From a virus: a DNA stretch of 64,000 nt. The notes under the pieces were generated by a model, which did not search any database, was not told the origin of the DNA, and worked only from the letters and a program-made list of their open reading frames with translations. Location of the stretch: the IMG/VR virus record IMGVR_UViG_3300036770_002122, positions 29,198-93,197 of that record; one strand, written 5' to 3'. The position numbers were made by a program, and so were the translations under genes. Position 1 is the first letter of the stretch. Every line of letters begins with the position of its first letter. Of the stretch, positions 1 through 64,000 are shown in pieces.

Positions 1-478
1 CAAATATGTGTCAGAAGAATTACGTAACTTGGCTAAAGAATTGAACGTGTTGTTTGTAACAGCAAGTCAGTTGAATCGTAGCGCAGTTGAAGAAATTGAG
101 TTCGATCATAGTCACATTTCAGGTGGTATCAGTAAGATCAATACCGCTGATAACGTATTTGGTATCTTTACAAGCCGCAGTATGCGTGAGCGTGGATTGT
201 ATCAGATTCAGTTGATGAAAACACGCAGCAGTTCTGGTGTAGGCCAGAAGATCGAATTACAATTTAACGTAGAGACATTAAGAATAACAGATGAAGGTGA
301 ATCTGCCCCAAAACCACAACCTTCAGGAAGTCAATTATTAAGTCAAATTAAGGTTACTAGTGCTATAGGGTCGTCTACAAACACCGAAAATTCTTCTTTA
401 GAAGAAGAAAGTAAGAATGTAAGGGCCAACGTGCAAAGCGCAAAACTACGTAGTTTATTGAATAATTTAAAGAATTAA
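1..478 (+). CDS. gp41: DnaB-family (T4 gp41-like) replicative helicase, C-terminal part; gene starts before the window
   Basis: DnaB motifs SEELRNLAKEL, VTASQLNR, ISKINTAD, MKTRSS; frame is open from base 2. Confidence 0.85.
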   Translation, partial: KYVSEELRNLAKELNVLFVTASQLNRSAVEEIEFDHSHISGGISKINTADNVFGIFTSRSMRERGLYQIQLMKTRSSSGVGQKIELQFNVETLRITDEGESAPKPQPSGSQLLSQIKVTSAIGSSTNTENSSLEEESKNVRANVQSAKLRSLLNNLKN

Positions 479-494
479 AACAGCCCGTTTATAG

Positions 495-501
495 ATAAAT
501 A
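495..501 (+). promoter_or_regulatory. T4-like late promoter ATAAATA
   Basis: Intergenic, 7 nt before ATG 509, flanked by tatag/ctata inverted repeat. Confidence 0.65.
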
Positions 502-508
502 CTATATT

Positions 509-757
509 ATGCAAAAGCGTACACGTAGTCTGTTGGAAGAACTAGAATCTATAGGTAGTAATAGAGATATTAACCACGTTATTGAAAACAGAGCCAATAA
601 CGTTATCACAAGTGCTATTAATTTAGTAGAATTGATCTATAGAAACTATAGCCCTGAAAAGGCAGAATTATTAGAAAAGAAACTTCTTTCCGCTATTAAG
701 AGTAAAGAGCCTACACGCTTTGCTAAATCGTTGAAGAAGAAACATGAAAATAAATGA
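509..757 (+). CDS. Hypothetical late protein
   Basis: 82-aa ORF directly after a late promoter. Confidence 0.7.
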   Translation: MQKRTRSLLEELESIGSNRDINHVIENRANNVITSAINLVELIYRNYSPEKAELLEKKLLSAIKSKEPTRFAKSLKKKHENK

Positions 758-1532
758 AGGCTGGTTTGATAATATAGAAAATCTTTATAAAGGATTTAAA
801 GGAAGTAAAAATACTCCCAAAGGCTTTAGTGCCTTTAAAAACTGGCAAGCAAGACGTAAGAGCGGTTTATCCAAAGAACAGCAATTAGCCTACGATAATT
901 TTGTTAAGAAATTTGTTACTAGCGGTGTTAATGCGATTAACACTGCTGTAAAAGCCGGTCTAGTAGATGTACAATCAGGCAATGTTTCAGGTAGTTATTC
1001 AGTACCTCAAAAGAAACAAAAGGGTACCACAAATCAACAGCAGGCAAAAAAATCATCTGCTAAAACATCAGCCCCTCCCGCTTACAAACCCGTAGTAAGA
1101 AAAGATAAGACAACAGGGGAATGGTTACCTGTTACACTCACATATGACGGTATAAAATATACTAAAACAAATAAAGGTTGGATGGATGATAAAAATCAAC
1201 TTGCAAAGCAGGATTATCAAACACATTTGGATAAAATTTTAGCACAATCTTTAGCAGAAGCCATAGAATATATTAAGATGCAAAGATTATATGAAAATAT
1301 AGTTAGCGAAGCGGTTAAAAGTATATCACAATGGACTAAAGATCACTTTGTTATGCCTTACTTACAAGGCATAGATTTATCTTCAGCATCAGAACAAATC
1401 AATGATATACTTCAAAATTTACCTAACAGTTATGCTAACAATACTTTAGCAGACGATCTTACTAAAATTGCAGATATAGCCTGGGCTATTGAAATGGCTA
1501 CACAAGCAAGAAAAATACCGGGTACATATTAA
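744..1532 (+). CDS. Hypothetical protein, candidate internal head protein
   Basis: N-terminus MKINE|G, Lys/Gln-rich linker, overlaps neighbours. Confidence 0.6.
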   Translation: MKINEGWFDNIENLYKGFKGSKNTPKGFSAFKNWQARRKSGLSKEQQLAYDNFVKKFVTSGVNAINTAVKAGLVDVQSGNVSGSYSVPQKKQKGTTNQQQAKKSSAKTSAPPAYKPVVRKDKTTGEWLPVTLTYDGIKYTKTNKGWMDDKNQLAKQDYQTHLDKILAQSLAEAIEYIKMQRLYENIVSEAVKSISQWTKDHFVMPYLQGIDLSSASEQINDILQNLPNSYANNTLADDLTKIADIAWAIEMATQARKIPGTY

Positions 1533-2674
1533 TGTTAGATTTCTTTATAAACACAAGAAAGATTTTAAATGATCTTTTAAGTGAAGCAAAAGGCCATCTA
1601 GATCATCCTGAAGATTTGATTATATTACAGGGTGTGTCGGGTGCAGACAGAGCCATAAATTCTATTATTGCCTGCGCACAATCGCCGCAAGCCATTACTA
1701 TTAAATGGGATGGATATCCGGCGTTGATATTTGGAAGGGGTCCAAATAACAAATTTAGCATTATGGATAAACATATGTTTAACCGTAAAGATGGTATGGG
1801 ACGCCAAATTTATAGCCCGGAAGCATTTGCTGAATATGATAGACAAAGAGGAGTCGACCGTGCAGAACTTACGAATCTCATTAGGAATATCTGGCCCGGC
1901 TTGCAAAAAGCAAGCAAAGGAACAAAAGGCTATTACTGGAGCGACTTACTCTTCAGCCAACCGCTCAAAAGCCAAAAAGGTGTATACAAATTTAAAGCGA
2001 ATCCTAACGGTATAACATATACTGTCGATGTTGATAGTGATGTAGGCCAACTGTTAACTAATAAAATAGCAGGAGTAGCAGTACATCAATTTATTTCTCC
2101 TGATGCAATGTCAACTGATGACGCTCAAAGTTTAGACGGAACATTGGGAGGATTAGTTAATAACAGTGATGTTGCGATAGTTCCTAGTGCGATGCCTATT
2201 GTCCCCAATCTAACAATCGATAAATCTTTAATCGCCGATGCTAAAAAGAAGATATCTAAATATGGGCGAGCAGTTGAAGAATTGCTCAACTCTGCCCCTC
2301 AGGCTCGCAATACGTTCAATCAACTTTTTACAACATACATTAATAAGAAAATTGTATCAAATGATTTGTCTGATTTAAGCAATGACTTTTTGAACTATTT
2401 TGAACAAAGACCCATGACTGCTAGTATGAAGAAAAAATTAGCAGATCATATTAATAACAATAAAGAGGGTATAGTTGGATTATTTACAATTTGGGCAGCA
2501 CTTTACCAACTAAAAATGAATCTAGTAGAACAATTAAATCAGGCTGCAGAACAAAGTCCCGTTAAGGGCTATTTACAGACCGGACAGCAAAGTCAAGAAG
2601 GATTTGTCTGTCAGGGCTTAAAATATGTAGATAGATTAGGATTTAGTCGTCAAAATTTAGCAGCAAAACGCTAG
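1532..2674 (+). CDS. DUF6267-like phage protein with ligase-type KxDG motif
   Basis: GHLDHPEDL, TIKWDGYPA, EGFV, LKYVDRLGFSRQN. Confidence 0.65.
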   Translation: MLDFFINTRKILNDLLSEAKGHLDHPEDLIILQGVSGADRAINSIIACAQSPQAITIKWDGYPALIFGRGPNNKFSIMDKHMFNRKDGMGRQIYSPEAFAEYDRQRGVDRAELTNLIRNIWPGLQKASKGTKGYYWSDLLFSQPLKSQKGVYKFKANPNGITYTVDVDSDVGQLLTNKIAGVAVHQFISPDAMSTDDAQSLDGTLGGLVNNSDVAIVPSAMPIVPNLTIDKSLIADAKKKISKYGRAVEELLNSAPQARNTFNQLFTTYINKKIVSNDLSDLSNDFLNYFEQRPMTASMKKKLADHINNNKEGIVGLFTIWAALYQLKMNLVEQLNQAAEQSPVKGYLQTGQQSQEGFVCQGLKYVDRLGFSRQNLAAKR

Positions 2675-2701
2675 CCAAACCCATGTTTTTATGCTTCAGG
2701 C

Positions 2702-2732
2702 ATAAATAATAGTATGAGCCTTACGAGGTTCA
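2702..2732 (+). promoter_or_regulatory. Late promoter ATAAATA followed by a 5' UACG stem-loop
   Basis: ATAAATA 2702-2708; tgagcct-TACG-aggttca hairpin; GGAG RBS before ATG 2755. Confidence 0.6.
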
Positions 2733-2754
2733 ACACAACACGGAGATTTAAAAA

Positions 2755-3144
2755 ATGGCACAATTTACAAAAGTCAATGGCGACTTTCAACAGGTATTAC
2801 ACTTAGACGCACCAGAATATACAAATGCTGGTCTAAATGCTGTAAATTCAGGTAAGACAGTTCAGCCACAAGGTCCAAAATTGGACTTCGGTACAATCAC
2901 ATTCACAGGCGCAGCATCACCAACTGGTGCAGACCTAGCAATTGCTTTCCAAACAATTCAGCAATTAGCAACAGTTTACTTGTATGAGTACACTGAAGTA
3001 GGTGCAAACACTGATACACTAGCAGTTGCAGTATATCCAGTAGGCGCATGGGATTTCACTAACGGTGGTGATCTAGATGCCGCTTTAACAGCAGCCCTAG
3101 GCTATGCTGTAACTACAGCAGCAACAGCAACTTTCACTAACTAA
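2755..3144 (+). CDS. Putative abundant virion structural protein
   Basis: Ala/Thr/Gly-rich 129 aa with own late promoter, RBS and terminator. Confidence 0.6.
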   Translation: MAQFTKVNGDFQQVLHLDAPEYTNAGLNAVNSGKTVQPQGPKLDFGTITFTGAASPTGADLAIAFQTIQQLATVYLYEYTEVGANTDTLAVAVYPVGAWDFTNGGDLDAALTAALGYAVTTAATATFTN

Positions 3145-3168
3145 TAGTTAGTTTTAGTTGAGAGAAAT

Positions 3169-3201
3169 AAGGCCCGAGAAGTAAAATTCTCGGGCTTTTT
3201 T
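3169..3201 (+). terminator. Rho-independent terminator
   Basis: gcccgagaa-gtaaaa-ttctcgggc followed by a T run. Confidence 0.85.
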
Positions 3202-3218
3202 ATTGCTGTAAATACGGC

Positions 3219-3662
3219 ATGGCCCATAGAATTAGTTGTTTAACATTGTTTGATATAACAAGAACCGGCATATTAAACAGAGCGAAACCCGGTGATGATA
3301 TAACTGATATAGATCAATGGCTGCGTAAACGAAATACACAGTGTAATTTTGATACTATATTACAAGTTATTTCATTAAGATCACAGCCTGATATAAGTTC
3401 AGATCCTAAACAAGTTAAACTAAGCAGTTTGTCTGATCATAAATTTGGAAGTAATTACGTTGAAAAACACATTCCTGTATGGACATTTGATTTTGAAGTG
3501 CATCACTCTTCAGTTTTTGAAGATGGCGTAGAAGAATTAGGATACTTATATAAAGATTGTCATGGAGTTCCTATGGTGAAATGCGATACTCAATACTCTC
3601 TTTTAGACAGTAATTTGGATATAACAAATGAGAAAAGAAACATATACTTTGTTAAATACTAA
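3219..3662 (+). CDS. Hypothetical protein
   Basis: 147-aa ORF, GTAAATA 4 nt upstream. Confidence 0.7.
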   Translation: MAHRISCLTLFDITRTGILNRAKPGDDITDIDQWLRKRNTQCNFDTILQVISLRSQPDISSDPKQVKLSSLSDHKFGSNYVEKHIPVWTFDFEVHHSSVFEDGVEELGYLYKDCHGVPMVKCDTQYSLLDSNLDITNEKRNIYFVKY

Positions 3663-4101
3663 CGTGACCAAACACGATTTAAAAAGAAAAATTAAGGATT
3701 TGTTTATAGTCCGTGAGGAAGACGGATCCTACAATCTATTTGGTCGGTATCTAATTGAAAACAAGAACGGCGAATATGTATTACAGGAAAAAGGTGAAAA
3801 TTCACAATATACTTTTTACTTTTTAAAGCATGCGGTAACTTGGTGTGTTTTAAACAATAATAAGAACTACAAATACGTCAAACGTGTATTAGAACTCGAC
3901 AACGAACTAATAAGTTTAGACGCAGCTATAGAAAATCACATGCGTCTTGTACGTCAAAACCCTGAAAATTCTGTCATTTATTATGCTAAATTGCAGGAAG
4001 AAAAACTTAAAAAACGCAAAATGCTGGAAGAAATCAATAATTATACTGCTTTAAGCAAGCATATTCAAAGCAAAAAGTATACCGAAAATCAGGATTTATA
4101 A
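3628..4101 (+). CDS. Hypothetical protein (start uncertain)
   Basis: 157-aa ORF filling the gap between neighbours. Confidence 0.6.
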   Translation: MRKETYTLLNTNVTKHDLKRKIKDLFIVREEDGSYNLFGRYLIENKNGEYVLQEKGENSQYTFYFLKHAVTWCVLNNNKNYKYVKRVLELDNELISLDAAIENHMRLVRQNPENSVIYYAKLQEEKLKKRKMLEEINNYTALSKHIQSKKYTENQDL

Positions 4102-4147
4102 TCTAGGATTTGTGATAAATATATTATTATAACTTGGGATTTATTTT

Positions 4148-4849
4148 ATGAAAATGAACGATCTATCATCTAAAAATGTCGCAGTCAAGGCACTAAAAGC
4201 CAATTTTGACTATAACTTTGACCCTTCTAATTTGTCATATGGTCAAACATTGTCCATGATGACTAGAATTAACGGGCTTATTAAAGAAGCACGAATGATG
4301 CCTGATTATTATACAGCACAAAATGATCCTAGTTATTTAAAGTTAATATTCATGAGCGAAGCATTGCTTGAACATTTTAAAACATTGAAGCCTTCAAGAA
4401 TTCTTGTTGAAAATGCCGAAGTAGAAAAATCACAAGTTATTTTGGCAGCACAAGATATGATTGATCAATTGCAGAAAATGTTAGAAGAAACTAACAACAT
4501 GTTAGTTAAAGAACTACCTGCATTAGTAGACAGCATTCAAAGTGAAATTGGTGCAAATGAAAGTCAAACATTTAATCAAGCAGCAAGTGAGGCATTAACA
4601 TCACTAAATCAATGCTTAAGTCAAAGCAAGCAGTCACTACAAAGTGCTATGAACGCAATGACAGGTCAAGGTGATATGGCAGCACTAGGTGCTCCTGCAG
4701 CCGGCGGAGAAGAAATTGCTGTAACAGATATCGGCGCACAAGCAGAACCAGAAGGTGAAGTTATCGGCGCAGAAACAGTCGCAGCAGAAGTTCCTGCTGA
4801 GGAACCAGAAGCAGCACCAGTAGGTGGAGTTGGTCGCGAAAAGAGGTAA
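4148..4849 (+). CDS. Helical late protein, possible head core/scaffold component
   Basis: Late promoter 4115-4121; coiled-coil character; acidic Ala/Pro tail. Confidence 0.5.
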   Translation: MKMNDLSSKNVAVKALKANFDYNFDPSNLSYGQTLSMMTRINGLIKEARMMPDYYTAQNDPSYLKLIFMSEALLEHFKTLKPSRILVENAEVEKSQVILAAQDMIDQLQKMLEETNNMLVKELPALVDSIQSEIGANESQTFNQAASEALTSLNQCLSQSKQSLQSAMNAMTGQGDMAALGAPAAGGEEIAVTDIGAQAEPEGEVIGAETVAAEVPAEEPEAAPVGGVGREKR

Positions 4850-4852
4850 CTA

Positions 4853-5188
4853 GTGTACCTCTTTGAATTCTCAAATCAAGAATTGCTGGTTAACATAATT
4901 TCAGCAACAGACCAACTTAAGCAGGCTATTAAAAAAGGTGAAATTAATAGTAATTGGACATTAGACCAGTTATTAGATTACTTCAATAGTTTTGATGTTG
5001 TATTGTCTAACCGAGACATTTATAACATGATTCAAGTAGATCCATTAAAATCAGTCATATCTGATGTTAAAGGAAAAGAAGTAGTTTTTAAAGGGGTACC
5101 TCAGCAACCTAAATCGCCTGAAATGCAATCTCCAGAACAAAGTAAAGAGATAGTAGCAAAGATGGCGAAAAAAGCATTGGGTAAATAA
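4853..5188 (+). CDS. Hypothetical protein
   Basis: 111-aa ORF, GTG start after GAGG. Confidence 0.65.
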   Translation: MYLFEFSNQELLVNIISATDQLKQAIKKGEINSNWTLDQLLDYFNSFDVVLSNRDIYNMIQVDPLKSVISDVKGKEVVFKGVPQQPKSPEMQSPEQSKEIVAKMAKKALGK

Positions 5189-5191
5189 AAT

Positions 5192-5220
5192 TTGTTTTTT
5201 TGCAACAATTAACATATAAT
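5192..5220 (+). promoter_or_regulatory. sigma70-type promoter
   Basis: TTGTTT-N17-TATAAT, 8 nt before ATG 5229. Confidence 0.55.
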
Positions 5221-5228
5221 ATATTGTA

Positions 5229-5549
5229 ATGTTAATAACTATAACTGATAAAGCCAAAGAAAGATTCACTGAACAACTAGAACAGCGCGGCAAAGGCATA
5301 GGGATCATTGTAGGCGTGAAGAAAACAGGCTGTTCTGGCTACGCATACACCCTTGAGTTTGCTGATTTACCTATCGAAGGCTTTCATAAGCACTACGATA
5401 AATTCACATTATTTGTAGATCCATTAGCAGAAACATTTTTAGATGGTATTACAATTGACTACGTAAAGCAAGGATTGAATGAACGTTTTGAGTTTATCAA
5501 TCCAAACGAAACAGGACGCTGCGGCTGCGGCGAGAGTTTTACAGTTTGA
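5229..5549 (+). CDS. iscA: IscA/HesB Fe-S cluster assembly protein
   Basis: TGCSGYAY and C-terminal NPN..GRCGCGESF. Confidence 0.93.
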   Translation: MLITITDKAKERFTEQLEQRGKGIGIIVGVKKTGCSGYAYTLEFADLPIEGFHKHYDKFTLFVDPLAETFLDGITIDYVKQGLNERFEFINPNETGRCGCGESFTV

Positions 5550-6235
5550 TTTACGTACCTAATAAATTTCCATACAAAGAACTAAAGCGTGAAACAGTAA
5601 ATGGTTCACGAAAATATATGACTCCAGATGGACATGCAGTTCCCAGTGTCACCACAATATTAGATGCTACAAAACCAGAAGAAGCAAAACAAGCCTTACG
5701 TGAATGGCGTAAACGTGTAGGTGAAGAAAAAGCAAAACAGATTACTACTGAGGCTGCCGGTCGCGGAACACGTATGCATAAATGGCTTGAAAACCATATC
5801 AAGACCGGCAGCACAGGACAACCTGGAACTAATCCTTATAGCATACAAAGCCATACTATGGCTAAGACTATCATCGAAAAGGGGTTGAGCAATTGTCAGG
5901 AATTTTGGGGTACAGAAGTCAGTCTATACTTTCCTGAAGTGTACGCAGGAACTACAGACCTTGTTGGAATACATGACAATAGTGAAGCGATCATGGACCA
6001 TAAACAGACCAACAAGCCTAAAAAGCGCGAATGGATTGATGATTATTTCTTACAATTAGCAGCATACGCTACAGCACATAATGAAGTATGGGGTACTAAC
6101 ATACGTAAGGGTGTTATTTTCATGTGTTCAGCAGATAATCAATATCAGGAATTTATCGTAGAAGGTAAAGAATTCGACTATTATAAGGATAAATGGTTTT
6201 CTAGATTAGAAGAATATTACAAGCAATTCATCTAG
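5546..6235 (+). CDS. PD-(D/E)xK phage exonuclease
   Basis: PSVTTIL, RGTRMH..LE, YAGTTD, IMDHKQ, QLAAYA. Confidence 0.85.
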   Translation: MIYVPNKFPYKELKRETVNGSRKYMTPDGHAVPSVTTILDATKPEEAKQALREWRKRVGEEKAKQITTEAAGRGTRMHKWLENHIKTGSTGQPGTNPYSIQSHTMAKTIIEKGLSNCQEFWGTEVSLYFPEVYAGTTDLVGIHDNSEAIMDHKQTNKPKKREWIDDYFLQLAAYATAHNEVWGTNIRKGVIFMCSADNQYQEFIVEGKEFDYYKDKWFSRLEEYYKQFI

Positions 6236-6244
6236 CCCATTAGC

Positions 6245-6280
6245 ATAAATAGTTGTAATACCGGTGTAAGTACAACTATG
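6245..6280 (+). promoter_or_regulatory. Late promoter overlapping a start-codon-sequestering hairpin
   Basis: ATAAATA 6245-6251; perfect 9-bp atagttgta (6249-6257)/tacaactat (6271-6279) covering ATG 6278. Confidence 0.7.
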
Positions 6281-7615
6281 TCTATTATACAGATTTCTAA
6301 AATTCAGCAACGTTATGGTGAGTTAGTCGATCTCCCACAACTAGATCAAGCAGAGTTTGGTTTTGCAGCAGACGTAAATCGTTTGTTTATTGGCAAAACT
6401 ACAGGCAACACAGAAAATGTTGAAGTTTTAACTGCCTATAGCGATATTGCATTTAGTCAATTAGACGGTGCTGGTAATACCAATTTAAATATCACTGATA
6501 GTACTTTAGCCAATGGTCAAGTATTAGTATACGACGGTGATAATTGGGTTAATCGCGGCGGGGACGCCGGCGGATATATTAATTTAGGTAGTGTAAGCAA
6601 TGTCGCTATTCAAGGTGGCGGCATTAATTATGTGCTTACTACTGATGGTACTGGTAATTTAAGTTGGACTCCTAAAGCGTTTGTTACAGCAAACATTGCT
6701 AATATTACTAATGCCAACCCTGGCGTTGTTACTACAGCAGAAGATATCTTTCTAACTAATGGATCCGAAGTTACAATTACAAGTGTCACTGGTATGACGC
6801 AAGTAAACGGTAATTCATATTTTATAGGAAATTTAACTAGCAATTCTTTCGCTCTATATTCTGATATTACTTTAACAAGTCCGGTTGATACTACGCTATT
6901 TGGGTCATATGTATCCGGTGGTATTATAACTTGTGCTCCGGGAGGTAGTGAAGGTTCGGCAAACGCAGCAGGGGTAACTACCTCTGTTCAATTCAATACC
7001 AATAACTTATTAGATGCTAGCGCAAGTTTTACATTTAATAAAACTACAAACAATTTGACAGTAAGTCCGGGTAATATTATTGTTGGAAATAATATATCAG
7101 TGGGCGGCACTGCAAATATTACAAACTTAAATGTAAGTGGCCCGACAGTCACCACCTCAATCACGACCGGTGACCCATCAACACCAGGTACTATTACTGG
7201 TAATTGGACATTAACATCGGGATCAAGATTAGAATCAACATACGCTGACTTAGCAGAGTACTATTGCGCTGATAAGAATTACCCAGCCGGCACTGTTTTG
7301 GCATTTGGTGGCGAACAAGAAGTTACATTAGCAGGTATTGAAACAAATAAAGTTGCTGGTGTGGTATCAGCCGACCCTGCTTATGTAATGAATGGTATGA
7401 TACAATGTGAACATCCTGTAACTATAGCATTACAAGGTCGCGTACCATGTAAAGTAAAAGGCAAAGTTTATAAAGGTGATATGATGGTAAGTGCCGGTGA
7501 CGGCTTTGCAAAAGCAGCAATTTCAGAACCTAAAATGGGCACAGTTATAGGCAAAGCATTACAAAACTTTGAAGGTGAAGAAGGTATAATCGAAGTAGTC
7601 GTTGGAAGACTATAA
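6278..7615 (+). CDS. Tail fibre-like protein with C-terminal chaperone/peptidase-like domain
   Basis: N-terminal QISKIQQR..LPQL..EFGF attachment-type motif; Gly/Thr/Asn-rich body; C-terminal YADLAEYY...ALQGRVPCKV...IGKAL. Confidence 0.7.
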   Translation: MSIIQISKIQQRYGELVDLPQLDQAEFGFAADVNRLFIGKTTGNTENVEVLTAYSDIAFSQLDGAGNTNLNITDSTLANGQVLVYDGDNWVNRGGDAGGYINLGSVSNVAIQGGGINYVLTTDGTGNLSWTPKAFVTANIANITNANPGVVTTAEDIFLTNGSEVTITSVTGMTQVNGNSYFIGNLTSNSFALYSDITLTSPVDTTLFGSYVSGGIITCAPGGSEGSANAAGVTTSVQFNTNNLLDASASFTFNKTTNNLTVSPGNIIVGNNISVGGTANITNLNVSGPTVTTSITTGDPSTPGTITGNWTLTSGSRLESTYADLAEYYCADKNYPAGTVLAFGGEQEVTLAGIETNKVAGVVSADPAYVMNGMIQCEHPVTIALQGRVPCKVKGKVYKGDMMVSAGDGFAKAAISEPKMGTVIGKALQNFEGEEGIIEVVVGRL

Positions 7616-7628
7616 GATAAATAATATT

Positions 7629-7901
7629 ATGGCAGCAGCAATTTACACACCAAGCGGATCAAGTCAACTTACAGCAGTAGCCACAACTGACAAGGTTCGT
7701 ATTTCGACTACTACTAGCGCAATAGCCGTAGCAGTAGGTAACAGTTCAGTTACAGCAAATTTAACAGCCTGTGAAATTATTCCAGCAAACACAGTAAACA
7801 ATTCATTTATTGTTGGTGAAGGTAATTACATAGCGTTTATTTCAGTTAGTGGTTCAGGCATCTTCTCAGTCACAGAATTAGGCGCACCAGTAGGCGAATA
7901 A
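7629..7901 (+). CDS. Small beta-rich virion protein (start revised from 7602 to ATG 7629)
   Basis: Late promoter 7617-7623 lies 5 nt before ATG 7629. Confidence 0.6.
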   Translation: MAAAIYTPSGSSQLTAVATTDKVRISTTTSAIAVAVGNSSVTANLTACEIIPANTVNNSFIVGEGNYIAFISVSGSGIFSVTELGAPVGE

Positions 7902-7928
7902 TCTCGCGTAATAAAATAGCATTTTTTG

Positions 7929-8021
7929 ATAAATATAACATATTCATAACGTTGTTGTTATGAGTTTATGCGGTTCCCGCCGCGTACCGGCTAGAACCCG
8001 GCATTATAGGAGAAACAAACA
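7929..8021 (+). promoter_or_regulatory. Late promoter plus structured three-hairpin 5' leader
   Basis: ATAAATA 7929-7935; stems 7943-7964, 7967-7986, 7987-8001; AGGAG RBS. Confidence 0.55.
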
Positions 8022-9146
8022 ATGGGTCGTCCACTTAAAATCGCAAAAGCCCAAGCAGTCGTAACTATCACAGATACAACTACAGGCACAAATCTAGTAA
8101 CTACAAATGCTAACTTTACTAACTTAGGTATCATTGCAGGTATGCCATTCATCCCAGCAAGTAATATCGGTAATTTAGTTGCAGGTACTACATACTGGAT
8201 TCTATCAGTTGTGAATGCAGGCAACAATAGCACATTTACTGTTTCAGCAACACAACTTTCAGCCAATCCAACATATACTGAATTTGCACTTGCAACTGCA
8301 TCTGGTACTGTTTCAGCATCAGTTGGTGTTGTTGACGCATATTTTAACAATCCAATTGGCGGCGCAGGTTATCCAGCAACTAACGCAAATACATATGGCG
8401 TAGTTGGTGGTAACACAGCAATCTATGGTAGTCAAGTATTAGTTGGTGTATGCATGGGTATATCAGGTACTGGTACAATCACAGTAGCAGACGACAGTCC
8501 AAACATCGACGGTGTTGGCACAGACTTTGCAAACACATTCGTTGACGGTACAATCGTATATGACGTTGATGGTAACATTCTTGGTACTATCGATGACATC
8601 GCAAACGCAAACGCAGTATTCGCTACATTCGCAGCAAATGCTAGTGCAAACGTATCAGGCGGTGCATATACTTATGGTACACCAGAAGCAGGCTTTATCG
8701 TTCGTCAGAAAGGTAAAACAAAGTATCTAGTAACAGGCACAACATCAGGTCTAACTCAGGCTTGCTATACAGCAAATGTTGCTAACACAGCATTAGGTCC
8801 TAATACATTTAATATCACTGCAACTTATGCCGACACTTCAACAGCATATGTTCAATCATTAAGTGATTACAATAGTGAAGTATTCCCAGCAACTGTGGCT
8901 GCTTCAGCATTGGTAGCAGGTACTGTTTACACTATTGAGTTTGCAGGTGACACGGATTGGACAGCAGTTGGCGCATTTGCTAACATGACTGGTATCACAT
9001 TCGTTGCCACTGGTGCTGGCACAGGTACAGGTACAGCAGTATTGTCAAATGTTGATCCTGATGTAATTGCATCATTCAACAGCGCAGTTGCAGCAAACAC
9101 TGCAAATGGATTGTTGAACCCTGTTGTAACTATTACTAACGCTTAA
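8022..9146 (+). CDS. Virion structural protein
   Basis: Ala/Gly/Thr-rich, MGRPLK start, FIVRQKGKTKYLV motif, strong RBS. Confidence 0.7.
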   Translation: MGRPLKIAKAQAVVTITDTTTGTNLVTTNANFTNLGIIAGMPFIPASNIGNLVAGTTYWILSVVNAGNNSTFTVSATQLSANPTYTEFALATASGTVSASVGVVDAYFNNPIGGAGYPATNANTYGVVGGNTAIYGSQVLVGVCMGISGTGTITVADDSPNIDGVGTDFANTFVDGTIVYDVDGNILGTIDDIANANAVFATFAANASANVSGGAYTYGTPEAGFIVRQKGKTKYLVTGTTSGLTQACYTANVANTALGPNTFNITATYADTSTAYVQSLSDYNSEVFPATVAASALVAGTVYTIEFAGDTDWTAVGAFANMTGITFVATGAGTGTGTAVLSNVDPDVIASFNSAVAANTANGLLNPVVTITNA

Positions 9147-9157
9147 TAGGTGTAATA

Positions 9158-9475
9158 ATGGCTGCTACTGCAAAAAGAATTAAATTTGAACAAACCATTA
9201 CTGATGTGGCAATTCTTCAAACTGAAGTAGAAAACCTACATGAAAAAGTTGATGAATTAAAACTAGATGTAAAAGACCTTCATGAATGTTTAGATAGAAA
9301 TATGGCTGAAACTAAATCACTCCTTAAAGAGTATAGCGATATGTCAACTGAACAACATAAGGAACTTTCAGATAAAGTATCCAGTTTTGAAAAAATTAAA
9401 TGGATGCTAATGGGAGCGGCAGCACTATTGGGTGCTACCGGAATCGAGGCAATTCAAATGTTCTTGTCGCAGTAA
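9158..9475 (+). CDS. Coiled-coil protein with C-terminal transmembrane helix (XhlA/holin-like)
   Basis: Heptad repeats then KWMLMGAAALLGATG. Confidence 0.5.
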   Translation: MAATAKRIKFEQTITDVAILQTEVENLHEKVDELKLDVKDLHECLDRNMAETKSLLKEYSDMSTEQHKELSDKVSSFEKIKWMLMGAAALLGATGIEAIQMFLSQ

Positions 9476-9494
9476 AAATAGTCACATGACTAGT

Positions 9495-9520
9495 AAAAAC
9501 GGGGCTTAGGCCCCGTTTTT
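9495..9520. terminator. Bidirectional terminator between convergent genes
   Basis: aaaaacggggc-ttag-gccccgttttt. Confidence 0.9.
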
Positions 9521-9920
9521 ATTTTGTAAGTATTTCTAATTTTTCCTTAACTATATCTATGTTAACAGTACTGAACAAGCCTGGGTGCATTGGTTTAGGG
9601 TGTTGGCTGTCTCCAATCCATGCATACCCTACATGCTCGTAATTCAATTTTGGCACAAATTCTTCATTAACCGCGCAGAAAAAGGTGTGGTATGTAAAAG
9701 TATTATTAACAAATTTTTGAATTGGAACTAATTTTGCGTTCTCAGGAAAATAGCCAATTTCTTCTAAACACTCTCTTTCTAAGCCCTCTAACAGAGTTTC
9801 ATCATTTTCTATTTTACCGCCCGGCACACCCCACGCATAATTGGCATCGCTACGTAACAGATATAAAAATCTTTTGGTAACGGTACTATAAAAAAATATT
9901 CCTGCCGAGGTATTTTTCAT
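9519..9920 (-). CDS. Nudix hydrolase
   Basis: Nudix box PGGKIENDETLLEGLERECLEEIG. Confidence 0.9.
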   Translation of the reverse strand: MKNTSAGIFFYSTVTKRFLYLLRSDANYAWGVPGGKIENDETLLEGLERECLEEIGYFPENAKLVPIQKFVNNTFTYHTFFCAVNEEFVPKLNYEHVGYAWIGDSQHPKPMHPGLFSTVNIDIVKEKLEILTK

Positions 9921-9929
9921 GATAATGTC

Positions 9930-9958
9930 AGTATAGCAAATACAGCATCAAATTACAA
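9930..9958 (-). promoter_or_regulatory. sigma70-type promoter for the Nudix gene
   Basis: TTGTAA-N17-TATACT with extended -10 TG, 9 nt before ATG. Confidence 0.55.
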
Positions 9959-11324
9959 TACTATAATCACCCTGATCGTACCAACCTTCATATGACTTCA
10001 TCCATTGACCTTCTTGATCAACATAACGATATTGGATATTAGTAGTTAGATTGGTTACATATTCTACATTAGTGCTTTCGCTAGCATCAAAACTTACAAC
10101 CCATTCTCCTGCGCTAGCATCATATTGTATAATATCATTTGCTTCAGCAACTAAATTACCCCAGGCTAATGTGGTATTACCTTCAGTTCCTATATTTTCG
10201 ACAATTAAATATCTACGACCATTAACTGGGCCCGGTAAACCTGCATTAGGACCACTTAGTTGTGGGTTGATAACACTATCTACTGGTTGAAGTGTATTTT
10301 GTGGTAATGTGTCTGGATCAATATTATAAATTAAAAGTCTATCGTCTACCGGATCAGGTACTATTGTACCAACTATGTCAGTTTCCATATATGGATTTTG
10401 TAACCATATTTGACTGATGCCGGGTTTCCACGCGCCGTATGCGTTTAATAAACTACTCCAATACAAATCAGTATTAGGAGGAGACGGATCATTAAGATCA
10501 GTATTGGGTGGGTAAAATGCTTCATTAGCAGGTAGTAACTGTAATTTATTACCTATCAATAATAACTTGTAACCAAAAGGACTAATTTTCTGTCTAGTAC
10601 CTAACAATAAATCTTCATCTTGTATATCTTGTAGTGCTGTGCCCTTATAAATGCTAGCAATAACTTTGTGAATAACACCCATCTTTTTAAGTTTAGCACT
10701 TGTACTAATCCATATAGGCATATAGAATTTCCAACTCAACACATCAATAGGATTACCTGTTCCAATTGGAATAGTTCTTGAACTAAATGTTAACCCATCT
10801 TGATATACAACTGTTAATGATGTCCAGTCAACAAAATTATCAGTACTTTGAATTTCTAAACTAGGGTTAAACAATGTACCCAATTGTTCAATTAATTCTA
10901 ATTTTTGATTATAATTTGTAGTCCAAAAATCTACTTGAAGTCTTAGTGTATAGGGTACCGGCATTAAACGTTCAATAGTAAATGCTTGCCCTTGTGTATT
11001 TTCATATGCTTCTGTTTCGTTATTATAAGAACGCTGTCTTACTTGTAACTTCTCAACGAAAAAAGGTTCCTGTGTTCGTTTTTGATCATACTCTAAACCT
11101 GTAATAAAGTACGTAATCATAGGCGCGCTGGGCAATGAACTTGGACTATTATTTTGAATAATAGTTTGTACTTGACGACTTTGATCACCGTACATGACAG
11201 GTACACGCACTAATATATCATTACCATTAGGATCCTTGCCTTTGGTTACATACCAATTACTAAAAATTTTCGCAAACTGCAATAAGAATCTGCGTATCTG
11301 GTTGTCATAAAAAAATTGTGCCAT
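9948..11324 (-). CDS. gp15: Tail sheath stabilizer/terminator (T4 gp15-like) with C-terminal extension
   Basis: FFYDNQIRR..QF, VRVPVMYGD, PVPY.L, LELIEQ...FNP. Confidence 0.8.
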   Translation of the reverse strand: MAQFFYDNQIRRFLLQFAKIFSNWYVTKGKDPNGNDILVRVPVMYGDQSRQVQTIIQNNSPSSLPSAPMITYFITGLEYDQKRTQEPFFVEKLQVRQRSYNNETEAYENTQGQAFTIERLMPVPYTLRLQVDFWTTNYNQKLELIEQLGTLFNPSLEIQSTDNFVDWTSLTVVYQDGLTFSSRTIPIGTGNPIDVLSWKFYMPIWISTSAKLKKMGVIHKVIASIYKGTALQDIQDEDLLLGTRQKISPFGYKLLLIGNKLQLLPANEAFYPPNTDLNDPSPPNTDLYWSSLLNAYGAWKPGISQIWLQNPYMETDIVGTIVPDPVDDRLLIYNIDPDTLPQNTLQPVDSVINPQLSGPNAGLPGPVNGRRYLIVENIGTEGNTTLAWGNLVAEANDIIQYDASAGEWVVSFDASESTNVEYVTNLTTNIQYRYVDQEGQWMKSYEGWYDQGDYSIVI

Positions 11325-11327
11325 GTG

Positions 11328-13052
11328 TTACTCTATTGGTGGTAAATTATCCGGCGCTATATCTAAAATACTTGATAGTGGCTGTGCAGAAGGTATTACT
11401 TTATTACTATTGTTAAAGTATATATCAGACTCATTGTTAATGAATCCCGAAAGTTGTGACTGATCTGTTGCCGTCATGCCTGTTTCTGTTCTTACATTTG
11501 TTGAAATGCGTACCCAAATTTGTCCGTCCCAGCGATATAATATTTGCGGCATATAATCTATGCGCAAGAAATAATCACCGACTTGAGGATTTTGTGGGAA
11601 TGCAATACCAGCACCGCTTGATAAACCATTTGGTGGAATAGCGTCACCTGTCAAATATCCTGCACTGTATCCAAAACTTCTAGGACTTGCGCGAGTGATA
11701 TATTGGAATGCAGGATCACAATCAGCGCGATAGTCCATTTGTGTGCTTACAGTTCCTGTAAATCCTGACTGTGTTGGATCTTGATCTGCTGTAGCATAGG
11801 TGTTATCTGCTGTACCATATGGTCCGGTAACAGGACCCATTGATTTCACAGTAAGATATTTGTCACCTTGTAATGCTCTAGTACCAGATCCTCCCTTAAG
11901 AACTTCTGGTTTGGTTTCTGCTACTTCTAAACTTGCCTGTATAAATTTATCAAACTTATCTGAAATATCACTATCAGCCGTCATATCCCAAATACTTTTA
12001 ATTGTTTCTTTACTAATTCGTAAACCTACGCTTGGATTTTTATATTTAGGATTGCGCATGTATACAACAGTGGCGTAACTTCCTGTTTGCGGTGCGCCAC
12101 CACTATATGTGACAACATTGATAGGTGGAGCAGGTTGGTCTAATTTGTCTGATAATACTCCATTGCTTTGATAGATGCCGTATGTAGGTACAACGTACAA
12201 GTCATTGTTGTTATAACCTGCTTTAGGTAATATACGTTTTGCTTCTTGTAATTGAGCATCGTTAATTTGTAAATTTTTATTATATGTTGAAAGAATATCT
12301 TTAAGATTTTGTTCGTCACTTAACTTCCAATATTCCTCATTAGGTGGATTGATACCTGCAGGTACTTCCTTGATACTTTCATAATTCTTATCACCGTAAC
12401 TAATAATATAGCCAGGTGGATAAACTTTATCTTTATCCCAATCTCCGAGATAATTGTCTTGGTTGATAGGTTCTTTAAGTATGTTACTAAACTCTTGACT
12501 ATCAACTAATGGTTCACACTTGATACGCCATAGATGTGGATACCAAGTTTGACTGAATCCTTCACTTGCAAAGTTTGCGTCTGTAATTTGATAGAATCTT
12601 TTTAATGCAACTGGTATAGTTTCATTTAATGGATTATAATCAAGCAAGTGCGGTAGTTCAAGAACGTCGCCCACCATCAATTTTCTACCAATAATATCGA
12701 TCATATCATTGTAGTGAACGGTTATGAATATAATGTCATTATTCAAGAATAAGCCAAACTGACTTAGATCGAAATCTAGGTTCTGCACGTTATAATGACC
12801 ACGCAAACGATAAATGTTCGGATCGTACTTGCGATCACGATTTTCTAAAAACAACAAATCTTGTATCTGTAGTGGATCTGGACTAATATATTGTGGCTGT
12901 GTATAATCCGGACTAGGTGTTTGTGCCACCGGACCTATATATTTGTGTATGTATAGATCCGTCCCGCCCACAGTAAATTGCTCTGATATTACTTTATCAA
13001 AGTACTTGTAATCATTTGATTTTGTAGGGTGATATAACGAAAGTTTGGGCAT
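11328..13052 (-). CDS. gp14: Neck protein (T4 gp14-like) with insertions (start revised from 13076)
   Basis: FDLSQFGLFLNND, RKLMVGDVLELPHL, LWRIKC; CTAAATA 5 nt before ATG 13052. Confidence 0.65.
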   Translation of the reverse strand: MPKLSLYHPTKSNDYKYFDKVISEQFTVGGTDLYIHKYIGPVAQTPSPDYTQPQYISPDPLQIQDLLFLENRDRKYDPNIYRLRGHYNVQNLDFDLSQFGLFLNNDIIFITVHYNDMIDIIGRKLMVGDVLELPHLLDYNPLNETIPVALKRFYQITDANFASEGFSQTWYPHLWRIKCEPLVDSQEFSNILKEPINQDNYLGDWDKDKVYPPGYIISYGDKNYESIKEVPAGINPPNEEYWKLSDEQNLKDILSTYNKNLQINDAQLQEAKRILPKAGYNNNDLYVVPTYGIYQSNGVLSDKLDQPAPPINVVTYSGGAPQTGSYATVVYMRNPKYKNPSVGLRISKETIKSIWDMTADSDISDKFDKFIQASLEVAETKPEVLKGGSGTRALQGDKYLTVKSMGPVTGPYGTADNTYATADQDPTQSGFTGTVSTQMDYRADCDPAFQYITRASPRSFGYSAGYLTGDAIPPNGLSSGAGIAFPQNPQVGDYFLRIDYMPQILYRWDGQIWVRISTNVRTETGMTATDQSQLSGFINNESDIYFNNSNKVIPSAQPLSSILDIAPDNLPPIE

Positions 13053-13090
13053 AGTTGTATTTAGTATAAAAATCAATGACTTACAAAGGA

Positions 13091-13119
13091 TTGACTTTAC
13101 CCTAGTATTTTGCTAGAAT
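13091..13119 (+). promoter_or_regulatory. sigma70-type early promoter
   Basis: TTGACT-N17-TAGAAT, divergent from the late promoter at 13058-13064. Confidence 0.8.
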
Positions 13120-13151
13120 ATATAAATCGATGACAATATCGGAGTCATTTT

Positions 13152-14279
13152 ATGAAGCAGAAATCAGAAATTAAAGAGTTGAAGCCCAAAGACTTTGACT
13201 TAAAGCACATTGGTCCTGAACCCAGTTTCAATAGTGAAACGGTTGTTACAGAATGGGAACTTGCTAGGGCGTTCAATTGGTATAATCACTTTTACGATAA
13301 CAAGGACGCTAAAGAATTCATTGCCCAATATCTAGATGTTGCGGGCAAGCAACAAACTGCCAAAACTATTCGTCGCGTCAATGATCGTCAGGTCAAAACT
13401 ACATATGGTTGGTTAGCACGTTGTATCGTTCGCGGCGGTGTTGTTAGTAATGACACTCTTGCTAAACTTCAGAACGAGATTGGTCGTCTTGTGTCGTTTG
13501 TCACAGTTGATACAAGTGATGATGAAGCCCCGGTAAGCAATCGCCCTAACGTGCAGGAGATCATGCGTGAGCGTACTCAGCAAGTTGGTGGTGAACTTGA
13601 GGGTTTGTGGGACGACTATCTAAAGAATGGTGCCGGTAAGGAAGGCATCAAGGCAATGGATGTGTTGTCTCAACGCAACATTTTGTCGCAGCACGTACCT
13701 ATGTTGGTCAGTGCTTGGCAATCTAAGTTGGATGAGTACAATGAAGTTGCTAGTGGCAAAGATGAACAGTTAAACGAAGCCTATGAGCGTTTCGGTAAGA
13801 TTCAATTGCGTAACATCATTAGTGCTATTGAAACTGTCATTGCCGATTTAAACGCATATATCGGTATGAAGAAATCAGGCAAGAAGCCCCGCGCTAAGAA
13901 GCCTGTACCGGTCGAGAAGGTTGTCAAGCGTCTCAAGTATCTCAAGACATTCAAGTTAGAGAAACTTGAACTTGAAAGTGTCAGCCCCACTAAACTTCAC
14001 GGTTGCAGTGAAGCATGGGTCTACGATACTAAGAAGCGCAAACTTCATCACTATGTTGCCGATGAGTACACTAAGAGCATTGGTGTCAAGGGCAATACTA
14101 TTCTTGGTTTCTGTACTAAGGAATCGCAGATCAAAACATTGCGTAAGCCTGAAGAACAGATCAAGCAGATTATGGGTAGCAAACCTGCTGCACGTAAATT
14201 CTTTGATGGTATCAAAGCAGTTGGTGCAGCACCTAACGGACGATTCAACGCTAACATGATTATACTGAGGGCTTTCTAA
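13152..14279 (+). CDS. Conserved T4-like hypothetical protein (basic)
   Basis: 375 aa; AFNWYN..YD.KD and C-terminal KTLRKPEEQ..PNGRFN. Confidence 0.75.
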   Translation: MKQKSEIKELKPKDFDLKHIGPEPSFNSETVVTEWELARAFNWYNHFYDNKDAKEFIAQYLDVAGKQQTAKTIRRVNDRQVKTTYGWLARCIVRGGVVSNDTLAKLQNEIGRLVSFVTVDTSDDEAPVSNRPNVQEIMRERTQQVGGELEGLWDDYLKNGAGKEGIKAMDVLSQRNILSQHVPMLVSAWQSKLDEYNEVASGKDEQLNEAYERFGKIQLRNIISAIETVIADLNAYIGMKKSGKKPRAKKPVPVEKVVKRLKYLKTFKLEKLELESVSPTKLHGCSEAWVYDTKKRKLHHYVADEYTKSIGVKGNTILGFCTKESQIKTLRKPEEQIKQIMGSKPAARKFFDGIKAVGAAPNGRFNANMIILRAF

Positions 14280-14479
14280 TGACTAGTAAATATGAATTCA
14301 ATCCCATTGAAGCAAGAATGGAAACTTTGATGACCATTATTGATACTGCTATTCTTTCAGCAAATGATAGTAATGATCAATTGATGTTAGCATGTGCTAT
14401 GCTTCAAAGAACGAGAGAAATTTTTGATGCTACATTAGGCGAAAATGGTCGCAAAGAAATGTTTAAGGAGTTAGTATGA
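14279..14479 (+). CDS. Hypothetical protein
   Basis: 66 aa, translationally coupled on both sides. Confidence 0.65.
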   Translation: MTSKYEFNPIEARMETLMTIIDTAILSANDSNDQLMLACAMLQRTREIFDATLGENGRKEMFKELV

Positions 14480-14928
14480 GTAACAATGTTGATTTGAATA
14501 AGTATAAGGATTTCGTTGAAGCAGTCACTAGTAAGGAGAGTCAGGACCTTACACTGTTCATGAATCGTCTTGATCGCCTAGATGCTAATTATGAATCATA
14601 TGGTGCAGATGGTGAGTACATGCATGGTCCAGATATCAATGTACCACTATTGCTTTGTGGTGCTATTGGACTAGGCAGTGAGACAGGTGAGTTTCAAGAA
14701 ATCGTAAAGAAGATGGTATTTCAGGGTAAGCCCCTGTCTGAAGAAACACGTTTTCACATGAAGAGGGAACTCGGTGATATCATGTGGTACTGGGTCAACG
14801 CCTGCAGGGCACTTGACCTAGATCCTAATGAAGTCGTTGCTGAGAATGTAAAGAAACTTGAAGCACGATATCCGGGCGGACAGTTTGACGTTTACTATAG
14901 CGAAAATCGTAAAGCAGGTGATTTGTAA
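14476..14928 (+). CDS. MazG-like NTP pyrophosphatase
   Basis: GLGSETGEFQEIVKK, RELGDIMWY, NVKKLEARYP. Confidence 0.88.
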   Translation: MSNNVDLNKYKDFVEAVTSKESQDLTLFMNRLDRLDANYESYGADGEYMHGPDINVPLLLCGAIGLGSETGEFQEIVKKMVFQGKPLSEETRFHMKRELGDIMWYWVNACRALDLDPNEVVAENVKKLEARYPGGQFDVYYSENRKAGDL

Positions 14929-15554
14929 TGGCTAACAAAAAGTATCCAAAAATTACAAAAGTTAGAGTAGCAGAACGTAGTTTTGATAAACTTGTAGGAC
15001 ATCAATTTCCTAACCATCTAAATGAAAATGATGACGGTGCATATGGAAAATATATTGATAGTCTTATTAAAGGTGAACTACGAATTATAGATCCAGGTAA
15101 TGGTAATCCTGACCTATCTGACTATGATATTGAATTAAAGTCTAAAAAAGATTCATCCAGTAGTAATTGGACTATTGCAAGTATGACTGCTAATGATATT
15201 ATCAATACCGATTATATTAATAGCCCAGTTTATCGTAAGTTACAAGCCCTGTTGTCAATTTCGCATGACACCACTAAAATTACTGATATCAATTTAACTT
15301 ATTTGGACAATGACGATGCGCAAGAACGTATTGCCGAATACTATGAAAGTGTAAGGGGTCAACTTACGCAATATGTAAATAAGCATGGGTTAAACTTTAG
15401 TGATTCGCAACAATTTAAAGAATTTTTAGGCGTATTAGAATATTCAAATAACGGTACAAATTTCAAATTTAGAATAAGACCCCCTAGATTACAAAATATG
15501 CTAAACATGTCAGCAAACGTTTCTATTAGAGATCAGTTTTTTGAGTTTACATAA
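14928..15554 (+). CDS. PD-(D/E)xK endonuclease, MutH/Sau3AI-like
   Basis: G..G.YI upstream, NPDLSDYDIELKSKK. Confidence 0.5.
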   Translation: MANKKYPKITKVRVAERSFDKLVGHQFPNHLNENDDGAYGKYIDSLIKGELRIIDPGNGNPDLSDYDIELKSKKDSSSSNWTIASMTANDIINTDYINSPVYRKLQALLSISHDTTKITDINLTYLDNDDAQERIAEYYESVRGQLTQYVNKHGLNFSDSQQFKEFLGVLEYSNNGTNFKFRIRPPRLQNMLNMSANVSIRDQFFEFT

Positions 15555-15593
15555 ATTTATATCCCGATAAATACATAATAATCGGAAATAGAT

Positions 15594-16379
15594 ATGTCAG
15601 CAGACCCATTATCAACACCAACTAATGCGAACTTACAGCAACTAAAAGAAACGATGTTCAACAACCTAAGATTACGCTTAGGTGGCGATATTGTTGATTT
15701 GGAATTAGATCCTCAGCATTATGAGGCTGCATATGATTATGCTATTAAGGTGTATCGTCAAAGGGCACAAAATGCTACTATTGAAAGTTATACTTTGATG
15801 ACAATTATTAAGAATGTTGACACTTATACTCTACCGGCAGAGTATATCAATGTTCGTGCCATTTTTCGCAGAACAGTTGGTCTTGAGACTGGTCCAAGTA
15901 GTACTAGTTTTGATCCATTTAGCAGTGCTATTCTCAATACATATCTATTGAACTATAACTACACAGGTGGCATGGCAACATATGATTTCTATGCCGGCTA
16001 TGTAGAATTGGCTGCTCGTATGTTCGGTGGCTATGTCACATATACATTTAATCCTGTTACTAAGGTATTGCGTGTTGTACGTGACTTCAAGGGCACAGGT
16101 GAGCGTGTACTAATTTGGGCAGATATGACTAGACCTGAAACTGAATTATTACAAGATCCGGGTGCTGGTGTTTGGATTGCTGACTTTATACTAGCACAAT
16201 TAAAAATTATTATCGGTGAAGCCCGTGAAAAATTTGGAACTATTGTGGGTCCAGGCGGCGGCACCACTCTGAATGGTGCTAATATGAAGGCAGAAGGTAA
16301 AGCAGATCAAGAAAGATTGCTAGAAGATTTGCGCCGTTATCAAGATTATAGTCAGCCATTAACTTGGATTCAGGGTTGA
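15594..16379 (+). CDS. gp13: Neck protein (T4 gp13-like)
   Basis: LRLGGDIVDLELD, AREKF..I.GPGGGTTLNG; late promoter 15567-15573. Confidence 0.85.
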   Translation: MSADPLSTPTNANLQQLKETMFNNLRLRLGGDIVDLELDPQHYEAAYDYAIKVYRQRAQNATIESYTLMTIIKNVDTYTLPAEYINVRAIFRRTVGLETGPSSTSFDPFSSAILNTYLLNYNYTGGMATYDFYAGYVELAARMFGGYVTYTFNPVTKVLRVVRDFKGTGERVLIWADMTRPETELLQDPGAGVWIADFILAQLKIIIGEAREKFGTIVGPGGGTTLNGANMKAEGKADQERLLEDLRRYQDYSQPLTWIQG

Positions 16380-16404
16380 TTTTAGTTTAAACATCTATTA
16401 TAAT
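16376..16404 (+). promoter_or_regulatory. sigma70-type promoter
   Basis: TTGATT-N17-TATAAT, 6 nt before ATG 16411. Confidence 0.7.
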
Positions 16405-16410
16405 TACACA

Positions 16411-17028
16411 ATGATCGTAGGAATTGCAGGCTTTATAGGTAGCGGCAAAGATACTATTGCCGATTATCTTATTACATTCAAAGGATTCAAGCGTATGAGT
16501 TACGCCGGTCCATTAAAAGATGCTGTAGCAAGTATCTTTGGTTGGGATCGTGAACTGCTTGAGGGTACAACAAAGTACAGCCGTGAATGGCGTGACATAG
16601 TTGATCCATGGTGGGCAGAACGTCTAGGTATCCCTAATCTCACCCCACGCTGGGTATTACAACAATGGGGTACAGAAGTAGGTCGTCGAGCATTCCATGA
16701 TGATATTTGGATCGCCAGTGTAGAAAATACCTTGCTCACAGCAAAAGACAACATCGTTATTAGCGACTGTCGTTTTCCTAACGAACTAAAGTCTATTAAA
16801 AGAATGGGCGGGCTAACAATCAGAGTAACCAGGGGTGCAAATCCACCCTGGTACGATGCAGCACTTGCCTATAATTTTGGCAATAAAAATAGTTTATCAG
16901 TACTACAGGAGCATAAAGTACATGCTAGTGAATACAGCAGTGTTGGTCTTGATTATGATTACTATGTTGATAACGGCGGCACAGTAGACGAATTACATCG
17001 TAAGATTGACTCAATAATCAACTTGTAA
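16411..17028 (+). CDS. Deoxynucleoside monophosphate kinase
   Basis: GFIGSGKDT, PR.VLQ.WGTEVGR, ISDCRFPNE, HASE. Confidence 0.92.
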   Translation: MIVGIAGFIGSGKDTIADYLITFKGFKRMSYAGPLKDAVASIFGWDRELLEGTTKYSREWRDIVDPWWAERLGIPNLTPRWVLQQWGTEVGRRAFHDDIWIASVENTLLTAKDNIVISDCRFPNELKSIKRMGGLTIRVTRGANPPWYDAALAYNFGNKNSLSVLQEHKVHASEYSSVGLDYDYYVDNGGTVDELHRKIDSIINL

Positions 17029-17358
17029 GTCCCCTCGTTTCCAAGTCACTTCTTTACGTTTTACAACCTCTACACAGTTTAAACAGATTGTTCTGAGGTT
17101 ACTAAAGTTTGTATTTTTAAGGTTTCCATCAATGTGGAATACCGTCATTTGTGTAGGATACAAACTTTTGAATCCACATATATCACATGTAGGTTTCTTT
17201 TTATAACCTGCTTTTTCCCAATTTGGTTTTGATGGGCGTTTTTTTACTTTTTTACCACCACACTCATTGCATATACTTCTATAATGGGTAACATCGTTTT
17301 TTACATAGTTTATAGCACAAAAATTCTTATTACACTCTTTACATATAGGCCTTATCAT
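17011..17358 (-). CDS. Zn-ribbon protein with degenerate HNH-like motif
   Basis: Four CxxC pairs; FHIDGNLKN...NLRTICLNC lacking the final His; GTAAATA 6 nt upstream. Confidence 0.65.
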   Translation of the reverse strand: MIRPICKECNKNFCAINYVKNDVTHYRSICNECGGKKVKKRPSKPNWEKAGYKKKPTCDICGFKSLYPTQMTVFHIDGNLKNTNFSNLRTICLNCVEVVKRKEVTWKRGDLQVDY

Positions 17359-17413
17359 AAAAACTATTTACTGCCTTCGAAGGTATGTTAATCCAATGTT
17401 TTTTATAATTTGC

Positions 17414-17421
17414 TATAAATA
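17414..17421 (+). promoter_or_regulatory. Late promoter TATAAATA of the tail operon
   Basis: Exact T4 late consensus, followed by agggt-tgtt-accct hairpin and RBS. Confidence 0.75.
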
Positions 17422-17476
17422 ATATTAAGCATTTAGGGTTGTTACCCTCAAAATATAACATATAGGAAAAACGAAC

Positions 17477-20400
17477 ATGGCATTAACATCACCTGGCGTA
17501 GAAGTTACAATCATTGACCAAAGTCAATATCTTCCAGCCCAAATCGGATCAGTTCCGCTAGTTGTATTCGCAACTGCGGCAAATAAAGCAAACGCTACTG
17601 AATCAGGGGTAGCAGTAGGTACAACCGCAGCAAATGCTGGTAAGTTATATCTAGTTACAAGTCAGCGCGACTTGGTATCATTATATGGTAAACCATTCTT
17701 TTATGAATCAACAAATGGTACACCAATTCAAGGCTATGAATTAAACGAATACGGTTTATTAGCAGCATATTCTGCACTAGGTGTAACAAATCGTGTTTAT
17801 TGCTTACGTGCTGATATTGATTTATCAAGCCTCGTAGGACAAGCAGGACGCCCAGTAGGTGAGCCAGAAGATGGCGCGTATTGGTTAGATACTACATTAA
17901 CTAACTGGGGCCTATATGAATTTAATGCAACAACAGGTCAATTTACTTTACAACAACCTTTAGTAATTACTGATCCTGAAAACGTAGTTGCAGGTTATCC
18001 AGCAGGATATCTAGGTGCAGTAGGAACTTATGCAGTAATCGCACTACAAACTACTGAAGTACCAACTGCAACAACAGCACAGCAATTCTTCTATAAGAAT
18101 AGTTATAACACATGGGTAGTAGTAGGTTCATGCGAATGGCATGAAAGCGTTGCTACTATAGTAGGTTCAAATTCTAATCCTACATTAACAGCAGGTCAAA
18201 CATTTACATTAACTATAGCAGATCAATTTACAAATCCTCAAACAGCAACAATTACTGTTCCTGGATTTGGTTCAAATACTGCTACTGGCGTAGCAAATGC
18301 TATCAATGCTTTAGGTTGGCAGAATTTAACTGCTGATGTAAATTCAGCAGGTCGCTTGCAGATTTTCACTCATGCATCTGTTGTAGTAGGTGCAGGAACA
18401 GGAACAGTACTATCTGATCTAGGTATCAGTGCAGGTACATATTATTCTCCAGCATTCTATTATGGAACATCTGCACAACAACCACTATGGCAAACAGGAC
18501 AGACTACTCCAAGACCAAGTGGTTCTGTATGGTTAAAGGTAGGCGCAGCAGGTAACGGCTTTAGCCCTATCATTTCAGAGTATGATGCAAGTGTTAATGC
18601 TTGGATCGCTAAAACTGTTTCATTAGCAACAGGTGATGCTGCAGCCATTGATGCACTAGACGCAACTGGTGGACAGGCTATACCAGCAGGCACAATATAT
18701 GGACAATATTCTTATAATAATGCATTTTCTCCAGATCATCCTGGTCCAATTTATTATTGGAAGCGTCTTGCTACAGGTCCTACAGTAGTTACTGGTACTA
18801 ATACAAGTCCAAACTTTAATGCAGGTCCATATGAAGCAACAGTATATGTAACTATTCCTAATAGCAGTTCATGGCAGGGTCCATACACTGTTTCATTAGC
18901 AGATAATACATTTGCTGAAGAGTTTGTAGAAGCATGGCAGTTAGCAAGTATTCCTTACACAACAGCCGAAGTAACTACAGAAGGTTCAATTCAAATTACA
19001 CATACATTAGGTGGTTCAATTAGTGTCAGTGACATTAATCTTGTAACTGGTTTATCTAATGGTTTACTAGAAGAAGCAGGATTTGTTGCAAATGTAACAG
19101 CAGGTTGCAAGCCAGGACTTCTTCAAGGCGATTTATTTGACGTTGCTCAAAGCAGCACAACTTCAATTGCCGGCGCCGGACTACAAATTCAAGTTTTAGT
19201 ATCACAACTTGATCAATATAGACTTGGACCAATTCTTTCAGGCGGTACAAACTATGTTGTAGGTGACATCGTTACTTTTGCTGGTACTGACATGGGTGGT
19301 ACAACTGATAATAACTTAGAAGTTGTAGTAACTAGTGTAGGTGCTGGCGGTGAAGTACTAGGTATAGTATTAGCAACAAATGGTGGTAATCAACCAGCAT
19401 ACAAATATTCAGTTATGTTAAGTAACTGGGTAGAATTTGATTATACTGCTAACGAAGGTGCACCAACAGAAACACCAGCAAATAATACTAACTGGTACTA
19501 TAGTGTAACAAATGAAGTTGACATTATGGTCAACACACAATCAGGTTGGAAGGGTTATCGCAACGTAAACTTTGATAATAATGCTTTCCCACTACCAAGC
19601 GGTACAAATACAACTGATCCAAACGGTCCAATCGTAAGCGCAAGCATGCCAGAAACACAGAGTGATGGCACAGCACTTGCTTATGGTGATTTATGGGTTG
19701 ATACTAGTGCAGAGGCATTAGAAAACTATCCAGTAATCAGCCGTTGGCAAGAAGTTGATGGTGAAGATCAATGGGTATTAATTGATAATTCAGATCAAAC
19801 TAGTTCATCAGGCATCGTATTTGCCGATGCACGTTGGTCAAGTAATCAAAATACAATTAACCCAGCAAACGATCCTATCCCAACAATCAAGTCATTGTTA
19901 ACAAGCAATAATCTTGACATAGATGCACCAGCATCTAACTTGTATCCAATTGGATGCTTATTGTTTAATACTCGTCGTAGTGGAAATAACGTAAAACAAT
20001 ACAGAACTAATTATTTTAATACTGTATCTTTCCCAGACGAAACAATACCAACAATTCGTAGCACATGGGTAACAGTAAGTGGATTGCAAACAAATGGTGC
20101 TCCTTATATGGGTCGTAAGGCTCAAAGAGCAATGGTTGTTGAAGCACTACGTAGTGTATTAGCAACTAATACAGCAATTCGTGACGAAGATAACTTCTTC
20201 AATTTAATGGCTACACCAAATTATCCTGAGTGTCAGCCTAACATGATTGAAGTTAACGGTGCTCGCGGCGAAACTTGCTACATTCTAGGTGACACTCCAA
20301 TGCGTCTACCAGAAAGTGCAACTGCAATTCAAGCATGGGCAACTAATGCAGCAGGTGCAGCAAGCACAGGTGAAGATGGATTAGTAACTCGTAATACTTA

Positions 20401-21055
20401 TATGGGCTTGTTCTACCCAAGTGGTTTAGCAACAGACCTAGATGGTAACGAAGTTGCTGTTCCAGCAAGTCATATGATGTTACGTACTTTCTTACGTAAT
20501 GACACTATTGCTTATCCTTGGTTCGCAGCAGCAGGTGTTCGTCGTGGTATCATCGACAATGCATTGAGCATTGGATATCTTGACGGCACAACTGGTGAGT
20601 TCATTTCAACTAAGACAAGACTTGGCATACGTGATACATTGTACGAAAACTTCATCAACCCACTAGTATTCTTTACTGGTAACGGTTTGTTGAACTATGG
20701 TAACAAGACATCATTCAATAGTCAAAGCGCATTGGATCGTACAAACGTAGCAAGACTAGTTGCGTACATCCGTCGTCAATTGACACTAGCAGCAAGACCA
20801 TTCGTATTCGAACCAAACGATACTACAACTCGTCAAGAAATTTCAGGTGTTGTAGAAACATTGATGCTTGATTTAATTGCTAAGAGAGGTATCTATGATT
20901 ACTTGGTTGTTTGCGATGAGTCAAATAACACACCAGCAAGAATAGATCGTAATGAGTTGTGGATCGACGTAGCAATTGAGCCTGTCAAGGCTGCTGAGTT
21001 CATCTACATCCCAGTACGTATATTGAACACTGGTGAATTAGGAAATCAGGGATAA
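17477..21055 (+). CDS. gp18: Tail sheath protein (enlarged, 1192 aa)
   Basis: MALTSPGVEVTIID; PWFAAAG..RG; ALDRTNVARL; FEPND..TR; VVCDESNNT; IEPVKAAEFIYIP. Confidence 0.95.
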   Translation: MALTSPGVEVTIIDQSQYLPAQIGSVPLVVFATAANKANATESGVAVGTTAANAGKLYLVTSQRDLVSLYGKPFFYESTNGTPIQGYELNEYGLLAAYSALGVTNRVYCLRADIDLSSLVGQAGRPVGEPEDGAYWLDTTLTNWGLYEFNATTGQFTLQQPLVITDPENVVAGYPAGYLGAVGTYAVIALQTTEVPTATTAQQFFYKNSYNTWVVVGSCEWHESVATIVGSNSNPTLTAGQTFTLTIADQFTNPQTATITVPGFGSNTATGVANAINALGWQNLTADVNSAGRLQIFTHASVVVGAGTGTVLSDLGISAGTYYSPAFYYGTSAQQPLWQTGQTTPRPSGSVWLKVGAAGNGFSPIISEYDASVNAWIAKTVSLATGDAAAIDALDATGGQAIPAGTIYGQYSYNNAFSPDHPGPIYYWKRLATGPTVVTGTNTSPNFNAGPYEATVYVTIPNSSSWQGPYTVSLADNTFAEEFVEAWQLASIPYTTAEVTTEGSIQITHTLGGSISVSDINLVTGLSNGLLEEAGFVANVTAGCKPGLLQGDLFDVAQSSTTSIAGAGLQIQVLVSQLDQYRLGPILSGGTNYVVGDIVTFAGTDMGGTTDNNLEVVVTSVGAGGEVLGIVLATNGGNQPAYKYSVMLSNWVEFDYTANEGAPTETPANNTNWYYSVTNEVDIMVNTQSGWKGYRNVNFDNNAFPLPSGTNTTDPNGPIVSASMPETQSDGTALAYGDLWVDTSAEALENYPVISRWQEVDGEDQWVLIDNSDQTSSSGIVFADARWSSNQNTINPANDPIPTIKSLLTSNNLDIDAPASNLYPIGCLLFNTRRSGNNVKQYRTNYFNTVSFPDETIPTIRSTWVTVSGLQTNGAPYMGRKAQRAMVVEALRSVLATNTAIRDEDNFFNLMATPNYPECQPNMIEVNGARGETCYILGDTPMRLPESATAIQAWATNAAGAASTGEDGLVTRNTYMGLFYPSGLATDLDGNEVAVPASHMMLRTFLRNDTIAYPWFAAAGVRRGIIDNALSIGYLDGTTGEFISTKTRLGIRDTLYENFINPLVFFTGNGLLNYGNKTSFNSQSALDRTNVARLVAYIRRQLTLAARPFVFEPNDTTTRQEISGVVETLMLDLIAKRGIYDYLVVCDESNNTPARIDRNELWIDVAIEPVKAAEFIYIPVRILNTGELGNQG

Positions 21056-21090
21056 TTAATTAATAAATAAGATTATGGAGAAATACTAAA

Positions 21091-21732
21091 ATGGCTGCAA
21101 TATCATTAAACAGAATGTCAGTTGCTGGTAGTGACGGAGGTTCTGGTAACCAAGGCTTGTTAATGCCAAAACTACAATATCGCTTTAGAGTTAAATTTCT
21201 AAACTTTGGAGTAGACACACTAGCAGGTTTGGCTCTTACTAGACAAATCGTTGACATAGCAAGACCAACTGTACAGTTTGATCAGGTAACACTACCTGTT
21301 TATAACAGCACAGTTAAATTAGCAGGCAAGCATCAGTGGACAGATATCACTTGCACAATTCGTGATGAGGCTACTGGTGAAGTTGCTAAGGCTGTAGGTC
21401 AACAGTTACAGAAGCAATTAGACTTCATGGAACAGGCTTCAGCAGCAGCAGGTCAAGATTATAAGTTCCAAACTAACATCGAAATATTAGATGGTGGTAA
21501 CGGAACTTCAGCACCAGTAGTACTTGAAACATGGGAACTATATGGTTGCTGGTTGCGCGGTGCAAATTATCAAACACTAAATTACGGTCAAAGTGATGCT
21601 GTTACTATTCAGTTAACTATTTGTTACGATAACGCATTGCAAACACCACTAGGTAGTGGAGTTGGTACTGCTGTAGGCAGAACACTTGGCACAAGCGCAA
21701 TTGGTATAGGTAATAACAATAACAACCTTTAA
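21091..21732 (+). CDS. gp19: Tail tube protein
   Basis: Follows sheath; PKLQYRFRV, AGKHQW, LETWELYGCW, L.Y..S..VTI.LT..YD. Confidence 0.88.
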   Translation: MAAISLNRMSVAGSDGGSGNQGLLMPKLQYRFRVKFLNFGVDTLAGLALTRQIVDIARPTVQFDQVTLPVYNSTVKLAGKHQWTDITCTIRDEATGEVAKAVGQQLQKQLDFMEQASAAAGQDYKFQTNIEILDGGNGTSAPVVLETWELYGCWLRGANYQTLNYGQSDAVTIQLTICYDNALQTPLGSGVGTAVGRTLGTSAIGIGNNNNNL

Positions 21733-21741
21733 TAAGGTGAA

Positions 21742-22977
21742 TTGATGTCTGGAATTTACCAGAATTTGCAGAATGCCCTCGGTGCTTTTTTAGGAACACC
21801 GGGGGCTCCTAGTGGGGCCTACTTAAGAGATTTTCGTCACGCAAGTAAGACTTTTGTAAGTGATAGTTACGCTCTTGCCCCTAAATTTAAATTTCTTTTT
21901 CATACATATTTTAATATTAATCCTGCAGCATTAGATTCAACAATGACTGCAAATTTTAACAATTACGGTTTATTGGTAAAAGATATTAGATTGCCTAGTT
22001 ATCGTTTTGCTACTCACACATTAAATCAATATAATCGTAAAAGAATTGTACAAACAAAGATTAATTATGATCCAGTAGAAATTACTTTTCATGATGATAA
22101 CAGCAATGTCATTAATAAATTATGGTATGCATACTATACATATTACTACAAAGACGCAAGTAAATTAACTAAAAATCCAACTAGTAATACAACACAAAGT
22201 ACTCAGGCTGATTTTAATGTAAGAAATACATACACCGATGATGCTCAAGGAAGTTTTGATTGGGGATACATTGGTGAAATTAGTACAAATGCATCAGGTG
22301 ATAATACTAAAAAACCTTTCTTTAATAGCGTGACAGTATATGGATTTAATCAACATCAATATATTGCTTATCAATTAATTAATCCTATTATTGCAAACTT
22401 TCAACATGATTCATATGATTATGATCAAGGCAACGGTGTCATGCAAAATCGTATGACTTTAGAATACGAAACTGTGCAATATTATGAAGGTGCATTTAAT
22501 GGTGAAACATTACCTGATATTGAAACTGGCAACTTTGCTGATGCAGCCAATTATGACAGAGAATTAAGTCCAATTACCATACCCGGTGCTAACGGTAAAA
22601 TTTTAGGGCCGAGTGGATTTCTTGATGGTGTAGGCGGATTTGTAAAGGCACTAGGTGAAGGAAATATTTTAGGTGCTATAAAAGTAGCAGGTGCTACTTA
22701 CAATAATTATAAATCGTATAATGCTAAAACAGCATTAAAACAAGAAGCAGAAAATTTATTATTAGGCGCACTGGGACAATTAAAAGTTGGACCAACAATT
22801 AGAAATCAACAAACTCAAACTCCGATAAAACAAGAAACACCCACAAATAATGGAGCAGGTTCACCGACAATAGCAAACGGTTCACAACCCGGTGTTGTTG
22901 GTGGAGATCCAACTGCAGGATCTCAAGTACCATCAACAACTTCTCCGCCTCAACCTAGAGTAAGAGGACCAATTTAA
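21742..22977 (+). CDS. Tail-tube-like baseplate/tube initiator protein
   Basis: VKDIRLPSY, YDPVEITFHDD, LINPII..F.HD..DY, MTLEYE (gp19/gp54-like fold). Confidence 0.6.
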   Translation: MMSGIYQNLQNALGAFLGTPGAPSGAYLRDFRHASKTFVSDSYALAPKFKFLFHTYFNINPAALDSTMTANFNNYGLLVKDIRLPSYRFATHTLNQYNRKRIVQTKINYDPVEITFHDDNSNVINKLWYAYYTYYYKDASKLTKNPTSNTTQSTQADFNVRNTYTDDAQGSFDWGYIGEISTNASGDNTKKPFFNSVTVYGFNQHQYIAYQLINPIIANFQHDSYDYDQGNGVMQNRMTLEYETVQYYEGAFNGETLPDIETGNFADAANYDRELSPITIPGANGKILGPSGFLDGVGGFVKALGEGNILGAIKVAGATYNNYKSYNAKTALKQEAENLLLGALGQLKVGPTIRNQQTQTPIKQETPTNNGAGSPTIANGSQPGVVGGDPTAGSQVPSTTSPPQPRVRGPI

Positions 22978-23339
22978 TGTTATATGATATTCAAAGACAA
23001 TCACAAGAAAATACAGTAAAAATTTTCGATGCTTTTTATAAAACTAATTCCGTAATTCCTACCAACCAGTGGGATTTAGTTAAAAGTTATTTTGATAGTG
23101 TATGCGACACCAAACAAATTGCAGCAAATTTTACTGCTGTATTTTTTAGAATGGCGCAAGAAAATGGTATAGATGCTATGGTATTGCTTGAAGAACTGCA
23201 AGGCAGAGCAAGAACTAAAGTTGATCTAAGTCAAGTGATGGCATATTATTTCAATAGTTTTAAGTCCAAAACAAGTTTATATGGATTAGCAGTTATACCG
23301 GTACCTAATCAGGCAGTTGCTAGAAACGTTGTAATTTAA
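22977..23339 (+). CDS. Hypothetical virion-associated protein
   Basis: 120 aa, coupled within the tail operon. Confidence 0.65.
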   Translation: MLYDIQRQSQENTVKIFDAFYKTNSVIPTNQWDLVKSYFDSVCDTKQIAANFTAVFFRMAQENGIDAMVLLEELQGRARTKVDLSQVMAYYFNSFKSKTSLYGLAVIPVPNQAVARNVVI

Positions 23340-23340
23340 T

Positions 23341-23778
23341 ATGGCAAATTTTGCTCAAGGCAAATATCAATGTAAGAATAAAGGTAAGTATATAGGCACA
23401 CATGTACCTAGATATCGTAGTGGTTGGGAATTAACATTTATGATGTTTTGTGATAACCACGATAGCGTGATATCCTGGGCTAGTGAATCTATACAAATAC
23501 CCTACAGAAATCCACTAACAGGCAAATCAACAATTTATGTACCTGACTTTTTTGTTCAATATCAGGATAAATATGGCAGACAACGTGCAGAACTTGTTGA
23601 AATAAAACCTAAAAAACAAAGTCTAATTGAAAGTAGAACCGCTAGCGCAAGAGACAAGGCTGCAGTGGCAGTCAATCATGCAAAATGGGCAGCAGCAACA
23701 GCATACTGTAAAAAAGCAGGATTAACTTTTAGAGTCATTACAGAGGATGATTTGTTCAGGAACGGAAGGAATAAATAG
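23341..23778 (+). CDS. gp4: Head completion nuclease (T4 gp4-like, TnsA-like)
   Basis: YRSGWE..FM, WASE...IPY, YVPDF, LVEIKP, N.AKW.AA, FRVITE. Confidence 0.9.
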   Translation: MANFAQGKYQCKNKGKYIGTHVPRYRSGWELTFMMFCDNHDSVISWASESIQIPYRNPLTGKSTIYVPDFFVQYQDKYGRQRAELVEIKPKKQSLIESRTASARDKAAVAVNHAKWAAATAYCKKAGLTFRVITEDDLFRNGRNK

Positions 23779-23793
23779 TATATAGGAGATCGT

Positions 23794-24525
23794 ATGCTAT
23801 TTCTTCAAAATAAATACACATCTTGGTACTTTGCTATTATCAACAAAGCAAAAAAAAGAATAACTGAAGGGTATACTGAAAAACACCACATCATTCCGAA
23901 AACACTAGGTGGTAAAAATGATAAATCTAATATTGTAAAATTAACTGCTAGAGAACATTTTATTTGTCATTTACTGTTGACTAAAATGTTAGTTGATGAT
24001 AACAGACATAAGATGATATACGCATTACACATGTTGTCTAATGCATCTAACAAATTACATCAACGTTATGCACCCTCAAGCAAACTATACGAATATGAAA
24101 GAAAAATATTTGCAGAAACTCATTCGTTTAAGATGAAACAAAATCATCCATTAAAAAATCCATTACATAAACAATCGCATCAGTTGGGTATAGATAAAAG
24201 AGGTCCTACTTCTATCAAAGGTATCAAAAGATCAGAGTCGATGAAAGAAAAGATGCGTAACAGAGAATGGACTCAAAAAGCCCTTGATAATCGTCTTGCA
24301 AATTGCCTTAAATCAGCAGAAGCAAGAAAAGGAAGCAAGTGGTCTTCCGACATGCATAAACGTAGATTCCAGCAATACGTCGAAAAGAACAAGCACCTAT
24401 TTTCTCAAGTATTTTCATTAGAAGATCAAGGTTACAGCACCAGGCAAATAGCATTGAAAATGAATATATCCTGGGATAGAATAAATTACATCTTAACAAA
24501 TAAATACCGACTAAATACCCTATGA
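23794..24525 (+). mobile_element. Free-standing HNH homing endonuclease
   Basis: EKHHIIPKTLGGKNDKSNIVKLTAREHFICHLLL; basic NUMOD-like region; C-terminal HTH (GYSTRQIA). Confidence 0.85.
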
Positions 24526-25001
24526 CACGTAAACTTGAAGAACTATTCAATCTCTCGCAAAGCGAAGAGACATCTGAACAACTTGAATTACCTCCCGAAA
24601 CTCAGGAAGTAACTGAAACGGCTCTTGATAACCTTGAAAAGATAGAAAACGCATTACCTCAAGTGCGTGGATTAGAAACTGCGGATCATGAAATGGACGA
24701 TCTAGCGGATTTAGCCAAAAATAGTTATAAAGATTTAATGGATTTGGGTATGCAAGTTGATAGTCGTTATAGCAGCGAAATTTTTAATGTAGCAGGTACT
24801 ATGCTAGGTCATGCTATCACTGCAAAAACAGCAAAAGTGCAAAAAAAGTTAAAGATGATTGAATTGCAACTAAAGAAAGCGGGATTAGATCAGAAATTAG
24901 CAAGTAAAGAAGAAAAGATTGAGGCTACCCCATTAGGTGAGGGTAAAGTACTTGATCGTAATGAACTACTCAAATCCCTGACAACTAAAAACATAAATTA
25001 G
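24522..25001 (+). CDS. Conserved helical late protein (small-terminase-like possible, unverified)
   Basis: 159-aa coiled coil; own late promoter inside the HNH 3' end. Confidence 0.55.
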   Translation: MTRKLEELFNLSQSEETSEQLELPPETQEVTETALDNLEKIENALPQVRGLETADHEMDDLADLAKNSYKDLMDLGMQVDSRYSSEIFNVAGTMLGHAITAKTAKVQKKLKMIELQLKKAGLDQKLASKEEKIEATPLGEGKVLDRNELLKSLTTKNIN

Positions 25002-25029
25002 TGATAAATATTAGATACAGGATATACGT

Positions 25030-25662
25030 ATGAAAAGCCTAAAACAATACATTGCAGAAAGTGTACATTTATATGATGTAACTATTAAAATTGCCGGAGA
25101 AGTTGATAAAAACTTCCTAGATTTGTTCATTCATAATCTTAAGAAGTTTGATCCAGCAACTCCAATCACACCTAAAACACTTCCTATTGCAAAAGATGCA
25201 TATGGTTTTCCGGGTATGAGCAATGAACCAGTAACAGTGTTGCGTTGCAAATTCCGTTATCCTGCTACAGAACCAATGGTACAACAGTTAGCACAATTAT
25301 TAGGCTATAATGTCAATTATGTACGTTTGGTCAATAGCGAATACGATGATAGCATCAACCGTGAAAGCGAAGAATATGCTAATCAAATGGAGCACAGTCC
25401 TGTATTAACTCACACTGAAATGGAAGATGCGGGTGATGCTGCTAAAAAAGCAAGTAAGGATTATGGTAATTCATATTTAGATAGTATCAAAGCACAAAGT
25501 AAAGACGGTTTTCAAGGCAAAGATTTACAGTTTGATGGAAAGAGAACCCCAGACAGTTTTGATCCATTCAAGCCATACTTAGATGACAAATCAAAGGGTA
25601 ATAAGAGTCCAATGACTAATATTACACGTCCTGCCAAGCCTAAAACAGGCGCAATGGCGTAA
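25030..25662 (+). CDS. Candidate internal head protein
   Basis: N-terminus MKSLKQYIAE|S resembles T4 capsid-targeting MKTYQEFIAE; late promoter 25004-25010. Confidence 0.6.
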   Translation: MKSLKQYIAESVHLYDVTIKIAGEVDKNFLDLFIHNLKKFDPATPITPKTLPIAKDAYGFPGMSNEPVTVLRCKFRYPATEPMVQQLAQLLGYNVNYVRLVNSEYDDSINRESEEYANQMEHSPVLTHTEMEDAGDAAKKASKDYGNSYLDSIKAQSKDGFQGKDLQFDGKRTPDSFDPFKPYLDDKSKGNKSPMTNITRPAKPKTGAMA

Positions 25663-25673
25663 GAGGTTTTATC

Positions 25674-28600
25674 ATGGAATTTAAGAAATTTTTAGAATTA
25701 GTAAATGAGGCTGAGTCAACAGCCGAAAAAGATGATAAAGCCAAAAAAGCAGGCGAAGAAGTCACTAAAGATATTGAATATGATGAAGGTCATAAAGGTA
25801 GTGATGACGAACGTGCTGAAAAAGCAGGCAAAAAAGTTGCCGCTGATATCAGATACGATGATAAGAAAGATAAAAAGAAATCATTAAAAGAATATTTTGA
25901 AGAAACTGAACAAGAAATTATTAATGAAGGTCAGTTTCCTATTCCAGTAGTTGGTCCAGACAATAAACCAATTGCTGGCCAATCAGGCTTTTTAAACGTA
26001 AGTGTTCCAGGACAAGCAGGCGTAGCAGTCAATGACATGCTGCGTAGATTAGGTGCAAGAGGTTTAAGTATAATTCTTCCACCAAATAGAATTCAACAGC
26101 AGCAACAGCAACAAGCATTGGCTGCTGCTAAAAGAGCATCTGTACAAACTTCAGGCAAACAAGTTGCTGAAGAAACTGTAGATGAAGGCATTGATGATGT
26201 TGTCAAATTAGGTACAAAGTACGGCGACGATATTGCTAAACAATTTAGTAACTTTGCTAGCGGATTTAAAAATCCACAAGGTGCAATGAATTTACCAAAT
26301 CAATCATTAGCATCAAAAGCAGGTGCAGCAACATCAAGAGGCGGTCCTGCAATAGGGGCAGGCGCCGGTGCAGCAGGCATGGCTGCATTAGGTGGTGACG
26401 ATAAACCTGCAGCAGATAATAAACCGGCAGCCGTCGCAGCAGACAATAAACCAGCAGCAGCGGCACCCGCTGCACCAGAGGCTCCTGCTGCTCCAGCAGA
26501 GCCTGTCGCTCCAGAGGCACCTGCTGTAGATACAGCACCTCCTGCTCCACCATCTGACGAAATTGATAGAATTCAACAATTGGCTGGTATGAGCGATGAA
26601 GAAAAATATGGTAAGGTAGGAGCAGAGATTCGTAAATTAGATCCTGAAGCCTATAAAAATAGACCAAGAGATTATCAAGGTAATATTGATTTATTAAACA
26701 AGTTAAGAGCGCAAAAAGCAGATGACACCACTGCACCACCTGCAGCAGATACTAAAGCAGATGATAAGCCAGCAGACGCAAAGGCTGATGAAAAACCAGC
26801 AGATGCAGCAGACGCAAGTGATGAATTAGAACCTGTAACTGTTACCGGTAAGAGAACACAACCTGCTGATCAAGATAAAGAAGGTGACGCTGAATTAGGT
26901 CGTTTACTAAATTTATCTGGCGCAAATACCTATGATGAATTAGGTAATTGGTTAAAGAATAGAGATAAGCCTGCAGGAAGCACTGAAGAACCAAAAGCAG
27001 CAGAGCCGGCAAAAGAACCAGAATCAAAACCTGAAGAACCAGCCGTTGACGCAGCAGGGGAAGAACCAGCCGTTGACGCCGCCGGCGAAGAACCAGCACC
27101 CGCTGCTGCAATTGAACCTAAAACTTCTTATAGAGTTGTTGATCCGTCGACCGGCAGAGCAAGAAATGTTTCAAAAGAAAAATATGATCAAATGGTTGCA
27201 AGAGGCCAAATTGATAAAGATAAAGGTTTAGACTATCAATTTAAAGTCAGAGACCCAGATGGTTCAATTAGAACAGTAAAACAAGGTGATCCAGATTGGC
27301 AGAAGTATGCTGATCAGGCAGAAAAAACTGTAGCATCAAATTACAATCAATTACAAGGCGAACCAGAAGGCGAAGAAGGCGAAGAAGGCGAAGAGAAATC
27401 AGGTAGACCAAGTTTGTTTAGAAGATTATTCAACATCGGCAAAGACGATGAAGGTTATTATCTAGGTAAAAAGCGCGGTCGTGATAATGCTCCAGATGAT
27501 ACTGAAGAAAAGTCAGAACTATCTGAAGGTAAACTTGCTGAAAAGTGGGAAGGCGATGTTAAAGTTGAACCAACTGGCGAGTATAAAAATAAAACAAAAG
27601 CACAATTACAGGCAATGTTGGCACGACTACATAAAACTGGTCCTCATAAGAAGGGCAGCAAAGAAGCCAAACAGCAAAGTCAAATTAATTTTGCATTACG
27701 TGCCAAAGGTGGTTGGAAGAAAGGTGAAGGCGCAGCAATGAAATCTGTAGAAGAAGATGCTACAGCAGCACAGCCAAGCAAACTACAGCAAAGACATCAA
27801 GATAACTTTGCTGCTAAACAACAAGCAGCACATAGTAAACAAGATAGTCAAGCAAAAGATTATCTAGCATCAAAAGGTGTAAGCGATCAAAATGCAGCAA
27901 AACTAATGGCTAAACCAATGAGAGAAGAAAAAGTCGATGAAAAGTTTGCAAGCCAACAGCAAGCAAAATTAATGTACGCAGCAGCAGGCGATAAAAAAGT
28001 CGCAAAGAAAACTGGCGTAAGTCAAGACGTAGCAAAAGAATTTATTAAAAAGAGTCATGGGCAGAAAGTAAGCAAACTACCCAAGAAAGTAAAAGAAGCA
28101 GAAATTCCAAAGTCAGGCCCAGATTATGGTGCAGGATTAGGCGCTGGTCGCAGCGACAACGTATTGGAGGCAAAGCCGGATTTCATCGATCTTGATAAAG
28201 ACGGTGATAAGAAAGAATCAATGAAGAAGGCAGCAGCCGACAAAAAGAAAAAGAAGGTAAATGAATCTATGAGCAATCTATTAAAAGCAGCATATAGCGA
28301 AGGCTATGTACACGGTCTACGTGAGCAACCATGCCGCGTAAAACACTACCAAGATATGGAAGAAGCAAAGCATTACTTTGAAGGTTACAAATGTGGCCTA
28401 GAAGAATGCTATGGACTCGTTCCAGGTCGCGGCTATGTTGACGAAGAATCATCACAAGATGTTGTAGACAACATGGCAAGTTTCGGTGCAGTAGGTGTTG
28501 AAGAAAATACTAATCAAAACATGGCAGCAGTTCCCGTGCAGAAGGCACAGGCTGGTCAAGTAAACACTTCAGCAACCAATCCTGCTCCGCAACAAAATGT

Positions 28601-30617
28601 ACCAGTAAAGCCAACTCCAACTGCAATGCCACAGCAGCCACAAATTAATGTCGGCGGTGTACCTGCAACTAAACAAGATGGCTCATCAAACATGGGTGCT
28701 GTAATGCAAAGCCGCGCAAACTTAAGCAATATTGGCCAGCAAGCAGCACAACAAATGCAAGAAGATGATTTAGATGAAATGGATAAAGGTGATTGGTTGA
28801 AGCACAAAGCAAAAACTACACCAGGTGACACATTTAAGGCATTTGGTCAAACATTCAAAGATAAAGACGTTTCAGAAACATATGCATTTGAAGATTTAGA
28901 ACAACAATTAAACGCTTTATTAGAAAATAAAGTTGTTAATGAAGGTCTTTCGGTATCGATGTCAACTGGGCAACAAGGTAGCCCAGACAGCGTAAGCGTA
29001 ACTGCTACAGACGGTGATAGTGAAAAACTATTATCATTCATTAAGCAAGTAGGTTTGGGCGGTTTATCAGATGCAGAACCAATTAATACTCCTGCTGAAC
29101 CAGCAGTTGTTGCAACAGTAAGTGATTACGGCGCGCCTAAATTCAGCGGTCATGAAATGCCAAGCATGGATGATTTGCTATCAAAATTAACAGGCATCGA
29201 ATCACATGACGATCATGGTCATGATCATGGGCATGGTGATGAAGAATCAACATGTAACGAATGCGGCATGATGGAAAGTTCATGCGGCTGCGAAAAAAAA
29301 ACTGAAGAAGTTTTAGAAACTACAGTTGAAGCGCAGGTAAAATCAGATCAACTTGACGAAGCAGCACCTGCATTAGCAGCACTAGGTAGATTAGCAGGTC
29401 TTGCAGGACGCGCAGCATTAGCAAATCCTGGTAAGGCTGCTATGCTTGCAAAGCGTGCCGCAAGCGCATTCAAAAAAGATAAAGAAGAAGTAGACGAAAC
29501 CGAAACATTAGATCAACGCGAATTTATGGTCGCTGAAGATGACGGTGAAGGCTATGAACAAAGTCAAGCAGATGCAGGCAAGATTGATAGCGCATTAGCA
29601 TTAAGCGGCGCATCAAAGGGCGGCGCAACTAACGAAGATGCCATGGATCTAGGCTTAGGCGGATCAATGAAAGATATGATGTCAAAATTAGGAGACATTG
29701 AAAATAAATCAATGTCAACTAATACTTCAAATGACACATCATCATATACTGTAGATGGCAAACCAGCAACTAAAGATGAATATGATAATGCTATGAAGAA
29801 TTTCAAGATGCCAACAATGCCAACAATGCCGACTATGCCAAAAATGCCTAACATGCCAGCAGGTATGGAACTTCCTGAATTGCCAGAACTTCCTGATTTA
29901 TCTGATTTAGGCATGGGCGCTGCTGGCGGTGATGACAATGTAAGCATGTCAAGACAAGAATATAATGATCTTATCAATGCAGCATTACCTGGCGTAACTG
30001 TTACAGGCAAAAGAGTAGGTGGCGACGATGAGTTGCAACCAGTAACTATTGCTAGCAAAAAGAGAGAATTGCCTGGAAGTGATGATGAGTTACAACCAGT
30101 AACTATTCAATCAAAGAAGCGTGAAATGCCTGCAGGTGATGACACATTTGTAGCAAAAGCAGATGATGCTGAAATTGCAAATATTAAAAAGTCACTAGAC
30201 GACATGATGAAAGATATCATGCCTAGAATGGCAGGTCGTGACCAAGATTGGTTAGACGCTCAACAAGATCAACAACTAGCAACACAAGGTGCTGCAGGAG
30301 ATTGGTTCAGAAGTGCATTAGGTAGAGGGGCAAATTTAAATGATCCTAATACTAGAGCAAAACTTGATCGTCTTGCTAAGAAAGCACAAACTAATGAGCA
30401 AGAAAAGTTAGATGAATGGGCAAATGATGCAGGTCAAAAAGGCACAGATGCAGCATTCACCCGTGATACAGACTTTATGACTCAAACTATCAGCGGTGGA
30501 TTGAACAAGCCTAAGTCAACAGGTCAAACTACAATCCCTGTTATTGCTGGTCAAGAAGCAAGAGAAGGCGACGAAGATGTGCAAGCCTGGAAGAAATTAG
30601 CAGGTCTAGCGAAGTAA
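25674..30617 (+). CDS. 1647-aa low-complexity modular protein, candidate internal head polyprotein
   Basis: Many (L/I/V/M)-x-E sites separating unrelated segments; DxDxDG motif; short tandem repeats. Confidence 0.6.
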   Translation: MEFKKFLELVNEAESTAEKDDKAKKAGEEVTKDIEYDEGHKGSDDERAEKAGKKVAADIRYDDKKDKKKSLKEYFEETEQEIINEGQFPIPVVGPDNKPIAGQSGFLNVSVPGQAGVAVNDMLRRLGARGLSIILPPNRIQQQQQQQALAAAKRASVQTSGKQVAEETVDEGIDDVVKLGTKYGDDIAKQFSNFASGFKNPQGAMNLPNQSLASKAGAATSRGGPAIGAGAGAAGMAALGGDDKPAADNKPAAVAADNKPAAAAPAAPEAPAAPAEPVAPEAPAVDTAPPAPPSDEIDRIQQLAGMSDEEKYGKVGAEIRKLDPEAYKNRPRDYQGNIDLLNKLRAQKADDTTAPPAADTKADDKPADAKADEKPADAADASDELEPVTVTGKRTQPADQDKEGDAELGRLLNLSGANTYDELGNWLKNRDKPAGSTEEPKAAEPAKEPESKPEEPAVDAAGEEPAVDAAGEEPAPAAAIEPKTSYRVVDPSTGRARNVSKEKYDQMVARGQIDKDKGLDYQFKVRDPDGSIRTVKQGDPDWQKYADQAEKTVASNYNQLQGEPEGEEGEEGEEKSGRPSLFRRLFNIGKDDEGYYLGKKRGRDNAPDDTEEKSELSEGKLAEKWEGDVKVEPTGEYKNKTKAQLQAMLARLHKTGPHKKGSKEAKQQSQINFALRAKGGWKKGEGAAMKSVEEDATAAQPSKLQQRHQDNFAAKQQAAHSKQDSQAKDYLASKGVSDQNAAKLMAKPMREEKVDEKFASQQQAKLMYAAAGDKKVAKKTGVSQDVAKEFIKKSHGQKVSKLPKKVKEAEIPKSGPDYGAGLGAGRSDNVLEAKPDFIDLDKDGDKKESMKKAAADKKKKKVNESMSNLLKAAYSEGYVHGLREQPCRVKHYQDMEEAKHYFEGYKCGLEECYGLVPGRGYVDEESSQDVVDNMASFGAVGVEENTNQNMAAVPVQKAQAGQVNTSATNPAPQQNVPVKPTPTAMPQQPQINVGGVPATKQDGSSNMGAVMQSRANLSNIGQQAAQQMQEDDLDEMDKGDWLKHKAKTTPGDTFKAFGQTFKDKDVSETYAFEDLEQQLNALLENKVVNEGLSVSMSTGQQGSPDSVSVTATDGDSEKLLSFIKQVGLGGLSDAEPINTPAEPAVVATVSDYGAPKFSGHEMPSMDDLLSKLTGIESHDDHGHDHGHGDEESTCNECGMMESSCGCEKKTEEVLETTVEAQVKSDQLDEAAPALAALGRLAGLAGRAALANPGKAAMLAKRAASAFKKDKEEVDETETLDQREFMVAEDDGEGYEQSQADAGKIDSALALSGASKGGATNEDAMDLGLGGSMKDMMSKLGDIENKSMSTNTSNDTSSYTVDGKPATKDEYDNAMKNFKMPTMPTMPTMPKMPNMPAGMELPELPELPDLSDLGMGAAGGDDNVSMSRQEYNDLINAALPGVTVTGKRVGGDDELQPVTIASKKRELPGSDDELQPVTIQSKKREMPAGDDTFVAKADDAEIANIKKSLDDMMKDIMPRMAGRDQDWLDAQQDQQLATQGAAGDWFRSALGRGANLNDPNTRAKLDRLAKKAQTNEQEKLDEWANDAGQKGTDAAFTRDTDFMTQTISGGLNKPKSTGQTTIPVIAGQEAREGDEDVQAWKKLAGLAK
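27033..27098 (+). repeat. 27-nt in-frame tandem repeat (EEPAVDAAG x2.4)
   Basis: gaagaaccagccgttgacgc repeated at 27-nt spacing. Confidence 0.8.
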
Positions 30618-30635
30618 TTTGTCGTTAATATAGTT

Positions 30636-30668
30636 AAAAATACCCGGCTAATCACCGGGTATTTTTTT
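30636..30668 (+). terminator. Rho-independent terminator
   Basis: aaaaatacccgg-ctaatca-ccgggtattttttt. Confidence 0.9.
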
Positions 30669-30722
30669 GGCAATTGCTTTGCTATAAAAACGATAAATAC
30701 TATATTAAAGGATATTGGATAG

Positions 30723-34133
<3,411 letters not shown>

Positions 34134-34142
34134 GGATAACAA

Positions 34143-37064
34143 ATGAGTAATCCAATTACATGGGTTACAGCGTCAGGTATAATAGGTGTATATCCTGCTG
34201 AAGTACCTATGATATATCGTCTTGCTGCGATGGCACAAGACCCATACACTATCACCAAATTTGAAATAATTAGTGGTACATTACCTATAGGATTATCATT
34301 TAGAAGTGATGGTAAAATTTCAGGAACTCCGGACGTTATAACTAATGATATTAGTAGTGAGTTTGTTGTTCGTGTAACTGCCAGTGACGGAATAAACACT
34401 GCTTTTAAAGACAGAACTTTTAGTATTACTATTACAGGTGAAGCCACTCCTCAATTTACTACTACTGAAGGATTATTGTTTACAACTGAAGATAGTAATT
34501 GGATAGAATTTCCTATACAATATTCAAATCCTATTGAAACAAATCAAGTTTTAATACGTGTGCTTCAGGGTCAATTACCTCCAGGATTAGAAATAAATGA
34601 ATTTGGTTTAATAAGAGGATATCCAGAACCACCAATTTCTCAAACTAATTTACAAGAAGTTACTACAACAGCCATAGCCTCAGATAATACAAATAATTCA
34701 GTTACAGTTTTAAGCACTACAGATTTTTTTATTAATAGACCCATAGTATTTACGGGAGTAAGTTTTGGTGGCATAGAGTCAGACCAAGTATATTATATAA
34801 AAAGTATTATTAATGCTACTCAAATTACAATATCAATAGCACCGGGCTCTGACACTTTAATTGTAGATACTGCTGCAGGTTTTATGGATGTAACATTACC
34901 TGCAACAACAATAGGTCAACCTACAAAACGTCAATTTAATTTTACATTAGATTTATTGAGCGAAAAGGGTAATGATAGAGCAACTTATGCTATTACTGTA
35001 GTCAATCAAAATTTAGGCACTAGTCAAGGTGGACCAGGCAAAGCAATAGGTACACGAATACCAACAATTTTAAATACTAGACCTGCTACATATAACATAG
35101 AGTCAAATGAAATTGATTATGGTTACTATGTGTTACCTCCTGCAGGATCAGTAAATCCTCCGGGAATTACTTATGAACCTACACAACAGGCCTATATAGG
35201 TGAATTTCAAAGTGATAACTTTTTTAGTTTTCATCTATTAGGTTTTGATTTTGATGGTGACCAACTAACTTATATTTTAGATGGACAACCTGCATGGTTA
35301 AACTATGATAGTAATACTGGCTGGTTATACGGAACACCAAATTATCCGGCTGACACAATACAAGAATTTTCATTTTTAGCAAGAGCATTTAAAACTGTAG
35401 GATCCGCAGTTTATAATAGTGTTGATTTTAATTTTAATTTTAAAATAAGCAATGGAATTTCAGGTACGGTAACATGGAATACTGATAGTAATTTAGGTAA
35501 TATAAACAATGCATCTATAAGTTATTTCAATGTTAAAGCAACATCAGATGTTGAATTAGAATACGTATTAGAATCAGGTTCGTTGCCACCAAACTTAACG
35601 TTATTACCTGACGGAGAAATAATAGGAATTGTAGCATATCAACCAAGTGATAATTATCAACTTGAAAACGAAAGTGCTACCTTTACATTTAGTGTGACTG
35701 CAAGGGCGGTAGACAGTTCATTGACATCTTTCATTAATAGTACTAAGACATTTACAATCACGGTACTACAAGAATATAGTGAACCAACTGATAATTTGTA
35801 TATTAAATGTACACCTATACAAAAAGACAGAGATATTATTGCATCTTTATTAACTAATACTAATTTAATACCTGAAGAATATTTGTATAGACCTGTAGAT
35901 CCAAATTTTGGTAAAGCAAAAAATATTACATACGCACATGCTTACGGCATTAATTCAAGTAATCTTGCAGAGTATTTGGAAGCAGTTAAGAAAAATCATT
36001 ATTGGAGAGACATTACATTAGGAGAGTTGAGTACTGCTGTAGCAAGAGATGAAAATAATAACATTTTATATGAAGTAATATACAGTAATGTTATTGATAA
36101 TTTAACTGTTTATGATCCTAAATTCGGTATTGATTATAGATATAGTACAAGTATACCAGAAGAAATATTTTGGCCTAGATTTATTGATTTAAATTTGGGA
36201 CCATGGTATACAACAAACACAGAAATATATACTTCTTTTATCTTTAACCAAGAAGCAGAAATTATAACTAATTTTCGTGAATATACATTATTAACACAAG
36301 ACGGTATTCCTCTTTTATTAAACGGTGGTATCCCTACATTCTATACAAGTTTAACGCCGGGCTATGCTAGAATATTATATCCTAATAGTTTAGATAATAT
36401 GCGTTTGCGTGTTGAGCAAGAATTAGGAGCAAATAATAGTTTTAGACTACTGCCATTATGGATGACTAGTCAACAGCGCGATGGCGACACATTGGGATTT
36501 ACTCCTGCTTGGGTTATAGCCTATACTAAACCAGCACAACTTGTGAATGTAACATCTACACAAACTATAGGTATTGATGCCATTCAATTGTATGCAGTAA
36601 TAGTTGATGATGTAAGTGATTTAGTAGTGGGCAAACCAATAGTATTTTCAGGAAACACTTTCGGAAATATAGTTAGTGGTGCAACTTATTATATTAAACA
36701 AATAGGCGCTACAGGTTATCCAAATGCTATTATTTTAAGTACATCTGTTGATGGTCTAACATATAAAGTAGTAACTGAGACAGGAAGTATGTCAGGAGTA
36801 TTTGATCCTATCAGTTACGCAGAAATCATTAAAGAAAGAATTGAAAATGAATGGCCCTTCACACTTAATGAAATTGATTTTGAAATAGATAGATTTGCGG
36901 TCAATAAGCAAATTACATATAATTATGATACATTGTTATCAACTCCTGCGTGGTCTGAATATCCTAGTGCGACACCGCCGCCGGTACCATTAGACTCTAG
37001 TGATTTTTATGTAATTTTCCCAAACAAAACAATATTGCCCAAAAAGACCCAATATAATTTATAG
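34143..37064 (+). CDS. Baseplate wedge-type protein with Ig-like (He_PIG/cadherin-like) repeats
   Basis: Repeated G.LP.GL.....G.I.G.P units; YPNS..NMR..LPLWM.S.Q tail. Confidence 0.65.
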   Translation: MSNPITWVTASGIIGVYPAEVPMIYRLAAMAQDPYTITKFEIISGTLPIGLSFRSDGKISGTPDVITNDISSEFVVRVTASDGINTAFKDRTFSITITGEATPQFTTTEGLLFTTEDSNWIEFPIQYSNPIETNQVLIRVLQGQLPPGLEINEFGLIRGYPEPPISQTNLQEVTTTAIASDNTNNSVTVLSTTDFFINRPIVFTGVSFGGIESDQVYYIKSIINATQITISIAPGSDTLIVDTAAGFMDVTLPATTIGQPTKRQFNFTLDLLSEKGNDRATYAITVVNQNLGTSQGGPGKAIGTRIPTILNTRPATYNIESNEIDYGYYVLPPAGSVNPPGITYEPTQQAYIGEFQSDNFFSFHLLGFDFDGDQLTYILDGQPAWLNYDSNTGWLYGTPNYPADTIQEFSFLARAFKTVGSAVYNSVDFNFNFKISNGISGTVTWNTDSNLGNINNASISYFNVKATSDVELEYVLESGSLPPNLTLLPDGEIIGIVAYQPSDNYQLENESATFTFSVTARAVDSSLTSFINSTKTFTITVLQEYSEPTDNLYIKCTPIQKDRDIIASLLTNTNLIPEEYLYRPVDPNFGKAKNITYAHAYGINSSNLAEYLEAVKKNHYWRDITLGELSTAVARDENNNILYEVIYSNVIDNLTVYDPKFGIDYRYSTSIPEEIFWPRFIDLNLGPWYTTNTEIYTSFIFNQEAEIITNFREYTLLTQDGIPLLLNGGIPTFYTSLTPGYARILYPNSLDNMRLRVEQELGANNSFRLLPLWMTSQQRDGDTLGFTPAWVIAYTKPAQLVNVTSTQTIGIDAIQLYAVIVDDVSDLVVGKPIVFSGNTFGNIVSGATYYIKQIGATGYPNAIILSTSVDGLTYKVVTETGSMSGVFDPISYAEIIKERIENEWPFTLNEIDFEIDRFAVNKQITYNYDTLLSTPAWSEYPSATPPPVPLDSSDFYVIFPNKTILPKKTQYNL

Positions 37065-37103
37065 TAGGAATAGCGTATATAAATACAGTATGGAATTTAA
37101 TAC

Positions 37104-38399
37104 ATGAGTAGCATTAACACAAACAGCCTAGATGTCAATTATCCAATTCCTGGACAAAATAATAGTACTCAGGGATTTCGTAATAACTTTACCAATATCA
37201 AACAGAATTTAGATATTGCAGGAAGTGAAATCAGTGATTTACAAAATAAGGCTGTGTTAAAGTCAGCATTGGCTAATAGCGTAGTTAATAACGATATGGC
37301 AAACACATTAATTGCCAATGCATCTACATTACAATTCAGAGCAACAACTTATAATTTGGGCAATGCGTTAGTAGGTAATGTATTAATAGACTGTAGTTTA
37401 GGCGATGTTCAATATGGTACGCTTGCCGGAAATATCACTTTAAATTTTGGTAGTTGGGCTCCTACAAATACAGAAGGACATGTATCATTAAATTTAGCAA
37501 GAGCAAATGCTAATATTGATGTGTACATTTTCTTCCCTAGCGACACACCATTTAGAAGTATTGAATTACTAGAAAATTATGTATTGGCAAATAATACTCC
37601 CGCACTAACTTTCCCATATGGTAGTACAAAAATTAATCTACTACTAACAAGTACAGATTGCGGAAACACAGTAGATATTAGTCCAACTAATAGACCATTT
37701 AAGAGTACATCAATACAGTTCGGTGTTCCACCTAGCACAGGTAGATTAGGTGACACAAACGGCACAATCTACATGCCTGAAAGTGTCAACCAACTTAAAG
37801 TAACTGATACTATAACAGGCACCGACCTTTTAACTGTAAGCGATACTTCATCATTATATACAGGCATGCCATTAATGTTTACAGGTTCTGTATTTGGCGG
37901 AGTTAATACAGCAAATACTTATTATGTACGAAATGTGATCTCAAACACAACTTTTACTATATCTGATACTACATCAGTTGCTAGTAATGTAACATTATCA
38001 TCAGCAAGCGGTAATATGTACGCTAACCCTATTAGTTACATTTATGTTGCGGTTGATGATTGCAGTGCTAATGCTGTGAACAGAAGTATTGCTAATACCG
38101 CTGCACCAAACATCATCACAGTATCAGGCACAACAGCAAATCTCGTTGTAAATTATCCAATACAATTTACAGCAACAGCAAATGCAAATGCTAATACTTG
38201 CGGCTTAACTGTGGGTAGTGTTTATTACATTAAATCAATAGCAGGAAATGATATTACAGTCAGCACAACACGCTATAATGGTGTTGCAGGCCCCGAATAT
38301 CAAGGTGTAACAACAGTAGGTGCCGGCGACGTTGATATAGACTATACAGTATACGATGGTCCAGACATTTTCCGTAGAATCCCATTGCAACCATTTTAA
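37104..38399 (+). CDS. Virion structural/baseplate protein
   Basis: YPIPGQNNSTQGFRNNF N-terminus; beta-rich body; TATAAATA 37078-37085. Confidence 0.65.
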   Translation: MSSINTNSLDVNYPIPGQNNSTQGFRNNFTNIKQNLDIAGSEISDLQNKAVLKSALANSVVNNDMANTLIANASTLQFRATTYNLGNALVGNVLIDCSLGDVQYGTLAGNITLNFGSWAPTNTEGHVSLNLARANANIDVYIFFPSDTPFRSIELLENYVLANNTPALTFPYGSTKINLLLTSTDCGNTVDISPTNRPFKSTSIQFGVPPSTGRLGDTNGTIYMPESVNQLKVTDTITGTDLLTVSDTSSLYTGMPLMFTGSVFGGVNTANTYYVRNVISNTTFTISDTTSVASNVTLSSASGNMYANPISYIYVAVDDCSANAVNRSIANTAAPNIITVSGTTANLVVNYPIQFTATANANANTCGLTVGSVYYIKSIAGNDITVSTTRYNGVAGPEYQGVTTVGAGDVDIDYTVYDGPDIFRRIPLQPF

Positions 38400-38402
38400 T
38401 AT

Positions 38403-38639
38403 ATGGAACATCCCTTCATAAACGATTTATCCAAAAAAAGTTTAGAAGAGTTACAAACAGATATAAGTAATTTAACATCTAAATTAAACTTTGCATATAG
38501 ATCCAACCACGGTCCATTAATTAACCAAATACAAATGGCTTTGGAAAGTTATAGAAATGCATATACTAAAAAAATGGATGAGTTGATTAAAAAGCAGAAT
38601 ATACAAACTCAAGTGGTTATTGATAAAAAAAGCAAATGA
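38403..38639 (+). CDS. Hypothetical protein
   Basis: 78-aa helical ORF, coupled. Confidence 0.65.
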   Translation: MEHPFINDLSKKSLEELQTDISNLTSKLNFAYRSNHGPLINQIQMALESYRNAYTKKMDELIKKQNIQTQVVIDKKSK

Positions 38640-39166
38640 ACATACAAATAGAAAAAGACTTTACATTTATGACAGCCATACACTTTGAAAAAAAGTATAT
38701 GGTAAATTTATATGAATTACATGCAAAAATGGAAGTAATGACAGAAGATGTTAGAGAACAAAATATTGCTGTTGAACGCATGAATTATTTTCTTTCTAAC
38801 CATATAGAAGATATTATATTTGTACAAAATACAGAAAAAGAAGCAATACAAAATTATACTAATGCTGGAATGAAAGTGTGTATAATTCCTGAAGAACCAT
38901 ATGATCAAATTATAGGCATGCTTTTGATAAACAAATGCAATGCTATAATGGAAGGTAGAATAGTAGTAAATGAAATAGTATTTGGAAGTAAATTAAGCAA
39001 CCTGATAAAATTTAATATAAGTGGTGAATTAGCCAAACTTGAATACTCAGAAGATAATTGGTATAACAAAAGTTCCTTATCATTTACTGATAAAAATAAA
39101 AAAGAAAAAATAGTAACACTTTTTGATAAAAATAATTGGGCACAATTAGAGTTGACTTGGAAGTAA
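38636..39166 (+). CDS. Hypothetical protein
   Basis: 176-aa ORF, ATGA overlap. Confidence 0.65.
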   Translation: MNIQIEKDFTFMTAIHFEKKYMVNLYELHAKMEVMTEDVREQNIAVERMNYFLSNHIEDIIFVQNTEKEAIQNYTNAGMKVCIIPEEPYDQIIGMLLINKCNAIMEGRIVVNEIVFGSKLSNLIKFNISGELAKLEYSEDNWYNKSSLSFTDKNKKEKIVTLFDKNNWAQLELTWK

Positions 39167-39180
39167 AATTACTTTATAGT
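39152..39180 (+). promoter_or_regulatory. sigma70-type promoter
   Basis: TTGACT-N17-TATAGT, 6 nt before ATG 39187. Confidence 0.65.
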
Positions 39181-39186
39181 AGTTAG

Positions 39187-39693
39187 ATGCATACTGACAA
39201 ATATGGTCAAATTATCTTAAACGAAGATGATATTTGTAATCTTTATTTGACTGATCCAACTCGTTATTTTAAAATAATAACAACAGATACGGAAATAGTT
39301 ATACCTAAACTATTAGAATTAGAAAATATTCCGTTATTGAAAAAATCATCAGAATTAGAAATTTCTATTGAAGAATTTGATAAGTTAAATCAACATAACT
39401 GGCACATGCCCGATAGTTATAAAAATATGGATATCGCCAAATACGTATTAGAGCAGTGTACAAATGATGAAGAATTACAACGTGCAGGTATGGAACTGTT
39501 GTTATTCCAAGAACGAGATATGTTTGATCTGTTGAAGTATCTAAAATATCTAGTTGACACCATGCGTAACAATAATATAGTATGGGGTGTTGGAAGAGGT
39601 AGTAGTGTTAGTAGTTTTGTTTTGTATCTATTAGGAGTCCACAAAATAAATAGTCTTTATTATGATTTGTCTATTGACGAATTTTTAAAGTGA
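39187..39693 (+). CDS. dnaE: Free-standing fragment of a family-C DNA polymerase (DnaE palm N-part)
   Basis: WGVGRGSSVSSFVLYLLGVHKINSLYYDLSIDEFLK matches the DnaE GRGS...L.FERFL region. Confidence 0.8.
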   Translation: MHTDKYGQIILNEDDICNLYLTDPTRYFKIITTDTEIVIPKLLELENIPLLKKSSELEISIEEFDKLNQHNWHMPDSYKNMDIAKYVLEQCTNDEELQRAGMELLLFQERDMFDLLKYLKYLVDTMRNNNIVWGVGRGSSVSSFVLYLLGVHKINSLYYDLSIDEFLK

Positions 39694-39702
39694 GGGAATA
39701 GT

Positions 39703-40020
39703 ATGGCACAATATAGATCAGCGCAGGGTAAAATGATTGATATGAATGCACTGGCTGCAAAAAATGAAAAAGTTAGGGCAGTAGGCAATATGAAAGTCAA
39801 TGCTAGGGGAGACACCATCGATGCGCACGGTAAAATTATCATACCGGTCACCCAAAAGGTTGGTGCAGCATATGAAGCAACCGTAGGTAATAAAAATGCA
39901 CAATCTAAAAAGTCTAAGCCTACTAATACGAAATTAACCAAAGAAGAAATAGAATTACAAGAATTTGATGAATTTAGCAAGGAAATTGAATCGATTAAGT
40001 CAAAGGAGAATAAGAAATAA
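39703..40020 (+). CDS. Conserved hypothetical protein
   Basis: AVGNMKVNARGD motif, RBS GAGG. Confidence 0.7.
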   Translation: MAQYRSAQGKMIDMNALAAKNEKVRAVGNMKVNARGDTIDAHGKIIIPVTQKVGAAYEATVGNKNAQSKKSKPTNTKLTKEEIELQEFDEFSKEIESIKSKENKK

Positions 40021-40022
40021 TT

Positions 40023-40379
40023 ATGGCAAACATTAACCCTTACAAAGTAGGCAAACTAAAAGCACTAGGTGATACAATTATTGTATCTGAAATGGAATTT
40101 AGTGAGCGTATCAGCGCAGGTGGTATCATTCTACGTAATGATGATACAAAGAGTGCAGGGATTCGTCCACGTTGGGGTAAGGTTTATGCTGTAGGTCCTG
40201 AAGCCAAAGGTGTAAAGGTCGGACAGTATATTTGTATTAGTCATGGTCGTTGGACACGCGGTATTAAGATTGAAGATGAAAATGGTGAGCAGACCATTCG
40301 TAAGGTTGATCCGAAAGATATATTATTGGTAAGTGATGAGCCTGTAAATGATGCGACACTTAGCGATAAGGAAATCTAA
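40023..40379 (+). CDS. groES: GroES-like co-chaperonin
   Basis: LKALGD.IIV, mobile loop SAGGIIL, GKVYAVGP, VKVGQ. Confidence 0.85.
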   Translation: MANINPYKVGKLKALGDTIIVSEMEFSERISAGGIILRNDDTKSAGIRPRWGKVYAVGPEAKGVKVGQYICISHGRWTRGIKIEDENGEQTIRKVDPKDILLVSDEPVNDATLSDKEI

Positions 40380-40383
40380 ACTG

Positions 40384-40412
40384 TTGACATCAACTAACTT
40401 TTCTTATAAACT
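40384..40412 (+). promoter_or_regulatory. sigma70-type promoter
   Basis: TTGACA-N17-TAAACT, 6 nt before ATG 40419. Confidence 0.7.
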
Positions 40413-40418
40413 GCTTGT

Positions 40419-41342
40419 ATGAAAAATAATCTCTGGGTCGAAGCGTACAGACCTAAAACAGTTGCCGAATATGTTTTTGTCGATCAACGACAAAAAGACA
40501 TGGTTACAAATTGGATCAAAGATGAAAGTATACCTCATTTACTTTTAAGTGGTGATCCAGGTACAGGCAAGACGACATTGGCAAAAGTTCTTATTCAAGA
40601 ACTTGGAATTGAAGATTTTGACGTATTTGAAATCAACGCATCACGTACAAGAGGTATTGATGTAATACGTGATCAAATTAATAGTTTCGTGCAGACTATG
40701 CCATTCGGCAAGTTCAAGGTAGTGCTGTTAGACGAAGCGGACTATCTCACACCTCCGGCGCAAGCCGCCTTGAGAAATGATATGGAATCGTACCATCAAA
40801 CGGTACGCTATATCCTAACTTGTAATTATGCATACAAGATCATTCCTGCACTCAAGAGCCGCTGTCATGAAATGCATATTGCTAATACAGATATTACTGA
40901 ATTTACTGCCAGAGCCGCAACAGTACTTGTTAATGAGAATGTAACTTTTGATTTAGATGTATTGGATACTTATGTACGTGCGACATATCCAGATTTGCGC
41001 AAATGTTTAAATCAATTGCAAGTCAATAGTCAGACTGGAACTCTTTTGCCCCCAGACAACTCTTCATTTAATGAAGATGCACTATTGGTTAAGGCAACAG
41101 AATGTTTTAAGTCAGGCAACATTGTTGATGGTAGACAGTCACTACAAGAATATATTAAAACTTATCCTACTAGGGCAGAAGATATCTATTCGTGGATGTA
41201 CGAGAACCTAGATTTATGGGGTAAAGATAATCAAAGTAAAGATAACGCTATTATTACAATTCGTAATGGTCTTGCTAATCTTACTTTAGTTGGTATACCC
41301 GAAATTGCTATTGCAGCAACTATGATTGAACTTACATCATAA
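40419..41342 (+). CDS. gp44: Clamp loader AAA+ subunit (gp44/RFC-like)
   Basis: WVEAYRP, GDPGTGKT, LLDEAD, SRC motif. Confidence 0.92.
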   Translation: MKNNLWVEAYRPKTVAEYVFVDQRQKDMVTNWIKDESIPHLLLSGDPGTGKTTLAKVLIQELGIEDFDVFEINASRTRGIDVIRDQINSFVQTMPFGKFKVVLLDEADYLTPPAQAALRNDMESYHQTVRYILTCNYAYKIIPALKSRCHEMHIANTDITEFTARAATVLVNENVTFDLDVLDTYVRATYPDLRKCLNQLQVNSQTGTLLPPDNSSFNEDALLVKATECFKSGNIVDGRQSLQEYIKTYPTRAEDIYSWMYENLDLWGKDNQSKDNAIITIRNGLANLTLVGIPEIAIAATMIELTS

Positions 41343-41350
41343 ATAAACCT

Positions 41351-41629
41351 ATGAGATATTTACTAATTACATTTTATAGAAAGCCCGGCGGTCAAATTGA
41401 CGAACAAGCACGTTTTGTCAAACGTGTTCGTAATAGCGATATATCCATGAGCAATATAATTATGGATTATGGTGTACGCAAAGTTGATAAATGCGTAGTT
41501 GAAGGAAACAAACTAAACAAATCTTTTGATGAGTTGAATGCTTACTATAAAAAGATTTACCCTCAAATTGTTGAACAACTTGAAAAAGAAGGTCCAGAAT
41601 TAGCAAGACGTAAGGAAACGGGGAAATAA
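41351..41629 (+). CDS. Hypothetical protein
   Basis: 92 aa, ATAAATA 5 nt upstream. Confidence 0.7.
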   Translation: MRYLLITFYRKPGGQIDEQARFVKRVRNSDISMSNIIMDYGVRKVDKCVVEGNKLNKSFDELNAYYKKIYPQIVEQLEKEGPELARRKETGK

Positions 41630-41642
41630 TTCCCCGTTTTTA
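41616..41642. terminator. Terminator between convergent genes
   Basis: aaacggggaa-ataa-ttccccgtttttt. Confidence 0.85.
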
Positions 41643-42410
41643 TTATCGATACAATTCTAGAACGTGTTCAATCATTCTATGTCGTCTTATATCTCTAGTC
41701 TCAAATTCGCAAACACCGATACCGTATACAGGGTTCTCTTGTAATCTACTAGTCAAATCTAATAGACCATTGTCAGCGGTTCGTCTGTCGGTTTGTTCGA
41801 TGTCACCTGTTACAACGATCTTGCTGCCTTCAGCAATACGTGTCAATAGCATTTTAATTTGACTCGGTGTAGCATTTTGTGCCTCATCAAGTATGATCCA
41901 ACTGTTCTTGAAGTTTCGACCACGGCAGAATGCCAGTGGAGTTATCTCAATGATCTGCTCATTTAACATGTGGACTAATTCTTTCATACTATAATATTCT
42001 TTCAATACATCTAGCAATGGACGAACCCAAGGTTCCATTTTACTATTCAAGTCACCAGGTAAAAACCCATGCTTTTCATCATCGACCGCTACCGCAGGTC
42101 TAGTCAATATGATTCTATCGCAGTCGCCGTTTCTTAGGGACTTGATCGCGGCTAGCATCGCCAAGTATGTCTTGCCGGTGCCAGCTGGACCGGATACAAC
42201 TACGATGTCTAAGTCTCTGTCGATGAGTGATAGTATATATTTTTCTTGATTGACTGACTGCGGTAGCAGTTCTATTGGTTTACGATTGCGCTTATAATTT
42301 TCTTGATTAAAATCTATTGTTTCTGTTACATAAAAGGGACTTTTTTGATAATTTTTCATTTGGTGATTCTGCTGTTCTTTTCTTAATGCGCCCGTTTTTC
42401 TCTTGCTCAA
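41643..42410 (-). CDS. phoH: PhoH-like ATPase
   Basis: GPAGTGKTYLA, GFLPGD, RGRNF, ILDEAQN, TGD..Q.D. Confidence 0.95.
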   Translation of the reverse strand: MSKRKTGALRKEQQNHQMKNYQKSPFYVTETIDFNQENYKRNRKPIELLPQSVNQEKYILSLIDRDLDIVVVSGPAGTGKTYLAMLAAIKSLRNGDCDRIILTRPAVAVDDEKHGFLPGDLNSKMEPWVRPLLDVLKEYYSMKELVHMLNEQIIEITPLAFCRGRNFKNSWIILDEAQNATPSQIKMLLTRIAEGSKIVVTGDIEQTDRRTADNGLLDLTSRLQENPVYGIGVCEFETRDIRRHRMIEHVLELYR

Positions 42411-42568
42411 GTTATATCTCCTGTATAGTTGAGATGTTATCTCATAAAATATTTAAAGCGCATTTTAACGCAATATTGATGTAGTAATTTGGGACAACTA
42501 CAGCATAAATATAACACTGTCGCCCAGTATCTTCCTTATTAATATCCCTAAATTCTGATAAATACTTC

Positions 42569-43156
42569 ATGACTAAAATTGCGGACAAATGGTTTGACGG
42601 AATAGATTTCGTAAGTATAGTTGACACTATTAAAGGTGTTATGACTAGTGACGGAACTATGTCAACTTTACTTGATTTTGAAAGAGTGTTGGATCAATGT
42701 GATTTATATGCGTTCAGAAATTGGATTAATGGAGAATTAGTTCAAGGTCCTGACGTAGGACGTTATAATGTAAGTTGCATATTCATGTGGCCATATAAAC
42801 TGATGCCAGATCCAAAAGCAGTCAAGCGTTTACTTAAAATGGGATGCGATGTAAAGTGGGACAAAACAGAAATAGAAGTTCCAGTAAAAGTCACTAATCC
42901 TGACGATTTTATACAAGGTACTAATTATCCTAAAAGTGCTAAACGTAAAGTTTGGTTAGTACAAATAACTATTCCATTAGAAATAATGGATGATATTAAA
43001 GAAGGGTCTGTAGACCTAGCAGGATCAACTGTAGATTTAGAAGAAATTGATGATGCTTACGATGAAGATTTAGATAAGGACGGTGTAGAGACCGATGATG
43101 AAGAGACTTCTCAAGAGCCTGCTATGCAACAACCAATGGCTGCTCCTGCACAATAA
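42569..43156 (+). CDS. Conserved hypothetical late protein
   Basis: LLDFERVLD, NW..GELV.GP, MPDP; ATAAATA 4 nt upstream. Confidence 0.75.
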   Translation: MTKIADKWFDGIDFVSIVDTIKGVMTSDGTMSTLLDFERVLDQCDLYAFRNWINGELVQGPDVGRYNVSCIFMWPYKLMPDPKAVKRLLKMGCDVKWDKTEIEVPVKVTNPDDFIQGTNYPKSAKRKVWLVQITIPLEIMDDIKEGSVDLAGSTVDLEEIDDAYDEDLDKDGVETDDEETSQEPAMQQPMAAPAQ

Positions 43157-43167
43157 GGGCGAACAAC

Positions 43168-43710
43168 ATGACTAAGCAATTAAATGAAGGACTGGACTAT
43201 CATGATATGAAAGGCATGATAGACCCTACTGTATCAGTAGATGAATATGCTGCTAGAATGGGCGAAGATAGCGATGTTGTTACACTTAGTTTTATTGTTA
43301 ACAGTCATCTTGCTGCTGACGATCTAGTAAGTTGGTTAGAATTAGGTTATGATTTTATATTAGATGCTAGTGTTAGTGAAGGCGAATTAGAACCAAACAA
43401 ATGGTTAGTATTCGTAGAAATGAAACGTAGATCAAACGTACCAAATAAAATTTTAGAAATATTAAAAGATTTAGAAACATTAACTGATATAGGATTAAAA
43501 GATTGGGAAATTAAAGTTGACGACAGCACACATGATGCTAATTTAGATGTATTAAAACAAGTTATAATAACTAACCCTAACCAATATAAAATAGAAAAGG
43601 GAAATGAAGAAGAATTAAATGAAATGCGTCAAATAGCAGGATTAGAAAATAAAAAAGTTTACGAGATTGATGACGAAATTAGAAAGTTTATAACTAACGC
43701 AGGTTTGTAA
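43168..43710 (+). CDS. Conserved hypothetical protein, candidate head protein
   Basis: MTKQLNE|G N-terminus; ends in ..AGL. Confidence 0.65.
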   Translation: MTKQLNEGLDYHDMKGMIDPTVSVDEYAARMGEDSDVVTLSFIVNSHLAADDLVSWLELGYDFILDASVSEGELEPNKWLVFVEMKRRSNVPNKILEILKDLETLTDIGLKDWEIKVDDSTHDANLDVLKQVIITNPNQYKIEKGNEEELNEMRQIAGLENKKVYEIDDEIRKFITNAGL

Positions 43711-43711
43711 G

Positions 43712-44656
43712 ATGGGATTTACAATTACAGGCGGAATGAATTTTAGTGGCGGGTTTCAGATGGCTACCCCCTCCTCCCCCTCTTCATCAGGTACACAAAA
43801 AGCAATTTTTGGATACGGTCTTATCAGCCCAATCACAAACATAACTAACCTGGTATCAAATACAGGGGTTGTTGCTAATGATACAGCAGGTGTCGGTACT
43901 GCAAGATCAGCGTTGGCGGCGGCAGGCTATGGTACTGATAAAGCAATATTTGGATATGGATTTACAAGTGTTAGAGTATCGATGACGAACTTAGTGTCAA
44001 ACACTGGTGTAGTTGCTAGTGATACAACCGGAGTAGGAACTGCAAGAAACTCATTGGCTGCAGCCGGATATGGTACTGACAAAGCAATATTTGGATATGG
44101 CGATGCCGGCGGCAGTTCGAACCTCACCAACCTGGTATCAAATACTGGTGTTGTTGCTAATGATACAACTGGAGTTGGTACTGCTAGACGATTATTAGCC
44201 GCAGCCGGATATGGTACTGACAAAGCAATATTTGGATATGGGGATAAAGTTGATGATACTACTAGATTATCGATGACTAACCTAGTATCAAATACTGGTG
44301 TTGTTGCTAATGATACAACTGGAGTTGGTACTGCTAGACGATCATTAGCCGCAGCCGGATATGGTACTGACAAAGCAATATTTGGATATGGAGATAGTGG
44401 TTCTGTAACAGCAATAACCAACCTCGTATCAAATACAGGAGTTGTTGCTAGTGATACAACTGGAGTTGGTACTGCAAGAAGCAGCCTAGCAGCAGCAATT
44501 TATGGCGGTGATAAAGCAATTTTTGGGTATGGACTTGCAGGTTCTAGAGTGTCAATTACTAACCTGGTATCAAATACAGGGGTTGTTGCTAATGATACAA
44601 CTGGAGTAGGTACTGCAAGAAACGGTCTAGCAGCAGCAGGTTATTCTTTGACATAA
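43712..44656 (+). CDS. Six-repeat Kelch-like beta-propeller protein
   Basis: 6x KAIFGYG-(variable)-TNLVSNTGVVA.DT.GVGTAR..LAAA. Confidence 0.75.
   Translation: MGFTITGGMNFSGGFQMATPSSPSSSGTQKAIFGYGLISPITNITNLVSNTGVVANDTAGVGTARSALAAAGYGTDKAIFGYGFTSVRVSMTNLVSNTGVVASDTTGVGTARNSLAAAGYGTDKAIFGYGDAGGSSNLTNLVSNTGVVANDTTGVGTARRLLAAAGYGTDKAIFGYGDKVDDTTRLSMTNLVSNTGVVANDTTGVGTARRSLAAAGYGTDKAIFGYGDSGSVTAITNLVSNTGVVASDTTGVGTARSSLAAAIYGGDKAIFGYGLAGSRVSITNLVSNTGVVANDTTGVGTARNGLAAAGYSLT
44129..44391 (+). repeat. Near-identical 113-nt direct repeats inside the propeller gene
   Basis: 44129-44241 vs 44279-44391 differ at 2 positions. Confidence 0.85.
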
Positions 44657-44700
44657 TATATTAGACATATAAATAAAAATATACTTTTGCAGAGGATAGA

Positions 44701-45354
44701 ATGGCTAGCAAACTAAATTCAGAATTTAATTATAGATATCAGGTAATAGGACACACGATCTGGGAAAAAATCAAAACACTTAAAGGATTTTTAGAAGGCC
44801 GTGTTCGTGCAGCAGCACTAGAAGAAGTTTCAGCATTACAATTAGAGGCTAAAGTAGCCGAAGTAGAATATTTAAAAGATCACGGTAAAAAACACGAATA
44901 TCTAAAAGCAAAAGGTGAATTGATTGAATTAGAGTCTCACCAACCCTCATTAAAGGAAGGATTTGAACTAAACAGTGAAGAAATTGCTATGCTAGAAAGA
45001 TTGCTCAAAGAAGCATACGAAATCGCTGAACCAACTCGTATACCTGGATATACTGATGAGCAAATGTTTGAAGCAAACGCAGCAAATGAGTTTACTGCTA
45101 TGATAGCCCGTGAAATACAAGCAGAAATTATTGCCAATGGTAGACCAAGTCCGGCAAAACTTGCCAATGCTATGAGTAATCCTTATACATTTGAAGCACT
45201 GAAAAAAGCCGGCTTGATTCCAGAAGAAACAATGTTAATAGGTTCAAACAACAACCCACTACAAATTGAACTAATACCTATTAATTCAACGTCATTAATT
45301 AATACCCTAGTACCAGCAATAACCGTAGTTGCTGACGACACTACATTTAAATAG
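44701..45354 (+). CDS. Hypothetical helical protein
   Basis: 217 aa; TATAAATA 44668-44675; GAGG RBS. Confidence 0.7.
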   Translation: MASKLNSEFNYRYQVIGHTIWEKIKTLKGFLEGRVRAAALEEVSALQLEAKVAEVEYLKDHGKKHEYLKAKGELIELESHQPSLKEGFELNSEEIAMLERLLKEAYEIAEPTRIPGYTDEQMFEANAANEFTAMIAREIQAEIIANGRPSPAKLANAMSNPYTFEALKKAGLIPEETMLIGSNNNPLQIELIPINSTSLINTLVPAITVVADDTTFK

Positions 45355-45362
45355 GTGAACTT

Positions 45363-45629
45363 ATGGGCTTCATGCATAATCTAAAAACAATGTTAGCAGA
45401 TAGTGACGATATCAGCGCACTATCCTCAAAAAGAGTTATAGCCTTACTTGCGTTTATTTGCTGTATGGTTGGATTCTTTGTAGACTTATTCAGCGATTAT
45501 CAAATTTCACAACAAATATATGACAGCATGATGTGGATCGTTATTTCGGGATTAGGATTTACTGGCTTAGAAAAATTTGCTGGTAAATTTCAAGTAACAC
45601 CTAAAACTGAAAATACTAATATAGGTTGA
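45363..45629 (+). CDS. Two-TM membrane protein (holin-like)
   Basis: SSKR followed by two hydrophobic helices, GLGFTGLEKF. Confidence 0.6.
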   Translation: MGFMHNLKTMLADSDDISALSSKRVIALLAFICCMVGFFVDLFSDYQISQQIYDSMMWIVISGLGFTGLEKFAGKFQVTPKTENTNIG

Positions 45630-45654
45630 CATCATATACATTATATTTTAAAAT
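45626..45654 (+). promoter_or_regulatory. sigma70-type promoter
   Basis: TTGACA-N17-TAAAAT, 5 nt before ATG 45660. Confidence 0.75.
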
Positions 45655-45659
45655 AAAGC

Positions 45660-46445
45660 ATGGATTACTATGCTGTGTTAGGCGTAACAAAAACTGCAAC
45701 GCCTGATGAAATAAAAAAAGCCTATCGTAAGTTAGCAAGTCAACATCATCCTGACAAGGGCGGTGATACCACTAAGTTCCAAGAAATACAAACTGCATAC
45801 GACACATTAAGCGACTCGCAAAAACGTGCCATGTACGATAATCCTCAACCGCAGGGTTTTCCTGGAGGATTTAGTTTTAATATGGGCCCGGGTATGGATA
45901 TCAATGAGATATTTGGGCAGATGTTTAATCAACAGTTTGGACATAGACCACAAAGACAGGTATATCGCACACAAGTAATAGTTTCATTGGTAGAAGCATA
46001 TAATGGAACAAATAAAATCTTAGAGTTAAACACCAACAGTGAAAAGAAGGTTATTGACATTAAAGTTCCTAAAGGTGTTAATTCCGGCGATCAATTGCGT
46101 TATGATAATGTATTAGATGGTGCATCACTATTAATAGAATTTAACGTCATGCCCGATCTACGATTTGAACGTAGAGGATCCGATTTATTTTGCAACTATA
46201 GTATAGATATACTAGACTTAATTGTGGGTACAAATATAGAATTTACAACTATATCTAATAAAAAATTGAACGTGACTATCAAACCCAAAACACAACCATA
46301 TATGCAAGTAAAACTAGCCGGTCAAGGTATGCCAGTTGCCAATAGCAACTTGTACGGAGACCAATACATATTGCTAAAACCCTATATTCCTGATAATATA
46401 GATCAAGAAATAATTGATAGTATTTTACGCAATCGTACAAAATAA
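45660..46445 (+). CDS. dnaJ: DnaJ/CbpA-type chaperone (no Zn finger)
   Basis: DYYAVLGV, HHPDKGG J-domain, G/F region, GQGMP..GD. Confidence 0.9.
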   Translation: MDYYAVLGVTKTATPDEIKKAYRKLASQHHPDKGGDTTKFQEIQTAYDTLSDSQKRAMYDNPQPQGFPGGFSFNMGPGMDINEIFGQMFNQQFGHRPQRQVYRTQVIVSLVEAYNGTNKILELNTNSEKKVIDIKVPKGVNSGDQLRYDNVLDGASLLIEFNVMPDLRFERRGSDLFCNYSIDILDLIVGTNIEFTTISNKKLNVTIKPKTQPYMQVKLAGQGMPVANSNLYGDQYILLKPYIPDNIDQEIIDSILRNRTK

Positions 46446-46463
46446 ATATTTTTAGAGAGGATT

Positions 46464-48725
46464 ATGAATAACTCACCTGAAATTGAAAACATTATCGAAC
46501 AATCTATTGCTTATGCTAAAGAATATAAGCATGAGTATGTGACCATAGAACATTTATTGCTTGGTTTAATTACCTTTGCCCCATTTAAAAAATGCCTTAA
46601 TAATTTCGGCTGTGAAACTGACTTGATGATTGATGAGATTAGGTCATATTTACAAAGTTTAACTAATATTGAACGTGGAGACAATGTTACTCCTAGAAAA
46701 ACTAACGCGCTAGAAAGGGTAATGAACCGTAGCGTGACGCAGGTACTTTTTACTGGCCGTCGTCAAGTAACCACTATTGATTTATACTTGAGTATCATCA
46801 GCGAAGGTAACACTCATGCACATTATTTTTTGCTAAAATATGGCATAACCAAGCAAGAGTTTTTGGCATATTGGCAAAAGCACTACAAGGGTGGAGAATT
46901 CAGTAACCTAACTGATACTCAAGCGGATGAAATTCTTGAACAATTTACTACTAACCTTACTGACTTAGCCAGACAAGATAAACTCGAACCAGTTATTGGT
47001 CGACACAAAGAAATCAATGACATTATCAATGTTCTTGCAAAACGTTTCAAATCAAACGTATTGATGGTTGGTGACCCGGGCGTTGGTAAAACTGCAATCG
47101 CTGAAGGCATTGCAAGAGCAATTATCAATGAAGAAGTTCCTGAATTTCTAAATGAGCATGAACTGTATAGTCTTGAAATTGGTAGTTTGCTTGCAGGATC
47201 ACGTTATCGCGGTGACTTTGAAGAAAAGGTAAAATCTGTTATTGAAGCATTAAACACCAAAAAGAAGGCTATTCTGTTCATTGACGAAGCACATACTATG
47301 AGCGGTGCTGGTAGCAGCAATAACGGTAGCGTTGACTTTGCTAACATGATCAAGCCTGCAATCACTAAGGGCACACTTAAGGTTATTGCTTCAACTACTT
47401 GGGAAGAATTCTACGAGAGTTTTGAAAAGGATCGTGCTTTGATGCGCCGATTCTTTAAAGTCGCTGTTGATGAACCAAGTCATGATACTACTATTCGTAT
47501 TTTAAGTGGGTTGCGCGAACGTCTGAATGATTTTCATAGTGTCAATATTACTGACGAGGCGATCAAAGCAGCAGTAGAAAATGCAGATCGTTATATTCAT
47601 GATCGTAAGAATCCTGACAAGAGTATTGACTTGCTTGACGCAGCATGTGCCAAACAGCGCGTTCTTGAAAATAAGAATATAGAAATTACAAAAGAGTTAA
47701 TTTACGAACAGGTTGAAAAGTACACTGGCGTTCCTGCTGATAAACTTAACGGCGATAACTTTGACAGAATTAATAATTTAGAAAGCAATGTCAAAGATAA
47801 GTTGTATGGACAAGACGAAGCAGTTAAGGAAGTACTTGATAGAGTTTATGTAAGTTTTGCCGGAATCAACAACGAAACAAAACCCATAGCAAGTTTCTTG
47901 TTCCTTGGTCCAACGGGTACTGGCAAGACCGAACTAGCAAAACTGTTGAGTAAAAATCTCGACATGCCTTTGCTCAAGTATGACATGAGTGAATACAGCG
48001 AAAAGCACTCTGTAAGTTCATTGATCGGTCCCCCTCCCGGTTATGTTGGTTTCGGCGACAGTCAAGTACAGGGCGGTCGTTTGATTAGTGACTTGAGTAA
48101 GAACCCACACGCTATCTTGTTGTTTGACGAAGTTGAGAAGGCGCATCCAGATATCTTCAATATCTTCTTGCAGATTCTTGATGAAGGTCGTATTACTGGT
48201 AGCAATGGTAAGGAAGTCAGTTGTAAGAACACATTGATCATTCTTACTAGCAATCTCGGCAGCGCAGATAGTGAAAAGAACAATATCGGTTTCGGTGATT
48301 TACAAAAGACCGGCGAAGATGATCGCGCATTGAAGGACTTCTTCAAGCCCGAATTTAGAAATCGTCTTGATAAGGTCTGTAAGTTCAAGAAACTTGATAT
48401 GTTGTCAATCAAAAAGATCGTTGTCAAGTTTATGGAAGATGTCAAGAAGTTGTTGCTTGAAAAGCATAATATTACACTAAACTTGACTGAGCCTGTAATC
48501 GAATATCTTGCCGAAAAGGGCTATGATAGCAAGATGGGCGCACGTCCACTGGCACGTAAAATTGACGAACTGATTCGCGTACCATTGAGTAAAAAGGTAT
48601 TGTTTGAACAAATCAAAAATGCAAACATCATGGCAAATCTTGTTGATGGAAAAATTGAATTTGCAGTAACAAACAAGAGTACTGCTAAGGTAGGAGAAGA
48701 TGGAATTATCCAACTTGAGGGCTAA
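46464..48725 (+). CDS. clpA: ClpA-type AAA+ protease ATPase subunit
   Basis: Clp N-domain, GDPGVGKT and GPTGTGKT Walker A motifs, IGF loop, no long ClpB M-domain. Confidence 0.9.
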   Translation: MNNSPEIENIIEQSIAYAKEYKHEYVTIEHLLLGLITFAPFKKCLNNFGCETDLMIDEIRSYLQSLTNIERGDNVTPRKTNALERVMNRSVTQVLFTGRRQVTTIDLYLSIISEGNTHAHYFLLKYGITKQEFLAYWQKHYKGGEFSNLTDTQADEILEQFTTNLTDLARQDKLEPVIGRHKEINDIINVLAKRFKSNVLMVGDPGVGKTAIAEGIARAIINEEVPEFLNEHELYSLEIGSLLAGSRYRGDFEEKVKSVIEALNTKKKAILFIDEAHTMSGAGSSNNGSVDFANMIKPAITKGTLKVIASTTWEEFYESFEKDRALMRRFFKVAVDEPSHDTTIRILSGLRERLNDFHSVNITDEAIKAAVENADRYIHDRKNPDKSIDLLDAACAKQRVLENKNIEITKELIYEQVEKYTGVPADKLNGDNFDRINNLESNVKDKLYGQDEAVKEVLDRVYVSFAGINNETKPIASFLFLGPTGTGKTELAKLLSKNLDMPLLKYDMSEYSEKHSVSSLIGPPPGYVGFGDSQVQGGRLISDLSKNPHAILLFDEVEKAHPDIFNIFLQILDEGRITGSNGKEVSCKNTLIILTSNLGSADSEKNNIGFGDLQKTGEDDRALKDFFKPEFRNRLDKVCKFKKLDMLSIKKIVVKFMEDVKKLLLEKHNITLNLTEPVIEYLAEKGYDSKMGARPLARKIDELIRVPLSKKVLFEQIKNANIMANLVDGKIEFAVTNKSTAKVGEDGIIQLEG

Positions 48726-49443
48726 TTTATCTTTTGCTAATGGTTTGTTTCATATGACTGCACCTATAAAAATTGAAGTAAAGAACAAACTTTATTTTAA
48801 TAAGTTTGAATATAAGGCTGTATGTACCATAAGAGGTGCATCATATACATACTATACCACTGACATTCAAACATTTGTTGCTAGAATGGAAAAACTCAGA
48901 GATGTTTCTAGAAACAAATACGGTGTACGTGTAATTGATGAACACTGGCGTGAATATTGGGATGAAGTTAGTATTGATCAAATTAGTCAGTTTTTGACAT
49001 GGAGAGATACAGTCAAAAAAGAAAAATGTATGATCAGAATACAGGGCGATACCGTGAGTTTTTTTAGTAATGAACTAAACTTATTAGAAACACTAGTATC
49101 TATAGATCATAAACTATCCTTTTATCAGGTAAAGGTATTAGCATCCGACACATTATATTTTACTAAAACGCCTAAACATAAACATAGAACCTTTTTTAAA
49201 GGAAAACGGTGTTCTGAAGATTTTCTAAAGAACGTTATAGAATTCGCACAAAGGTACCCTGCATCTAAAGTAAGCGGGGGCTTATTAAATTTTGCATCTA
49301 GACGCAGAAATTCATATACCAATTTTATGTATATGCACGGAAGTTACTATGTAGACTATGATGACCCTAGTATGTTATCCATACTACATATGCTATTTCC
49401 CGGAATGATAGCCAAAACATATAGTTTAGAGAAACGCCCTTAA
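48700..49443 (+). CDS. Hypothetical protein (start uncertain)
   Basis: 247-aa ORF. Confidence 0.65.
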   Translation: MELSNLRANLSFANGLFHMTAPIKIEVKNKLYFNKFEYKAVCTIRGASYTYYTTDIQTFVARMEKLRDVSRNKYGVRVIDEHWREYWDEVSIDQISQFLTWRDTVKKEKCMIRIQGDTVSFFSNELNLLETLVSIDHKLSFYQVKVLASDTLYFTKTPKHKHRTFFKGKRCSEDFLKNVIEFAQRYPASKVSGGLLNFASRRRNSYTNFMYMHGSYYVDYDDPSMLSILHMLFPGMIAKTYSLEKRP

Positions 49444-49448
49444 ATCAG

Positions 49449-49478
49449 ATAAATACTCTAACAAATTGGAGTATTTAT
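49449..49478 (+). promoter_or_regulatory. Late promoter within an RBS/ATG-sequestering hairpin
   Basis: ataaatactctaa-caaa-ttggagtatttat: 13-bp stem, one G-U. Confidence 0.8.
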
Positions 49479-49644
49479 GGCTAAAATTGTAGAAGATGTT
49501 GTCATCATCAAGTTTAGTAAGATTGTCAAAGACAACGAAAAAGACGGTACCCAGATCGCAAATGCAGAAACCTTAGCCGCACTTGAGCAAGTTGCTCAGG
49601 AATTAGTAGGCGAAGGTGTAATCGTTGAGGCTACGAAAGCCTAA
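49477..49644 (+). CDS. 55-aa late protein missing from the ORF track
   Basis: MAKIVEDVVIIKFSKIVKD...EATKA; GGAG RBS; TAATG coupling to next gene. Confidence 0.75.
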   Translation: MAKIVEDVVIIKFSKIVKDNEKDGTQIANAETLAALEQVAQELVGEGVIVEATKA

Positions 49645-50030
49645 TGAGTCAGGTTACTATATTAGAATTATTACCCCAAACGTCCTATAATGGTGGTGGT
49701 ACAGGTAACATTTATACTGTGACAGGAAACGCACAACCTGCCGCAGCATACTATTTGGGTAATCAAGACCTACAAACTGTTAACATGAAACTAACAAATT
49801 GCACCGGCAATATTGTTATTGAAGCAAGTTTAAACAGCAATAGTTCTAATGCAGAATGGTTTAAAGTTTATGAATTAGTTGCTAATGCTAATGCAGGTTC
49901 AGGAAGTGAGCCGTATGACAGTAGCAATGCCAGCATTTATACCAACATTGAGGGCAACTTTGTTTATTTACGTGCAAAGATTGTTGACTTTGCTGGTGGT
50001 GTTGTAAATTTTGTAAAATTGAGTTACTAA
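49644..50030 (+). CDS. Beta-sandwich virion-type protein
   Basis: 128 aa beta-rich, GNFVYLRAKI. Confidence 0.6.
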   Translation: MSQVTILELLPQTSYNGGGTGNIYTVTGNAQPAAAYYLGNQDLQTVNMKLTNCTGNIVIEASLNSNSSNAEWFKVYELVANANAGSGSEPYDSSNASIYTNIEGNFVYLRAKIVDFAGGVVNFVKLSY

Positions 50031-50031
50031 T

Positions 50032-51090
50032 ATGAAGCAGATTGTTATAATGCCAGGCGGATTTCATCCTTTTCATGCCGGACATTATAGCCTTTATCAG
50101 GCTGCACAAGAACAATTTCCTGATGCAGAAATATTTGTAGCAGCAACAAACGATCAAAAGGAAAGACCCTTTCCTTTTAGCATAAAAGAAAAACTAGCAA
50201 GAGTGGCTGGAGTTGATCCTAGTCATTTTGTACAAGTTAAAAGTCCTTTTATGCCTAAAGAAATTACACAGCATTTCAATCCCGAAGAAGATGTATTAAT
50301 ATTTGTACGTAGTGAAAAAGATAGGAATGAAAATCCTAAACCGGGTGGTACTAAAAAAGATGGCACACCTAGTTATTTTCAACCATATACCGGCAAAAAT
50401 TTATTACCATTTGGTAAACAAGCATATATCACATACTTACCAACTATAACTTTTGGTCCCGGAATTAAAAGCGCAACAGAAATACGCAACACATGGCCAG
50501 AACTTAATGACAAACAAAAGACTGCTATGGTTATGAGCCTATATCCTACTACACAAAAGAATAAAAAACTAGCAACAAACGTTGTTAAATTATTAGATGC
50601 TGGTATGGGAAATAGTGTCGCAGAAACAATAAGCGAAGATGTATCAAACAAACTCACTCAGACAGTTTTTGACTTTTATAAACCTTTCATTAACCATGTT
50701 GAAAAAGAAAAAGTTGACGATTATGTAGACAAAGCCAGAAGTCTAATGAATAAGGCTGATGATATTAGCATAAAGAAAAAATTATTAGATGTTTTCAAAC
50801 AAGGAAAAGAAAATCCATATCTTCAAGGTGGAATAATTACTACAGTAGCAGCACTACTAGCCGGCGGAGTTTTGAACTCAGCACAAACTATGGGACTAAA
50901 TCCTCAGCAAACTAATATGCTATTACAAGGTGTACTGAATACTATTGTCCCTACACTAGTAAGTAGAATAAACGGAAGAAATTGGAAAGATACTATAAAG
51001 TATACATTAGCAAGTGCCGGTGTTGGTATGGGTATTGCCGGACTTACTGAAAATAAAAACAAAACACCTGATTATCTACCAGAAAAATAA
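50032..51090 (+). CDS. HIGH-family nucleotidyl/cytidylyltransferase-like protein with C-terminal hydrophobic module
   Basis: PGGFHPFHAGH (HxGH), SATEIR. Confidence 0.75.
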   Translation: MKQIVIMPGGFHPFHAGHYSLYQAAQEQFPDAEIFVAATNDQKERPFPFSIKEKLARVAGVDPSHFVQVKSPFMPKEITQHFNPEEDVLIFVRSEKDRNENPKPGGTKKDGTPSYFQPYTGKNLLPFGKQAYITYLPTITFGPGIKSATEIRNTWPELNDKQKTAMVMSLYPTTQKNKKLATNVVKLLDAGMGNSVAETISEDVSNKLTQTVFDFYKPFINHVEKEKVDDYVDKARSLMNKADDISIKKKLLDVFKQGKENPYLQGGIITTVAALLAGGVLNSAQTMGLNPQQTNMLLQGVLNTIVPTLVSRINGRNWKDTIKYTLASAGVGMGIAGLTENKNKTPDYLPEK

Positions 51091-51099
51091 TTTCACACA

Positions 51100-51136
51100 C
51101 CTCTCACGATGTAAATATCTTTACATTTTCGAGAGG
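51100..51136 (+). promoter_or_regulatory. Late promoter within an SD-sequestering hairpin
   Basis: cctctc/gagagg and atgtaaa/tttacat stems around GTAAATA 51111-51117. Confidence 0.75.
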
Positions 51137-51140
51137 ATAT

Positions 51141-51989
51141 ATGGCCACTAAAAAACAAAAGAATGAAGAGAAGACAGTACCAGTAGAGAAGGTGCAAGAG
51201 ATTGTTGAGCAACAAAATGCTGCACCACCTGCTACAGGTCAAAATCAAGTGCAGGTAAACGTAGATTTTCTACGTACTACTCGCGTACATATTGCTATGC
51301 CTTGTTATGGCGGAATGTTGACAGAATCAACATTCATGTCATTTATTAAATGGGCAAATACTGCCCGTCAACTTGGTATTGACTGGACATTAGAAACTAT
51401 GGTCAACGAAAGTTTGATCAGCCGCGCACGTAATACTCTTACTGCTAAGTTTCTAGATATGCCAGATGCTACACATCTATTTTTCGTAGATGCTGATATT
51501 GGCTGGGAACCATGGCACTTGCTAGTTTTATTGAACAGAGATGTAGACGTAATTGGTGGTCTGTACCCAATGAAGACTATGCCTATCAAATGGGTAGTAA
51601 ACGGATTTGACGGTGCAGAAGAAGGCCCAGATGGTCTACAAGAAGTTAGCAAGGCAGGTACAGGCTTCTTATTGATGAAGAAGCACGTATTTGAAAAGAT
51701 GAAGAGTCACCCTGCAGTAAAACAATATAAGAATGATATAGGTCTTGATCCTAAATACGATCAACACTTAAAGACATATTTTGATACAGCAGTTCGTCAG
51801 AATCGTTACTATTCTGAAGATTGGACTTTCTGTGAGAACTGGCGCGATCTTGGTGGCCGTATCTGGGTTGACAAGCGAGTTCTATTGCGTCATAGCGGTT
51901 CTTATGTATTCTGCATGGAGAATCAGCAGTACTTGATGGATAACATTGGCCCAATGTACGTCAAGGAACAAGAAGCAAAGAAAGCCTAA
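51141..51989 (+). CDS. GT-A fold glycosyltransferase
   Basis: IAMPCYGG, ESLISRARN, FFVDADI (DxD), GTGFLL, SEDW.FC. Confidence 0.85.
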   Translation: MATKKQKNEEKTVPVEKVQEIVEQQNAAPPATGQNQVQVNVDFLRTTRVHIAMPCYGGMLTESTFMSFIKWANTARQLGIDWTLETMVNESLISRARNTLTAKFLDMPDATHLFFVDADIGWEPWHLLVLLNRDVDVIGGLYPMKTMPIKWVVNGFDGAEEGPDGLQEVSKAGTGFLLMKKHVFEKMKSHPAVKQYKNDIGLDPKYDQHLKTYFDTAVRQNRYYSEDWTFCENWRDLGGRIWVDKRVLLRHSGSYVFCMENQQYLMDNIGPMYVKEQEAKKA

Positions 51990-52008
51990 TAGGGCAAGTA
52001 ACAGAAAT

Positions 52009-52033
52009 AGCCCCGAAAGGGGCTTTTTCTTTT
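52009..52033 (+). terminator. Rho-independent terminator
   Basis: agcccc-GAAA-ggggct followed by a T-rich run. Confidence 0.9.
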
Positions 52034-52087
52034 GTGTAGCGGATATCCGAAATATAGATAAATACTATATTATTGCGGATTACTTAT

Positions 52088-53269
52088 ATGAAATTTAATG
52101 AAATATTTGAAAGTACAGTCGCAGGTTCAGTAGCGTCAGTAGCAAAACCATTAGGCGAACTTCAAACAAGAAGCGAAACTCCACCTAAAAGTCCTAAAGT
52201 TATAAAAAACAAAAAGAAGTACGCTAATCAAATCAGCGAAAGTAAAATGAAAGATTTGGCCTATGATATTCAGCATTTAGATGCAGGAAACTTCATGAAA
52301 AAGTATGGTCAACCTAAAGATTATTTTACTAAAAAGTTAGGTAAACCTCCTGTAAGTGAAGCAGAGTTACAAGAAGATGATTTAATTGTGTTACCTGGCA
52401 TGCGCCGCATGAAAGATACTAGTTTTATTCCGCATGATAAAGATCGTCGTGACCATGAAGTAGAAATGGCACGTAGCGAACTATATGCTGCTGCTAAAGA
52501 TGCAATGCGTATCTATAAGATTATAGAAAATCGTACAGAAGATGAAGGTCTAATGGGTTGGCAGCAATCATATATCACACTCGCTAGTGATTATCTAAAC
52601 AGTGTAGCAGATAGTTTAGAACATCATGCAGCCACAGAAGGTGCAGGTGTTATTGCAGGTGGACAAGTTCAAGAGATTAGTGACTTCAAGCGTAGAGAAA
52701 TTGAGCAAGAGTTACGTCACGAAAAAAATAATTATGCTGTAGCAATAGACGGCAAAGTATGGAAAATTTTTCCTGATCAACAGCAAGCAAATAATATAGC
52801 ACGCTCACTGCAAAGAAAGGGTAAGAAGGCAACAGTACATTTAGCCGAGGCAAGAAGAGACCATTATACAACTAGAGTTGATGACGAAGGAAACGTAGTC
52901 AAAGTATATCCACCTAGCGGTCCAAAAACACAAAAGGCTTATGTCAAATCATTAGTCAAAAATTTAGGTTCATCACATATTGGTAAACGCGGTGAAAGCC
53001 CAAGAGGCGATAAAGTAGGCAAAGGTGCTAACCTAAAAGGAAGTGCAGTTGCTAAACTAAGTGGCGGAATGTCTAAAGTTGCTGAAGAAAAATGCCCACA
53101 CTGTGGCGGCGAATTAGTAGATGAATCATTGATGAATGAAAAGAAAGATGCTTGTTATAGCAAAGTAAAGAGCCGTTATAAAGTTTGGCCCTCAGCATAC
53201 GCAAGCGGCGCATTAGTCAAGTGCCGTAAAGTTGGTGCAAGTAACTGGGGCAACAAGAGTAAAAAATGA
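52088..53269 (+). CDS. Modular candidate internal head protein (start revised from 52073)
   Basis: MKFNEIFE|S; modules DHEVEMAR..., KDACYSKVKSRYKVWPSAYASG; late promoter 52058-52064. Confidence 0.65.
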   Translation: MKFNEIFESTVAGSVASVAKPLGELQTRSETPPKSPKVIKNKKKYANQISESKMKDLAYDIQHLDAGNFMKKYGQPKDYFTKKLGKPPVSEAELQEDDLIVLPGMRRMKDTSFIPHDKDRRDHEVEMARSELYAAAKDAMRIYKIIENRTEDEGLMGWQQSYITLASDYLNSVADSLEHHAATEGAGVIAGGQVQEISDFKRREIEQELRHEKNNYAVAIDGKVWKIFPDQQQANNIARSLQRKGKKATVHLAEARRDHYTTRVDDEGNVVKVYPPSGPKTQKAYVKSLVKNLGSSHIGKRGESPRGDKVGKGANLKGSAVAKLSGGMSKVAEEKCPHCGGELVDESLMNEKKDACYSKVKSRYKVWPSAYASGALVKCRKVGASNWGNKSKK

Positions 53270-53631
53270 GATATCGTCAAATACTAGAAGCATGTTGGAA
53301 AGGATACACACAGAAAGGCATGAAGTCTAAAGGTGGTCGTATGGTTCCAAACTGTGTTCCAGTAAGTGAACAAGAATTAGAAGAAGATTTACGCAAATGG
53401 TTCAAAGAAAAGTGGGTTCGTTTTGGACCAGACGGAAAGATTCGAGGTGATTGTGCTAGAGGCAGTAGTAGCGAGGGCAAGCCAAAGTGTTTGCCACAGA
53501 GTAAGGCACATAGTTTAGGAAAGAAAGGTCGAGCAAGCGCAGCAGCACGAAAGCGCAGAGAAGATCCTAATCCAGAACGTAGTGGCAAAGCAAAGAATGT
53601 GGCAACTAAAAGTAGCAGAGATAAAAAATGA
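53266..53631 (+). CDS. Basic Cys-containing two-module protein
   Basis: MRYRQILE|ACWKGY..VPNCVP; LEE|DLRKWFKEKWV..KPKCLP. Confidence 0.7.
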   Translation: MRYRQILEACWKGYTQKGMKSKGGRMVPNCVPVSEQELEEDLRKWFKEKWVRFGPDGKIRGDCARGSSSEGKPKCLPQSKAHSLGKKGRASAAARKRREDPNPERSGKAKNVATKSSRDKK

Positions 53632-56600
53632 GTAAAATTTTTGAAGGTCTAGACAAAGCAGCATCACGCCAAATACAAAATATTGTGCGTCAAAACCCTA
53701 AAGGTAGTGCTGACGAAAAAATGCTATTACAGCGTTATATAAAGACACCAATAGTTCAAGATTTTAACTTATCTCCTGAAGAATGGATAGGTCAGGCAAC
53801 AAAGTGGTTAGCAAGTAATCAAAATGATATTAAGAAAAACTATCCTGATGTTGATACAAGCGATCTAATTGATTTAGCAACTAAAATGTATGAAGATTTT
53901 CTTGCAATGCAAGGACAATTAGAAGAAGCACGCTGGAAAGGCAAAGTTATTGGCGGAATTACAGGTGGTCCGTTAGGAGCATTGGCAGCAGATCAAATTG
54001 AAAAATATATGAATGACCCTGAATATGCAGCGCAGGTTAATAAAAAATTTAGCGATTTAGTCAATGCAGCGAAGGGTAAGGCTCCAGATACGGCAGCACC
54101 TACTGCCTCACAAGCAGCAGAAAAACCAGCTGCAATACCTACAAAAGATAAACCAAGAGCAAGAGTTAATCCAGAAACAGGTGCGTTAGAACCTGTTAAA
54201 ACAACTCAGCCGGCATCAACAAAAACAACTAAACCAAAAGCAACTAAACCAAAAGCAACTAAAAAACCTACACCGTCTGTTGAACCACCACAAACTTTAG
54301 GACAGCAGATAGGTAAAAAAGGTTATGAACCTGATGTTCGTACTTGGAGAAACGTAGGTGACAAGGCTAGTGATGTAGCAAAGGTTGCTAGCAAGACACC
54401 AATTGGTAGAAAACTAGCAGGTTTAGGCGCAGCAGCAGGTATAGTTGGCGGAATCGGTTCACAAATGTATGCGGGTATAGAAGATAAGTTTAAAGAATTA
54501 ATCGGTAAAGATGCCGATAAACCAAAACCTGCACAAGCAGAAATTCCTCCTAACAAACCAGCCGCAAGTGCGCCAAATAAAGTTGAGACACCTCCTCCCC
54601 CACCACAATCATCTCAACCAGCAGTTGAACCTGAAAGTGATATTTTAGGTGCACCGGGAGCCGACACAGCAGAACGCACTACGCCTTTAGACGGACCAAC
54701 CGGTGGCACACCTCCAATAGGTACATCGTCAGAACCAGATATTTTAGGCGCGCCAGGTGCAGATGTTTCTGAACCAAATAGTCCTATCGATAGAGATAGA
54801 TCAAGAGATAGATCAACAGACGCAGTAATACCACAAAGACCAAAAAAGATTGAATACGATCAGCCCGAAATGCCATTTGAAAATACAGATGCAGTCGCAG
54901 TTCCCCAACCAACAGGCGGTGCTGTTAAGAAAGTAGCAAAAACTGTAGGTAAGGGAATTTTACCTGCTGCAACAGCATTAACTGTTGGCGATGATTACAA
55001 AGATTTACAAAAACGATTAGGTAGTAAAGATTATACAGGGGCAGCATTAAGAGGTGTTGCAACTACTACTGGTCTTATACCTCATTTGGGCGCACAAGCA
55101 GTATCAGCAGGTGCAGAAGGATTACTGGCTATGAAAGATAATCCTGAATATTTTAAAAATTATAAGCCAACTAGTTCAATTGGTAGAGGCATTAAAGAAG
55201 GCTACAGCGCAGGTGCAGTTGGTGGTACTGGATTAGGCGAGGGGGATAAACCACCTAAAGCAGGCTTCAATAAAAACCCGCACAAAGTAGGTCCAGGAAC
55301 TAGTAAAGACGATTACGAATATAAAAACTTTATTCCACGTGATAGAAAAGAAAAAGGCGAAGAGTGGGCAATTGCTAGAGATATCAAAAACGTAAACAGT
55401 AGATTAGGAAAGAAAAAGCCAAAAGAATTGAACACAGGTTTTTATAAAAACTATCTAGGCAATCGCCCAATACGAGAAGAAGAAATTGACGAGGCAGGTG
55501 GTCGTTTAGGTGCAATCAATACTGTAGCACAATTGTTTAAATCAATTGCTAAAGGTGGTGACCCTGTTGATATGGATATTCAACAGAGACAAATGAATGC
55601 ATTAATGCGCAAATATAATATTGATTATAAAGACATAGGTATTAAAAAACCTGCTGCTCAAACACCAAAACAAACAGCAAGTCCTGACATGAAGCCGGGT
55701 CAATATAAAACATGGGATCAAACACTTCCATCATTTGACGATGTACCTGCTGCAGGACAATATAAAACATGGATGCCAGATCCTTTAGAAGAAGTTAGTA
55801 ACTTTTTAGCATTGAAACAAAGAGACAACGAATTCAAAAAAATATTTGGTACTACTCCATTATACAAAGAAGGTGATAAAATAATCACAAAATTTAGTGA
55901 CACAACACCTAACTTTAAAGGTACAGTTGTGAATTTTGATGAAAAAACAAGAAAAACTACTATTAAAGGAGAAGATGGTACATTGTATTTTGTACATGCT
56001 CAAAACTTACAAAAAGTAAAAGAAACTATTAATACCCCGGGTGGTATGGGTCAAGCATATCGTAAACTAAAATTAAAACCTGATGAAATGGATGAAGGTA
56101 TTGCCGGCGCAGTTAAAAGTGGCACAAAGCGTATTGCTACTATGCGTAAATATTTTGCCGGTGACGAAACTGCGAAAGATCCAACAGATACAAGTATTCA
56201 ACGTGCTTGGTTCGCTGATCCTAAAAATCAATCACAGTTACAACCTAAGACAAATCAACAACCACAACCAGTAAAGGAATATGATGCAAATTTGATTAGT
56301 CAAATTGCAGCAGCAAATCAAATTAAAAATCCTGATTTAATTTATCCAGGACAAAAAATTACATTGCCATCTGGGGACAGTTATACTGTACAAAAAGGTG
56401 ATACATTAGGTGATATCGTTTATAATCGTAATAGGCCAGCAGTACAAGAGCCGGTCATCGCTCAACCTAAAATTGAAGTGCCTAAAGAAGTTCCTGTTAT
56501 AGAACCTAAGGCAGAACCACGTATCAGCAACAGATATCCTGATAGCGGTGTAAGTTCTGATAGTAAGTTTGTTGATGTTAGAAACAATCCAGGAAACTTA

Positions 56601-57275
56601 CGAGGTACAGATGCATTACGCAAACCAGGATATGTATTAGATAAAGCAGTTGGGTTTGATAAGAATGGATTTGCTATATTTAATAGTCCTGAAGATGGTA
56701 AAGAAGCAATGCGTAGACAACTAGAATTAGATGCATTGAAAAGGGGTATGACTGGTAGACAATTGATCAATAAATATGCCCCACCAAGTGACAACAATGA
56801 CACTGACGCATATATAAAAAATACTTTTGGTGAATTAGGATTAGATCCTGATAGTAAGATCAGTCCAGAAGATTTAGAAAAAATTCAACGTTTGATGGTT
56901 AGACAAGAGCATGGCAAAGAAGGCATGAATTTTTACTATCCACAACGTAGACAAATGGTAGCAAAGGTGAACGAAATGGAAATATTACAAAAATTTTTAG
57001 ATAAGAATATTGAAAAGGGTGCAGAAAAATTAGCACAAAAAGAAAAAGAAAAGGCTGCTAAAGAAAGACCAATACCAAATCCTAATGCAGAATATCAAGG
57101 TCCTAAATCAGCAGCATATGATATCAGTTTGCGTAAGCAAAGTGTTGATCCTGTTGATGTTGCAATGGCAGCACTTCCTAAAGATATTGAAGATGCTAAA
57201 AAGTTAAAGCAACAAGCAGGACAGGCACCAAAAGAAAGTTCAATATTAAAAGGAATTAAAGGACACAAATTTTGA
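53628..57275 (+). CDS. 1215-aa modular protein with SH3/KOW-like, LysM and lysozyme-like modules
   Basis: NPDLIYPGQKI/YTVQKGDTL; RNNPGNLR..KYAPP..NDT.AY; many x-x-E sites. Confidence 0.7.
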   Translation: MSKIFEGLDKAASRQIQNIVRQNPKGSADEKMLLQRYIKTPIVQDFNLSPEEWIGQATKWLASNQNDIKKNYPDVDTSDLIDLATKMYEDFLAMQGQLEEARWKGKVIGGITGGPLGALAADQIEKYMNDPEYAAQVNKKFSDLVNAAKGKAPDTAAPTASQAAEKPAAIPTKDKPRARVNPETGALEPVKTTQPASTKTTKPKATKPKATKKPTPSVEPPQTLGQQIGKKGYEPDVRTWRNVGDKASDVAKVASKTPIGRKLAGLGAAAGIVGGIGSQMYAGIEDKFKELIGKDADKPKPAQAEIPPNKPAASAPNKVETPPPPPQSSQPAVEPESDILGAPGADTAERTTPLDGPTGGTPPIGTSSEPDILGAPGADVSEPNSPIDRDRSRDRSTDAVIPQRPKKIEYDQPEMPFENTDAVAVPQPTGGAVKKVAKTVGKGILPAATALTVGDDYKDLQKRLGSKDYTGAALRGVATTTGLIPHLGAQAVSAGAEGLLAMKDNPEYFKNYKPTSSIGRGIKEGYSAGAVGGTGLGEGDKPPKAGFNKNPHKVGPGTSKDDYEYKNFIPRDRKEKGEEWAIARDIKNVNSRLGKKKPKELNTGFYKNYLGNRPIREEEIDEAGGRLGAINTVAQLFKSIAKGGDPVDMDIQQRQMNALMRKYNIDYKDIGIKKPAAQTPKQTASPDMKPGQYKTWDQTLPSFDDVPAAGQYKTWMPDPLEEVSNFLALKQRDNEFKKIFGTTPLYKEGDKIITKFSDTTPNFKGTVVNFDEKTRKTTIKGEDGTLYFVHAQNLQKVKETINTPGGMGQAYRKLKLKPDEMDEGIAGAVKSGTKRIATMRKYFAGDETAKDPTDTSIQRAWFADPKNQSQLQPKTNQQPQPVKEYDANLISQIAAANQIKNPDLIYPGQKITLPSGDSYTVQKGDTLGDIVYNRNRPAVQEPVIAQPKIEVPKEVPVIEPKAEPRISNRYPDSGVSSDSKFVDVRNNPGNLRGTDALRKPGYVLDKAVGFDKNGFAIFNSPEDGKEAMRRQLELDALKRGMTGRQLINKYAPPSDNNDTDAYIKNTFGELGLDPDSKISPEDLEKIQRLMVRQEHGKEGMNFYYPQRRQMVAKVNEMEILQKFLDKNIEKGAEKLAQKEKEKAAKERPIPNPNAEYQGPKSAAYDISLRKQSVDPVDVAMAALPKDIEDAKKLKQQAGQAPKESSILKGIKGHKF

Positions 57276-57430
57276 CACACTTAAGTGAAAATAATATAAG
57301 TTATTTTGCTCATTTAAAAAGAGCATGGCGTTGGGCATTTATATTATTAGTACATGGAATATTTCCAGAAATTTGGAAAACAAAAGTAAGTGATGAAATT
57401 TGTAAAAAAGATCAGGGGAATAACAAATGA
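57272..57430 (+). CDS. 52-aa protein (DUF6356-like) missing from the ORF track
   Basis: TTG start overlapping TGA; HLSENNISYFAHLKRAW..LVHGIFP. Confidence 0.6.
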   Translation: MTHLSENNISYFAHLKRAWRWAFILLVHGIFPEIWKTKVSDEICKKDQGNNK

Positions 57431-57546
57431 GACATTATAAATTTGAAGTACAATGCAAAAGTGGTCAAATTAAAGTATTTGAATGCGATGCAATAAATTT
57501 CCGTGAAGCAAGAAAATTGATGGACGCATTTATACAGGTAAACTGA
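57427..57546 (+). CDS. 39-aa protein missing from the ORF track
   Basis: MRHYKFEVQCKSG...FIQVN; AGGGG RBS; ATGA overlap. Confidence 0.55.
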   Translation: MRHYKFEVQCKSGQIKVFECDAINFREARKLMDAFIQVN

Positions 57547-57547
57547 C

Positions 57548-57988
57548 ATGTTAGCAGACAAATTAAAAGTATTATTAGCAAGTTCATATGCTTTTGTTAT
57601 TAAGGCACAGTATTTTCATTGGAATGTTGAAGGTCCAAACTTCCCGCAATACCATAAATTTTTCGGTAAATTATACGAAGAAGTTTATGCAAGTTTAGAT
57701 CAAACAGCAGAATACATTCGTATACTTGATAGTTATACACCGGGTAGTTTTGAGCGTTACAAAGAATTATCAATACTTCCCGATCAAACTATGGTACCAC
57801 GTGCTGAACTTATGTTTGCTGAATTGCAGAGCGACAACGAATTATTATTAAGTTTATTACAAGAATGCTTTGTCATAGCCGGTGAAGAGAATCAAAGAGG
57901 CATTGAAAATTATCTAGCAGAACGAATTGATGCTCATGGCAAACATGGTTGGATGATTAAGAGCGTTCTTAAAAAAGATAGACAGTAA
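57548..57988 (+). CDS. dps: Dps / ferritin-like DNA protection protein
   Basis: FHWNVEGPNF.QYH..F..LYEE, D..AE.IR, H.KH.WM. Confidence 0.92.
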   Translation: MLADKLKVLLASSYAFVIKAQYFHWNVEGPNFPQYHKFFGKLYEEVYASLDQTAEYIRILDSYTPGSFERYKELSILPDQTMVPRAELMFAELQSDNELLLSLLQECFVIAGEENQRGIENYLAERIDAHGKHGWMIKSVLKKDRQ

Positions 57989-57992
57989 TGAA

Positions 57993-58565
57993 ATGCGCAT
58001 ACGTGATCTTACTAATGAGGCAAGTCCAAATACACTAGAAGGAAGTTTAACAGACGATCTAGTGACTAGTAAGCAATGGTTGGCAAATAAGTTAAAAGAA
58101 GGTTTAGGTAATAAATGCGCAAGAACTATCTATGTATTAGGTAGTTGGTATGGTAATCTAGCATATATCTTACAAAAAGCCGGCATCGTCTTTGATCATA
58201 TCGTATTGATAGATATTGACGATAAAGTATTAAAGACCAGCGAACGTTTATTAAGACCATTATTTAATAATGGTCAATTAATATTTTTACATACAGATGC
58301 CAAAGATGTAGTTTATGATAAACCCGGTATAGTAATCAACACAAGCATCAATGATATGAGTACAGATTGGTACGATGCTGTGCCAGAAGGTATGCCGGTC
58401 GTTGTCCAAGGTCGTGATAGTGTCAGTGGTAGTAAAACTAAAATTGCTGATATGGAACAGTTTGATGATATGTTTCCAATGACTAGCATAAACTATCTAG
58501 GTAAAAAAGAACTGGAAGATCCAGAAACAGATTACACTCGCTATATGAAGATTGGTAGAAAATAA
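57993..58565 (+). CDS. Class I SAM-dependent methyltransferase-like protein
   Basis: VLGSWYG, IDID, VINTS, RYMKIG; N-terminus MRIRDLTNE|A. Confidence 0.7.
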   Translation: MRIRDLTNEASPNTLEGSLTDDLVTSKQWLANKLKEGLGNKCARTIYVLGSWYGNLAYILQKAGIVFDHIVLIDIDDKVLKTSERLLRPLFNNGQLIFLHTDAKDVVYDKPGIVINTSINDMSTDWYDAVPEGMPVVVQGRDSVSGSKTKIADMEQFDDMFPMTSINYLGKKELEDPETDYTRYMKIGRK

Positions 58566-59290
58566 TGCGTAGTAATGAATTCATATCAGAAAAATGGTCT
58601 GCGAAGTACAAGCGCAGTATCAACTGTAACAATCCAAAAGGATTCAGTCAACGTGCCCATTGTCAAGGACGTAAGAAAACTAATGAAGAATCAGTTGACG
58701 AAGTACGCAGGGATAAATTGGGTAAAGATGTCAATGCTAGATTTCGTGATGCAGGCTATAAAAAAGTAGGATCGGGCATAGATGCAAACGTATGGATGAA
58801 AGATTTGGGTACCGTAGTAAAAGTAATTATGCCCGAACTTGACCCAGATATGAGCATCAATCGTATGCAGACGTTTTATCAGTTTGCTAAACAACATCCA
58901 GAAATAGAAAATTTGCCCAGATTTAAAAAAGTAAACGGACGAGAGTTTTTAAAGTTTAATTTGGGTGGCGTTCCATTTATACAGTTTAATATGGAACAAC
59001 TTTATCCCATTAAAAAGGGCTCATTGGATGAATATGTTGTATGGTTTTTGTCGGGAGAGATTGACAAAAGTTGGAATACAGCATATAATAACTTAATTAA
59101 TTTTCCAGATTTTCGTAAAAAATTCAAAAACATCGACCTTGATAGTTTACAGACATACAAGAAGTTTTTTCAAGTGTTTAGTTTGCTTTACAAATTAGGT
59201 AGAAAAAACAAGTGGGGTTGGGATGCACATACTGAAAACGTGATGAAACGCGGTGACGGCACATTAGTCGTTACTGATCCCTGGGCATAA
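58565..59290 (+). CDS. Protein-kinase-fold enzyme fused to a basic two-Cys peptide
   Basis: VGSG...VW, VVKV, MEQL, DAHTENVM, VTDP. Confidence 0.7.
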   Translation: MRSNEFISEKWSAKYKRSINCNNPKGFSQRAHCQGRKKTNEESVDEVRRDKLGKDVNARFRDAGYKKVGSGIDANVWMKDLGTVVKVIMPELDPDMSINRMQTFYQFAKQHPEIENLPRFKKVNGREFLKFNLGGVPFIQFNMEQLYPIKKGSLDEYVVWFLSGEIDKSWNTAYNNLINFPDFRKKFKNIDLDSLQTYKKFFQVFSLLYKLGRKNKWGWDAHTENVMKRGDGTLVVTDPWA

Positions 59291-59317
59291 ATATATACAT
59301 ATAGTTGAGGAATTATT

Positions 59318-59707
59318 ATGAAGATTTTTGAAGTTATTGAAGCAAAGAAACTTGCAGGAAGTCAGGATGATCTTGACGATGTTATGGATAAGCCAGAAGA
59401 TCCAGATGCTGATAAAGTTCCTCACATTTTAATGCAATTGCGTAAAGCATTGGATGTTGACGGTAATTATCCTATTACTTTTAAAGATGGTAAGAAAGCA
59501 AAGTTGGGTATGCCTGAAATTGTTATGTTTGTCAAAAAGTATATGGGTCTAAATCCACAAGACAAAGAAGCATTACAAACACAAGCAAGTAATAGTCTAG
59601 AAGGCTTCATGGCTGCACTAAAGCAAGATTTCAAGAAACCAGAACTACCAAAAATCAAGGGTAGTCGTTATATGACTGGCTTTGCAGGAGACTTAGACGA
59701 CAAATGA
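59318..59707 (+). CDS. Candidate internal head protein
   Basis: MKIFEVIE|A; HILMQLRKALD..G..ITFKDG; late promoter 59287-59293. Confidence 0.6.
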   Translation: MKIFEVIEAKKLAGSQDDLDDVMDKPEDPDADKVPHILMQLRKALDVDGNYPITFKDGKKAKLGMPEIVMFVKKYMGLNPQDKEALQTQASNSLEGFMAALKQDFKKPELPKIKGSRYMTGFAGDLDDK

Positions 59708-60132
59708 AAAAGTTACTAATTTTGGCATTAGCCGCATTATCAGCGAGTGTATCAGCACAAACTCTATACAACTATAAAGTTGTCAAGGTAAGTGACGGTG
59801 ACACAATACAGTTTGAAGCACCATTTATGCAACAATATCTAGGTCTAAAGCCAGTATTGGCATTGCGTGTATTGGGTGTTGACACACCAGAGAAAGGTGG
59901 TCGCGCACAATGTCCTAGTGAAAATGAACTAGCACAAAAGGCTAGCGCATTCACTAAAGATGCGGTAGCAAAAGCAAAGACAATTCAATTTGAAATCAAA
60001 GACCACGATAAGTTTGGTGGTCGTGTATTGGGCGATGTATTTGTAGACGGCCAACGTTTATCAGAACTATTGATCAAAAATGGTTATGCCCGTGCTTACT
60101 TTGGTGAAAAGAAGCAGAGTTGGTGTAACTAA
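59704..60132 (+). CDS. Thermonuclease (SNase) with signal peptide
   Basis: MKKLLILALAALSASVSA; DGDTI, RVLGVDTPE, DKFGGRVLG, L..NGYAR.Y. Confidence 0.9.
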   Translation: MKKLLILALAALSASVSAQTLYNYKVVKVSDGDTIQFEAPFMQQYLGLKPVLALRVLGVDTPEKGGRAQCPSENELAQKASAFTKDAVAKAKTIQFEIKDHDKFGGRVLGDVFVDGQRLSELLIKNGYARAYFGEKKQSWCN

Positions 60133-60146
60133 TAGGAGATTCTATT

Positions 60147-60290
60147 ATGTTAGAAACACTATTTTGGATACTAGTCGGTGCATTCATTGGTTGGAACTTC
60201 CCTCAACCTAGTTTTGCAAAATCATTTCAAGAAAAATATTTGCAAAAACATATTGATAAAGTAAAAGCATTTTTACCTTTCTTCAAATAA
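60147..60290 (+). CDS. 47-aa membrane protein missing from the ORF track
   Basis: MLETLFWILVGAFIGWNFPQP...; AGGAG RBS. Confidence 0.75.
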   Translation: MLETLFWILVGAFIGWNFPQPSFAKSFQEKYLQKHIDKVKAFLPFFK

Positions 60291-60294
60291 GTTA

Positions 60295-60323
60295 TTGACT
60301 TTATAATAGTGTGATCATATAAT
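60295..60323 (+). promoter_or_regulatory. sigma70-type promoter
   Basis: TTGACT-N17-TATAAT, 6 nt before ATG 60330. Confidence 0.85.
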
Positions 60324-60329
60324 AACTAT

Positions 60330-60548
60330 ATGAATCACAAACCTAAACAACTCACTAAAAAAGTTTATGAAATTGCCCTCAATGCAGGGGGCAGTTTTTA
60401 CCCCGAAGTCAATACTGACACACTACAAAGATTTGCCGAAGGCATTATAGAAGAATGCGCTAAAGTTGCTGCTAGCGACCATCACTATCCTTACAAAGAT
60501 TTCGGTGACAAGATTCGCGCACATTTTGGACTAAAGGATTACGTATGA
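60330..60548 (+). CDS. Small early hypothetical protein
   Basis: FAE.IIEECA..IRAHFG pattern. Confidence 0.7.
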   Translation: MNHKPKQLTKKVYEIALNAGGSFYPEVNTDTLQRFAEGIIEECAKVAASDHHYPYKDFGDKIRAHFGLKDYV

Positions 60549-60748
60549 CAACTATTATTGCTGAACCAGAATTCAAATTCAAAGTAGGCGACTTTGTTCG
60601 CAAAGTTGGCGGCAGTTATCAAGCCGATGGCTTTATTGTAGGCATCGCTGTGACTACAATGGGTCAGGTACGATATGTATTTGAGTTTGAAACATTTCCG
60701 GGCATGTTACATATCTTCAACGAGAGTCAGTTAGAAAAGAAATTATGA
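60545..60748 (+). CDS. SH3-fold protein resembling R67/DfrB dihydrofolate reductase
   Basis: FKVGDFVRK.GG...G.IVG...T....Y..E.E..PG.LHIF....LE. Confidence 0.55.
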   Translation: MTTIIAEPEFKFKVGDFVRKVGGSYQADGFIVGIAVTTMGQVRYVFEFETFPGMLHIFNESQLEKKL

Positions 60749-60849
60749 AAAATTTGCTTCAATATAAAGTAAAATATAAAACTTTTGTAGTAATTATCTT
60801 ATCAATAACCTTGCTATTAGGACTATTAGTGTATGTTAGTCAGGCCTAA
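60745..60849 (+). CDS. 34-aa single-TM peptide missing from the ORF track
   Basis: ATGA overlap; KTFVVIILSITLLLGLLVYV. Confidence 0.45.
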   Translation: MKNLLQYKVKYKTFVVIILSITLLLGLLVYVSQA

Positions 60850-61003
60850 GCCAGAGTGGGACGATCTTGATATCTATGATCGTGAGGCTGCTGAAATACG
60901 CAGGGCTTTGCGTCAAATTGATTTAGAACAATGGGTACAAGATTTATCTACACTTGACCCTGAATTGTTTAGTCAACTAAAACATAAACTAAACAAATAC
61001 TGA
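60833..61003 (+). CDS. 56-aa protein missing from the ORF track
   Basis: MLVRPKPEWDDLDIYDREAAEIRR...; AGGA upstream. Confidence 0.55.
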   Translation: MLVRPKPEWDDLDIYDREAAEIRRALRQIDLEQWVQDLSTLDPELFSQLKHKLNKY

Positions 61004-61137
61004 TATATTTCATATCCATATTATCATAAATATTACTATATAAAAGTCTATCCTAACTAATAAAAATAATAAGGGATAGCATTGAGTCGTTGCTGGATCC
61101 ATAACTGGGCGAAGCGAAGGCGTATAGGAATATTACA

Positions 61138-62685
61138 ATGAATCTATCCAAGAAGTTCGTTGTCTGGGCTATGATAAGCCTCGGCACAATTTCCGTTGCC
61201 TATGGTCAGGCTACAGAAACTATTAGTACAGTAACAACTACTAATACAACTACCACAACCAACACAAATAACAATACAAATACCACAACGGAAACAACAA
61301 ACAATACCAATACAAATACAAATGTGAATACTACCACTAGTACAACAACTAGTGATAATACCAACACAAATTTCAATACAAATACTAGTACTAATACCAA
61401 TACTAACACTAATACGAATGTGAATACCAACACAACTACTAGTGATAACACAAATACTAATTTCAATACAAATACTAGTACCAACACAAACACTAATACT
61501 AATGTGAACACAAACACAAGTACTAGTGACAATACTAATACTAACTTCAATACTAGTACTAGTACCAATACTAACACCAATGTGAATACAAATAACACTA
61601 CTAGTGATAATACTAATACTAATTTCAATACGAATAATACTACTAGTACAAACACTAATAATAATACAAACAACACAACGGTCAATAGTACAAATACTAA
61701 TACTAACAATAACAACAATGTGAATACTAGTACCAGTACTAATACTAACAATAACACAAACAACAACACAAATACCAACTATAATATCAATAGTGGTACA
61801 CAGACATTCAACAATAATAACAATACAACTAGTAACAATACCAATACCAATTTGAACACAAACAATACTACAATCAATAGTAATAATGTGAACACAAATA
61901 ACAATACTAGTACAGTTACTAGCAACAATACCAACACAAATAACAGCACGATCAATAGCAACAACACAAATAATAACAACAATGTGTCGGTATCAACAAA
62001 CACTAATAATAACAATAGTGTAAGCACAAATACAAACAATAATAACAATGTCAATACCACTACTAGCAACAACACTAATGTCAATAAAAATGAAAGTGTT
62101 TCAACTAGTAACAATAATAATGTCAATGTCAGCACAAGCACAGCAGTGAACAAAAACGAGAATGTGAACAAGAGCGAAAGCACTAGTCAAAGCAATGTAA
62201 AGACAGAAAACACAAACACAAACATCAACCGTAATGAAAACATCACAAAGGTAGAGCAAGAAATCAAGGCTCCACCAGCAAGTGCTATCGCTCCAATGAT
62301 CAGCACATATAGCCAAGATGTTTGCGTGAGTGGTGTCAGCGGTGCTGTTCAGACACAAGTTATTGGTATGAGCGCAGGTAAGGCTGTGCGTGACATGAAC
62401 TGCGAACGCTTGAAGTTATCCAAAACTCTTTACGATATGGGTATGAAAGTAGCAGCAGTTTCACTAATGTGCCAAGATGAGCGTGTATTCAAGGCTATGG
62501 AAATGGCAGGTACACCTTGCCCATATATGGGTAAAATTGGTAAGGACGCCACACAACAGTGGACTGAAAATAAACAAGAACGTCCAGATCAAAAGAAAGG
62601 TTGGTTCCGTAGTATTTTCGGCAGTAATGACGAGACTAAAGCAGAAAATACAGAAGAGATGCCACTAGCGGATCCAGTAGGATGA
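61138..62685 (+). CDS. Secreted Asn/Thr-rich repeat protein with Cys-containing C-terminal domain
   Basis: Signal peptide ..SVAYG|Q; about 340 aa of TN/NN repeats; PPASAIAP..C..NCERLKLSK..CQDERV..GTPCP. Confidence 0.8.
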   Translation: MNLSKKFVVWAMISLGTISVAYGQATETISTVTTTNTTTTTNTNNNTNTTTETTNNTNTNTNVNTTTSTTTSDNTNTNFNTNTSTNTNTNTNTNVNTNTTTSDNTNTNFNTNTSTNTNTNTNVNTNTSTSDNTNTNFNTSTSTNTNTNVNTNNTTSDNTNTNFNTNNTTSTNTNNNTNNTTVNSTNTNTNNNNNVNTSTSTNTNNNTNNNTNTNYNINSGTQTFNNNNNTTSNNTNTNLNTNNTTINSNNVNTNNNTSTVTSNNTNTNNSTINSNNTNNNNNVSVSTNTNNNNSVSTNTNNNNNVNTTTSNNTNVNKNESVSTSNNNNVNVSTSTAVNKNENVNKSESTSQSNVKTENTNTNINRNENITKVEQEIKAPPASAIAPMISTYSQDVCVSGVSGAVQTQVIGMSAGKAVRDMNCERLKLSKTLYDMGMKVAAVSLMCQDERVFKAMEMAGTPCPYMGKIGKDATQQWTENKQERPDQKKGWFRSIFGSNDETKAENTEEMPLADPVG

Positions 62686-64000
62686 AAAAACTACTAGCAA
62701 CTTTATTATTGCTAGTAGTATATCCTGCATACAGCCAGGACTATACCGTCACACCTGTCGAGGTCAAGCCACCATTACAAAACTTATACGAGACTGGTGG
62801 CACTAACCTAAATCTTGCTGATGACGGTATTGCCACAAACATCAATATAGGCTTTGATTTTGAGTTTTATGGTACTAAGTTCAATGATCTCAATATCAGT
62901 AATAATGGGTTCATCACATTTGATGGATTGAATAGTATGTGCTGCCAGGGTAATCAATTGCCATCGTTTGGTATGGACAATAGTATAAGCGCATTATGGA
63001 CTGATCTCATTAGTGTAGATGGTAAAAACCCATATTACAAGTCATATATTTTAGATGGTCAAAATGTATTTACAGTTGGTTGGTATAACACACTTGAGTT
63101 TTATGATACTAATGCACTAAACACTTTTGAGATTACATTGTTTGAAGGTACCAATAACATATTATTCAACTATGGTGATGTGAATGTATTTGCTCATACA
63201 TTTACTATAGGCATACAAGGTACAGAAGGACAGTTTGAGCAAATTTACACAGGAACAAATAGCAATCAGTTTGATAATACAGCATATTTGTTTACATATA
63301 CACCTCCTGAACCTGAAGTATTAGCACCTGATTGTACTGTAAACCCAAGTAATACAAGTTGTATCATACAAAGTATCACTACTACACCAACAGAAACATA
63401 TGTAGCAGAAACTAACAATACAATAGAGCAACCAACGTTTACAGAAGAACAACAAACACAAACAGAACCAACTGTTGTTGCCGATACTGGACCAACTGTG
63501 ATAGGTGGCGAAGCATTATCATTAGAAGAGTTATTATCTATTGCTGATAGTGCTACTGCTGATGAAGAAAAAGAAGAAAAAGAAAAAGAATTGGCAGATA
63601 GCATCACAGCGAATATATTAGAACAAGTATTGGCTACCAACACAACTGAAACAGAACAGCGTAGAGATAGAGATAATAATTCTAGTGTTGAAGAAGAAAC
63701 ATTAGCAATAGTTAGCAATACAACTACAATAGTTGAAGAAACTATAGAAAATACTACTGATGTGGATAATACAACAGAAACAACAAGTAGTGAAAATATA
63801 TTGGTTGATAATGATACAAACACAGAAGTATTAGGTGAAACAGTGTTTGAAACTGTAGTAGTTGAAAATACTATTGAAACAGTTGAACCTGTAGAAAGTC
63901 AAAACATAGAAATTGAAAATAATACAGATGATAATGAAACATTAGTAGCAGAAATGTTACCAACTACTACAAATGAAATAGAAATTGAACAAACTATTGA
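62682..64000 (+). CDS. Secreted NIDO-like domain protein with acidic Thr/Glu-rich stalk; runs off the window
   Basis: ATGA overlap; MKKLLATLLLL..AYS|Q; NIGFDFEFYG...ISNNGFITF...ALWTDL...FTVGWY...NTFEITL; no stop before 64000. Confidence 0.75.
   Translation, partial: MKKLLATLLLLVVYPAYSQDYTVTPVEVKPPLQNLYETGGTNLNLADDGIATNINIGFDFEFYGTKFNDLNISNNGFITFDGLNSMCCQGNQLPSFGMDNSISALWTDLISVDGKNPYYKSYILDGQNVFTVGWYNTLEFYDTNALNTFEITLFEGTNNILFNYGDVNVFAHTFTIGIQGTEGQFEQIYTGTNSNQFDNTAYLFTYTPPEPEVLAPDCTVNPSNTSCIIQSITTTPTETYVAETNNTIEQPTFTEEQQTQTEPTVVADTGPTVIGGEALSLEELLSIADSATADEEKEEKEKELADSITANILEQVLATNTTETEQRRDRDNNSSVEEETLAIVSNTTTIVEETIENTTDVDNTTETTSSENILVDNDTNTEVLGETVFETVVVENTIETVEPVESQNIEIENNTDDNETLVAEMLPTTTNEIEIEQTI

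Follow-up and report, generated by a model that had tools for sequence, protein, structure and literature searches.

TonB-dependent outer-membrane receptors (Plug PF07715/TonB_dep_Rec PF00593 proteins) dock onto the TonB energy motor with a TonB box, a ten-residue segment with the consensus L-x-x-V-x-V-T-G/A-x-R that is often preceded by acidic residues and lies in an unstructured segment. TonB-dependent bacteriocins, such as the group B colicins and pyocin S2, are foreign proteins that carry their own TonB box in an intrinsically disordered region and present it to TonB in the periplasm in order to be pulled in; pyocin S2 delivers its box from a disordered N-terminus (PMC10994204). Synthetic TonB-box peptides delivered to the periplasm compete with transporters for TonB and repress growth of a siderophore-deficient P. 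aeruginosa strain (PMC9841981). In phages, the T4 internal proteins and Alt are head proteins that are targeted by a short N-terminal capsid-targeting sequence (CTS), processed by the gp21 protease and ejected. The T4 CTS is 10 residues long and is processed at residues 8 and 10 (PMC9026906). TonB dependence of some phages, such as T1 and phi80, is ascribed to the receptor and not to the phage, and we found no paper describing TonB boxes in phage virion proteins.

We examined a 64,000-nucleotide stretch (the window; positions 29,198 to 93,197 of IMG/VR record IMGVR_UViG_3300036770_002122) from the 93-kb contig of an uncultured freshwater jumbo phage. A preliminary description of this DNA had claimed that a candidate ejected protein carries four TonB-box-like motifs in disordered acidic context. 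This observation is confirmed by our analysis. All four motifs lie in frame in one ORF of 1647 aa (P0002, 25674-30617, + strand). Motif 1, DELEPVTVTGKR, is at 26820-26855 (aa 383-394). Positions 29985-30122 read LPGVTVTGKR-VGGD-DELQPVTIASKKR-ELPGSD-DELQPVTIQSKKR, which places motif 2, LPGVTVTGKR, at 29985-30014 (aa 1438-1447), motif 3, DELQPVTIASKKR, at 30027-30065 (aa 1452-1464), and motif 4, DELQPVTIQSKKR, at 30084-30122 (aa 1471-1483), all on the + strand. The pattern [LIVMF]x[PG][VI]x[VI]xx[KR][KR] occurs four times in the protein, whereas in 20,000 composition-preserving shuffles the mean was 0.004 and P(>=2) was 5e-5. Thus, chance was rejected. Stricter forms of the motif occur nowhere else in the six frames of the whole contig, and in about 700 kb of related phage loci they occur only inside orthologues of this gene. 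The flanks are acidic, with 13 D/E in 51 residues around motif 1 and 15 in 76 around motifs 2-4. AlphaFold2 models the cluster of motifs 2-4 as coil with pLDDT 36-42, leading us to predict that these motifs lie in disordered segments.

P0002 is an acidic, low-complexity, mosaic protein that belongs to a metagenome-only family of jumbo-phage proteins. We found 251 homologues, none with a Pfam name, and P0002 itself had no Pfam hit; its only PHROG hits are to a small DUF3008-like module. Searches of cultured phages by megablast and tblastn with the gene, and by tblastn with the protein of locus L098, found no match, and tblastn with the motif array of locus L054 found one sub-threshold hit (E 0.3), so there is no annotated homologue to lean on. 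A look-up of the conserved core in the ESM Atlas gave only unnamed viral clusters at chance-level scores. AlphaFold2 gave pLDDT 51-56 for two segments of the protein; for the conserved core (aa 1036-1210, 32 sequences) pLDDT was 51, with no fold worth searching. The most conserved module of the whole family (KLDEWAN..GGLNKPKSTGQTTIPV..WKKLAGLAK) is at 30399-30614 (+), is preceded by an L-D-E site and is covered by 96-120 of 120 homologues. A Gly/Ala-rich, weakly hydrophobic segment followed by a Pro/Ala-rich spacer (KPAA, APEAPA) was read directly from the translation at 26286-26573 (+), about 90 residues upstream of motif 1.

The gene lies in the tail-gene block. Upstream of it, at 17477-25662 (+), are a tail sheath, a tail tube, a tube-like protein, a gp4-like head-closure protein, an HNH endonuclease insert, and a 159-aa and a 210-aa protein, as judged by PHROG hits and by synteny with phage PA5oct and all IMG/VR relatives. 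The slot between the 210-aa gene and the collagen-like fibre gene is conserved in all eight related loci compared, although P0002 evolves faster than its neighbours (61-65% identity against 84-98%). This position would fit a tape measure protein, and the shorter relatives are 900-1000 aa long. However, P0002 has no tape-measure PHROG or Pfam hit, is Pro-rich and acidic, and is modelled with low confidence. A separate 1215-aa protein at 53628-57275 (+) resembles a tape measure protein with a lytic transglycosylase region (phrog_2276 tape measure, E 2.5e-19, plus transglycosylase and endolysin PHROGs) and is a better tape-measure candidate, leaving this reading of P0002 only a minor possibility.

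The motif, L-x-P-V-x-V/I-T-G/S-K-R, is kept in 2-4 copies in every long homologue of 1300-1690 aa (P0002-P0008 and the proteins of related loci L004, L005 and L008) and is absent from 114 shorter family members. Thus, it is not needed for the core role of the family. Motif 1 is identical or near-identical in P0003-P0005 and L004-L006. It is followed at 26856-26978 (+) by a linker plus helix (..GDAELGRLLNLSGANTYDELGNWLKNR), and the same box-plus-helix module follows the first C-terminal box in relatives; we counted seven copies of the module in the window, L004, L005, L006 and L008. In an alignment with 7 homologues, L1438, P1439, V1441, V1443 and T1444 of motif 2, L1454, P1456 and V1457 of motif 3, and L1473, Q1474, P1475, V1476 and K1481 of motif 4 are invariant. 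The L, P and V positions are kept across homologues of 48-83% identity while the linkers vary in length and sequence.

To compare the motifs with genuine TonB boxes, we built a matrix from 21 boxes; the receptors were located with the Plug HMM and each box was then picked upstream of the Plug match with a loose pattern. The matrix ranked motifs 2 and 1 first and second of 32,646 windows in the contig (18.1 and 17.8 bits; next best 11.2), and true boxes scored 8.7-27.8 bits by leave-one-out. Thus, these two motifs are indistinguishable in sequence from genuine TonB boxes. By contrast, motifs 3 and 4 (PVTIASKK and PVTIQSKK) are degenerate and scored 0.6 bits, although relatives carry LQPVKVTGRR or LEPVQVTGKR at the position of motif 3 (13-14.5 bits) and LQPVKVTGKR at that of motif 4 (13.6-14 bits). 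The matrix is not very specific, since 20 non-family windows out of 262,537 reached 12 bits or more, mostly in beta-rich fibre-like proteins, and the loose pattern used to locate the boxes builds in part of the consensus. Near-identical strings occur in real receptors: a Caballeronia receptor reads LPPVKVTGKRES, against LQPVKVTGKR in relatives of P0002, and an Aquabacterium receptor reads DTELAPVVVTGKS. Of 120 sampled bacterial matches to the DNA pattern for L-x-P-V-x-V-T-G-K-R, five lie 10-25 residues before a Plug domain. Among 43 long in-frame ORFs, Plug is the top Pfam family with 5 members and the next has 2. In bacterial genomes the commonest real protein context of the pattern is therefore the TonB box of TonB-dependent receptors.

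The preliminary description had proposed enrichment of the motif in other phage proteins as a check, and this came out positive. The motif, often in arrays of up to 11 copies, recurs in at least three other protein groups, and with the motif masked the four carrier groups share no similarity. The second group is a family from contigs of about 35 kb ending in WNEESLRLKDALG, in which 100 of 120 members carry 1-11 copies; its variants (LGDVVVTGQRE, LKEVTVTGKRE, LPTVTVTG) match the receptor variants seen in the sampled Bacteroidota and Betaproteobacteria. The third is the group of loci L069 and L088, whose homologue in MW202545 sits after a gene annotated "phage stabilization protein" and before an SLT-domain protein, which we read as the slot that ejection-protein genes occupy in P22-like phages. 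The fourth has a LysM-containing member. At least two of these three additional groups are phage proteins in virion structural-gene regions. A search with a two-copy DNA pattern of 18-residue period mostly caught collagen-like G-P-V-G-V-T-G repeats, which were discarded as unrelated.

Several features suggest that P0002 is virion-associated and probably ejected. Its N-terminus, MEFKKFLELVNE|A (25674-25709, +), resembles the T4 CTS in ending in hydrophobic-x-Glu, and 96 of 121 family members have [LIV]xE ending at residue 8-20. [LIV]xE sites number 27 against 18.3 +/- 3.9 expected. A gp21-type protease (PF03420) is encoded by a complete relative, G002 (E 5.6e-28), but was not found in the 93-kb contig, which is 27% complete. 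In PA5oct the same slot, directly after the homologue of the 210-aa protein, holds EST35_0203 (QCG76084.1), which is annotated as a structural protein detected in virions by ESI-MS/MS. This protein is similarly acidic and disordered and has R/K-L-A-G-[VIL] motifs, but it is 498 aa long, has no significant sequence similarity to P0002, and showed no TonB-box-like motif on reading. Like T4 internal proteins, P0002 is variable and apparently accessory. Those proteins, however, are small (8-20 kDa) and basic with no homology to P0002, and the position of the gene among tail genes leaves the "head peptide" of the preliminary description as inference.

P0002 differs from the receptors in having no signal peptide, Plug or barrel, in that the motif is not at the N-terminus of a barrel protein, and in carrying multiple copies of the motif inside a phage protein. 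It differs from the bacteriocins in that no receptor-binding or cytotoxic domain was detected by Pfam search, in having several boxes rather than one, and in lacking sequence homology; delivery would be through a phage tail rather than a receptor lumen. The inhibitory peptides are man-made conjugates, whereas here the peptides would be natural and tethered in a large protein, and any inhibition of TonB is an analogy.

The preliminary description had proposed that phage head peptides mimic the TonB box, either to harness the motor during ejection or to jam TonB and block superinfection; our results support this only in part. Our preferred but tentative explanation is that the four motifs are copies of one short linear motif, an amphipathic beta-strand P-V-T-V-T-G capped by Leu-x-Pro and Lys-Arg, displayed in disordered acidic segments of a giant virion-associated protein of a T4-like jumbo phage. 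In this view, the protein is probably packaged in the particle, has many hydrophobic-x-Glu sites of the type cut by a gp21-type prohead protease, and would be expelled through the tail into the host periplasm at infection. There the motifs would act as TonB-box mimics, pairing by beta-augmentation with the C-terminal domain of host TonB as the boxes of receptors and of pyocin and colicin translocation domains do; solved TonB-receptor complexes (BtuB, FhuA) show strand pairing with the TonB beta3 edge. TonB, driven by the proton-motive force, could then pull the ejected polypeptide, or the motifs could compete with the host's transporters for TonB; the present evidence does not separate the two. 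Our analysis establishes that the motif is real, conserved, in disordered context (as modelled), equivalent in sequence to genuine TonB boxes in two of its four copies, and convergently recurrent in unrelated proteins of phage structural-gene regions, whereas packaging, ejection into the periplasm of a cell that has TonB, and TonB binding itself are inferred. Evidence bearing on the host is thin. Relatives encode bS21, like freshwater huge phages predicted to infect Bacteroidetes, but the sampled Bacteroidota boxes read L-x-E-V-V-V-T-G, without the Pro, and the best bS21 matches, 47 bits in 151 Bacteroidota genomes against 40 bits in 151 Pseudomonadota genomes, were too close to separate the phyla.

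The alternative that survives best, although we consider it doubtful, is that the motif is a beta-augmentation docking peptide for a partner other than TonB. This could be another periplasmic host protein with a TonB-C/TolA-III-like fold or a phage protein such as the capsid interior, portal, tube lumen or a chaperone, in which case the likeness to TonB boxes would reflect the general requirements of an exposed edge strand. The conservation and disorder of the motif speak for this. Motifs 3 and 4 keep L-x-P-V but lose the T-G that scores in TonB boxes, suggesting that the constrained core is L-x-P-V-x-[VI]. Motif 1 is always coupled to a conserved helix, which TonB boxes are not, and beta-rich fibre proteins also score on the matrix. 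However, recurrence in four otherwise unrelated carrier groups is more easily explained by a common host target than by lineage-specific phage partners, the commonest bacterial context of the pattern is the TonB box itself, and no TonB_C-like domain was found in the contig, which covers only 27% of the genome. TolA-box sequences also appear less similar.

It is less likely that the motifs are structural or spacer repeats with no specific ligand, that is, short strands that self-associate or stiffen an otherwise disordered polypeptide and are conserved for that role or only by recent duplication. In favour of this reading, copy number varies freely (0-11 in the second family and 0-4 in this one), arrays with regular 13- or 18-residue periods exist and in the other families could be structural, 114 family members do without the motif, and the protein as a whole is mosaic and fast-evolving. 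By contrast, the copies in P0002 are few and irregularly spaced, with one more than 1,000 residues from the others, the L, P and V positions are invariant while the flanks diverge, and convergence on the same ten residues, including the flanking acidic and Lys-Arg caps, in unrelated families is hard to explain by structure alone. Least likely is that the motifs mark processing sites, cut at the dibasic K-R/K-K-R by a host envelope protease or nearby by the prohead protease to release peptides from a polyprotein, because, although P0002 looks like a polyprotein with many hydrophobic-x-Glu sites and a CTS-like start and every motif ends in a dibasic pair, the motif does not fit (L/I/V)-x-E (in D-E-L-E-P the P3 residue is Glu, and the D-E-L-Q-P copies have no Glu at P1), for which reason the prohead-protease reading was rejected, the position after Gly in the second family is often Q, T or A rather than basic so that the dibasic pair is not the conserved core, and nothing ties the strand part to a protease.

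A broader reading, which we regard as unlikely on present evidence but not excluded, is that tailed phages of several unrelated lineages equip proteins that they inject into the periplasm with one to a dozen TonB boxes. The host's own TonB-ExbBD motor would then reel the ejected polypeptide, and perhaps the channel it builds for DNA, into or across the periplasm, engaging one box after another, while TonB is withdrawn from the host's transporters. This would be a previously undescribed energy source for phage entry and a natural counterpart of bacteriocin import.

How ejected phage proteins and DNA cross the periplasm, and what powers that step, is poorly understood. If phage virion proteins carry working TonB boxes, phages would join colicins and pyocins as parasites of the TonB motor, and arrays of boxes would offer a natural system for studying repeated TonB pulling. 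It would also predict phage-induced shutdown of TonB-dependent uptake and exclusion of TonB-dependent competitors, and the disordered, "junk-like" giant proteins of jumbo phages would gain a concrete function.

The region examined is part of a 93-kb IMG/VR contig, estimated to be 27% complete, from an uncultured T4-like jumbo myophage. The tail sheath (17477-21055) is about 45% identical to those of PA5oct, Atu_ph07, and Phosso. The preliminary description reported four TonB-box-like peptides and these read exactly as described there. All four are encoded by one ORF on the plus strand (25674-30617) that is predicted to encode a protein 1647 aa long that we call P0002, where they occupy residues 383-394, 1438-1447, 1452-1464, and 1471-1483. 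Shuffling the protein gave 0.004 expected matches to the pattern [LIVMF]x[PG][VI]x[VI]xx[KR][KR] compared to the four that were observed. Stricter forms of the motif were found nowhere else in six frames of the contig, and in about 700 kb of related loci they occurred only in orthologues of this gene. Thus, the motifs are more than chance occurrences.

P0002 is acidic (286 D/E against 216 K/R) and of low complexity. It has no Pfam hit and its only PHROG hits are to a small DUF3008-like module. We found 251 metagenomic homologues, but no match among 50,697 cultured-phage records. The family is mosaic, with only three blocks (aa 850-925, 1050-1200, and 1576-1647) shared by all members. AlphaFold2 modeled the 1036-1210 block and the C-terminal 293 residues with a mean pLDDT of only 51-56. 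Cassettes are shuffled within the family. For instance, the charged repeat AEKAGKKVTKDIEYDE-GHKGKDD is at the N-terminus of P0002 (within 25674-25950), whereas in many relatives it is located just before the C-terminal module.

The gene order was the same in all eight related loci that we compared and consists of sheath, tube, tube-like protein, 120-aa protein, gp4-like head closure, 159-aa protein, 210-aa protein, this gene, and a collagen-like fibre. The neighboring proteins are 84-98% identical to those of the closest related loci (L004, L005), whereas P0002 is only 61-65% identical, showing that it evolves fast. An HNH homing-endonuclease gene (23794-24525; phrog_655, E 7.5e-42) is located between the gp4-like gene and the 159-aa gene. 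The eight related loci (L004, L005, L008, L039, and four others) gave no match to it, so it looks like a recent mobile insertion. Downstream, only the first ~210 residues of the collagen-repeat, tail-fibre-like protein (30723-34133) match L004 and L005 (71% identity) and the rest found no match there, which is typical of swapping of the host-range module.

We next considered whether P0002 is a virion protein that leaves the particle. Three indirect lines of evidence suggest that it probably is. First, 96 of 121 family members start with a tag of 10-20 residues ending in hydrophobic-x-Glu (MEFKKFLELVNE|A in P0002). This resembles the capsid-targeting sequence of T4 internal proteins, which is processed at residues 8 and 10 (PMC9026906). 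Such sites are modestly enriched along the protein, with 27 observed against 18.3 +/- 3.9 expected. Second, a complete 364-kb relative (G002) encodes a gp21-type prohead protease (PF03420, E 5.6e-28). Third, the gene in the same slot in PA5oct (EST35_0203; 24644-26140 of the PA5oct locus) encodes an acidic, disordered protein annotated as a structural protein detected by ESI-MS/MS. This protein has no significant similarity to P0002, but the two share a recurring R/K-L-A-G-[VIL] motif. In P0002 a motif of the form [RK]-x-x-L-A-G-[LIVM] recurs along the protein (RIQQLAGMS, GRLLNLSGA, LGRLAGLAG), and the sampled family members that we read, as well as all seven long homologues, end in W-x-x-L-A-G-[IL]-x-K or close variants. 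The PA5oct protein has RLAGV, KLAGI, and KNAGL, and this motif may be a packaging or anchoring signal. From this evidence packaging can only be inferred. Whether P0002 is in the head or the tail lumen, we infer that it would be expelled through the tail at infection.

A tape-measure role for P0002 is less likely because it has no tape-measure hit and is Pro-rich, and because a separate 1215-aa protein with tape-measure and lytic-transglycosylase PHROG hits is encoded at 53628-57275. The latter is the likely tape measure or cell-wall-piercing protein of this phage.

The motif is under constraint. All long relatives (1300-1690 aa; homologues P0003-P0008 and those in the related loci L004, L005, and L008) keep 2-4 copies with the consensus [DE]-L-[QEP]-P-V-x-[VI]-[T/x]-[GS]-[KR]-[KR]. 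In an alignment of seven sequences, the L, P, and V positions of the three C-terminal copies are invariant, while the linkers differ in length and sequence. By contrast, the 114 shorter members (900-1200 aa) lack the motif and it is therefore an accessory module of one subclade. Motif 1, and the first C-terminal box in relatives, are followed after about ten residues by a conserved helix (..LG.LLNLSGANTYDEL..WLK), forming a composite module. AlphaFold2 placed motifs 2-4 in coil with pLDDT 36-42, between helices.

To determine whether the motifs resemble genuine TonB boxes, we located receptors in five bacterial genomes with the Plug HMM and picked the box upstream of each Plug match with a loose pattern. 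The sampled Bacteroidota boxes read L-x-E-V-V-V-T-G/A and the sampled Betaproteobacteria boxes read L-P-x-V-T-V-T-G or L-E-P-L-V-V-T-A. A matrix made from 21 such boxes ranked motif 2 (18.1 bits) and motif 1 (17.8 bits) first and second among 32,646 windows of the contig, with the next best scoring 11.2. True boxes scored 8.7-27.8 by leave-one-out. Motifs 3 and 4 scored only 0.6 bits and are degenerate, although relatives carry LQPVKVTGKR-type boxes of 13-14.5 bits at the same positions. The matrix has false positives since 20 of 262,537 background windows reached 12 bits or more, mostly in fibre-like proteins. Other proteins of related jumbo phages also hold single high-scoring TonB-box-like windows, with DDLQEVTVTSTR at 20.9 bits in a 402-aa ORF of L008 and NDLTGVTVTGTR at 13.8 bits in a 431-aa ORF of the loci L027/L029.

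We also did the reverse search, scanning bacterial genomes for the DNA pattern encoding L-x-P-V-x-V-T-G-K-R. There were at least 120 matches, and of the 120 sampled most were out-of-frame noise, but five (in the bacterial loci L144, L202, L161, L173, and L137) are 10-25 residues upstream of a Plug domain and just after a signal peptide. Among 43 long in-frame ORFs, Plug is the commonest Pfam family with 5 members and the next has 2.

The same DNA pattern searched in IMG/VR, two-copy patterns, and an exhaustive phmmer search recovered further carriers that fall into three groups. Group B is a large unannotated phage protein family from IMG/VR contigs of about 35 kb (L054:2419-4308:-, L087:7269-8702:+, L098:9251-11713:+, L226:6826-8949:+). 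These proteins have an N-terminal Gly/Ala-rich hydrophobic region and a conserved C-terminal end, ..WNEE[ST]LRLKDALG[VIL]. They carry 0-11 motifs, with 100 of 120 members carrying 1-11 copies. The variant forms are TELAPVTVTGKRD, QQLGDVVVTGQRE, PSLKEVTVTGKRE, and TVLPTVTVTGTQT, and these parallel the receptor TonB-box forms seen in the different bacterial phyla sampled. Group C (L088:2090-4987:+ and L069:134-3445:-) has up to ten PELPPVTVTGKK repeats in the form PELPPVTVTGKK-x-DCCC, with Cys triplets between the boxes, as well as C-terminal DDIPAML-DG-[ED]-YV repeats shared with a Caulobacter phage protein annotated as tape measure. The homologue of group C in MW202545 is located after a gene annotated 'phage stabilization protein' and before a transglycosylase (SLT-domain) protein, which we read as the slot that ejection-protein genes occupy in P22-like phages. 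That homologue itself lacks the array and keeps one motif-like element. Group D consists of the metagenomic proteins P0248, P0253, and P0256, which may be of phage or cellular origin, and has ELFPVSVTAQRR arrays. P0256 is 238 aa long and has an N-terminal LysM peptidoglycan-binding domain followed by five QELFPVSVTAQRR repeats, whereas P0248 and P0253 have 6-8 copies. With the motif masked, the P0002 family and groups B-D share no similarity. Convergent acquisition of one peptide by unrelated proteins argues for a common host target. These proteins are, or look, destined for the periplasm, and the only host proteins in which we found the peptide use it to bind TonB.

The evidence on the likely host is mixed. 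The closest relative (G001; the bS21 locus is at 7610-10765 of its contig C1) and the complete relative G002 encode ribosomal protein bS21, which in G001 is next to a ClpX-like ATPase gene. This links the group to the bS21-encoding freshwater huge phages predicted to infect Bacteroidetes (PMC9723584). However, the P-containing form of the motif fits the sampled Betaproteobacteria better, and a comparison of bS21 did not discriminate between possible hosts.

Based on these results, the occurrence of the four TonB-box-like peptides is confirmed. The proposal in the preliminary description, that phage head peptides mimic the TonB box to either harness the motor during ejection or jam TonB, is supported only in part. 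Sequence mimicry is solid for two of the four copies and for the family consensus, whereas packaging, ejection, and engagement of TonB are inferred, with TonB engagement being plausible from sequence alone. Full-text literature searches found no report of TonB boxes in phage virion proteins. In the mechanism that we propose, the disordered segments would expose the strand motifs in the periplasm after ejection and the C-terminal domain of TonB would capture them by strand addition. One possible outcome is that the TonB-ExbBD motor pulls on the polypeptide, as it does on the TonB box of pyocin S2 (PMC10994204). Another is that TonB is titrated away from host transporters, as occurs with synthetic TonB-box peptides in the periplasm of a siderophore-deficient Pseudomonas strain (PMC9841981). 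The Gly/Ala-rich segment and Pro-rich spacer upstream of motif 1 echo the layout of group B, where a hydrophobic region is followed by a linker and an array, hinting at a possible membrane-anchored tether. TonB-box parasitism is already known from bacteriocins and what would be new here is its occurrence in phage virion proteins.

Follow-up and report, generated by a model that had tools for sequence, protein, structure and literature searches.

A candidate T4-type head-cargo cassette of leader-bearing and modular proteins in a jumbo T4-superfamily myovirus

Described systems of packaged and processed phage proteins

In T4, gp21 cleaves after L/I-X-E, a 10-residue CTS is enough for packaging, and the IPs and Alt are ejected (PMC9026906). 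The principle of CTS plus gp21 is published in the same paper, along with the view that through the CTS T4-like phages can fill the head with a variety of proteins; the cassette described here was put forward as the strongest candidate for an undescribed system in a first-pass annotation, and that description does not hold. The novelty is in the scale and in the polyprotein or module-pool form. With the principle known from T4, the present locus would owe its value to its breadth, to a modular polyprotein form and to the identity of the candidate cargo.

The T4 proteins IPI, IPII, IPIII and Alt carry an N-terminal propeptide of 7-19 residues ending in L/I-x-E, as do the cassette leaders, and the leader form M-R-A-x-E-F-I-x-E found here resembles M-K-T-Y-Q-E-F-I-A-E of T4. 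As with the T4 internal proteins, the candidate cargo is mutually unrelated, part basic and part enzymatic, and the clade has Peptidase_S77. The mature parts, however, have no sequence homology to those of T4, and the candidate cargo families number dozens, versus four in T4. Large proteins here, unlike those of T4, are composed of many modules, and the cut motif recurs wherever two modules meet; the modules themselves alternate between separate genes and polyproteins. Among the candidate cargo are a kinase-like enzyme, a SAM methyltransferase and a LysM/lytic domain.

The cyanomyophage T4-GC119/110 proteins (Syn19_101, S-MbCM6_093, S-SM1), called "hypothetical/structural protein", contain tandem true homologues of the modules WFKEKW...PKCLP, KDACY...WPSAYA and CWKGY of the window (the whole 64,000-nucleotide stretch that was analysed), and a SNase-type endonuclease lies downstream in both loci. 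Unlike the window cassette, T4-GC119/110 is a single gene of 270-500 aa between gp16 and gp17. The M-R-x-x-E-F-I-x-E leader was not found on the two that were examined, the junctions often read T-N-E, and the protein is not known to have been read as protease-cut cargo. The T4-GC119 module chain was detected in purified virions of cyanophage S-SM1 (PMC3037559 Table S8), a detection that marks presence in virions, not head location or processing.

Two further systems were compared. In the jumbo heads of phiKZ, 201phi2-1 and SPN3US, many internal or ejected proteins are cut after Glu by a gp21-related protease, sometimes at multiple sites. The phiKZ-type motif is A/S/G-x-E, and the propeptides are often longer than 100 residues (PMC5694885). 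In the present locus, P3 is I/L/V/M/F, the leaders of 6-10 residues are of the T4 type, and the cargo is not homologous; membership of the phiKZ-type inner-body/ejection class was rejected, as the A/S/G-x-E motif and long propeptides were not found here. Polyvalent proteins (Iyer et al., cited in PMC7824862) are likewise large and join enzymatic with binding domains of diverse kinds; they are thought to be co-delivered with the DNA for early host conflict. They differ in being described as single multidomain proteins that have neither a leader nor a protease motif recurring regularly between domains, and their domain repertoire is another one.

Genes of the cassette

The cassette at 52088-59707 probably encodes T4-type, protease-processed head cargo of a jumbo T4-superfamily myovirus, comparable to IPI-III and Alt. 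All features given with coordinates are on the plus strand. An intrinsic-terminator-like hairpin read from the sequence (GCCCC-GAAA-GGGGC, then a T run; 52010..52033) appears to close the upstream unit ahead of the cassette. A late-promoter-like gATAAATA (52057..52064) lies 24 nt ahead of the ATG that opens the cassette, and a second late-type TAAATA (59288..59293) lies 25 nt before the gene for a 129-aa protein. Of the 41 plus-strand copies of TAAATA, 21 have a gene start no more than 40 nt downstream (p = 4e-19), and tube, fibre and virion-protein genes are among the genes so preceded.

Six late genes had been reported to share a short N-terminal tag, and all six are present in the sequence with the reported N-termini (an arrow marks the predicted cut): MKFNEIFE↓S at 52088, MRYRQILE↓A at 53266, MSKIFE↓G at 53628, MRIRDLTNE↓A at 57993, MRSNEFISE↓K at 58565 and MKIFEVIE↓A at 59318. 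P3 is I/L/V in five of the six and Thr (T-N-E) in the leader at 57993, and Glu stands at residues 6-9.

The first gene (52088..53269) encodes a 393-aa candidate cargo protein (PHROGs 727/38880/3477; predicted mature pI 9.5), with the leader at 52088-52111, a widespread N-domain and a C-terminal basic module with four Cys (residues 331-393, nt 53078-53266) that is common to cyanophage T4-GC119. Its leader and the boundary E↓S/T-T-x-A-G-S are conserved across 23 non-redundant homologues. The next gene (53266..53631; PHROG 727 and others) encodes a 121-aa basic protein with a predicted mature pI of 10.2, in which the leader is followed by a two-Cys module "ACWKGY..." and then a "WFKEKW...PKCLP" module; homologues are present in cyanomyophages. 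It is followed by the gene for the 1215-aa multi-module protein (53628..57275), which is treated in the next section.

A leaderless Dps/ferritin-like protein (57548..57988; Pfam Ferritin E = 2.8e-18; PHROG 3636) is conserved inside the cassette. Its MLxxxLK start was considered as a leader and rejected, being the conserved start of the ferritin fold in 22 non-redundant homologues, and [LIVM]-x-E was not found in its first 13 residues.

The 190-aa protein (57993..58565; leader nt 57993-58019) is a predicted class I SAM-dependent methyltransferase fold. The AF2 model has a pLDDT of 89 with residues 1-10 disordered, and the top Foldseek matches are all methyltransferases (E down to 3e-10, TM ~0.6). 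Its family keeps E↓[AET]-S-P with P3 mostly V/L/I, and the Gly-rich motif I, L-G-S-W-Y-G-N, is invariant. The 241-aa protein (58565..59290; leader nt 58565-58591) is a predicted member of the protein-kinase-like superfamily: the AF2 model has a pLDDT of 80, the top Foldseek matches fall among kinases and aminoglycoside phosphotransferases (E = 7e-5; the TM of 0.3-0.38 is modest), and PHROG 15752 (T7 gp0.7-type kinase) was matched with E = 9e-7. The invariant residues of its family are G69/G71 (G-x-G), K86, D220-H222-N225 (D-x-H-x-x-N) and D238 (D-P-W). The methyltransferase, kinase, wall-binding/lytic and basic-peptide calls of the first-pass annotation hold at fold or family level.

The last cassette gene (59318..59707) encodes a 129-aa acidic candidate cargo protein found only in virus-only hypothetical clusters, whose homologues retain the leader as MKIQEIME, MKITEFLTE or MKINEILTE. 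It is adjoined by a leaderless SNase-type nuclease with a signal-peptide-like N-terminus (59704..60132; Pfam SNase E = 6e-13), and this gene order matches that of cyanomyophages, in which endonuclease T4-GC228 adjoins gp17.

Junctions and modules of the large proteins

Ten internal sites had been listed at which the 1215-aa protein changes character, and all exist (residues 100, 418, 524, 538, 622, 722, 799, 823, 884 and 1116). [LIVM]-x-E sites are no more numerous in the protein than chance would give (15 versus 13 +/- 3.3 in shuffles), and MPFE↓N, with Pro at P3, is off-motif. Their placement tells a different story from their number: six of the seven homology-block boundaries lie no more than 4 residues from an [LIVM]-x-E site (p = 4.5e-4), which supports the sites at 100, 538, 622, 722, 799 and 884 (Glu codons ending at nt 53927, 55241, 55493, 55793, 56024 and 56279) and leaves the other four without support. 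The proposal that any domain flanked by x-x-E is packaged goes too far: chance alone makes the motif frequent, and only six of the ten listed sites are supported.

The recognisable domains do fall between sites, as had been claimed. A LysM domain (PF01476; residues 890-914, nt 56295-56369; 31.6 bits versus a cut-off of 20.9, Pfam E = 1.6e-7) lies between sites 884 and 941, and a lytic-like domain (residues 967-1098, nt 56526-56921) lies between sites 959 and 1116. The latter matches a PHROG endolysin/tape-measure lytic region, is 35% identical to the epsilon15 structural "putative lytic transglycosylase" and matches Gp29 of PDB 9vvp (E = 4e-5); a Pfam search of residues 967-1098 gave no catalytic family. 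The protein ends in an SSILKGI element (nt 57234-57272), and its leader (I-F-E, residues 4-6) departs from the M-S-x-I-L-K-G-L-x-N-E of its own family.

Exchange of modules at x-x-E boundaries in related genomes had been proposed as a check, and exchange exactly at such boundaries was found. A close relative (L005) lacks blocks 539-622 and 723-799, and each gap is bounded exactly by Glu on either side. In relatives, L/M/V-x-E stands ahead of the ACWKGY module whether the module is N-terminal or lies within a protein of 400-1400 aa. Likewise, [IVLM]-x-E stands ahead of the two-Cys basic module KWSAKYKRS... of the 241-aa protein (residues 10-40, nt 58592-58684) in almost all of 119 database proteins. 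Rare copies of ACWKGY... and KWSxKYKRS... begin right after Met without the motif, and the motif is therefore a property of the junction, not of the fold.

These data bear on the strongest alternative, in which only the leaders are removed, the internal [LIVM]-x-E strings are acidic linkers, and the large internal proteins are packaged whole, so that the cargo is not segmented. We consider this unlikely. The chance-level number of sites in the 1215-aa protein is in its favour, as are the many cyanophage junctions that read T-N-E or carry no motif and the [LIVM]-x-E that sits within the CPHC...WPSAYA module, where cutting seems unlikely. Against it, ~90% of independent contexts keep a hydrophobic P3 and a Glu at P1 directly before the module, with variation at P2 and in the sequence upstream; block indels run exactly from Glu to Glu; the same modules also exist as separate tagged genes; and cutting at several sites is usual in this protease family, as T4 gp22/gp67 and the phiKZ/SPN3US proteins show.

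Leader peptides, relatives and the proposed head cargo

A loose motif, [ILV]-x-E within the first 12 residues, is common, occurring on 22 of the 110 contig genes; nor is its conservation diagnostic, given that the ClpB-like and 49477 families retain one too. The strict leader pattern was defined as M-[KR]-x(1-4)-[DEQN]-[FILVM]-x-x-E, a regular expression that also retrieves T4 ipII and ipIII, which are true gp21 substrates. It was found on 6 of the 110 contig genes, 5 of them within the 7-gene cassette (Fisher p = 1e-6). Related loci gave 167 strict leaders in 1300 ORFs (4-5 expected from shuffles), a figure enriched by design, since the loci were fetched with one cassette protein and the leader was among the search patterns. 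The unbiased figure is the whole-genome count in a complete 352-kb relative (G003), where 11 of 438 ORFs carry the strict leader and 5 of these are in its cassette (hypergeometric p = 4e-7). In the related loci, the pattern occurs on at least 28 unrelated protein families.

The leader consensus is M-R/K-x-x-E/D/Q-F/I-I/L-x-E, with a length of 6-10 residues, and in the AF2 models of both the 190-aa and the 241-aa proteins the leader is disordered and outside the fold. Because leader codons vary synonymously and the upstream DNA is unrelated, selection acts on the peptide. That the leaders are T4-CTS-like, selected as peptides and borne by many unrelated proteins is supported, though only indirectly. 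Outside the cassette, the further tag reported at 43168 was borne out: the 180-aa product (43168..43710; leader L-N-E↓G) matches PHROG 13138, "virion structural protein" (E = 3e-20), and in 9 homologues the leader length varies and L-x-E↓G-L-D-Y is retained. The product is likely a further candidate protease substrate.

A gp21-like protease had been proposed as a further check, and the search succeeded in relatives and not on this fragment. Peptidase_S77 (gp21-type) is present in all five large cassette-sharing relatives, four of them 100% complete, where it adjoins a gp22-like, L-x-E-rich scaffold and a gp23-like capsid protein whose propeptide site, L-x-E↓S-S-A-G, is conserved. Peptidase_S77 protease, capsid and portal genes were not found on the window's own 93-kb, 27%-complete fragment, nor was Peptidase_S77 on five other fragments; we infer the presence of the protease in the window's phage from its relatives.

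It is improbable that the leader serves in some other role, for instance in docking to a different structure, in secretion or in the control of translation or stability, and that the proteins are not head cargo. Such a role would agree with TAAATA also preceding some non-structural genes, such as the ClpB-like gene, and with the lack of a leader on the Dps-like and SNase genes of the same cluster. The leader is nevertheless close to the T4 CTS (E-F-I-x-E) with Glu always terminal, the same motif recurs at internal junctions, a homologous module chain is present in S-SM1 virions, the relatives carry a T4-type protease, scaffold and capsid set, and the codon data oppose an RNA- or DNA-level element. 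Chance occurrence of short hydrophobic-x-Glu strings near the N-termini of an AT-rich, Glu/Lys-rich proteome would fit the frequency of the loose motif and its retention by unrelated conserved proteins, but it was rejected as very improbable given the enrichment and clustering of strict leaders (both genome-level tests and the 167 observed versus ~4.5 expected) and the placement of the junctions.

In the preferred reading of protease-processed head cargo, the cassette genes would be expressed late, and the N-terminal leader of 6-10 residues would send each product to the prohead scaffolding core. A gp21-type serine protease would then cleave after the Glu of [L/I/V/M]-x-E, stripping the leader and, in the larger proteins, dicing the chain between modules at the same motif. 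The freed pieces, among them very basic two- and four-Cys mini-proteins, the LysM and lytic-like domain, the SAM methyltransferase and the kinase-like enzyme, would remain in the head with the DNA, and at least some may reach the cell together with it. The same module can be a tagged gene of its own in one phage and a segment of a polyprotein in another, and the cassette that evolution appears to handle would be "leader or spacer + L-x-E + module".

More tentatively, group-2 jumbo phages and T4-like cyanomyophages might share a combinatorial head-cargo system that is diced by protease in the capsid and injected as an effector cocktail. Such a system could conceivably draw on dozens of pooled modules, each with a leader-like spacer and L-x-E, occurring as polyproteins or as stand-alone genes. 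Its modules might include kinases, methyltransferases, deaminases and wall hydrolases besides basic mini-proteins stabilised by Cys. If so, it would amount to an evolvable delivery platform for proteins that occurs in nature and far exceeds the four internal proteins of T4.

If the head-cargo reading is true, giant environmental phages would pre-load their heads with large, fast-reshuffled sets of enzymes and DNA-binding mini-proteins, which would act ahead of the transcription of any phage gene. The leader with L-x-E would then be a simple sequence rule that predicts virion cargo in uncultured T4-superfamily phages and flags candidate anti-defence or host-takeover effectors. It would account for widespread "hypothetical" genes of cyanophages and jumbo phages, and T4-type protein-packaging tools, which engineering already employs, would gain leaders and junctions of natural origin.

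Leader peptides of the cassette

The seven genes at window positions 52088-59707 (encoding proteins of 393, 121 and 1215 aa, a Dps/ferritin-like protein, and proteins of 190, 241 and 129 aa) probably form a cassette of T4-type head cargo that is processed by a protease. The first-pass annotation had listed six genes with a short N-terminal tag ending in hydrophobic-x-Glu (the leader), and all six were read from the window with exactly the N-termini listed. A loose form of this motif, [ILV]-x-E in the first 12 residues, was found in 22 of the 110 genes on the contig. Two neighbouring non-cargo families, the ClpB-like protein and the 49477 family, likewise keep a loose motif, because their N-termini are conserved anyway. 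Neither the count of loose motifs near N-termini nor their conservation separated cargo from non-cargo families. Both were therefore rejected as a cargo test, and a stricter consensus, M-[KR]-x(1-4)-[DEQN]-[FILVM]-x-x-E, was adopted; it is common to unrelated cassette proteins and was calibrated on T4.

The strict leader was present in six of the 110 contig genes, five of them among the seven cassette genes (Fisher p = 1e-6). A set of 82 related loci from IMG/VR, which were retrieved with a cassette protein, had it on 167 of 1300 ORFs, where shuffled N-termini or internal positions predict 4-5. The unbiased count was obtained from G003, a complete 352-kb relative, where 11 of 438 ORFs carried the leader (~1.5 expected) and five of these lay in its cassette, which spans 11 kb (hypergeometric p = 4e-7). 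Applied to 113 kb of T4 sequence, the pattern matched 4 of 166 ORFs, including ipII and ipIII, true substrates of the prohead protease gp21; it missed ipI, which has a longer propeptide.

The only strict match on the contig outside the cassette (window 13152-14279) is a 375-aa protein of PHROG 11903 (unknown function) that adjoins virion genes. Its N-terminus, M-K-Q-K-S-E-I-K-E↓L (↓, proposed cut after Glu), could belong to a further protease substrate or be a chance match. In G003, two adjoining small genes far from the cassette (segment L104, G003 102342-103108) have the leaders M-R-A-K-E-F-I-V-E and M-R-A-T-E-F-V-F-E, which suggests a second small cargo locus. In T4 itself (L096), the hypothetical 54-aa gp61.1 (18966-19130, minus strand) begins M-K-T-F-K-E-F-I-K-E, nearly identical to the capsid targeting sequence (CTS) of the IP proteins, and vs.6 begins M-K-A-Y-Q-I-L-E.

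Behind the leader stand at least 28 mutually unrelated families, compared over the first 120 mature residues. Database matches to the 241-aa protein had the leader and a small KWSxKYKRS module joined to many Pfam domains, among them zeta-toxin/AAA-type kinase, GH19 with LysM, dCMP deaminase, ParB-like and several DUFs. The 9-residue leader occurred in 70 distinct DNA versions, with several synonymous codons for Arg, Glu, Phe, Ile and Leu, conservative replacements and unrelated DNA upstream, which argues for selection on the leader peptide; a DNA-level recombination element was rejected as its explanation on the codon variation and the unrelated upstream DNA. The leader was disordered and outside the fold in the AF2 models of both the 190-aa and the 241-aa proteins.

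Module junctions in the 1215-aa protein

The main alternative is that the leaders alone are removed, and that the internal junctions are uncut linkers. In its favor, the 1215-aa protein contains 15 [LIVM]-x-E sites where 13 ± 3.3 are expected by chance, and the number of sites was accordingly rejected as evidence for cutting. Their placement speaks against uncut linkers, as a site is found no more than 4 residues away from six of the seven homology-block boundaries of the protein (p = 4.5e-4 versus random Glu positions), and the related locus L005 is without blocks 539-622 and 723-799, the gaps running exactly from Glu to Glu. So does the occurrence of the motif before the same modules at both N-terminal and internal positions: L/M/V-x-E stands immediately before the ACWKGY module in 8 contexts at an N-terminus and in 16 inside proteins, some of which reach 1445 residues, and the same motif precedes the KWSxKYKRS module in almost every one of 119 database proteins. 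In the few exceptions the module comes right behind Met, so the motif is a feature of the junction rather than of the fold. We regard uncut junctions as an unlikely explanation.

The ACWKGY and KWSxKYKRS contexts and the L005 block indels bear out the earlier proposal that modules are swapped at x-x-E in related genomes, and the sequence ...QGQLEE↓ leads into a different sequence in each of four proteins. Among the internal sites that the first-pass annotation had listed, those at residues 100, 538, 622, 722, 799 and 884 were upheld by boundary placement and the L005 indels, and MPFE↓N was found to be off-motif. The module boundaries and block indels mark the 1215-aa protein as a chain of exchangeable modules and not a tape measure; the latter assignment was rejected, the tape-measure PHROG match being limited to the LysM/lytic part (residues 825-1131).

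A separate element, S-S-I-L-(K/E)-G-(L/I), starts large proteins as M-S-S-I-L-K-G-L-x-N-E↓ (related loci L053, L031, L033 and others), recurs between modules (...KKNE-SSILEGIEQADE↓SLHDWF...) and closes some proteins, including the 1215-aa protein of the window (57234-57272). It looks like a leader-like spacer repeated within polyproteins; the Glu immediately before it usually has no hydrophobic P3. The 273-nt gap after the 1215-aa gene (window 57272-57547) contains two tiny ORFs, one of 52 aa with a TTG start (57272-57430) and one of ~39 aa starting M-R-H-Y-K-F-E-V-Q-C (~57428-57547).

Cargo proteins, neighbouring genes and expression signals

PDB sequence searches with the 190-aa and 241-aa proteins found nothing, and fold prediction was therefore needed for both. 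The model of the 190-aa protein (pLDDT 89) has the fold of class-I SAM methyltransferases (Foldseek E = 3e-10). That of the 241-aa protein is kinase-like and shows the invariant residues expected of such a fold, and this protein also has a weak PHROG match of the T7 gp0.7 type. LysM is present in the 1215-aa protein, as is a lytic-like domain with a relative in a structural protein of epsilon15; residues 986-1078 (window 56583-56861) of the lytic-like domain matched residues 9-93 of PDB 9vvp_L 'Gp29' (1295 aa) with E = 4e-5. The small modules have basic pI values (9.3-10.7) and 2-4 Cys apiece. Atlas look-ups found no function for the N-domain of the 393-aa protein or for the 129-aa protein.

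Two genes conserved in relatives carry no leader: the Dps/ferritin-like gene inside the cassette (57548-57988) and, directly after it, the gene of an SNase nuclease with a signal-peptide-like N-terminus (59704-60132). Cyanomyophages too have an SNase gene after the module genes, just before gp17. The 515-aa protein encoded at window 61138-62685 has an N-terminus that looks like a signal peptide, then repeats extremely rich in Asn and Thr (N-T-N-T-N...) over ~350 residues and, after these, a Cys-containing C-terminal domain.

Before the first cassette gene are a terminator-like hairpin (window 52010-52033) and the sequence gATAAATA (52057-52064); TAAATA is also found before the gene at 59318. 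The full T4 late promoter, TATAAATA, has only 3 copies in the window and none before the cassette, so only the shorter TAAATA was informative. TAAATA is rarer than expected across the whole window (58 copies versus 115), and of the plus-strand copies half are placed no more than 40 nt ahead of a gene start (p = 4e-19), among them the starts of tube, fibre and virion-protein genes, usually as (A/T)-G-A-T-A-A-A-T-A-(C/T). Some non-structural genes are likewise preceded by it. Judged by position, this placement would fit late expression.

The source phage, its relatives and known systems

The 93-kb IMG/VR fragment holding the window was rated 27% complete by CheckV. It has genes for a long tail sheath, tube and fibres, and ClpB-like and DnaJ-like genes. 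The sheath is nearest to those of Atu_ph07, PA5oct and Rak2/CBB-type jumbo myoviruses (40-46% identity), and on this sequence relationship the phage is classed as a jumbo member of the T4 superfamily. Megablast gave no DNA-level match to the region among deposited phages.

Searches of the window's own contig, at 27% completeness, for Peptidase_S77 and Gp23 were negative, and capsid and prohead-protease genes were not found. The gp21-like protease sought since the first reading was thus not on this fragment; Peptidase_S77 was present in all five large relatives sharing the cassette, four of which were rated 100% complete. None was found in five closer relatives, all fragmentary and including L005. 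Because 100-200 kb separate the protease gene from the cassette in complete genomes, its absence on this and other fragments carries no information. In the four relatives whose flanking DNA was read (G002-G005), the protease gene is adjoined by an L-x-E-dense gp22-like scaffold and a gp23-type capsid protein. The relatives' capsid protein keeps L-x-E↓(S/N)-(A/S)-S-A-G ~21 residues before a conserved VIRR...GVQPM block. In T4 gp23, the known cut site, E65↓A, is located 33 residues before this block. When T4 gp23 and the capsid proteins of the relatives were aligned with MAFFT, the two sites did not fall into one column, and the capsid site is therefore only near-homologous, not proven.

After the predicted cut, proteins of the 393-aa family would begin S/T-T-x-A-G-S-I/V-A (window 52112-52150), which resembles the predicted mature start of the gp23-type capsid protein, S-S-A-G-T-T-T-A-G-N-I-A-T in loci L090 and L092. 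The likeness may reflect mimicry of a substrate around the cut site, or may be coincidental.

The gp21 motif is L/I-X-E and the CTS has ~10 residues; the CTS may be the route by which T4-like phages bring a variety of proteins into the capsid (PMC9026906). The phiKZ/SPN3US type has the cut motif A/S/G-x-E and long propeptides (PMC5694885), whereas the cassette system is of the T4 type. T4-GC119/110, a gene of T4-like cyanomyophages, contains the window's modules one after another; it is flanked by gp16 and gp17, and an SNase-type endonuclease gene follows downstream, which is also the case in the window. In Table S8 of Sullivan et al. 2010, T4-GC119 (13 peptide counts) and its neighbour T4-GC403 (60 counts) were detected in purified S-SM1 virions (PMC3037559), and our tblastn match in S-SM1 falls within T4-GC119. 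The T4-GC119 detection shows virion presence only, not processing or head location.

The literature searched contained no description of this leader or junction system for jumbo phages or cyanophages. The principle is already known from T4; what is distinctive compared to T4 is the organisation as a polyprotein and a shared pool of modules.
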